A DNA stretch of 32,121 nt from Candidatus Iainarchaeum sp. (GCA_018651445.1 JABIDZ010000089.1:1-32121); one strand, 5' to 3'. Positions 1 to 32,121 are shown, counted from the first letter of the stretch. A program made the numbers and translations. The notes: a model not told the origin generated them from the sequence alone.

Positions 1-230
1 CCTATTTGATAATACGCTAAAGGATCAGGATTTGGTACGGAACCAGTTGTTACGATGTCTTCTACTAACCTTGCGTGGTAATATGCATCGGGTTCAAATA
101 AATAGTTTCCTTCGTATCTAACGATGTTAGATCTAATGCTCATTGCGAATAAAAATAAAACTATTAGGATGAGAATCATCTTTTTGTTTTCCCAAACCTT
201 TGTTTTAACATTTTTTAAATCAAATTCCAT
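1..230 (-). CDS. N-terminal part of a GT-C glycosyltransferase resembling archaeal oligosaccharyltransferase AglB/STT3 (CDS runs off the window start)
   Basis: ATG at 230-228 (minus). Hand translation: MEFDLKNVKTKVWENKKMILILIVLFLFAMSIRSNIVRYEGNYLFEPDAYYHARLVEDIVTTGSVPNPDPLAYYQIG. This is one TM helix followed by an EPDAYYHxR motif like the first-loop DxD/YYH motif of STT3/AglB-type enzymes. It is absent from the ORF track because there is no stop codon inside the window. Confidence 0.4.
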   Translation of the reverse strand, partial: MEFDLKNVKTKVWENKKMILILIVLFLFAMSIRSNIVRYEGNYLFEPDAYYHARLVEDIVTTGSVPNPDPLAYYQI

Positions 231-341
231 TTCATCACAACGAGAATAATATTAAACTAATATACAAAATAAATACACAATTATTAAAAAGAGTTCTTTT
301 AGGAGAAAAAATTAGCTTAGTTCTCCTAAACAATCCTCATA

Positions 342-370
342 ATTTACTCTTCTACTTTAATGCATTGTGT
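342..370. repeat. Direct repeat copy 1: orphan duplicate of the last 8 codons plus stop of the ferredoxin gene
   Basis: atttactcttctactttaatgcattgtgt matches 478..506 at 28/29 positions, with a perfect 23-nt core. On the minus strand it reads TQCIKVEE-stop. The upstream frame closes after a few codons, so it is not a gene. Confidence 0.85.
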
Positions 371-477
371 CGCGCTCCTTTCGCCGAGTCTAGCAAAACA
401 AGTTTTGCGTGATGCATGAAAACTCTGGTTTCATTAGCACGGGAGCGATGTATGCCATCACGATGTGATGACATTGT
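371..477. other. 107-nt GC-enriched, hairpin-dense spacer between the two repeat copies (possible small structured RNA or element remnant)
   Basis: My count is 51 G+C in 107 nt, against roughly one third for the window. Local hairpins: gcaaaac/gttttgc (393..408), atgaaa/tttcat (417..435) and gccatca/tgatgac (454..472). A long-range pairing cgctcc/ggagcg (373..378 with 442..447) is also possible. Confidence 0.3.
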
Positions 478-506
478 ATTTATTCTTCTACTTTAATGCA
501 TTGTGT
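478..506. repeat. Direct repeat copy 2 (the functional 3' end of the ferredoxin CDS)
   Basis: atttattcttctactttaatgcattgtgt. It includes the stop codon at 480..482 and the last 8 codons of the ferredoxin. Confidence 0.85.
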
Positions 507-692
507 TGGACATGAATTTGCAGCGTCTTTGCTAGCGCCAACGGCGTCAACGTCTTTTGTTGCGATGCCAGAGCTTTCAGTTCCGCCTTTTAGTACTGCT
601 TTGTCGCCATTCATTTCCCAGTTAGTAGGGTCAAGCGCAGCGCAAGCTCCACAGCCAATACATTTTTCGATTTCTTGAATAATCTTAACCAT
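480..692 (-). CDS. Small [4Fe-4S] ferredoxin
   Basis: CIGCGAC...CP cluster motif in a ~70 aa acidic protein. ATG at 692 is preceded by the SD-like aaggtga; the ORF-track start at 701 is an upstream in-frame GTG. Confidence 0.8.
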   Translation of the reverse strand: MVKIIQEIEKCIGCGACAALDPTNWEMNGDKAVLKGGTESSGIATKDVDAVGASKDAANSCPTQCIKVEE

Positions 693-738
693 TGTTATCA
701 CCTTAGAAAAATAACTATTATTCCTTTTAAAAAGTTAA

Positions 739-1632
739 TCATTTCATTGATTCTTCTAAAACTTCTTTTTCAGAGATTTGATAACACCCTGGAAAACCAA
801 CTGCAATTCCTGCCGCGTCATTTGCAAGTTTAATTGATTCTTTTAGCGAAAAACCTTTGTTGTAGAAATGTGTCAAAACAGCGATGACTGTGTCGCCTGC
901 GCCAGTTACATCAAAAACTTTTTTTGCGTTTGCGTCAATATCGAATCGTTCACCACAAGTTCCAAAAAAGCTTACCCCGTTTGCGCCTTTTTTTAGGAGT
1001 ACATTTGTTTTTAGTTGATTAACTAGTATTTTGCCTGCTTTCAACCAGTCTTTTTCGCGAGTCATTTCAATAGCTTCTATAAGATTGGGGGTTATGAGGA
1101 AAAGATCGTTGTAAAACGTTGTGTGAGCTGGTTTTGGGTCAACAAGAATAGTATTCCCCTTGTCTTTTAATTTAGAAACAAGCTCTTTTGAAATAACTCC
1201 TTTATTGTAATCCGAAATAATAATTAAATCATCTGCTTTGACTGAGTTAAGTATCTCCAAAACATGTTTTTCGCGAATATACTCTTTTTTTTCAGTGTCT
1301 TTTCGAAAAAAATATTCTCCGCTTGTTTTTGAAAGAATTCTTTCTTTAATTATCGTGCTTCTTTCTTCGTCTTCAATTAAGTCAAAATCAATGTTTGATT
1401 TTTTTAGAATTGTTTTGATTTTGTCTGCACTCTCGTCTTTTCCAACAACACTAATTAATTTAACTTTTGATCCAAGCGATTCTAGATTTGCAGCAACATT
1501 CCCTGCGCCACCGATTTTTAGATTCGTTTCAATCACGGTAAAACAAGGCGCGTTACTCTCAGGATTTTCTCTATGAACACAAAAATCATATTTGTCGAGT
1601 AGTACATCCCCGATAACAAGTATCCGTTTCAT
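739..1632 (-). CDS. PfkB-family carbohydrate kinase (RfaE/HldE domain-I-like heptose-phosphate/sugar kinase)
   Basis: N-terminal ILVIGDVLLDKY, GGAGNVA, and a C-terminal DVTGAGDT motif typical of ribokinase/PfkB-fold kinases. The specific sugar substrate cannot be told from sequence. Confidence 0.75.
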   Translation of the reverse strand: MKRILVIGDVLLDKYDFCVHRENPESNAPCFTVIETNLKIGGAGNVAANLESLGSKVKLISVVGKDESADKIKTILKKSNIDFDLIEDEERSTIIKERILSKTSGEYFFRKDTEKKEYIREKHVLEILNSVKADDLIIISDYNKGVISKELVSKLKDKGNTILVDPKPAHTTFYNDLFLITPNLIEAIEMTREKDWLKAGKILVNQLKTNVLLKKGANGVSFFGTCGERFDIDANAKKVFDVTGAGDTVIAVLTHFYNKGFSLKESIKLANDAAGIAVGFPGCYQISEKEVLEESMK

Positions 1633-1674
1633 TATGGACTAATCTTGTACGCAAATAAAAATAACTTGGTGCAA

Positions 1675-1953
1675 TCATTCTTTTGAAATTTCTTTTGCTA
1701 AAAGTGTAGCTAAGAAATAATTCCATGCAAGATTTATCGTGTTGATAACTGTGAGTGATAATCCACTGTTAACATTTATCGTTCCGCTTAGCAAAATTGT
1801 TGCAGGATTTAAAATGAAATGAATGAACCCTTGTAGTATTTGTGTGGGCACATAAGGTAATATTACGAATAAGTATAATTGTGCTACAAAGAACACTAAG
1901 AAGAACCAACCGATTTTTTTCCAGCTTGGAGCAAAAAAACTTTTCAAATCCAT
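1675..1953 (-). CDS. Small hydrophobic membrane protein, unknown function
   Basis: 92-aa ORF with 2-3 hydrophobic helices, same strand as the kinase. No recognisable motif. Confidence 0.4.
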   Translation of the reverse strand: MDLKSFFAPSWKKIGWFFLVFFVAQLYLFVILPYVPTQILQGFIHFILNPATILLSGTINVNSGLSLTVINTINLAWNYFLATLLAKEISKE

Positions 1954-2029
1954 AGTAAAACCAACTATTCCAAAGAATAAAAAACTTTTGAAATAGAAGA
2001 AAAGAGCTTAATTAGAATAAATACAAAAA

Positions 2030-2147
2030 GTGAAGCAGCTTTCGGCAGGTTCCACTACAAAGAGCAGTACCAAACCATTCCCAACGAGACTTAACTTCCG
2101 GGTTCGGAATGGGTCCGGGTGTTACCCTCGTGGCATGGCCGCTTCGT
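2030..2147 (-). rRNA. rrf: 5S ribosomal RNA (stand-alone)
   Basis: Minus strand reads GAAGCGGCCAUGCCACGAGGGUAACACCCGGACCCAUUCCGAACCCGGAAGUUAAGUC...GCUGCUUC. It has the conserved CCGAAC..GGAAGUUAAG core, the terminal helix pairs (2032..2039 with 2138..2145), and it is a GC-rich island. Ends are good to about 3 nt. Confidence 0.9.
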
Positions 2148-2163
2148 ATATATTGCCTATCTG

Positions 2164-2179
2164 AAGCTTTATAAAGCTT
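2164..2179. promoter_or_regulatory. Perfect 16-bp palindromic TATA element AAGCTTTATAAAGCTT in a divergent promoter region
   Basis: The centre lies ~25 nt upstream of the 5S rRNA 5' end (minus strand). It is also suitably placed for a plus-strand start ahead of the radical SAM gene (ATG 2256). Confidence 0.5.
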
Positions 2180-2255
2180 ACTTTCACCTCTTTCGCTAAG
2201 AAAGCAAATACTTAAATTGATTTGATTAGTTCTTTTCTGTAGGAGTTTGTGTTAA

Positions 2256-3722
2256 ATGAAAATTGCTTTTATTGAACCTGCGATTGCTAATGTTGAACCA
2301 TTAGGGATTGCGTATCTAGCCCAAATGCTAATTGATGCAGGGCACAAAGTAAAGTATTTTGAGTCGCCAAGAAAAGGTTTTTTAGAACGGTTAAAAGACT
2401 TCAATCCAGATGTGCTAGCATATAGTATTGCAACAGGAAAGCATCGTTTGTGCAGAGAACTTAACTCTGCGCTTAGAAAAAAAATGAATGCATTTTCTAT
2501 TTTTGGCGGGCCTCATTGTACATTCTACCCTGAATTCATTGAGAGCGACAAATACATTGACGGGGTTTGTATTGGAGAAGGAGAGTTTGCGATAGTAGAA
2601 CTAGTAAACGCATTGGAAGCTAAAAAAAAGTTTACGAATATACAAAATTGGTGGATTAGATACAAAGGGGAGATTTACAAGAACCCTACAAGACACAAGT
2701 TTGAAGATTTAGATGCACTCCCATATCCGAATAGAGATATTATTTACGCAGAAAACAAGGATTTGAGTAAGAGCCCGATAAAAAGAATCATGGCTTCTCG
2801 CGGTTGCCCCTATAATTGTTCATATTGTTTTAATCAAAAATATAATTTGCTTTACAAAGGAAAAGGAAAAATAAGTTGTCATCGTTCTCCAAAAAACATT
2901 GTAGGTGAACTAAAACAAATAAAGAAAAAATATCCATTTACTTTTCTAAAAATTGTTGATGATACTTTCGGGATTAGTATGGATTACGATGAGTTTGCAA
3001 GACTATACAAAAAAGAAATAGACGTTCCTTTTTTGTGTAATGCCCGCGCTAATTTGTTAAATGAAAGCAAAATAAAATATCTAAAAGAAGCTGGTTGCGT
3101 AGCAGTAACTTTAGCTATAGAATCGGGTAATGAGTTTATACGAAACAAGGTTTTGAATAGAGGTTTGTCATACGAAATCATGAGTAATGCAATTAATCTG
3201 TTAAAAGACAATGGTTTGAGAGTTTGGACACAAAACATAATTGGTAGTCCTGGTGAAACATTTGAAATGGCGCTTGAAACATTTAAGTTTAATATTAAAC
3301 ACAAAATAGATTTTGCAGAGTGCTTTGTTCTAACTCCTTTTTTTGGAACAGCCGTATACGAGTATTGTGTGAAAAACAATTATTTAGAAAAAGGAACAGA
3401 CATCGACAAAATGTCACAGTCGTATTGGCTAGGTTCCTGCATAAAGTTTAAGTCTTTAGAAGAAAAAAATAAATTCATAAATTTCCACAAGTTTTTTGGC
3501 TTTGGAGTAAAGCACCCATGGGCTTTGTCAATAATAAAACAATTGATTAAGTTGCCTCCAAACACGTTGTTTGTTTTATTTAATCGTTTTTATGACGCGT
3601 GGAGAATTAGTAGAGTAATTCGTGCAAAATTCACTCCATTAAACTTTTTAACAACCGTAAAAGTTAACGTAAAGTTTATTTTGAGTTATTTTGTGAAAAC
3701 AGATAAATATTCTAAACTTTAA
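2256..3722 (+). CDS. B12-binding domain radical SAM protein (class B rSAM)
   Basis: N-terminal Rossmann-like IAFIEP..PLGIAYLAQMLIDAGHKV (cobalamin-binding domain style). Radical SAM CxxxCxxC appears as SRGCPYNCSYCFN. SD aggag precedes the ATG. Confidence 0.85.
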   Translation: MKIAFIEPAIANVEPLGIAYLAQMLIDAGHKVKYFESPRKGFLERLKDFNPDVLAYSIATGKHRLCRELNSALRKKMNAFSIFGGPHCTFYPEFIESDKYIDGVCIGEGEFAIVELVNALEAKKKFTNIQNWWIRYKGEIYKNPTRHKFEDLDALPYPNRDIIYAENKDLSKSPIKRIMASRGCPYNCSYCFNQKYNLLYKGKGKISCHRSPKNIVGELKQIKKKYPFTFLKIVDDTFGISMDYDEFARLYKKEIDVPFLCNARANLLNESKIKYLKEAGCVAVTLAIESGNEFIRNKVLNRGLSYEIMSNAINLLKDNGLRVWTQNIIGSPGETFEMALETFKFNIKHKIDFAECFVLTPFFGTAVYEYCVKNNYLEKGTDIDKMSQSYWLGSCIKFKSLEEKNKFINFHKFFGFGVKHPWALSIIKQLIKLPPNTLFVLFNRFYDAWRISRVIRAKFTPLNFLTTVKVNVKFILSYFVKTDKYSKL

Positions 3723-3786
3723 TTTCGTTGATTTTAAAAATTATTTTTAGCAAAAGAATTAAAAGAGCGTAATACTTATTATTTGA

Positions 3787-4200
3787 ATGAAAAAGATAAT
3801 TATTTTATTTTTAGCTTTACTAGTATTAGTTTCTCTTGGGTGTACACAAACTACCCCGGCCCAAACAAGTGAAGCACCAAGCGAAATGCAAGTAGCACTT
3901 ACAATAAATGTTTTTGATGGATCTGGAGAAAATATTTTTACGAAAAACCAAAACGTGTTAGAAGGAACAAATGCTTTTGAAGCAATGAAAACTATTATGG
4001 GTGACGACTTAGAATTTGAAATGTATTCTTTTGGCCCATTTATTAAAAAGATTGTTGGTGTTGAGCCGTCTACAACTAGTTATTGGGCGTTATATGTAAA
4101 TGGCGAGTTTGCGTCAAAAGGAATTTCTGATTATGTTATAGATGCAGACACGCTTATTGAATGGAAGTTAGACGAAATAGATCTTAGTTCTATGGAATAA
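3787..4200 (+). CDS. Secreted/lipobox-type DUF4430 (transcobalamin-like C-terminal domain) protein
   Basis: Signal peptide ending LVSLGC. The C-terminal part SYWALYVNGEFASKGISDYVIDADTLIEWKL matches the usual DUF4430 pattern (W.y.vNg......g...y.l.dgD.i.w.y). Confidence 0.7.
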   Translation: MKKIIILFLALLVLVSLGCTQTTPAQTSEAPSEMQVALTINVFDGSGENIFTKNQNVLEGTNAFEAMKTIMGDDLEFEMYSFGPFIKKIVGVEPSTTSYWALYVNGEFASKGISDYVIDADTLIEWKLDEIDLSSME

Positions 4201-4233
4201 CTATAGTTATTTGTTTTTTAAAAATAATAAACT

Positions 4234-4256
4234 GGTTCACAAGTTGCCTTGTGACC
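4234..4256. terminator. Hairpin between convergent genes (possible bidirectional terminator)
   Basis: ggttcacaag ttgc cttgtgacc gives a 7-9 bp stem with one bulge, flanked by T/A runs. It lies between the stops at 4200 (+) and 4270 (-). Confidence 0.35.
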
Positions 4257-4269
4257 AATTAGAATAGAG

Positions 4270-4884
4270 TTATTTTTTAGTTGTTTTTTTAGTTGTTTTC
4301 TTAGTTGTTTTTTTCTTTACAGGTTTGTTCTTTTTTGCACTAGTTTTTGCAGCAACCATTTCTTCAACTATTTTCAGTCCTTTTCGCAAGTGAGTCTCTT
4401 TTTTTGCTCCCGCACAAATCATCTTTCCGTTTTTAAATAACAAGAAAGTTAGTTTTGGCTCGTCAAGTCTAAGAATAGCTCCGGGGAATTGTTCAGGTTC
4501 GTACTCAACATTATCTAAGTTCATTGCTACTTCGAATAAATCTAGGTTCATATCTAGTGAAGCTGTTGCAACAAAGTTAACGATTTCAAAAGGAACATTT
4601 CGCTTAACCTTAATGTCTTTTTGTATTTCGCTAATCATTTTGTTTGCTCTACGAATACCTTGTTCAATTTGTTTTTCGTTACTAGCTCCAGAACAGATTA
4701 TTTTACCGTTTTTGAATAACAACATTGAAACCTTTGGTTCTTTGATTTTTAATATTGCTCCTGGGAATTGTTCCGGCTCATATTCGATATTTGGTATCCC
4801 TACGGCAAGTGAATACAAATCTAACATTTGATCCAAAGACGCCGATGCGACCATATTAACAACAGTATATTTCAAAATTAACAC
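4270..4884 (-). CDS. tbp: TATA-box binding protein with Lys/Thr-rich basic C-terminal tail
   Basis: Two internal TBP repeats (VVNMVASASLDQMLDL...FPGAILKI...LLFKNGKIICSGA and IVNFVATASLDMNLDL...FPGAILRL...LLFKNGKMICAGA). GTG start at 4884 lies ~24 nt from the TATA at 4904..4913, so the mRNA looks leaderless. Confidence 0.9.
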   Translation of the reverse strand: MLILKYTVVNMVASASLDQMLDLYSLAVGIPNIEYEPEQFPGAILKIKEPKVSMLLFKNGKIICSGASNEKQIEQGIRRANKMISEIQKDIKVKRNVPFEIVNFVATASLDMNLDLFEVAMNLDNVEYEPEQFPGAILRLDEPKLTFLLFKNGKMICAGAKKETHLRKGLKIVEEMVAAKTSAKKNKPVKKKTTKKTTKKTTKK

Positions 4885-4903
4885 CCCTTTCGAACAAAAA
4901 ATC

Positions 4904-4913
4904 CTTTATAAAG
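4904..4913 (-). promoter_or_regulatory. TATA box (CTTTATAAAG) for tbp
   Basis: Palindromic TATA ~24 nt upstream of the tbp start. Two further TATA-like copies (4945..4954, 4958..4969) face the plus-strand DUF1003 gene. Confidence 0.45.
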
Positions 4914-5039
4914 GCCTTGTTCTAATTTAAAAAGGATACGCAACGTTTATAAAGACGCCTTTATAAATGAAAATTTGTCCAATTTTACGGGAAAAACGCT
5001 TGCAAAAAGAATTATATACTTGTTAACATTCTTTATTTC

Positions 5040-5543
5040 ATGTCAACCAATAATTCGAATGGAAGTTCTAATAACAAAGCTGAGAGTAAACAACCAACAT
5101 TGCGATCAAAAAAAGCTTCGAATGGACAAAAAGCAGCTAGCTGGTTAGCTAAGTGGGCAGGTTCATGGGCATTCTTGAGTATATTTATTTTGTTCTTAGT
5201 TATTTGGGCAATTCTTAACACCGCATTTGTGTTGTTTGGGGTATGGGATCAATACCCTTTCATCTTACTAAATCTGTTCTTGTCGTGTATTGCTGCAGTG
5301 CAAGCACCAATAATATTGATGTCTCAAAACAGACAAACCGATATTGATAGACACCGTGCAGAATATGATTACTTGGTTAATCGTCGTGCTGAGAGAGAGA
5401 TTAAGCAATTACAAATTGATGTTCTAGAGATAAAAGAATCTGTGTTAAAACAATCTACTAAATCGCAAACACAGAATTTACGAGAAGAAGTTAAGAAGAT
5501 TCAAGGCGAATTAAACAAAATCGAACACAAGATAAAAAAATAA
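5040..5543 (+). CDS. DUF1003 family membrane protein
   Basis: Two TM helices followed by PFILLNLFLSCIAAVQAPIILMSQNRQ..DR..AE.DY..N..AE.EI, which is the DUF1003 signature as I recall it, then a coiled-coil tail. Confidence 0.7.
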   Translation: MSTNNSNGSSNNKAESKQPTLRSKKASNGQKAASWLAKWAGSWAFLSIFILFLVIWAILNTAFVLFGVWDQYPFILLNLFLSCIAAVQAPIILMSQNRQTDIDRHRAEYDYLVNRRAEREIKQLQIDVLEIKESVLKQSTKSQTQNLREEVKKIQGELNKIEHKIKK

Positions 5544-5692
5544 CTTTTTCGAGAAAGAAAGTGATTATTTTACCTTTTTGCTTGTTTTATTATTAAATCT
5601 TTTGTTTTTCACAAGATTTTGAAGAATAACCTTTTAAACAATTTTATGAGGAAATCATTTATTACCTGTAAAAAATTTGGAGGGTGTGATTA

Positions 5693-6853
5693 ATGGACCA
5701 TATAGTTAGAAATGCAATTGCAAGAGCACAGGCTGTTCCAAAGCCAAGAACAATAAAGAAAACATCTAAAACTGCTAAAAGAGCAAGAACAACTAAGAGA
5801 AAAAGTGTAAGAAAAGTAACACACTCTGATGAAGATTTAGTAACAATGCTTGAAACTAATCAAGCAAAGATTGTTGTAGTTGGTTGTGGTGGTGGCGGTT
5901 GTAACACTATCGAACGAATGAACGAAGTAGGAATAAAAGGAGCGAATACTTTCGCTGTTAACACTGACGCACAAGACTTATTGACTACGCGTGCAGATAA
6001 AAAACTTTTAATTGGACAAAAATTAACTCGTGGTCTTGGTTCAGGATCAGATCCACAAATAGGTGAGAGTGCAGCAAAAGAAAGCGGTGAAGAACTAAAA
6101 GACTCTCTAAGCGCTTCTGACTTAGTGTTTATCACTTGTGGTTTAGGTGGAGGAACCGGAACTGGTTCAGCACCCGTTGTAGCAGAAATTGCTAAAAATG
6201 TAAAAGCTTTGACAGTTGCAGTAGTAACATTACCATTCACTGTTGAAGGAAGAAAAAGAATGGAAAACGCAATGTATGGTCTTGAAAGATTACAAGAATA
6301 TACCGACACTATAATTGTGATTCCAAACGACAAGATTTTGGAAATCGCTCCGGATCTACCAATTAACGCAGCTTTCAAAGTTGCAGACGAAGTTTTAACT
6401 AACGCAGTAAAAGGAATTACTGAAATGGTTACTAAACCAGGTTTGATTAATCTAGACTTTGCCGACTTAAGAACAATTTTGTCTCGAGGTGGAGCAGCAA
6501 TGATTGGTCTTGGAGAAAGTTCTCGAGGAGAATCTAGCGAATCACGCGCACTTGAATCAGTTGAAAATGCTTTGACTTCTCCATTACTTGATGTAGATAT
6601 TTCAAACGCTACAAGAGCATTAGTAAATGTTACTGGTGGAAGCGACATGACTTTAAGAGAAGCGGAAATGATTGTTGAAACAGTTTCAACAAAAATCCAT
6701 GGTGCAAGCCACATTATTTGGGGTGCGATGGTTGACGAAGGTTTACCTAAAAACCAAATCCAAGCAATGGTTGTAATCGCGGGCGGAAAATTTCCTTACC
6801 TTGAAGACACAAACTCTGCTGGAGAAATCGATTTAGGAATCGAGTTCACATAA
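5693..6853 (+). CDS. ftsZ: Cell division GTPase FtsZ (with ~55 aa basic N-terminal extension)
   Basis: GCGGGGCN, tubulin signature GLGGGTGTGSAPVVAE, NTDAQ. Strong SD ggagggtg precedes the ATG. Confidence 0.92.
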   Translation: MDHIVRNAIARAQAVPKPRTIKKTSKTAKRARTTKRKSVRKVTHSDEDLVTMLETNQAKIVVVGCGGGGCNTIERMNEVGIKGANTFAVNTDAQDLLTTRADKKLLIGQKLTRGLGSGSDPQIGESAAKESGEELKDSLSASDLVFITCGLGGGTGTGSAPVVAEIAKNVKALTVAVVTLPFTVEGRKRMENAMYGLERLQEYTDTIIVIPNDKILEIAPDLPINAAFKVADEVLTNAVKGITEMVTKPGLINLDFADLRTILSRGGAAMIGLGESSRGESSESRALESVENALTSPLLDVDISNATRALVNVTGGSDMTLREAEMIVETVSTKIHGASHIIWGAMVDEGLPKNQIQAMVVIAGGKFPYLEDTNSAGEIDLGIEFT

Positions 6854-6879
6854 AGCAAACACAAATAAACTATTTTGAA

Positions 6880-6908
6880 ATTAGGAATTAATTTTCCTAA
6901 TTTTTTTC
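6880..6908. terminator. Hairpin plus T-run between convergent ftsZ and the surface protein gene
   Basis: attaggaa ttaatt ttcctaat is a perfect 8-bp stem, followed by ttttttt on the plus strand and preceded by an A/T-rich run for the minus strand. Confidence 0.5.
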
Positions 6909-6915
6909 TATTTTT

Positions 6916-9900
6916 TTATTTTCTTCTTCCAAAGATTATCAAAACTACTATTATGATAATTAATACGGCGATAATTGTTAATATTGTCTCGAAGTCTTGT
7001 TGTTTAACGGGCGGGTCCATTGCGTCCAATGCTAATTGATTTGCAGTTTCATAATTGTCTTGGTTTAACGCGAGTATTGCTTGTTCGTATTGAGTAATTA
7101 ATTCTGGTTCTTCAATTGTTTTTGTTTTTAATAATGCAATAGTTATTTGTGCAGTTGCTTTTTCTTCTTCACCGTTACTGATTGATTGTTGGGCTTGTTG
7201 TAAAAGAGTTATTGCTTCATCATCTTGAGAGTTATTTATTTTTTCAATTATTTCTGTTGTTGTAAAATCATATATTGTTTGATTATTAGTTGGCGGGGGG
7301 GTTGGATCGGGTTGATTGGGTAAGTTTTGTGGTAATCCATCTGGGTAATATACTTGGGCACATTCATTTAGTATACACTCTTGATTACCTGTACAATCAT
7401 CATTTGTTTGACAGCGAATGATATCCGGTATGTTATTCGTTTCTTTTGGCGTACATGAAATTGTTTCTTGCGCTTTATGTGTTACTCCTCCCTGACAATC
7501 CGTATTCGTTCGTGTCCAATGCTTTGTTTGTGTTCCTGTTTCAGGGCAAACCGCAGGTTCTATTCTTGATTCCCAATCATCTTGATTACAATACTCCGGT
7601 TGTTCTTGTTCAGCGTCACAAGTAATTATTTCGTTGGCATATATTATTCCATTATTACAATCATTAATTTTTGTCCATTGCTTTGTTTGAGTTCCATTAG
7701 TGCATGGAGTCATTTCAAATGACCAATGTGAATCAGTACATGTTGGAATTGTTTCACACGTCTTTGTTAAATCGATTGGTTGTCCTTGACAAGTTTCAAC
7801 AGTAGTTAATGTTGCTGTTCGTGTTTCTATTCCATTGGCACAGGTTCCATAATTTGAATATGTGTATTGACATTGTGGTGCATTATAATTACAAAGAATA
7901 ATTTCATCGGTTTTTGTTATTCCATTTTGACAATTTGTTACTTTAAAATACTTTTTTGTTTGTTCGCCAATTGAAGGGCAAGTTGCTGGTTCTAAATAAA
8001 AATCCCAGTGGTCGTCTGTACAAATTGGGGTGTGTGTACAACTTCGGATTAGCGCGTCTGGATTTCCTCCGTGGCATGTTGTTGGTGTTTTTGTTAATAT
8101 GGTTTTTGTTTGTGTTCCTGTTTGTGGGCATGTTGTTGGTGTCCAGTTGGTGTATGTGAAGTTGGTGCAGGTGGGTGCTTGGTAGTCACAAGATACGGAT
8201 TCGGTTGTTGGTTTTTGTATTCCGTTTTGGCAGTTGTTTGTTTTGTACCATGTTCGGATTAGTGTGTTTGTGTTTTGGCATGTTCCGTCTGTTGATGTCC
8301 AGTGGTCGTCTGTGCAAGTTGGTATGTATGTGCATGTGCGGGTTAATGATTCGGGGTTTCCGTTTTGGCATGTTGTGGGTGTGGTTGTTTGTATTGTGCG
8401 TGTTTGTGTTGTTGATTGTGGGCATGTTGTTGGTGTCCAGTCAGAGTAAGTAAAGTTAGTGCATGTTGGTGCTTGGTAGGCACAACTAATTTCTTCAGTT
8501 GTAGGGTGTTGTATCCCAGACACGCAGTTTGCGGTTTGTGTCCATGTACGTGTTTTTGTATTTGTTGGTTGACACGATTCATCGTTATATGTCCAGTTAT
8601 TGTCTGTGCAAATTGGTTGTGTGCCGGGATAGACATTTGGGTTAGCATCATCGATGTCACTGCCGTGCGTATTACAAGTTAAGGAACTCCATCGCCAGCC
8701 GGTTCCGATGTTTGAACTTGTTTCTTTTTGGTACCAGTTATGTCCGCCGTCCTCATATAACCATACGCCGTTTGCAACCCAGTTTCTCGGTATCTTCCAA
8801 TTCGCATTATACATCCAGGTATAAAATCTATTATTTGTTGGACACATCATTTGTATGTCTGGATAGGTGTCTTGATCATCATCGCACCCCTCATCTATTT
8901 CGCCATCATAATCATCATCAAAACTATTACAAATTTCCCCTGAATAAAATTGACTAAATGTCCAGTTTTCACTTTTATTAGTTCGTATTAATGCGGCTGC
9001 ACCGTATGCGTCCCAAACAGGAAAGTATTGCATAAAATCTCTCTGGGTTAAAATATAATATGCATTAGCTACGATTCTATCGTCATTATCCGTAATTGAT
9101 TTGATTTCTGAGAAAATATCTGGAAATGAACTCTGTGCAGGTATTGAACCATACCCAAATTCGTTAACGTAGATTTTCCCAGAAAAATTATTTTTTATAT
9201 CTTCAATAATTGATTGGGTATATGTTGAATACTTTGCTTTTGTTTCGGTTGTATTATCGGAATATGCATGCATACTAGCATAATTATATTTTGAATTAAC
9301 TGTCGATATTGAGCTAAGCCAATTATTAACGCCTAGTCCCCAAAGATTTGTTTCCTCGATTCCGGCTACGGCGCCCAAGATTGTTATTTTTCCGTCTTGT
9401 TTAAACTTATCTCCAAAATAGTCCAAAAATTCTATTGCTCTGTTTTTCCAGAATGTTCTTTCCGATTCATTATTCATCCAACAATCATTGCTAGGTAAAC
9501 AAGACGGGTTGCAACTAAGAATATGGTTAGGCATCAGGTTTGGTTCATTCAAAACTTCGATTATCTTGAAATCATTTTTATATCGGTCCATTAGATCTGA
9601 GTTTAATCCAAAAATTAGCCAATCGGGCGCATCTCCTCTCCAATTTAAGAAATTATTGGGATCGTCAGTTAGTTGCTTACAGTTTGTAAAATTATCGGCA
9701 TAATAATAATTGTCCCTGAATTCGAATAAGTTAAAGAAATTCTCTTTTTCAGTAGCACCCATGTCAGCAAATAATGTTTGTTGGAAAAGGTATGTTTGCA
9801 AATATGGTGTTGCAGGGATTTTTCTATCTGTCAAAGATTCATAAAATGCATCGACGATGTTAAGTGATTCTTGATATACACAATTGTATAAATCCCTGCT

Positions 9901-10479
9901 AAAACAAGTCTTTGGATTAAGACTTGGGAGCGTTCCAAATCGAATAAACTTTGCACCCGCTTTTTTTGCATTTAATGACACTTGTTCAGCATTTTGTAAA
10001 GATGCTGCACCAAAAGTAATTTCGTCATTAATCCCGAAAAGACCGTCTTTTACTTCGGCCTTTTTTGCGATACTTTCAATTTCGGCATATCTGCCAGAAG
10101 GAAAATGTGTAGATCTAGAATCTATACTGCTTGTTATTTCTAAACTACTGCAATCTGAACTATTAGTAAAAATTACTTTTGGGTAAATATTTCCTGCCTT
10201 GTGATAATAGAGGTCTATGTAGAAATTTGTTTCTTCCCCCGGGTGTATTTCACGGTATCTAATAAGTTTGTCTGAACCTTGTTCAATGAAAACTTCAGCG
10301 ATAATTGTTCCTGAAGAAAAAGCTCCGTTGCATGAAATATGCAAATCAAGGAAATTTTGATTATTTGGAACATATGTTGTATTATCCGTCCAAATCGTAT
10401 AACTTGATAGATTTGTGCTTTGCGAATATACTTGTCCCATTATGCAAATAAATAAGATTATTACAAATAACTTTTTCAT
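6916..10479 (-). CDS. Large C-terminally anchored surface protein: signal peptide, clan GH-A-like (GH5-style) domain, MopE-like acidic Cys motifs, eight 4-Cys modules, helical stalk, TM anchor
   Basis: Signal peptide MKKLFVIILFICIMGQVYS. IIEVLNEPN and IYVNEFGYG lie ~130 aa apart, the spacing of the acid/base and nucleophile Glu motifs of clan GH-A hydrolases. DDDYDGEIDEGCDDDQDTYPD and GSDIDDANPNVYPG are MopE-type motifs. Repeated C..W..C..T.T...C..G....C modules follow. C-terminal ILTIIAVLIIIIVVLIIFGRRK. The hydrolase assignment is tentative. Confidence 0.7.
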   Translation of the reverse strand: MKKLFVIILFICIMGQVYSQSTNLSSYTIWTDNTTYVPNNQNFLDLHISCNGAFSSGTIIAEVFIEQGSDKLIRYREIHPGEETNFYIDLYYHKAGNIYPKVIFTNSSDCSSLEITSSIDSRSTHFPSGRYAEIESIAKKAEVKDGLFGINDEITFGAASLQNAEQVSLNAKKAGAKFIRFGTLPSLNPKTCFSRDLYNCVYQESLNIVDAFYESLTDRKIPATPYLQTYLFQQTLFADMGATEKENFFNLFEFRDNYYYADNFTNCKQLTDDPNNFLNWRGDAPDWLIFGLNSDLMDRYKNDFKIIEVLNEPNLMPNHILSCNPSCLPSNDCWMNNESERTFWKNRAIEFLDYFGDKFKQDGKITILGAVAGIEETNLWGLGVNNWLSSISTVNSKYNYASMHAYSDNTTETKAKYSTYTQSIIEDIKNNFSGKIYVNEFGYGSIPAQSSFPDIFSEIKSITDNDDRIVANAYYILTQRDFMQYFPVWDAYGAAALIRTNKSENWTFSQFYSGEICNSFDDDYDGEIDEGCDDDQDTYPDIQMMCPTNNRFYTWMYNANWKIPRNWVANGVWLYEDGGHNWYQKETSSNIGTGWRWSSLTCNTHGSDIDDANPNVYPGTQPICTDNNWTYNDESCQPTNTKTRTWTQTANCVSGIQHPTTEEISCAYQAPTCTNFTYSDWTPTTCPQSTTQTRTIQTTTPTTCQNGNPESLTRTCTYIPTCTDDHWTSTDGTCQNTNTLIRTWYKTNNCQNGIQKPTTESVSCDYQAPTCTNFTYTNWTPTTCPQTGTQTKTILTKTPTTCHGGNPDALIRSCTHTPICTDDHWDFYLEPATCPSIGEQTKKYFKVTNCQNGITKTDEIILCNYNAPQCQYTYSNYGTCANGIETRTATLTTVETCQGQPIDLTKTCETIPTCTDSHWSFEMTPCTNGTQTKQWTKINDCNNGIIYANEIITCDAEQEQPEYCNQDDWESRIEPAVCPETGTQTKHWTRTNTDCQGGVTHKAQETISCTPKETNNIPDIIRCQTNDDCTGNQECILNECAQVYYPDGLPQNLPNQPDPTPPPTNNQTIYDFTTTEIIEKINNSQDDEAITLLQQAQQSISNGEEEKATAQITIALLKTKTIEEPELITQYEQAILALNQDNYETANQLALDAMDPPVKQQDFETILTIIAVLIIIIVVLIIFGRRK
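7446..8613 (-). repeat. In-frame array of eight ~45-50 aa four-cysteine modules (two alternating subtypes)
   Basis: Example modules: CTNFTYSDWTPTTCPQSTTQTRT..TTCQNGNPESLTRTC alternating with CTDDHWTSTDGTCQNTNTLIRTW..NNCQNGIQKPTTESVSC. A 24-nt perfect identity (8124..8147 and 8418..8441) sits exactly 294 nt, i.e. 98 codons, apart. Confidence 0.85.
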
Positions 10480-10626
10480 ATTTCAATAGCGTATTTATCG
10501 TATAAAAACATGAGCTTCGTTGGTATAACTGAGAATTAGGAATTTGATTTCTATTTTTTTATCCTTCTTTTTCATTTAAAAACTTTTTCATCGTTAAATT
10601 CATTATAATTCGATATTGGTGAGTAA

Positions 10627-10818
10627 ATGCAATTGAATATAAAAGAAACTTGGAGCAAATTCATTTCTGATAGTAGAAGAATCTTGGTTGTTTCAAGAAA
10701 ACCTACGATGGATGAGTACAAGAAAATGGCTCTAATCATTGCTCTTGGAATGGTTATTATTGGCATAATGGGTTTTATAGTACAGCTATTCTTTGTATTG
10801 ACTGGGCTAGGGATCTAA
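10627..10818 (+). CDS. secE: Protein translocase subunit SecE/Sec61-gamma
   Basis: 63 aa with a single C-terminal TM helix and SRRILVVSRKPTMDEYKKMALI. It occupies the conserved position directly upstream of spt5-L11. SD ggtga. Confidence 0.75.
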   Translation: MQLNIKETWSKFISDSRRILVVSRKPTMDEYKKMALIIALGMVIIGIMGFIVQLFFVLTGLGI

Positions 10819-10905
10819 AGGGTAGGAATTTAAAGTTAAGGGTAGCGAATTATATTAGTATAATGGCATTTAATTTAATATTATAAAGGATTTGAAGGTG
10901 AGCAA

Positions 10906-11343
10906 ATGATTTTTCCGGTTAGAACAACAGTTGGACAAGAACAAATGGTTGTAGACATCTTAGGCGCTAAGATAACAAAAGAAGAACTAAATATTTATTC
11001 TATTGCAGTTGTTCCAGGATTAAAAGGTTATATTTTAATCGAAGCAGATAACGAAATAACTGTTAGACGAGGAATTACTGATACTCCACACGTAAGAGGA
11101 TCAGGAATAGTAAAAGGCGCAGTTCACATAGATGAATTAGCTGGAATGCTAGAAGCAAAACCATTAATGAAGACTCTTGAAGAAGGACAAAAAGTAGAAA
11201 TTATTAGCGGTCCATTCAAAGGAGAAAAAGCTAAGATTACTAGGGTAAACGCAGCAAAAGAAGAAGTAGTAGTAGAATTACTTGAAGCCGCAGTAAAAAT
11301 CCCGGTTACAATCAAAGCTGAGAACATAAAAATCGTAAATTAA
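10906..11343 (+). CDS. spt5: Transcription elongation factor Spt5 (NusG homologue)
   Basis: MIFPVRTTVGQE NGN-type N-terminus and a KOW-like G.KVEIISGPFKGEKAKITRV. Conserved operon position. SD aggtga. Confidence 0.85.
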   Translation: MIFPVRTTVGQEQMVVDILGAKITKEELNIYSIAVVPGLKGYILIEADNEITVRRGITDTPHVRGSGIVKGAVHIDELAGMLEAKPLMKTLEEGQKVEIISGPFKGEKAKITRVNAAKEEVVVELLEAAVKIPVTIKAENIKIVN

Positions 11344-11444
11344 ACTTTTAAAAAAAGTTTAAGCAAAAATCGACCATCTGAAGATGGCCGTGTTAATGTT
11401 ACACAAATTAAAGGAAAAACTTCGAAAAATTGGAGAATGATAAT

Positions 11445-11912
11445 ATGGGAGATATAAAAATAATGGTAAGTGGAGGAAAAGCAAATGCTGGTCCGCCATT
11501 AGGTCCTGCGTTAGCTCCGACCGGAGTTAATATAGGAGAAGTAGTTGCAAAAATAAACGAGAAAACATCGTCGTTTGATGGAATGCAAGTTCCAGTAACA
11601 GTAAAAATTAATGGAGACAAGAGTTTTGAAATAACTGTTGGTTTACCTCCTACTAGTGCATTGATAAAAAAAGAAGTTAATGCAAAAAAAGGAGCAGCTA
11701 ACCCAAAAACAGATGTTGTTGGAAATCTTACAATCGAACAAGTGAAAAAAGTTGCAGAACAAAAATATGACGCTTTGAACTCAACTGAACCAAAAGCAAG
11801 TGCAAAAGAAATCATGGGCGTTTGCAATTCAATGGGTGTTACTGTAGAAGGTTTACGCGCAAAATTAGCTATCAAAGCACTTAACGACGGAAAGTTTGAT
11901 TCAAAATTTTAG
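11445..11912 (+). CDS. rpl11: 50S ribosomal protein L11 (uL11)
   Basis: VSGGKANAGPPLGPALAPTGVNIGEVV is the L11 hallmark. The ATG at 11445 follows ggag; the ORF-track start at 11430 is an upstream in-frame TTG. Confidence 0.9.
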   Translation: MGDIKIMVSGGKANAGPPLGPALAPTGVNIGEVVAKINEKTSSFDGMQVPVTVKINGDKSFEITVGLPPTSALIKKEVNAKKGAANPKTDVVGNLTIEQVKKVAEQKYDALNSTEPKASAKEIMGVCNSMGVTVEGLRAKLAIKALNDGKFDSKF

Positions 11913-11956
11913 GAATTGACGTTTGTTTTATAAAGCTTTCACAACGCATTTAATTT

Positions 11957-12027
11957 ACATTTAAGCCTGATTTTCAGGCCGCATCTCCTAATTTGGAGAG
12001 ATACCGCTTTGGCGGAAGGTGTTAAAC
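11957..12027 (+). promoter_or_regulatory. Structured 5' leader of the L1-P0-P1 transcription unit (candidate L1 autoregulatory site)
   Basis: TATA ttttataaag at 11927..11936 predicts a start near 11957. Three consecutive hairpins follow: gcctga/tcaggc 11965..11979, tctcc/ggaga 11984..11999, and ccgc/gcgg 12004..12015, ending at the SD ggaaggtg. Confidence 0.3.
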
Positions 12028-12687
12028 ATGAAAAAAAGTGAAGCGATTGAAGCAGTAAAGAAAATGCGAGAAAATTCTAAGGCTCGAAAGTTTTCTCAAA
12101 GCGTAGAACTAATGATTAATTTCACTGGGCTTGACATGAAAAAACCTCAGAACCAGGTTAATGTTAAAGTTGAATTACCTAATAGCACTGGAAAAGGTAG
12201 TGGAAAAATTTGTATTTTTACTAAAACAGATGCTTTTGCAACACAAGTAAAAGGCAAAGCAGATCTAATTGTAAGCGAAAAAGAAATCGAAGCGTTATCT
12301 AAAAACAAATCAAAGATGGCTGAACTAATTAATTTTGATGCATTATTTGCTGAAGGAGCAGTAATGCTAACTGTAGCAAAATTCTTGGGACAACAATTAG
12401 CTCCTAAAGGAAAAATGCCAAAACCAGTTATGAATATTGCTAATTTTGCTGAGACATTAGCAAAAGCAAAAACACAAGTTACTATTTCTAATAAAAAAGG
12501 AAAATTTATGCCAGTTGTGCACAGCATGATTGGAAAAGAAGATATGACTGATGAACAAATCATTGACAATATGATGGTTGTTTACGAAACAGTTCGTGAT
12601 TCATTACCTCAGAAAAAACAAAACATCAAAAGTGTGTTTGTAAAAATGACTATGGGGCCTCCAATGAGAATAGGTGAAGTACAATGA
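12028..12687 (+). CDS. rpl1: 50S ribosomal protein L1 (uL1)
   Basis: L1-like sequence in the conserved position. ATG at 12028 follows aaggtg; the ORF-track start at 12019 is an upstream GTG. The stop overlaps the P0 start (ATGA). Confidence 0.9.
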   Translation: MKKSEAIEAVKKMRENSKARKFSQSVELMINFTGLDMKKPQNQVNVKVELPNSTGKGSGKICIFTKTDAFATQVKGKADLIVSEKEIEALSKNKSKMAELINFDALFAEGAVMLTVAKFLGQQLAPKGKMPKPVMNIANFAETLAKAKTQVTISNKKGKFMPVVHSMIGKEDMTDEQIIDNMMVVYETVRDSLPQKKQNIKSVFVKMTMGPPMRIGEVQ

Positions 12688-13844
12688 CTTCGCATAATCG
12701 AAAATGGAAAGAAGCAAAGCTTGCAGAAATTACTGAGCTTGTAAAAGAATATCCGTTTGTTGCAGTAGCAACATTAAACGAATTACCTGCTAGTATTGTA
12801 TCGGTTCTTAGAAAAAGATTGAAAGGAGACGCAGTAATTGTTGTTTCAAAATTACGTGTTGTACAAAGAGCTTTTGAAGCTGCGGGATTAAAAGATGATA
12901 AATTAAATGGTTTAATCAAAGACAGTGTTGCAATTATTTTTTCAAACAAAAATCCGTTTGAATTATTTTCATTTATTAAAAAGAACAAAGGAGATGCAAC
13001 TGCAAAAACAGGCGACATTGCAATAGCCGATATTGAAGTTCAAGCAGGAGACACAGGTTTGCCTCCAGGACCAGCTCTATCAATTCTAAAAGGTGCTGGA
13101 TTAAAAGTTGCGGTACAAGGGCCAACTATTAGTATTGTTAAAGACAAGATCGTTACAAAAAAAGGAGAAGAAGTAATTTCCGTAGTAGCAGATGTTCTTG
13201 GAAAATTAAATATGAAACCAATGAAAGTTGGGATGAAAGTTTTAGGTATCTTAGACAAAGCAGAAAAACAATTTTATTTAGCAGATGTACTTGATGTTGA
13301 TGAAGAAGAATTATTCAACAAATTTGTTACAGCTTATGGACAAGCTCTAAACTTAGCTGTTGAAGCAGAAATCTTCAACGAAGCAAGTACAGAAGTAATC
13401 CTAATCAAAGCAGAGAGAGAAGCAAAAGCAGTGGACGATTCACTTGACTTAGATGCTCCTGCTAGCGAAAAGAAAGAAGAAGTTGTTGAAGAGAAAAAGG
13501 AAGAAGTTGTTGAAGAAAAGAAAGAAGAAACAATTGAAGAACCAAAAGAAGAAGTTAAAGTTGAAGAAGTTGCTGAACAAGCAACCGAAGAAAAAGTTGA
13601 AGAAGCAAAAGAAGTTGTTGAAGAAACTGATACTGAAAAAGAAGCCCAAGAAGTTGCAGAACAAGTAAACGATGCAACTGAAGAAAAGCAAGAAGAAGTG
13701 CAGGCTGAAGCTAGCGAGAAAAAAGAAGAAACTGCCGAAGCAAAGGTTGAAGAAACAAACACTGCTGAAGTAGATAAAGAAGCAGCTGAATTAGCTGAAC
13801 AAGCAACTGATGAAGAAAAAAAGAAAACTGAGGGAGAAAATTAA
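12684..13844 (+). CDS. rplP0: Ribosomal stalk protein P0 (uL10) with long Glu/Lys-rich C-terminal extension
   Basis: N-terminal WKEAKLAEITELVKEYPFVAVATLNELPASIVSVLRKRLKG is typical of archaeal L10/P0. It has the operon position between L1 and P1. About 135 C-terminal residues are E/K/V/A low complexity. Confidence 0.85.
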   Translation: MTSHNRKWKEAKLAEITELVKEYPFVAVATLNELPASIVSVLRKRLKGDAVIVVSKLRVVQRAFEAAGLKDDKLNGLIKDSVAIIFSNKNPFELFSFIKKNKGDATAKTGDIAIADIEVQAGDTGLPPGPALSILKGAGLKVAVQGPTISIVKDKIVTKKGEEVISVVADVLGKLNMKPMKVGMKVLGILDKAEKQFYLADVLDVDEEELFNKFVTAYGQALNLAVEAEIFNEASTEVILIKAEREAKAVDDSLDLDAPASEKKEEVVEEKKEEVVEEKKEETIEEPKEEVKVEEVAEQATEEKVEEAKEVVEETDTEKEAQEVAEQVNDATEEKQEEVQAEASEKKEETAEAKVEETNTAEVDKEAAELAEQATDEEKKKTEGEN

Positions 13845-13877
13845 TTTTAAAAATTATTTTTGAGAGGTGAAGAAGTT

Positions 13878-14174
13878 ATGGAATATGTGTACGCAGCAAT
13901 GTTACTTCATAAATCTGGTAAAGATGTTGATGAAGCAGGTGTTGAAGGTATTTTGAAGGCAGCAGGTGTTGAATTCGATAATGCTAAAGTAAAAGCAATG
14001 GTTGCAGCAATCAAAAACATCAATATTGATGAAGCGATTGAGAAAGCAGCAGTAGCACCCGCAGCAGCTCCGGCAGCAGCAGGAAAAACTGAAGAAGCAG
14101 ACGAAGAACCTGAAGAAGACGCTGGAAAGAAAGAAGAAGAAGCGGCAGCAGGACTAGGTGCTCTATTCGGATAA
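13878..14174 (+). CDS. rpl12: Ribosomal stalk protein P1 (archaeal L12)
   Basis: [15 protein letters not shown]...[23 protein letters not shown] is the canonical P1 architecture and tail. SD gaggtga precedes the ATG at 13878; the ORF-track start at 13860 is an upstream TTG. Confidence 0.88.
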
Positions 14175-14377
14175 ATTTCACTTACACGGGTTGTGGGCAA
14201 CTGCAATCCATGTAGTTTTATTTTTCTAGGTTTAGCCCAAAACTATTTTTTAAATTAGCATAATTTGCGCAATTGACGAACTTTTGAGCGTTAATAGTTA
14301 GACAATTGACTTACAAATTTCTTGCAGTGAATAGATTCTGAAAAGATTTATAAAGAATAAAGTAGGAATAATATTGA

Positions 14378-14492
14378 AGTGATTTTAGAGAGGTTGCTTC
14401 ATTAAAAAGTGGGAGACAAGTGTTCACCAACTGGAGAGGTGCTTTACGGAATCGTAATTATTGGTTCTCCCACTTTATATTTTCTTTTTTCT
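14378..14492 (+). ncRNA. Candidate small structured RNA with its own TATA box and oligo-T end
   Basis: TATA tttataaa at 14347..14354. A 10-11 bp perfect inverted repeat (aaagtgggaga at 14406..14416, tctcccacttt at 14466..14476) encloses ~50 nt with internal pairings. It is followed by tatattttcttttttc. No class assigned. Confidence 0.3.
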
Positions 14493-14553
14493 ATTCGAAT
14501 TTGTTTAAGACGTATTGAAAAAAGTTCTTGAAAAAAATATGATTTATTTGTTT

Positions 14554-14874
14554 TTACTCGTTATGTAAATTATCTCGAAGAATTACCTTATTTGTCAGTT
14601 CAATCAGTTCTTGAGATGGAGCTTCTTCGCCGCGAAATATTTTGTTTGCGCGTTGTCGAAGTTCAGACACATCTGGTTTTCCCTGAAGTCGTGACAGGCG
14701 TTGCAACGCCTTAGTAATTGCATCTATTTGTGCCGCTCTAACACGTGCAATAATAGCGCTGCGTGCAGTGCGTGCTGGTCTGGAAAAACTACATTTAGCT
14801 AGACCGGGCATAGCCTCTAAACCAGCTACATTTGGAGTATCCAATTTGTAATTACCTATCCTCGTTGGACGCAT
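14554..14874 (-). CDS. Hypothetical Arg/Ala-rich 106-aa protein, compositionally atypical
   Basis: Clean ORF. TATA tatttaaat (14896..14904) lies ~26 nt upstream of the ATG, so it looks leaderless. Visibly higher G+C and more CGN Arg codons than the neighbours. No motif recognised. Confidence 0.5.
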   Translation of the reverse strand: MRPTRIGNYKLDTPNVAGLEAMPGLAKCSFSRPARTARSAIIARVRAAQIDAITKALQRLSRLQGKPDVSELRQRANKIFRGEEAPSQELIELTNKVILRDNLHNE

Positions 14875-15017
14875 AAAAAGAGTTAATTGTAGTTCTATTT
14901 AAATGTTTCTGGATAACTCGCAGGGTCATGCTACTACAACGATTTTAATCTATTAAAAAGCCTTATAAAGAACTTCAAATTTCTATATAATAGTAATAAT
15001 TTATTGTATTAGTTTGA

Positions 15018-17477
15018 TTGGGTGTAGAAGTGTTTTCGAAAAAATTGTTAATTCTAGTTTTATTCTTACTTTGTTTCTCTATTTCGGTAACAGCGATTTC
15101 GCAAACAGAAAGCGTAAAGATTTTTGCAGTTACAGAAAACAATGAAGGGATGTCGGCAGACTTACATTTACATGTTATTCCTGGAAATGGAGAAGTAGCT
15201 TTTATAACTTCAAATTCCTTAGTTGGAAAAGACACTCAAACAACTGGAAACATTGCGATAAACGTAGCTGAAAAACAATCTACAATTAGTGCACAACAAA
15301 ACAACTTTGTTTTTGATATTATAGCTAACGCAATAGAAGTTGATGGGCCTAGCGCAGGAGCCGCGATGACGCTAGTTGCTTACTCTGTTTTAGCTGAGCG
15401 ACCATTACCCCAAGACATCGCAGTTACCGGAACAATTAATTCGGACGGATCAATAGGGGTTGTTTCGGGGATTTATGCAAAAGCAAAAGTTGCTTCTCAA
15501 ATAGGAATTAATTTATTTATGATCCCAAAAGGAGAAGCAAATCACGTAATAAAAGAGAATGGAAAAACAACATCAATTAATTTATTATCTTACGCTATGG
15601 AAGAATGGGGAATGAAAGTTGTTGAAGTAACTGCGATCGAAGACGTGTTAGAATATGCTTACTCGGATATCGATTCGATTGAGGTTGATACAACATCGTC
15701 TTTCATTGGATTTATTCCTAGTGCAATAAAATCGGATATGGGTCTTGAACCAATGCGAAAGATCTCACAAGGATATATTGATAGAGCCGAAGCACTTGTT
15801 GAAGAAACAAAAAAGGAACTCGAGGTTACTGAGCTAGAAGAAAGTTTGAGAAGTTCTTTTTATCCACAACTTGGCGTAGCAAAAAGAGATATTGAAATGT
15901 CTCAAATCTTTTTAGATCAAAATTATCTTTATTCTGCCGCAAACTCGTCATTTAATGCGCGAGTATCTGTTGGAACAATAAAAACAATTGTTAAGAATCC
16001 AACAATTCTTTCAAAAGACTCGGTTGTTTTAAATTCAGAAATTTCTTCTATGCGAAAAGAATTGGATTCTTTGAAAAACGATTTAGATTATATTCCATTA
16101 GATAAATTTGAATGGATTATTGGTGCACAACAAAGAGTTGCATACGCAGAAAATGCTTTGAATAAAATAAATGAAACAATAAGTGGTTCTTTTGAAGGTG
16201 AAGATGAAGAACAAATAGTTATGTTCGGAGTAATATTTGATTTAATTGCTGCTCAAGCGTGGATAGAAGTTTCAAGAGACCTACTTGAAGAAGCTAATTC
16301 GAGTAATGTGAAAAAAGTTCCTTTTTATGAAAAAGAATTTATTCTAAAGACTAAATCAAAGTTAATTTCAGTAAATATTTTTGCAAACGACATTAATATG
16401 CCTGAAGGAAAACTAGCAGAAGTTAATAGAAGATTAGAAGCTGCACGAATCTCATTTGACAATAATTTTTATTTTGCAACGCTATATGATATTGCAATCG
16501 CAGAATCACTTTCAAAAGCATTTGTTACAAAAGAGAAATCTGATTTTAGTGATTTGAATGGGTTATATGTTTTAGTTGATGAACAACAAACGGTAAGTCG
16601 AACAATTTCTTCGTTTTGGGGAAATCTTTTCCGCGATCACTCACAATTCTTTTTAGAAAATGCAAGGTACCAAAAAGAAATTAGTAGAACGTCTTCAGAA
16701 GAAGCTAATTTGAATAACGCGTATGACTGGGTAATTGTTGCACAAGGACTTGATGAAACAAAAGAAAATATTGGAGTTTACTTGGGTGAAAATACGTTTG
16801 ATGATTACGTTGGAATAAATGCGTCAATAGATATTAAATATACTAGAACAGACGTGTTTACTCCGGTTCTAATCCCTGCATTAATTGTGTTAGTACTTTT
16901 GTTAATTATGATAGTTGTATTTAGTGTTCGTCGTTCACCTGGAAAAGTTGATGCTGCGAGAGCAGAAAAATTAGATTCTATGCTTAACCGACTAGACAAA
17001 GCATTAGCAAAGGGGAAGGTGTCAGAGCCAGAGTATTTCTTTTTGAAGAAGAAGTATGATGATGAATTTAGTTATGTGAATAACATGCGGTCTAAACGGT
17101 CAAAGATTGCTTTGAATTTGGATGAATCAAGAGCTAAGTTAAGTGCGCTTGAACAAGGTGCAAAAGATCTAAAGAAACATTATCATTCTGGGTTGATTAT
17201 TCCAGAAGATTATGAAAGACATTTAAGCGAAGTTAATTCTGAGATAGCTGAGATAAAAGAAGATATTGACTCGTTTGAAGATGAACTGCGCGAGTCTAGA
17301 CGTGGAAAAAATAGGCGGACAATAAGTGCTGACAAAGTATTTTTACAAAAAGAAAAACAAAACCCTTTTAGCGTTAAAGGAACGGATACAAAAGAAAATG
17401 CGTTTAGCGTTAAAGGAACAAATGAAAAAACAAAGCCTCGTCGAAAGAAAATTCTTACTCGTAAAAAGAAAAAGTAA
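15018..17477 (+). CDS. Membrane-anchored Lon-type (peptidase S16) serine protease lacking an AAA+ module, with SHOCT-like cytoplasmic tail
   Basis: Signal/anchor KKLLILVLFLLCFSISV. Lon proteolytic-domain motifs VDGPSAGAAMTLVAY (Ser112) and GTINSDGSIGVVSGIYAKAKVA (Lys155). Second TM near aa 612-636 followed by RRSPGK. LAKGKVSEPEYFFLKKKY and SGLIIPEDYERHL resemble SHOCT motifs. An alternative GTG start exists at 15030. Confidence 0.75.
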   Translation: MGVEVFSKKLLILVLFLLCFSISVTAISQTESVKIFAVTENNEGMSADLHLHVIPGNGEVAFITSNSLVGKDTQTTGNIAINVAEKQSTISAQQNNFVFDIIANAIEVDGPSAGAAMTLVAYSVLAERPLPQDIAVTGTINSDGSIGVVSGIYAKAKVASQIGINLFMIPKGEANHVIKENGKTTSINLLSYAMEEWGMKVVEVTAIEDVLEYAYSDIDSIEVDTTSSFIGFIPSAIKSDMGLEPMRKISQGYIDRAEALVEETKKELEVTELEESLRSSFYPQLGVAKRDIEMSQIFLDQNYLYSAANSSFNARVSVGTIKTIVKNPTILSKDSVVLNSEISSMRKELDSLKNDLDYIPLDKFEWIIGAQQRVAYAENALNKINETISGSFEGEDEEQIVMFGVIFDLIAAQAWIEVSRDLLEEANSSNVKKVPFYEKEFILKTKSKLISVNIFANDINMPEGKLAEVNRRLEAARISFDNNFYFATLYDIAIAESLSKAFVTKEKSDFSDLNGLYVLVDEQQTVSRTISSFWGNLFRDHSQFFLENARYQKEISRTSSEEANLNNAYDWVIVAQGLDETKENIGVYLGENTFDDYVGINASIDIKYTRTDVFTPVLIPALIVLVLLLIMIVVFSVRRSPGKVDAARAEKLDSMLNRLDKALAKGKVSEPEYFFLKKKYDDEFSYVNNMRSKRSKIALNLDESRAKLSALEQGAKDLKKHYHSGLIIPEDYERHLSEVNSEIAEIKEDIDSFEDELRESRRGKNRRTISADKVFLQKEKQNPFSVKGTDTKENAFSVKGTNEKTKPRRKKILTRKKKK

Positions 17478-17492
17478 TCTTTTTTTTATTTT

Positions 17493-20462
17493 TTAACTAG
17501 CAATTCGTGTGCCTTTTAGTTTCAAACCGATTACTGAACTATTGTCTTTGTTTAATGCTACTCCAACAATTTGTCTAGCTTTCTTTGTTATTGTGTCGTT
17601 GTGAGTAATTGCAATAAACTGACTTTTCTCAGCAATCTTGTCTATTAAGCTACCCATTTTCATAGAGTTTTCTTTGTCAAGAGCAGCATCTGCTTCATCA
17701 AAAGCATAGAATGGTGCTGGAGAATAAAGTTGGATAGCAAACATGAATGCTAATGCAGTTAATGTTTTTTCTCCACCACTCATTGAATCAATATTTTGTA
17801 GTTTTCCACCTTTTGGTTTTGCATCAATCAACAAACCACTTTCTAATGGGCTGTCCGGATTAGTTAGGTCTAGTAATGCTTCTCCGTTAAAGAATTTTGC
17901 AAACATGTCTTTGAAGTTATGATTAACTTCGTTGAAACAATCCATAAAAACATTAGTTCGTTTAACATCAATCTTGTCGATCATATCAAGGACAGATAAG
18001 CGTTCTTCTTCTAACGTGCTTGCTTTTGTTTGTATCTCATCAACTTCTTTTTTTAGTTCGGTAAAATTGTCCATTGCTTTTAGATTAACTGCGCCGATTT
18101 CTTCAAGGCGTTTACTAACAACAACAAGTCGTTGTTTTAGTTCGTCTACGGTTTTTTCGCCAATTTTTGTAGCTCCTTCAAATTCGCTTTGTTCTTCTAT
18201 AAGATCGGCTTCTCTTACTTCTAGTTTGCTCTTCTCAATATTGAATTCGTTTACTCGTGAATCCATTCGTTTTGCTTTTCCACTTTCAGTATAAATCTCT
18301 TTCTCTACTTTTTCGATTCTTGCGTCTAGTTTTTCTTTTTCTGCGAGGAGTTTAGAATTCTCTTTTTTAGCACCTTCAAGTTCTTTTTCTTGTGTTGATA
18401 CTTCTTCTTCAATTTGTGCTAAAATGGGTCTTTTTTCTTCAATTTCTCTCAAATAAGTGTCAATTTCTTCGCCAAGCGCAGTGTTTTCTTTTGTCAATGC
18501 GTCTTCTGTGCTCTTCATTTTGCTAAGAGCCAATCTATTCTCGTTTAGTTGCGCTTCCATTACAGACTTGTTATGTATAAGCTCGTCTCGTTTTGCATTC
18601 ACCATTGAGAGCTCTTCGAAAACATTTTCTTTTCGCAGTGCGTTTAAACTTTCTTTTATTGTTTCTCGCTTCTCAACAAGAGTTTTTACTTTCGCATCGA
18701 GAGTGTTTTTCTTATTTAATTGTGCTTCAAATTGCTTTTCATCTAGTTCAAGCTTAACTGATTTTACTTTTGATTCTACTCGTTCTAATCGCTCGTTGAG
18801 AACGTTTTTTCCTTCTATTTCAACCATTAAACGAGCAACTAATCTAAGATTGTCTTTTATCACGCCAAGATCTGCTTTAATCGTTGCTTCTTTTTCTTTG
18901 CTTGCGACAAGTTCTTTTTCTGTTGTAACGATAAGTGCTTCTTTTTCGCCTAAGATTTTCTTCTTTTTTTCTGCTTCTAAATTAGAATCACAAACAGGGC
19001 ATTTCGAAATCTCTTTTGTAAGTTCGCTAACGGCTTTTCTTTCTTGTTTGATAACTGCGTTATAATTACTTGATATAGAATTATTTTTTTCTAGTTCATC
19101 TTCTTTTTGTGCTAGTTCTCCTTCTAGTTTTTCGAATCCGCCAAGACTTGTGATCTCATTGTTTTTTGAATCAATTTCAACAAGACGTGCATTAAGTTCT
19201 TTTTCTTCTTCTTCCAGTTCAAGGAGTTTTTTTGTGTTAAAACTTTTTTGTTTTTCCCATTGTTTAATAAAAACTTCTAAATCAAAGTTTTCTTTTCTAA
19301 TTAAATCAATTGCTTTGTTCTTTTCATCAAGCTCCGTTTCTACAACAATAATTTCTTTGTTCTTTGTCTTTGCAACGTCGTCTAAACCACTTTTTTTAGT
19401 AGTAATTTCTTTTAACTGGTCATCTAAACCATTTTTTTCTGTGTTTAATTCTTTTATTTTTTCAGCGATATCATTGATTGCTTGTTTTGATTCGCTCGCA
19501 TTCTTGTTATTATCTTCAATTCGCTTTTTGTTTCGTTTGATGCTAGCTTGTTTTATATCAATTCTTTCTTTTTCAATATTTAATTGTGATTTCTTTTCTT
19601 CAAACTCTTTTCCAACCGTATTGTAGATTTCTGCCGAACCCTTTATTGCTTTACTACTTAATGCATTAGCATCTTGCTTAGCTTTTGAAACTTCTTCATT
19701 TAATTCTTTGATACTTGCTTGTATTTCTTCTTTATTTTTTTCTAGTTCTTTTAATTCTTTATCAATTTCAACAGTTCTTTTTTCGATTTGGTATAATTCT
19801 TTTGAAATAATTGTGGCTTTAATGTCTTTTTTTTCTGTTGATAATCCGCTGAATTCTTGTGCAGCATTCATTTCTTTTTCTAGTTCTTCAAGAAAAGTAT
19901 TTCTTTCGTTTAGGATAATTGTTGCTTCTTTTATTCGAGAATCAACTTTATTTAATTCTTTTACTGCCTCGTCTTTCTTTTGATCAAATTCACTTAAACC
20001 AGCTATGCTATCGATTATCTGTCTTCTCTCTGTCCCTGACATATTAACTACTTTTGTAATATCTCCTTGTGTAACGATGTTGTGCCCCGTAATATCGATT
20101 CCAAATTCTACTAGTAGTGAGTTAACTTCATTTAGAGTCGTTCGTTTTCCATCTAAACGATAAATACTTTTTCCTTGTTTGTCAATCATTCGACTAACTT
20201 CGTAAGTCTTTCCGCCATTTTTTATTGTCAAATCAACTTTAGCATAATTTTCTTTTGCGTTGTTGTATACCAGATCAGTTAGTTTTCCTGCTCTTAGAGT
20301 TTTTAGCGAAGTTATTCCTAATACGAATAACAATGCGTCAAGAACATTACTTTTTCCACTACCATTTGATCCAACAATTGCTGTGAAACCATTGCTTAAT
20401 GGGATCTCAGCTTTCTTAAAAGACTTGAAATTTTTTAATGTCAATTTAACCAGTTTAGTCAT
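17493..20462 (-). CDS. SMC-family ATPase with central CxxC hook-like motif and no recognisable hinge domain
   Basis: Walker A GSNGSGKSNVLDALLFVLG. SMC-style LRAGKLTDLVY and QGDITKVVNMSGTERRQIIDSIAGLSEF. Signature MSGGEKTLTALAFMFAIQ. Walker B/D-loop PAPFYAFDEADAALD. Long K/E-rich coiled-coil-like middle with KCPVCDS at Cys488/Cys491 of 989 (nt 18990..19001). Confidence 0.85.
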   Translation of the reverse strand: MTKLVKLTLKNFKSFKKAEIPLSNGFTAIVGSNGSGKSNVLDALLFVLGITSLKTLRAGKLTDLVYNNAKENYAKVDLTIKNGGKTYEVSRMIDKQGKSIYRLDGKRTTLNEVNSLLVEFGIDITGHNIVTQGDITKVVNMSGTERRQIIDSIAGLSEFDQKKDEAVKELNKVDSRIKEATIILNERNTFLEELEKEMNAAQEFSGLSTEKKDIKATIISKELYQIEKRTVEIDKELKELEKNKEEIQASIKELNEEVSKAKQDANALSSKAIKGSAEIYNTVGKEFEEKKSQLNIEKERIDIKQASIKRNKKRIEDNNKNASESKQAINDIAEKIKELNTEKNGLDDQLKEITTKKSGLDDVAKTKNKEIIVVETELDEKNKAIDLIRKENFDLEVFIKQWEKQKSFNTKKLLELEEEEKELNARLVEIDSKNNEITSLGGFEKLEGELAQKEDELEKNNSISSNYNAVIKQERKAVSELTKEISKCPVCDSNLEAEKKKKILGEKEALIVTTEKELVASKEKEATIKADLGVIKDNLRLVARLMVEIEGKNVLNERLERVESKVKSVKLELDEKQFEAQLNKKNTLDAKVKTLVEKRETIKESLNALRKENVFEELSMVNAKRDELIHNKSVMEAQLNENRLALSKMKSTEDALTKENTALGEEIDTYLREIEEKRPILAQIEEEVSTQEKELEGAKKENSKLLAEKEKLDARIEKVEKEIYTESGKAKRMDSRVNEFNIEKSKLEVREADLIEEQSEFEGATKIGEKTVDELKQRLVVVSKRLEEIGAVNLKAMDNFTELKKEVDEIQTKASTLEEERLSVLDMIDKIDVKRTNVFMDCFNEVNHNFKDMFAKFFNGEALLDLTNPDSPLESGLLIDAKPKGGKLQNIDSMSGGEKTLTALAFMFAIQLYSPAPFYAFDEADAALDKENSMKMGSLIDKIAEKSQFIAITHNDTITKKARQIVGVALNKDNSSVIGLKLKGTRIAS

Positions 20463-20472
20463 TTTACCAATC

Positions 20473-21258
20473 CTAACTAAAGTAATAATATGAAATTGCT
20501 AAAATGAAAAAGGTAATTGCAATTGCCGTTCCTATAATACTTGATATGAAATCAAAATCTCCAATTGCTAGACCAATAAAAGAAAATATTTGTAGAATGA
20601 TATAAACAATGATTAGATTTATTATTATGAAAACAAAGCTTTGCCAAAAGTTGGTGTTTGTGAACTCCCAGCTTTTTTGAACAGCGTGTCTCACATCATC
20701 TGCAACTAATGCTGGAAGGATAAAAGAAAGTTTTGTCAAGAAAAGTATGATTAATATTAACGCTACGATTGGATACAAAATTAATCCTACAAAATCTCCG
20801 ATAAGACTTGTGCCCAAAATCAATAATAATTGTTCAAAAATCCAGGTTATTGCGAAAAGAGCGATAATTGCTAAAAAACCTGCAACGATTACAAAAATTG
20901 TTAAACCAATACTTTTTTTTGCTTCGATTACAGACTCATTAATTGCTTCAATAACGCTCTTGCCAGAAGCAAATTTTGTAATTGAAATGAATACGACTAC
21001 TGAAACAAAAATCATTATTACTCCACTAATAAGCATTGTAGTAAGTTCAAGCGGGTACCTAGTAAGCATCATTTGTAATAAATTTGTAGCTGAAAATGCA
21101 TTTGGATACAAAAACATATCTGCTATTGGTCGCTGCAGAACCCAGTTAGATAATAGTTCTGCAAGCAATACGAATACGCCCATTACGATCATGGGTAATA
21201 ATATAGTCGGCTTAAAAATGATATTTTTTACTGCTTTTTCGATAGATCCCAAAAACAC
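20473..21258 (-). CDS. Polytopic membrane protein (about 6-7 TM helices), unknown function
   Basis: Hydrophobic helices throughout. Its stop lies 10 nt upstream of the SMC-like ATG on the same strand, so it is probably co-transcribed. Confidence 0.6.
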   Translation of the reverse strand: MFLGSIEKAVKNIIFKPTILLPMIVMGVFVLLAELLSNWVLQRPIADMFLYPNAFSATNLLQMMLTRYPLELTTMLISGVIMIFVSVVVFISITKFASGKSVIEAINESVIEAKKSIGLTIFVIVAGFLAIIALFAITWIFEQLLLILGTSLIGDFVGLILYPIVALILIILFLTKLSFILPALVADDVRHAVQKSWEFTNTNFWQSFVFIIINLIIVYIILQIFSFIGLAIGDFDFISSIIGTAIAITFFILAISYYYFS

Positions 21259-21384
21259 CTTTTCTCACCGTTAATATAAAGTAATACTGCTTTAAATTAC
21301 TTTCTTCCGCCTGTTTCGTCAGGCAAGAACGATTCACACAAAGCATTACTTGTAGTAATGCAAAGTGGTTTTTGCCTCTCAAAG

Positions 21385-21400
21385 AAGCTTTTAAAAGCTT
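21385..21400. promoter_or_regulatory. Perfect 16-bp palindromic TATA-like element AAGCTTTTAAAAGCTT in a divergent promoter region
   Basis: ~35-40 nt upstream of the L44e ATG (with SD ggtgag in between). It also faces the divergent membrane-protein/SMC-like unit. Same AAGCTT...AAGCTT frame as the element at 2164..2179. Confidence 0.45.
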
Positions 21401-21434
21401 TGCATGCACTTTTTCTGTATAACTGGTGAGTTAA

Positions 21435-21713
21435 ATGAAGTTTCCAAAAGAAAAGAAAATGTATTGTAAGAAATGTCATAAACATACTAAGCACAAGCTA
21501 AAAGAGTTCAAAGCCGGTAAAGGTAGAACGCTAGCTCAAGGTAATGTTCGCCACGAAAAGAACACTAACCACGGATATGGTGGAAGATACAAATACATTG
21601 CTACTGTTAAAAAGCAAAACAAAACACCAGTTTTTGTTGCAGAATGTGTTGATTGTAACGCAAAACAACCATATACTCTAGAAAAGAGAATGAAAAAAGT
21701 AACTCAAGAATAA
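21435..21713 (+). CDS. rpl44e: 50S ribosomal protein L44e (eL42)
   Basis: MKFPKEKKMYCKKCHKHTKHKL...GKGRTLAQGNVRHEKNTNHGYGG...ECVDCNAK is the C4 zinc ribbon and the typical L44e sequence. Confidence 0.9.
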   Translation: MKFPKEKKMYCKKCHKHTKHKLKEFKAGKGRTLAQGNVRHEKNTNHGYGGRYKYIATVKKQNKTPVFVAECVDCNAKQPYTLEKRMKKVTQE

Positions 21714-21768
21714 TTGAAATATTAATTAAACTAATTTCTTTTTAATTTCTTTTAATCCTTCTTTTAGT

Positions 21769-22554
21769 ATGACTTTTAATAATTCAATTCTATTGATACT
21801 AAAACAATACAAGAGTATCGAATTTAACGAATTATTATCTAAGATTTCTTCGCGTTATACAAATTCTTCTTCTGCTTACTCTGCTTTGAGTAGAGCGCTA
21901 AAAAACTTGGATTCGCTAGGACAAGTAAAAAGAAAAGATAGCCGAATTTTTATTACAGATAAGGGTTTAGCATCGATCCATGTTGAAATGAAAGAAAAAC
22001 TCGTGTTAAAGTTAAACGAGGCTTTCAAAAAGCCACTTGTTAATTTAGAAGAAATTGTTCAATTATTAATCGTGTTATCTGAGAGAGCATCTGAAAGTAA
22101 TGATTTATTACAAGGTGCAAAAGAATATGCGGAGTTTACTATCGAAGATATTAGTGAATTACAAGACGCGATTACTGAACAACAAGAGTTTATTGAAAAG
22201 ATGCGTTCGCTTCTAGGTGTACAAGAAGAAAGATTTCGAGAACTAGATTTCAATGATTGTCTTGCAATAGTTTTTGATAAAAAGTTTGTAGAAAAAGCTA
22301 GTTCATTTGTAAACGAAAAGATAATTGTTAAAACAAATGACAAAGACTTGTTAGAAAAGATCCCTGAAGTTTGGCAAAAAGATGCAAGTATTATTGTTGA
22401 CAAAGAGTTTTCAAAAAACATATTTGATATTTTACTTGACAACTCGCTAAGCGAGTTTACTATTTATTTAGAAAATATAAAATGTGTAGCTTCAAAAGGA
22501 ATGATTACTTGTTATTCTTCACACAAACTATTAAATGAATTTAATAAAAAGTAA
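21769..22554 (+). CDS. Hypothetical protein with N-terminal winged-helix-like region and central coiled coil
   Basis: N-terminal ILLILKQYKSIEFNELLSKI...SALSRALKNLDSLGQVKRKD looks wHTH-like. The remainder is unassigned. It is convergent with the HerA-like gene. Confidence 0.5.
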   Translation: MTFNNSILLILKQYKSIEFNELLSKISSRYTNSSSAYSALSRALKNLDSLGQVKRKDSRIFITDKGLASIHVEMKEKLVLKLNEAFKKPLVNLEEIVQLLIVLSERASESNDLLQGAKEYAEFTIEDISELQDAITEQQEFIEKMRSLLGVQEERFRELDFNDCLAIVFDKKFVEKASSFVNEKIIVKTNDKDLLEKIPEVWQKDASIIVDKEFSKNIFDILLDNSLSEFTIYLENIKCVASKGMITCYSSHKLLNEFNKK

Positions 22555-22564
22555 TGATCGAAAG

Positions 22565-25500
22565 TTACTTTATTTGTCTTCCGTTGATCGCATCGATTCG
22601 AACAACACGTTCTTCACCAGTTTTCTTCTTTAATACGCCTTCCCAAACGGGTAAGAACAAATGTGTAACTTCTTTTACGCTAATATTTTTCCAAACTTTC
22701 TTTATCAAATCAACCGCTTCTTTTTCTTCTATGTTTGGACGTAATAGCGGAACACTTTCTACTTCGATGATTGGTCTTTTTCCGATACTAGGCATTATTG
22801 CGTGTAATGGGCTAGGTGGTAAATCAATTTTTTCTTTTAGATTGTAAACCATTCGATCTTTTTGTTTTTCTACTTTAACCATGTCTTTTTCAGCTAGTTT
22901 TTCAAGAACTCTTTTTACATTTCCTGGTTCCATACCCATGTTCTCTGACAAACTATGAATATCGTGTTTGCTTTCAAGTAGTTTTACAGCAAGTATTTCA
23001 GCTTCGTTTAAATGTAGTAATTGTGGTAACCCAACACTTTCTACTAAGCTACCTTTGTTGTCGTGTATGAATTCTCCGGTTTGAGAATTGATATATGCTT
23101 CTCCAACTTGGAACGCATCTTTTTGAGAAAAATAATTGTATCTGATTTTGTATAACGTTGCGTACTTCATTCCTAGTCTGTCAACAATTTCTTCTTCACC
23201 AAATAATCCTAGTGCTTTCTTTAATCTTAATTTAGCTAATAACAATCTAGCTTGTGCTTCTACAACAGTTGGTTGCAACGCAGTTAACTCTACACTTGCT
23301 TCGTATTCTTCGTCGTCATTATCTTCATCTTCGTCGTCATCTGTTTCTTCTTCATCATCTTCGCTATCGTTTTCGTCGTCATCTTCTTCATCGCGGTCTT
23401 CAGAATCTTCTTCACTTTCTTCGTTTTCCTCGCCATCTTCGCTTTCAGCATCCTCTTCTTCGTTTTCAGCAGTTTCTTCAGCTTCCATTTCTGCTAGCAC
23501 GCCTTTGGCATATAATCGTTCTTCATCAAATTCAACGCCTTGTTCTTCGAGTAATTCTTGTACGGTTTCAAAAGCAATTTTCTTTTTGTAAGTACTTTCA
23601 AGTGTTTCAATTATTTGTTCGAGTGTTTCAATCTTAATACTAGGATCTTTTTCTAATTTTTTTAGAGTAATTCTCATTGCAAGTAATTCTACTTGTTCTT
23701 GACCCATATCGTGTTTAACTTCGATTGTTTCTGCGTCACGACCTTCGTGTTGACTCATTCTTGGTCGAATATTCATTACAAATGCTCTTGCAGTAGTTTC
23801 TTGTCGATCGCCTGTTAGCGCTGTTCCTACTGGAAGTGTTTTAATAAAATTTGGTTTCTTGTATGGTGCAGGAATGATTGTCGGAGTTCTTTTTTGAATT
23901 GCTTTTACGTCGTCATCAAAAACTAGTTTATGTGCCATTATGACATCTAATTGGCTTAGCACTTTTGAATCAATTGCACTTGGTTGTTGTGTAGCGAATA
24001 CTAGACTTAATCCTGGACGTCTACCTTGTTTTACATACTCAACAATCGCTTTGCTCGCAGGAGTCTTAGAATTTCCACCAGGAATTAATGTGTGTGCTTC
24101 ATCAATAAACAACCATGTTGGAGGAACATTTATTTCTACTAAATCTTCTACTCCATTATCTTCAAATTTTCCTGCAGCTTCACGTCTTGTACTAAGTTTT
24201 CTTGCAGAAAGTAGTCTTCTTGAAATTATTCCTATTACTAATGCACTTACGGTGTCATCTAAAAAACTTGTATCAAGAATAGTCATTTGGCCTGCTCGCG
24301 AAATCATGCTTAATGGAGTTCCTGCTTCGTCAAAAATTCCCCAGCTCTTTGCTGCATCAAATCTACTTGTAATTGCTCTAATTGACTCTGGTTTGTAACC
24401 TTTTTCTCGATCGTTTAACTCTGAATCAAATTCTAGACAATTAACTAGATCATCAATTGAATAAGTTTGTTCTTTTCCACGTACTTGTTTTGGATTATCT
24501 CCTTTTGTAGTGTATCCTTTTTTTATTTTTTCAAGAACTTTGTCAAGTAACAAACCGGTTGGAGAAAATCGATCCATTCCAAATGTTAGCGCCCAGTCTT
24601 CTGCTGTTAACAAAGATGGTTGTATTGAGAAAGTTGAGTTGTAAGTGCTTTTTGGAACGCTGTCTTTCATTCCTACTGGGATGAGTACTTTTAGGTTGTC
24701 AAGACCTTGTGGCATTATTTCCCATTCAGCTAATAACTCTAATTCTTTTTCATCTCGATTAGGATGTTTCATACTCCAGAATACTCCAATCGGATCAACA
24801 ACAACAATTCCTACGTTTTTGTTTTTTAGAGCTAGTTCTTCTGCTAGTACTCCTAGAACATATGATTTTCCGCTTCCTCTGGCTCCGCAAACGAATACAA
24901 CGTGGGGGTTAAGTCCATCCAAGTATATTGGTGTTTTGCTTAGTTCTTCTTCTCCAACGCGTCCTATGTGTAACCCGCCTTGGTCACCATATTTTTTTAG
25001 AACACTTTTCTTTCTTCCGATATATGCGTTCCCGGTTACTTCGTTCATTAAGAAATTTATTTTTGGTTTGATTTTAGTTTTAACGTTAGCATTCTCTGCT
25101 TTTAGCGCGTCAAGCTCTGCTTTTTCACCAATTACTTCAGCTTCTTTTTCAAAACCCCATTCAGCGCTAGCCCCTTCTTCTTTTGTTCCGTGTTCTTTTA
25201 ACAAGTAATCAGCTAAATCGTCTTTTTTAGTAGCTTTGTTTGCTTTATTTTTGATTACATTTTTTATAATATTTTTTTCTAGCGGAGTAGCCTTTGTTTT
25301 CTTTTTTGGTTTAATTATTTCTTCTTCGTCAATTTCTACTTTTAAATTTAATTTTCCAGTTACTTCTTTTACTTTTGCAGCAGATCCGGCAGTGATTCCT
25401 GCTTCAATGCTTTTTGCAAGACCCTCTTTTACTATTTGGTTGTAATTAGACTTTGATTTCTTGGGGTTAATTTTCTTTTCTAATTCTCTCGCTTTCTTTT

Positions 25501-25864
25501 CTAAGTCTTTTGCTTGGGCCTTATCTAAAAATAATTCTGGTTCTTCTTCAGATTCATCCTCATCAGAATCTTCCTCATCTTCTGCTTCTTCCTCGTCGTC
25601 TTCCTCTTCGTCGTCATCTGTTTCTTCTTCGTCTTCTTCGCTATCCTCGTCCTCTTCTTCGCTTTCGTCGTCTTCCTCTTCTTCCGCGTCTTCTTCAGTT
25701 TTTCGTTTTTTCTTTTCTTTTTCACTTAGTTCTTCAGCTTTTGCTTTTAGTTTTTGTTTAGAAGCTTTCTTTTCGTCGTCTTCGCCAAACACGTCGTCGA
25801 AGATGTCGTCACTAGTATCAATACTCTTCTCTACACGATCATTGTCATAAACTGAATCTGCCAT
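22565..25864 (-). CDS. HerA/FtsK-superfamily (DUF87-type) P-loop ATPase with two poly-acidic inserts and C-terminal wHTH-like region
   Basis: Walker A VFVCGARGSGKSYVLG. Walker B WLFIDEAHTLIPG. HerA-style YVKQGRRPGLSLVFATQQPSAIDSKVLSQLDVIMAHKL. D/E runs at about nt 25537..25696 and 23299..23490. LNEAEILAVKLLESKHDIHSLSENMGMEPGNVKRVLEKLAEKDMVKVE looks MarR/wHTH-like. The ATG at 25864 is preferred over the upstream in-frame GTG at 25873. Confidence 0.8.
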   Translation of the reverse strand: MADSVYDNDRVEKSIDTSDDIFDDVFGEDDEKKASKQKLKAKAEELSEKEKKKRKTEEDAEEEEDDESEEEDEDSEEDEEETDDDEEEDDEEEAEDEEDSDEDESEEEPELFLDKAQAKDLEKKARELEKKINPKKSKSNYNQIVKEGLAKSIEAGITAGSAAKVKEVTGKLNLKVEIDEEEIIKPKKKTKATPLEKNIIKNVIKNKANKATKKDDLADYLLKEHGTKEEGASAEWGFEKEAEVIGEKAELDALKAENANVKTKIKPKINFLMNEVTGNAYIGRKKSVLKKYGDQGGLHIGRVGEEELSKTPIYLDGLNPHVVFVCGARGSGKSYVLGVLAEELALKNKNVGIVVVDPIGVFWSMKHPNRDEKELELLAEWEIMPQGLDNLKVLIPVGMKDSVPKSTYNSTFSIQPSLLTAEDWALTFGMDRFSPTGLLLDKVLEKIKKGYTTKGDNPKQVRGKEQTYSIDDLVNCLEFDSELNDREKGYKPESIRAITSRFDAAKSWGIFDEAGTPLSMISRAGQMTILDTSFLDDTVSALVIGIISRRLLSARKLSTRREAAGKFEDNGVEDLVEINVPPTWLFIDEAHTLIPGGNSKTPASKAIVEYVKQGRRPGLSLVFATQQPSAIDSKVLSQLDVIMAHKLVFDDDVKAIQKRTPTIIPAPYKKPNFIKTLPVGTALTGDRQETTARAFVMNIRPRMSQHEGRDAETIEVKHDMGQEQVELLAMRITLKKLEKDPSIKIETLEQIIETLESTYKKKIAFETVQELLEEQGVEFDEERLYAKGVLAEMEAEETAENEEEDAESEDGEENEESEEDSEDRDEEDDDENDSEDDEEETDDDEDEDNDDEEYEASVELTALQPTVVEAQARLLLAKLRLKKALGLFGEEEIVDRLGMKYATLYKIRYNYFSQKDAFQVGEAYINSQTGEFIHDNKGSLVESVGLPQLLHLNEAEILAVKLLESKHDIHSLSENMGMEPGNVKRVLEKLAEKDMVKVEKQKDRMVYNLKEKIDLPPSPLHAIMPSIGKRPIIEVESVPLLRPNIEEKEAVDLIKKVWKNISVKEVTHLFLPVWEGVLKKKTGEERVVRIDAINGRQIK

Positions 25865-26281
25865 ATTACTCACTTATTATTTCTCTAATTAAGAGGGAGT
25901 TTTTGCTTAAAAAACCTTTTCCTCTGCCTTTTCTTTTAAAAAAGAAAAGGTAAGTTGTCAAAAGAAAACTTTGGGGTTATGTTTGCTTTTTTCCATTACC
26001 TTTTTAAAAAGAATGAGAACAAATATTATCGTGTTGGGAGTGAACTTTACAAAGTTTTTACTTTGTTGAGTTCGGCAAAACAAATGTTTTGCAAGAGGAG
26101 ACAAATCACACCGTTTATCGGTTCCCTGGTTTGTCTTCTTTAATTTTATTTCTGTGCTTTCTTTTGATGTGACAAACGGTTGTTTGTAACACCCGTAAAA
26201 CTTTAGTTTTGTTAGGGAAAAGAAAGTAAAGTTCTACAAAGAAAAACGTGTTATCCTTTAGATAACACTAGTTTATTAGTT

Positions 26282-26614
26282 TTATTTGTCTGCGCCGTGT
26301 ACTTTTAACTCATGATTTTCTTTTCGCATATATAGTTTTCTCAAATTGTTTTCAGCGATATCTGCTAAGGTAAAACCTAGTTTATCCGCTAATGCAGAGA
26401 TATACCAGAGCGCGTCTCCTAGTTCTCCTGCTAAACCTTGTTTGTCTACTTCGCTTAGCACACCGTCTTTGTTTCGGTGAATGATTTTCATTCGCCCCGC
26501 GAATTCTCCTGCTTCGCTTACTAAACCAAGCGCATAATAATCTAGATTATTTTCTTTAGAAATAACATTCAAATCAGTTCGCTTAGCTCTTTCTTGATAC
26601 TCGTCTAAATTCAT
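26282..26614 (-). CDS. MazG-like nucleoside triphosphate pyrophosphohydrolase (small all-alpha NTP-PPase)
   Basis: LDEYQERAKRT...GLVSEAGEFAGRMK...LAGELGDALWYISALADKLGFTLADIAENNLRKL carries the EExGE/ExxD-type motifs of the MazG family. The ATG at 26614 is preceded by aaggag; the ORF-track start at 26641 is an upstream ATG. Confidence 0.8.
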   Translation of the reverse strand: MNLDEYQERAKRTDLNVISKENNLDYYALGLVSEAGEFAGRMKIIHRNKDGVLSEVDKQGLAGELGDALWYISALADKLGFTLADIAENNLRKLYMRKENHELKVHGADK

Positions 26615-26618
26615 TTTA

Positions 26619-27224
26619 TCACATCTCCTTAACTTTTTCATAAATTGTTTTCCAATCTTTACACGAAATAACGTTTGATTGATTATTCACATTTGCATGT
26701 TCATAAAGAAAAATAGTTCCATTGTATTCTTCACCTAAAAGTTCGGCTATTTGTGGTTTATCATCAATTACTCCAATAAACCGAGAATTATTTTCTTTGA
26801 TAAATTTTGCTTTCCATTCGTCTCCTTTGTTAAAAGGCAATTCTGATGGCCTACAAATAATTTCTGCTTTTGGAAAATTATTTTGTTCGAGCCATTTTTG
26901 TGTTCCGTCTTTTACTTTGTCTGGCCTTGTTGTTGTATACGCTGAAATGGGTATGATTTTACTAATCTTAGTCAGATATGTATTTGCTCCGTCAATTAAT
27001 GGGAGTTTCGTTTGTAGTTCATTTGAAAATCTTTGTTCTTCCATCCAAGCTTCTGCTTCTTTTGTTTGCCAGTAAGGTACATTTTGTGTGTATCTATATT
27101 TAGCAATCAATTGGTTTTGTGAAAGATTTTCAGGATTTCCAAATAATTTTTGCATTGTGCCTACCCAATAACCAATTGTCCATGAAAGTGTTTCATCAAT
27201 ATCTATTGCTAGTCCGGGGATCAT
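26619..27224 (-). CDS. HAD-superfamily phosphatase, 5'(3')-deoxyribonucleotidase (NT5C)-like
   Basis: MIPGLAIDIDETLSWT has the DxDxT nucleophile motif at the N-terminus, and a late GVIDDKP motif is present. The stop lies 4 nt before the MazG ATG. The ORF-track start at 27290 is an upstream TTG. Confidence 0.65.
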   Translation of the reverse strand: MIPGLAIDIDETLSWTIGYWVGTMQKLFGNPENLSQNQLIAKYRYTQNVPYWQTKEAEAWMEEQRFSNELQTKLPLIDGANTYLTKISKIIPISAYTTTRPDKVKDGTQKWLEQNNFPKAEIICRPSELPFNKGDEWKAKFIKENNSRFIGVIDDKPQIAELLGEEYNGTIFLYEHANVNNQSNVISCKDWKTIYEKVKEM

Positions 27225-27365
27225 TTTATCAGTTAAGTTGTAATCCAAAACAGTTATAATTAGAAATGTAGAGTGAGTAATAATCAACAATCAGTTCTAA
27301 TCTCTAAGTTTATTAGAGCGAAATCTATATGAATAGTTTATTTTGTTTCTAGATTGTGTAGAAAA

Positions 27366-27713
27366 CTAGTTGAATTGATCTTTACACGCTTGTGCATACG
27401 AGTTATATGCGGTGGAAACAGCATTTCTACAACTTTCAATTGCTTCGCCAGTCTCGCCGTTACAATTTGAAGCAGAAATCTGTAACATGGCATCATACAT
27501 CGAACCACATTCTTTAAGCATAGCAGTGTTAATTGAATTTACTTTTGATTCCAATTCATTGATTTCAATTTGCATTGGCTGGGTAAGTTCTGCGATTGTT
27601 TTGTCTTGGTCTGCATTGTGTATTGCAAGATTGTTCATTTGTGTAAAAACAATTAGGAACAATAATAGAATTATTACGATTTGCACAATTATTACTTTCA
27701 TTAATTTGTCCAT
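27366..27713 (-). CDS. Small N-terminally anchored/secreted protein with four Cys, unknown function
   Basis: N-terminal hydrophobic helix VIIVQIVIILLLFLIVF, then a helical domain with C..C and C..C pairs. No family recognised. Confidence 0.5.
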   Translation of the reverse strand: MDKLMKVIIVQIVIILLLFLIVFTQMNNLAIHNADQDKTIAELTQPMQIEINELESKVNSINTAMLKECGSMYDAMLQISASNCNGETGEAIESCRNAVSTAYNSYAQACKDQFN

Positions 27714-27820
27714 AGATTATGTTGATTTTTATTATATTTAAAGATTGTGCCGTTCATCAATTTTTCGTTGTAAAAATAGGGGCTGCTAAAAGCGCCCAAG
27801 TGCTGCCGGCTTGCCGGCAA

Positions 27821-27832
27821 CGCAGAGTGAGG
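27821..27832 (-). repeat. Orphan copy of the 3'-terminal 12 nt of tRNA-Ser (att-like direct repeat)
   Basis: Minus strand CCTCACTCTGCG is identical to tRNA positions 73-84 (30997..31008). Looser similarity (TTCNA of the T-loop) extends ~10 nt further 5'. It is followed by the GC-rich palindrome tgccggcaagccggca (27803..27818). Confidence 0.45.
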
Positions 27833-27951
27833 ACGTCGAAAAAAAAGTTCAAATCTTTTTGTGATTCTCTCTCTTTGAGAGACCAATTTTGTCACATCTA
27901 TTAGAACTTTCATATATAAATATGTTGTGTTATTTAACATAAATTGTAGTA

Positions 27952-28509
27952 TTATTTTATGTCGCTTGGTAATTGTGTTAGCAAGTGATCTCGTACATTG
28001 GATGCCACTATTGGAGTATTGTTCAAAGTCATTGTTATTAAATATTCGTTTGAACTCCATGCGATATAATAAAGGTTTCTTACATCTCCGTCGTCGTTGT
28101 AGTATAACTTGCTTGTCCCATAATTGACGGTGTAAAAATTGTTTTCATTATGTTGTGAGTTGGATTTCATGAATTCAACTGCAGTATTCAGATTTTCTCT
28201 ATTCTCGAATTTCATTATGTTAACTATATTTGAACAAAAATCTCCATTTGTACAAATACCATTTGGATCACTAAAATTATATTTGACTGAAATTACTTTA
28301 TCTATTCCTTGGATCTGTGCTTTTATTGTATCGGGATTACAGTTCCATGCGTATTGACTGCTGTCATTTAGATAAACTCCCGAATCGGTAATATCAGGTA
28401 GGAATGAATGTAGTTCTGCATCTCCACAGTAAGTGTTTGTATCCGGGCCGAAGCATCCAAACACTAAAACAAAAAGCAACAATGGAACTATTACAAATAT
28501 CTTTTTCAT
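27952..28509 (-). CDS. Secreted/lipobox-type Cys-containing protein, unknown function
   Basis: Signal peptide MKKIFVIVPLLLFVLVFGC followed by YCGDAEL. No catalytic motif recognised. Confidence 0.55.
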   Translation of the reverse strand: MKKIFVIVPLLLFVLVFGCFGPDTNTYCGDAELHSFLPDITDSGVYLNDSSQYAWNCNPDTIKAQIQGIDKVISVKYNFSDPNGICTNGDFCSNIVNIMKFENRENLNTAVEFMKSNSQHNENNFYTVNYGTSKLYYNDDGDVRNLYYIAWSSNEYLITMTLNNTPIVASNVRDHLLTQLPSDIK

Positions 28510-28553
28510 TTAAATCAATATATATTTGTTATTTGTATTTTTAAAAGTTTGCT

Positions 28554-29927
28554 TTAACGAGTTAATTCATCAATTTTGCTTTGAATTGCTTCTCTGCTGA
28601 TTCGATTGAATTCGTTTGATGTTTCCCAAAAGCGCATAAGACTATTTTGGGATGAGCGGTAATTTGTAATGCCTTTTGCATTCCAATAACAACCGGTTTC
28701 ATCTATACAATTGACTCCAATATTTGTTTCATCAAAAGAATACTGTGATGGGATTGCTCCACAAGCACCAGTATACGGATCTTCTTGATAGTAATCTTCA
28801 AAATTATTGGTTATGTTTTTTGCACATGTGATAAAGTTGTTAAAATCTTCAAATCGAGGAACTTGTGTATTTAAGTCACCTGAACACCATGTTGGGCAAC
28901 CCGTAATATCCACATTTGGTCGATTACTTAAATCCATGGTCGCCATTGTATTCGAATATTCATCACTTAGATTTGCAAATGCGTGCCCAAACTCATGAAC
29001 TAACATTTTTGTTGCTAAGGTTTTTTCGCTAACGGGTCCAGCTACGCGGCTCATCAACACTCGATTACTTCCACCCAAACCAAGCATTTCTATACCATCA
29101 AAATCTAAGATTGTTATTACAATTCGAGAATTTGTCATTCTTGCTATGTGATTGGCTCGGTTTACACAATTCTCTCCGCTTCCATGTTGAGTATTTCCCG
29201 TAGGATAACAGTTCAGATTAAAATCCGTATAATATACATTGAATTCATTGATGTTTTCTTTTAATGGAGAATAAGCAAAAAGACCATTGTGGTCTGCAAA
29301 TTTATCAACAAATTTTTCCAAGTCCGATTCTATTAAACTAGGATCCGAATATTTGTTAAACACAAATAATAAATTAATTTGATCCTTGTTGGAACCATTT
29401 TCCATGAATATGTTGATTGGAATCGTGCCACAATCAGCTAAACAGATTTCAGATGTTTCGTTAGCACCACAATTTAGATTTCCACAGTATTCATAATCTC
29501 GTATTTCTTCTTTTGGCTGGTTTATTAATTTTTGATAATTAAACTGATTGTATATGTGTAATATCTTTTCATCAGTACTTATTTCTTCAATGTTGTAGTC
29601 ATACTGAATATCGAACGCGCCAGTAAAACTAATTGTTTGATCATCGTAGTAATTAACATCTAGAATTATTGTAGAATTGTCTTCTAAGTTGGTAAGCGTT
29701 AAATTTGTTTCAGTTATTTTCCATGAATAATATTGTGTGCCAGGTTCTGGAATAGAATACCATGTGTCAAATATTGTGTTCGTATTTGAGCAATCTTCTG
29801 GGCAGTTTTGGTAATTCTCATTGTCATTACATAACTCGTCTCCGCAAAAAGATCTTTCATAACATCCCAAAGTTGAAAAGAGAAACAGCACCAGAATTAG
29901 GATAGTAACCAAACTATATGTCTTCAT
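28554..29927 (-). CDS. Secreted zinc metallopeptidase, M64 (IgA-peptidase)-like, with CGDxxC...CxxDC modules
   Basis: Signal peptide ending STLGC. HExxH in MLVHEFGHAFANLSDEY resembles the HEFGHsF..LaDEY motif of family M64. Two small modules: FCGDELCNDNENYQNCPEDC and YCGNLNCGANETSEICLADCG. Confidence 0.6.
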   Translation of the reverse strand: MKTYSLVTILILVLFLFSTLGCYERSFCGDELCNDNENYQNCPEDCSNTNTIFDTWYSIPEPGTQYYSWKITETNLTLTNLEDNSTIILDVNYYDDQTISFTGAFDIQYDYNIEEISTDEKILHIYNQFNYQKLINQPKEEIRDYEYCGNLNCGANETSEICLADCGTIPINIFMENGSNKDQINLLFVFNKYSDPSLIESDLEKFVDKFADHNGLFAYSPLKENINEFNVYYTDFNLNCYPTGNTQHGSGENCVNRANHIARMTNSRIVITILDFDGIEMLGLGGSNRVLMSRVAGPVSEKTLATKMLVHEFGHAFANLSDEYSNTMATMDLSNRPNVDITGCPTWCSGDLNTQVPRFEDFNNFITCAKNITNNFEDYYQEDPYTGACGAIPSQYSFDETNIGVNCIDETGCYWNAKGITNYRSSQNSLMRFWETSNEFNRISREAIQSKIDELTR

Positions 29928-30001
29928 ATTTTAATGAAGTACTTTGGAATATAAATAATTAACTTTTATTATGGTGTGGGCGGGTGATGATATTGGCAGG
30001 A

Positions 30002-30934
30002 TTATTCGTTTAGTGCATTTTTGTATTGTTTTTTGAATCGTTTGACTAGTAGTTTTGCTAGTGCAGACCCAGAGTTTTCTTTATTGCATTTGTCTAGTGC
30101 CTTGAAGTATTTTGCTTTTTCTTTTGTTTTTATATCAATCATTTGGTATCCGTTTTGATGTATTATGTAATTCATTATTACTCGGCTTGTTCGGCCGTTT
30201 CCATCTTGGAATGGATGAATTTTTACAAATTTCCAGTGTGCCCATGCGGCTAGTTCTAACGGATGTAGTTTTGACTTTAATTTGTGATACTCGGCAATAT
30301 AATTTTTCATATCTGTCAAAACATATTTTGCCGGCGTGGTTTTGAAGTCTGCGTTTCGTACATAGTTGTCTCGTGTTTTATAGTGCCCAGCAATATGTGG
30401 TTTTGTGTCTTTGAAATAGAGTTCGTGTAATTTGTGAATAAATTTATCAGATAGTCTCTCTTTTGACTCTTTAATATAGTTCAAAACTTTTTCAGCGTTT
30501 TTTGCTTCAAGTATATCTTCTAAGTCTTTGTTTGGTGCAAGATTTTCTTCTAAGATTAAAGCAACTTCCTTTGCTGTTAATGTGCTACCTTCAATAGAGT
30601 TTGAATTGAAAACAAATGTATTTACAAAGTTCTGCCCGAATTGTTCTTTACCGGTTGGATTAAGTTTGTTGAATCGTTTTATGAATGCATTGTTAATTTC
30701 ATCAATTTCATTTATTTCAATGTTTGTTAAATAGTGGAAACCAAAAATTTTCTTTCGTTCTTTTTCAATTTCTTTTTTGAAAGAAATAAATAATGATTCT
30801 AATGTTTTCTCAGAAGGTTTTTGTGTTCCAATATATTTTCGGAATTGTTTTCTTGTTTTGTTTGGAAGAGTAATTGATTCAACGAGGTAATAATATATAT
30901 TTTTGCCTCTTCGCGATTCTGCTAAATAAACCAT
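30002..30934 (-). CDS. Fic-domain protein (AMPylase family) with intramolecular inhibitory motif
   Basis: Canonical Fic motif HPFQDGNGRTSR. The upstream SNSIEGS fits the [S/T]xxxE[G/N] inhibitory helix pattern. TATA ~26 nt upstream of the ATG, so it looks leaderless. Confidence 0.9.
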   Translation of the reverse strand: MVYLAESRRGKNIYYYLVESITLPNKTRKQFRKYIGTQKPSEKTLESLFISFKKEIEKERKKIFGFHYLTNIEINEIDEINNAFIKRFNKLNPTGKEQFGQNFVNTFVFNSNSIEGSTLTAKEVALILEENLAPNKDLEDILEAKNAEKVLNYIKESKERLSDKFIHKLHELYFKDTKPHIAGHYKTRDNYVRNADFKTTPAKYVLTDMKNYIAEYHKLKSKLHPLELAAWAHWKFVKIHPFQDGNGRTSRVIMNYIIHQNGYQMIDIKTKEKAKYFKALDKCNKENSGSALAKLLVKRFKKQYKNALNE

Positions 30935-30941
30935 AATAATA

Positions 30942-30994
30942 TGTTACACAAAACAATATATAAATCTATGTGTAACAGAAGAAAGTGTGTAACA
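30942..30994. promoter_or_regulatory. Three copies of TGTGTAACA around the Fic TATA box (candidate operator)
   Basis: tgttacaca at 30942..30950 is the inverted copy. tgtgtaaca occurs at 30969..30977 and 30986..30994. The inverted pair is centred on the TATA atatataaat at 30956..30965. Confidence 0.35.
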
Positions 30995-30996
30995 AG

Positions 30997-31080
30997 CGCA
31001 GAGTGAGGGATTTGAACCCCCGCTCCCGGTAGGGAACCCGCTCTCAAGGCGGGCGCGTTTGACCACTCCGCCAACTCTGC
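30997..31080 (-). tRNA. tRNA-Ser (anticodon UGA), long variable arm, no encoded CCA
   Basis: GCAGAGU acceptor pairs with ACUCUGC plus discriminator G. D-loop has GG. Anticodon arm CCCGC-CUUGAGA-GCGGG. Variable arm UCCC..GGGA. T-arm GGGGG-UUCAAAU-CCCUC. 84 nt. Confidence 0.92.
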
Positions 31081-31195
31081 ATAATACTTGGAATCGTGAG
31101 GGTTTTTAAATTTAGCGAAGAGCAAAAAACTAGCTTTCTTTCACTCTACAAATTAATTTTTATATTGTTTAGCTCCACTTATAAAAGGTGGTATA

Positions 31196-31570
31196 ATGAC
31201 TGAATTAAATCAAGTTTACAAGTGCAAGGTTTGCGGTAATATCGTGAATGTATTACATAGAGGCATGGGAGAACTAGTTTGTTGTGGTGTTCCAATGGAA
31301 TTACAAGTAGAGAAAACTGGTGAAGAAGGAAACGAAAAACACAAACCAATAATAGAAAAAACAGATAGCGGAACGGTAATTAAAGTTGGTTCTGTGGATC
31401 ATCCAATGGAAGGAGCTCATCACATAGAATGGATAGAAGCGGTTGTTGGCGACAAGGTTTTGAGAAAGAATCTAAAAGTTGGCGAAAAACCCGAAATGAA
31501 GTTATGTGATGTAGAAATAACTTCTGCTCGCGCATATTGTAATATGCATGGTTTGTGGAAAAGCGATTAG
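31196..31570 (+). CDS. dfx: Desulfoferrodoxin (2Fe superoxide reductase)
   Basis: N-terminal desulforedoxin-like YKCKVCGNIV...LVCCGVPM. C-terminal EKHKPII...VGSVDHPME..HHIEWIE...YCNMHGLWK. SD aggtgg. Confidence 0.9.
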   Translation: MTELNQVYKCKVCGNIVNVLHRGMGELVCCGVPMELQVEKTGEEGNEKHKPIIEKTDSGTVIKVGSVDHPMEGAHHIEWIEAVVGDKVLRKNLKVGEKPEMKLCDVEITSARAYCNMHGLWKSD

Positions 31571-31578
31571 GTGGTATA

Positions 31579-31713
31579 ATGGACAAACAAAGAATACAAA
31601 ATGTTCTTCGAAGACTAGAAGACTTAGCAGATAATCTTGAAAAAGAATCTGTGTATTACCGAAAAAGCATTAAAGAAATCAAGGATGAACTAAAAGAAGA
31701 AGGCTTTCTCTAG
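31579..31713 (+). CDS. 44-codon ORF translationally coupled to dfx (below the ORF-track cut-off)
   Basis: MDKQRIQNVLRRLEDLADNLEKESVYYRKSIKEIKDELKEEGFL. It is preceded by aggtggtataatg, identical to the 13 nt ahead of and including the dfx start. The dfx stop lies inside this SD. A hairpin plus T6 follows. Confidence 0.45.
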   Translation: MDKQRIQNVLRRLEDLADNLEKESVYYRKSIKEIKDELKEEGFL

Positions 31714-31727
31714 GGAAAGCTTTTTTA
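31701..31727. terminator. Hairpin plus T6 between convergent genes
   Basis: aggctttc tctagg gaaagctt gives a 6-8 bp stem, followed by tttttt. Confidence 0.45.
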
Positions 31728-32121
31728 CATTCCAAAGCTTAGGAAAAAGAAGATAACTAGTATTATTGATCCAACAATTAAGAGGATTAATAATATTCCT
31801 ATTGCGCTGATTATGAATTCTCCGATTCCGCGAGACACTTTTTCATCGGGTTCTTCAAGAGAATAATCGGGCACTATTTCTGGTTCGCGTATTTCTATCT
31901 TTGGTTTTCGTATCTCTACTTTAATCTTTTTCTTTACTTTCTTTTTTATTTCTCTAACAAAATCGCTTGGCCAAGGCTCTTCTATCTTTTTTGGATTCAA
32001 CCAATCAAGTTGCCAATTAAGTGGTTTTGTAATAAAGTCGCTTGGTAATGGTTTTTCAATTTTTTCATATTCTAACCACGGAATTTTTATGTCTTGGTAT
32101 GGATTTGCTTTTGATTTTCTA
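31725..32121 (-). CDS. C-terminally anchored protein with short P[WL]PSDF repeats (CDS open to the window end)
   Basis: The frame stays open from 32120 down to the stop at 31725. Hand translation upstream of the ORF-track start (a TTG) gives ...IPWLEYEKIEKPLPSDFITKPLNWQLDWLNPKKIEEPWPSDFV... C-terminal TM IISAIGILLILLIVGSIILVIFFFL. Confidence 0.5.
   Translation of the reverse strand, partial: RKSKANPYQDIKIPWLEYEKIEKPLPSDFITKPLNWQLDWLNPKKIEEPWPSDFVREIKKKVKKKIKVEIRKPKIEIREPEIVPDYSLEEPDEKVSRGIGEFIISAIGILLILLIVGSIILVIFFFLSFGM

Follow-up and report, generated by a model that had tools for sequence, protein, structure and literature searches.

A putative DNA pump of Iainarchaeota: a giant, barrel-less HerA-like ATPase with acidic linkers and a PepSY-wHTH-PepSY tail

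Why would a motor-type ATPase carry, in one chain of about 1100 residues, two nearly pure runs of aspartate and glutamate and a tail of DNA-binding type? Such a protein is encoded on the minus strand of a 32,121-nucleotide stretch of DNA from Candidatus Iainarchaeum sp. (GCA_018651445.1), analysed in full and referred to here as the window. The first-pass annotation placed an ORF of ~1100 aa at 22565-25873, and a single frame of 1102 aa, counted from a GTG, is indeed found there. Translation probably starts at an ATG three codons in (25864), giving a 1099-aa protein; this is the version recorded by public gene callers (P0002, 100% identical), named only 'DUF87 domain-containing' or 'ATP-binding protein'. 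Low-complexity repeats are capable of causing mis-assemblies, and the long ORF could in principle be an assembly or gene-fusion artefact, as the first-pass annotation itself allowed. However, independent assemblies, among them single-contig megabase genomes, yield over 550 full-length homologues of the same layout, with the parts in identical order. The ORF is therefore neither a chance frame nor a fusion artefact, an explanation to which we give practically no credence. No membrane segments were detected in the giant ATPase (Kyte-Doolittle maximum 1.5, within the core). Its parts are as follows:

22565..25873, minus strand: whole ORF, single uninterrupted frame, 1102 aa from GTG
25769..25816, minus strand: conserved short N-terminal motif D.FDDVFGED.E, residues 20-35 (family consensus)
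25541..25699, minus strand: acidic tract 1, residues 59-111, 53 aa, 85% D/E
25523..25540, minus strand: PE(L/V)F(L/I)D motif closing tract 1, residues 112-117 (close-orthologue alignment)
25049..25522, minus strand: Lys/Glu-rich spacer, partly helical and partly disordered, residues 118-275
23702..25048, minus strand: HerA-like RecA-fold ATPase core, residues 276-724 (Pfam, invariant columns, AF2 and Foldseek)
24863-24886, minus strand: Walker A, GARGSGKS, residues 330-337
24092-24115, minus strand: Walker B, WLFIDEAH, residues 587-594
23504..23701, minus strand: small helix-strand-helix-helix-strand domain, residues 725-790 (model secondary structure)
23306..23476, minus strand: acidic tract 2, residues 800-856, 57 aa, 75% D/E, inside the linker 791-865
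23024..23278, minus strand: PepSY-like repeat 1, residues 866-950, ending in AYINSQTGEFIH (AF2)
22829..23023, minus strand: winged helix-turn-helix (wHTH), residues 951-1015, ArsR/SmtB-MarR-TrmB type (Foldseek, profiles)
22568..22828, minus strand: conserved DLPP.P.H linker and PepSY-like repeat 2, residues 1016-1102, ending in RVVRIDAINGRQIK

The middle of the protein had been recognised as a P-loop ATPase of the HerA/FtsK superfamily, a reading that holds. The motifs quoted for it, GARGSGKS, WLFIDEAH and QQPSAIDSKVLSQLDVIMAHKL (residues 629-650), are all present, together with GRRPG and its invariant arginine, the TQQPS sensor and a C-terminal RPRMSQHEGR brace. K336/S337, D591/E592, R618 and Q629/Q630 do not vary in 44 diverse orthologues, and nor do GARGSGKS, WLFIDEAH, GRRPG and TQQPS, the motifs by which the FtsK-HerA superfamily is recognised. 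In Pfam, the DUF87/HerA central domain reaches 56.8 bits (cut-off 23.2) and HerA_C/DUF853 (PF05872) 25.4 bits (cut-off 22) over model positions 257-373 of 502, the latter with matches in 44/44 orthologues. For the AF2 core model, Foldseek places HerA 9x1m/4d2i on top (E 1e-19), and hexameric HerA translocases make up all of the best PDB matches. Six orthologues have LAGLIDADG inteins placed exactly in the P-loop. The core aligns end to end with a stand-alone, barrel-less paralogue of 432 aa from the same genome (27% identity). Conservation begins ~54 residues upstream of the P-loop, the residues before being disordered or of low complexity; since the genome's own HerA has ~165 residues there, the giant has no full-size N-terminal HAS barrel, and three short strands may be its remnant. 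Behind the core, the domain at residues 725-790 carries a conserved TLN..YK motif and is possibly a second winged-helix-like unit. This assignment is tentative because HHalign gave no significant match between the domain and the C-terminal wHTH (probability 18%).

For the C-terminus, the first-pass annotation proposed a MarR-like wHTH. The fold is borne out by the model and by Foldseek, but the module is larger: modelled with high confidence (pLDDT 94.7), it has two PepSY-like repeats, one on either side of an ArsR/MarR-type winged helix. The wHTH (pLDDT >90) matches CzrA/ZitR/SmtB structures with an rmsd of ~2 A over 67 residues, and at the profile level MecI, AdcR and Lrs14-like proteins; Pfam TrmB stays sub-threshold on the giant (22.5 vs 25.6), with matches in 20/44 orthologues at E up to 0.05. 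Repeat 1 consists of a helix and long antiparallel strands and aligns with repeat 2 in HHalign (probability 90%, E 1.6e-6). The topology and D..TG..I end motifs of both fit PepSY. Pfam PepSY (PF03413) gave no match to the giant at E up to 0.1, and sub-threshold matches in 9/44 orthologues (best E 2.6e-4) and in P0140; Foldseek returned no match for the beta part of the module. The PVWEG tail is present as described, and the form VWEG...RVVRIDAINGRQI is kept across the family. The folded domains that are candidates for facing DNA are near neutral rather than basic, and both winged-helix and PepSY domains are able to serve in protein-protein contacts.

The remaining parts are of a different nature. 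Iainarchaeota proteins have an added N-terminal extension of 90-410 residues, net-acidic and disordered. Within it the D.FDDVFGED.E motif, in otherwise disordered surroundings, is a candidate partner-docking peptide. The spacer before the core has pLDDT <50 at residues 216-254 and 260-264 and contains a conserved P..EK..IK.VIKNKA patch at ~residues 197-212. Both acidic inserts of ~50-60 residues are where they had been reported. Among all frames of 100 aa or longer in the 0.88-Mb genome, the giant alone has a 30-aa window that reaches 70% D/E. The proteome as a whole is not acidic, and no other protein has such a tract, so nothing in the genome at large drives their formation. The fate of the tracts in orthologues, which the first-pass annotation had asked about, turned out to be mixed. 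Runs of at least 80% D/E over 30 aa belong to a minority (11/106 at the N-terminus, 8/106 in the linker), while disordered stretches of net negative charge are kept at both positions in nearly all 106, with median charges of -33 and -12, respectively, and folded domains near neutral. Judged by these alignments, the acidic runs are extreme, fast-changing forms of linkers that are negatively charged group-wide. Given that most orthologues do without near-pure runs and relatives outside Iainarchaeota without acidic linkers, a tract-specific function is not essential to the motor.

How widespread is this arrangement? The first-pass annotation did not recognise it as a described HerA architecture, and a literature search likewise found no paper on the giant HerA-like family; it is not a one-off, however, but phylum-wide, with the C-terminal module also in other archaeal phyla. 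The family occurs in 198 of 201 Iainarchaeota/Diapherotrites genomes (187 at E <1e-100) and in all 58 high-quality Iainarchaeota genomes. From 211 loci found in species-representative genomes 80 were kept, labelled Iainarchaeum, ainarchaeum or Forterrea, archaeal MAGs or, for a few bins, otherwise. A profile of 44 members spans residues 4-1102, with the N-terminal motif, core, linker and C-terminal module collinear. In the core tree, the proteins that combine ATPase core and C-terminal module form one clade (SH-aLRT 97), in which the Iainarchaeota proteins are monophyletic (SH-aLRT 99) and nested among forms of 700-830 aa. The same combination is found in Thermoplasmatota, Theionarchaea, Methanofastidiosa and Hadarchaeales, where the linker is short or contains DUF835 and SAP domains in place of acid; the SAP domain lies in the linker of the Thermoplasmatota relatives. 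One relative overlaps a Hel308-type helicase gene, near Cdc6 and SepF. By its distribution, the gene is a phylum-wide core gene of housekeeping type.

Its surroundings are stable: the family gene is syntenic with L44e, SMC and further core genes, an arrangement that for SMC and L44e may reflect shared ancestry alone. No conserved operon partner of the giant was found. The window also encodes FtsZ, and the genome has histone and Alba genes and no FtsK above cut-off.

Taken together, the giant probably pumps DNA and binds it with a tail of its own. The reading we lean towards, if only somewhat, makes it the Iainarchaeota member of a soluble, barrel-less HerA-like family, a putative hexameric dsDNA pump for chromosome maintenance in which acidic linkers would serve as electrostatic regulators and the poly-D/E runs would be recent expansions. 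Translocation, hexamer formation and the role of the acidic regions are here predicted from homology and composition. The core would form a hexameric ring pumping double-stranded DNA, like HerA and FtsK, and the winged helix (the SAP domain in relatives) would bring the ring onto DNA. The task served might be segregation, the clearing or unlinking of DNA, or fork or break processing, and would not be defence. The acidic linkers could act as intramolecular polyanions vying with DNA for basic surfaces (auto-inhibition or gating), take up basic chromatin proteins once displaced, or both. The near-pure runs of the giant would have arisen recently from these linkers by slippage or recombination. 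In support, a 47-nt segment occurs in both tracts (23322-23368 in tract 2 and 25599-25645 in tract 1; 44/47 identity), a match exceeding all 400 codon shuffles.

Is the ring a pump at all, and if so, whose? It is conceivable, if unlikely, that the protein is an ATP-driven regulator or remodeller, its ring acting on protein or being a nucleotide-dependent switch and its winged helix serving for operator binding or protein docking. The wHTH is nearest to small-molecule-responsive repressors (ArsR/SmtB, MarR, MecI), PepSY-type repeats, here on both of its sides, are regulatory or inhibitory modules, some sources label relatives 'predicted transcriptional regulator', and the DUF835 inserted in relatives, a KaiC-like, signalling-associated domain, could indicate signalling rather than DNA pumping. 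Yet the closest structures are all DNA translocases, the SAP of relatives is a DNA- or chromatin-tethering motif, neither a cognate target gene nor a divergent operator arrangement is conserved, and P-loop inteins and phylum-wide conservation suit information-processing enzymes. We consider a role in end resection, as the HerA that works with NurA, Mre11 and Rad50, most improbable, despite the giant's DUF87/HerA domain and a neighbour 2 kb away, an ATPase of the SMC family, which has a hook-like CPVC motif and might be taken for Rad50. The partner search suggested by the first-pass annotation did locate NurA, the only one in the genome, but beside a standard HerA of 503 aa on contig C65 and not beside the giant, which is 18% identical to that HerA; the giant is thus a paralogue with another job. 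Neither NurA nor Mre11 was found in the window, nor NurA among 85 related loci. The neighbouring ATPase, downstream on the same strand with plus-strand orf261 and L44e in between, scores 562 bits as SMC, far above Rad50 models. The end-resection reading is already contradicted. A place in defence or on mobile elements, as an anti-phage HerA (SIR2-HerA, DUF4297-HerA), a MADS mad8-like protein or a conjugation/DNA-import ATPase, is just as improbable. PADLOC mad8 reaches 73 bits over the whole core and anti-phage HerA models 31-66 bits, and NCBIfam anti-phage HerA and CedD match weakly. Against this, the NCBIfam scores lie far under their cut-offs, and the gene is near-universal in the phylum, the opposite of a patchy, island-bound distribution, and syntenic with ribosomal and chromosome genes. 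Next to it there is no effector (SIR2, DUF4297, nuclease or methylase), membrane segments are lacking, and the intervening ORFs have only weak, sub-threshold PADLOC or Pfam matches.

The DNA-pump reading still leaves room for doubt about the acid. A minority view, though one with an appreciable chance of being right, is that the tracts have no specific role and are neutral, slippage-prone GAA/GAT/GAC expansions in linkers that need only length, flexibility and solubility, the motor being unaffected. The rarity of near-pure runs among the 106 orthologues fits this, as do linkers that are short or differently built outside the phylum. Strong tracts have come and gone at least 18 and at least 10 times; tract lengths differ between P0001 and P0003, whose cores are 98% identical, and the tracts are composed of imperfect codon repeats. 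Neutral expansion accounts less well for the net negative charge kept at both sites beside neutral folded domains, for the want of a similar tract elsewhere in the genome, for the conserved short motifs that frame the tracts, and for their co-variation (13/14 co-occur; independent pairs split 6:0).

To our knowledge, archaea have no recognised FtsK equivalent, and the roles of their numerous HerA-like paralogues form the wider question around the giant family. Here a motor ATPase is conserved like ribosomal genes in one DPANN phylum, and at least four further archaeal lineages have relatives of it; its C-terminal tail of DNA-binding type is confidently modelled and previously undescribed, and its linker has been refilled in evolution by different cassettes, either polyacid or DUF835 together with SAP. 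These features make the family a well-defined target for the study of chromosome movement or repair in small-genome archaea, and a natural series for asking how a DNA motor is tuned by disordered polyanionic regions. In annotation, HerA, DSB-repair helicase and defence names should be avoided for these genes. As a speculation, and doubtful as such, the family might fill the vacant place of an FtsK-like chromosome pump in several archaeal lineages that divide with FtsZ. With ~500 negative charges per hexamer, the Iainarchaeota ring would then be a built-in chaperone or DNA mimic that, while the motor travels, strips histone and Alba off the DNA and holds them, a prokaryotic ATP-dependent chromatin remodeller recruited via the D.FDDVFGED peptide.

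Among known systems, HerA, the end-resection translocase of archaeal and Deinococcus HerA-NurA (4d2i, 9x1m, 7wrw), has the same ATPase fold and Pfam DUF87 domain, and shares Walker A/B, the arginine finger, the TQxPS sensor and the C-terminal brace. The giant differs in having an extra helical domain, acidic linkers and the PepSY-wHTH-PepSY module. It was rejected as HerA proper: the full-size HAS barrel and the NurA partner are absent, and NCBIfam HerA (NF040937) gives 25.3 bits against 800, the anti-phage HerA models 33-36 bits against 800-850. In FtsK/SpoIIIE and the soluble SftA of Bacillus, a low-complexity linker or recruiting N-terminus is followed by a ring motor and a C-terminal DNA-reading winged helix (FtsK gamma). 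The giant follows the same layout logic within the same superfamily, but its winged helix is set between PepSY-like repeats, and membership was rejected: Pfam FtsK_SpoIIIE (PF01580) stays below threshold (16.9 vs 24, P-loop region only), and there is neither a membrane anchor nor an Ftsk_gamma match. DUF853/YjgR-type NTPases (PF05872) and stand-alone archaeal DUF87 ATPases of 430-500 aa have a similar barrel-less HerA-like core without the N-terminal extension, linker and C-terminal module, and in the core tree fall outside the module-bearing clade. Anti-phage HerA (SIR2-HerA, DUF4297-HerA) and MADS mad8 are homologous in the ATPase core, whereas the giant has no effector partner, a core-genome distribution and other accessory domains. 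Long poly-D/E regions are tethered to nucleic-acid-binding domains in the HMGB1 tail, the SSB tip and histone chaperones, which resemble the giant by analogy only and not by homology. The 'DUF835 domain-containing' proteins of Thermoplasmatota (1200-1650 aa) and the forms of 700-860 aa in Theionarchaea, Methanofastidiosa and Hadarchaeales share the core clade and the C-terminal module, while their linkers hold DUF835, SAP and a coiled coil, or are short, and an acidic N-terminal extension is absent from them.

The giant HerA-like ATPase is encoded by one open frame on the minus strand, from a GTG start that gives 1102 residues; an alternative ATG at 25864, three codons in, gives the 1099-residue product of the public gene calls (record P0002, 100% identical). 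The window is of archaeal origin, with a low G+C (~0.33), and the genes near the giant encode ribosomal proteins L44e, L1 and L10/P0, FtsZ and SMC. The following features of the window enter the discussion:

6916-10479, minus strand: 1187-aa ORF with no Pfam match, raised G+C (0.43) and strong AT skew, adjoining FtsZ (5693-6853)
12684-13844, plus strand: ribosomal protein L10/P0, 386 aa, with an unusually long C-terminal extension past the Pfam domains
15018-17477, plus strand: 819-aa protein whose sole match is the Lon protease C-terminal proteolytic domain (residues 55-178, near the N-terminus), with ~640 residues beyond
17493-20462, minus strand: 989-aa ATPase of the SMC family (TIGR02169, 562 bits); in place of a hinge it has a central CPVC motif that matches the zinc hook of Rad50 (Pfam E 4.6e-4)
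21769-22554, plus strand: orf261, 261 aa long, wHTH-like at the N-terminus and with a coiled coil, without a family match
22565-25873, minus strand: gene of the giant ATPase
25874-26281: non-coding gap upstream of the giant's gene, 408 nt, with A/T-rich palindromes

The HerA-type P-loop core proposed in the first-pass annotation is borne out by Pfam, with DUF87 (the HerA central domain) at residues 302-554 (56.8 bits) and HerA_C at residues 584-699, and all the motifs named there are present: GARGSGKS (330-337), WLFIDEAH (587-594) and QQPSAIDSKVLSQLDVIMAHKL (629-650). For residues 200-800, AlphaFold2 with 44 orthologues as input gave a model of mean pLDDT 81.5 that is disordered at residues 216-254 and 260-264. 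Its 50 best PDB matches are without exception HerA-type ring translocases (E down to 1e-19), including HerA-NurA of T. kodakarensis (9x1m), the S. solfataricus (4d2i) and D. radiodurans (7wrw) structures, anti-phage HerA rings and HerA-like (TdpA) rings. The catalytic set is intact: K336/S337, D591/E592, R618 (GRRPG) and Q629/Q630 (TQQPS) are invariant in the 44 orthologues, at an overall identity of just 43-72%. Conservation in the family starts only ~54 residues ahead of the P-loop, which leaves no room for the full HAS barrel of true HerA. After the core, residues 725-790 are modeled as a small helix-strand-helix-helix-strand unit, a topology that would fit a second winged helix; this assignment is tentative because the HHalign comparison with the C-terminal winged helix is insignificant. 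No membrane segment was found in the giant.

The C-terminal region is predicted with very high confidence (residues 866-1102, pLDDT 94.7, pTM 0.88) and consists of a helix with four long strands, a winged helix-turn-helix, a conserved DLPP.P.H connector, and a second helix with a hairpin. The middle part resembles ArsR/SmtB and MarR repressors in Foldseek (~2 A rmsd over 67 residues), as expected of the MarR-like fold first assigned to it, and a profile search of PDB sequences with this region further matched MecI, AdcR and an Lrs14-like protein. The same search returned a nucleotidyltransferase/aminotransferase (6pd1, E 2e-4), which was judged spurious. The module extends beyond the winged helix, which is flanked by two PepSY-like beta-rich halves. 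These halves align to each other (HHalign probability 90%, E 1.6e-6), and both terminate in an I(D/N)..TG..I motif, which is typical for PepSY domains. Pfam PepSY is detected below threshold in 9 of the 44 orthologues and in the distant relative P0140. No structural match to the whole module was found in PDB or in BFVD (viral predicted structures); fold searches of the same databases with its parts matched the winged helix alone, and the beta-rich halves gave no match.

A word-indexed search recovered >550 homologues of 900-1225 residues, with a core identity of 63-100% and the same layout, from many independent assemblies, so that a fusion or assembly artefact is very unlikely. Organism names, where given, are Diapherotrites, Iainarchaeum or 'archaeon'. 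The family belongs to the core genome of the phylum (Iainarchaeota/Diapherotrites): with one genome per species, it is matched in 198 of 201 genomes (187 at E below 1e-100) and in all 58 with a completeness of 90% or more. When 185,579 species genomes were scanned by pattern, 211 loci emerged; the 80 listed are Iainarchaeum, ainarchaeum or Forterrea, archaeal MAGs, or a few bins with other labels. Six orthologues (P0060-P0064 and P0115; loci such as L042 and L043) carry a LAGLIDADG intein of ~450 residues exactly within the P-loop (GARGSGK|C...HN|SY), a position typical of indispensable nucleotide-handling enzymes. A literature search found no published description of the family, and its database names are domain names only. 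The giant very probably belongs to a conserved but uncharacterised HerA-like family of this architecture.

Beyond the phylum, profile matching against 1.84 billion representative proteins yielded 2439 hits, of which 333 reach E 1e-30 or lower, and more than 1100 proteins at E up to 1e-10 combine the core with the C-terminal module. Domain mapping shows this pair in three further forms, of 650-750 residues with a linker that is nearly nil, of 800-860 residues, and of 1200-1650 residues with DUF835, SAP and a coiled coil in the linker; by name, these relatives come from Thermoplasmatota, Theionarchaea, Methanofastidiosa and Hadarchaeales. The long form, from HerA-like core through DUF835, SAP and coiled coil to PepSY-wHTH-PepSY, is seen in P0155, P0164, P0175, P0183 and others from Thermoplasmatota, and in one member of this type the linker includes a long (EKAER)n repeat. 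The linker is a swappable cassette. In the core tree, module-bearing proteins form one clade (SH-aLRT 97), with stand-alone ATPases of 430-500 residues outside it and the true HerA of the giant's genome on a very long branch. Proteins from Iainarchaeota form a monophyletic group (SH-aLRT 99) nested among short-linker forms, which marks their long acidic extension at the N-terminus and their acidic linker as derived in the phylum.

How far are the acidic tracts themselves conserved? The giant has the two runs described originally, at residues 59-111 (85% D/E) and 800-856 (75% D/E). Across 106 full-length orthologues, the median net charge is -33 in the N-terminal region (interquartile range -46 to -23) and -12 in the linker, with the folded parts near neutral (core +1, PepSY-1 +3, wHTH +2, tail +1). 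The giant is extreme, at -40, -47 and, for the whole protein, -89. Windows of 30 residues with at least 50% D/E occur in the N-terminal region of 96/106 orthologues and in the linker of 28/106. The idea that the tracts are conserved therefore holds for the negative charge of both disordered regions but not for the near-pure runs (at least 80% D/E over 30 residues; 11/106 and 8/106), which are labile expansions. Strong tracts (at least 70% D/E) changed at least 18 times at the N-terminus and at least 10 times in the linker on the orthologue tree, and tract lengths vary even where cores are 98% identical. The conserved short motifs D.FDDVFGED.E, PELFLD and EYE.SVELTAL frame the tracts. Strongly acidic linkers accompany a strongly acidic N-terminal tract in 13 of 14 cases, and in phylogenetically independent pairs both traits shift jointly 6:0 (sign test p ~0.03). 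The tracts share a 47-nt segment with 44/47 identity (23322-23368 and 25599-25645), exceeding all 400 codon-order shuffles (maximum 42). Such sequence similarity suggests that the tracts exchanged sequence within the gene, by duplication or conversion, a possible mechanism for their joint appearance. Among all frames of 100 aa or more in the giant's genome, only this one has a 30-residue window that reaches 70% D/E, and the proteome as a whole is slightly basic; such tracts are thus confined to this gene.

The giant's genome (0.88 Mb, 79% complete) encodes three DUF87 proteins: the giant, a 503-residue HerA and a 432-residue paralogue. In the genome-wide check for nurA/mre11 partners, a canonical NurA (364-aa frame) was found on contig C65 (L001/L004) with the standard HerA immediately downstream; the ORF after this pair is not obviously Mre11. 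The paralogue, a barrel-less HerA-like protein on contig C35 (L003 1333-2631), follows the gene of a pentapeptide-repeat protein with a high Arg and Gly content. It aligns end to end with the giant's core (27% identity, E 3e-54), which aligns weakly with the true HerA (18% identity). This closer kinship, together with the NurA-HerA pair on C65, disfavours a HerA-NurA role, and the giant is distinct from that system. Most genomes of the phylum have two or more matches, so a short paralogue of the 432-aa type is probably widespread too. No FtsK above the Pfam cut-off was found in the genome. Two readings of the giant were rejected: that it is canonical HerA or works with the neighbouring SMC as its Rad50 (NurA-HerA lies elsewhere and the neighbour scores as SMC), and that it is a defence-system ATPase (PADLOC and NCBIfam matches reflect core homology only, and the family is universally distributed).

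Within the window's family, genes stay in the order ATPase, orf261, L44e, membrane protein, SMC, and we read this as inherited synteny, not as an operon. The orf261 gene converges on that of the giant with a 10-nt gap; it lies downstream of the ATPase gene in 29-38 related loci and is convergent in 27 of 29 clustered loci. The immediate downstream neighbour, in every case convergent, comes from three unrelated families by sublineage (orf261, a ~200-aa and a ~560-aa family), and no conserved operon partner was found in related loci. A ~95-aa protein considered as partner was rejected, being a same-strand neighbour in only 3 of 85 loci and lying on contig C105 in the giant's genome. Upstream, a TATA-like A/T stretch lies ~40 nt from the gene, and the 408-nt gap contains neither a credible small ORF nor an Rfam match below E 0.07; the giant's gene appears monocistronic. 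Synteny of the 989-aa SMC gene with the ATPase gene extends to 22 related loci. Around the short-linker relative P0140 (L101 2900-7732), the ATPase gene shares its start with an overlapping Hel308-type helicase gene and its end with an overlapping 191-aa ORF, followed by Metallophos, L44e, Cdc6/Orc1, SepF and ParA-like genes, and the gene of one Theionarchaea relative adjoins a PRC-barrel gene and CDC48.

What might such a protein do? We consider it an even call that the giant is a dsDNA translocase in chromosome maintenance. Its core would assemble into a hexameric ring and translocate dsDNA, while the C-terminal module, on its flexible linker, would bind DNA or a DNA-bound partner and load or orient the ring; the SAP domain of relatives could serve a similar tethering purpose. 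The main rival, a regulatory ATPase without pumping, has to be weighed against fold matches drawn exclusively from ring translocases. For the acidic regions, a specific role as regulator or chaperone is less likely than not. These polyanionic regions may compete with DNA for basic surfaces on the ring and on the winged helix, amounting to gating or auto-inhibition. Alternatively, they may take up basic chromatin proteins that the motor displaces; histone and Alba are encoded in the giant's genome, on contigs C62 and C103 respectively. The N-terminal D.FDDVFGED peptide could bring the motor to a partner. The main rival here treats the acidic regions as neutral linkers, with the lability of the near-pure runs on its side and the conserved charge and joint shifts against it.

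Among known systems, HerA rings are the closest characterised relatives of the giant, although it falls outside HerA by the tests that define it. FtsK and SftA offer the closest functional analogy, their layout joining a recruiting region of low complexity to a ring motor and a winged helix at the C-terminus, but by the defining tests of that family the giant lies outside it as well.
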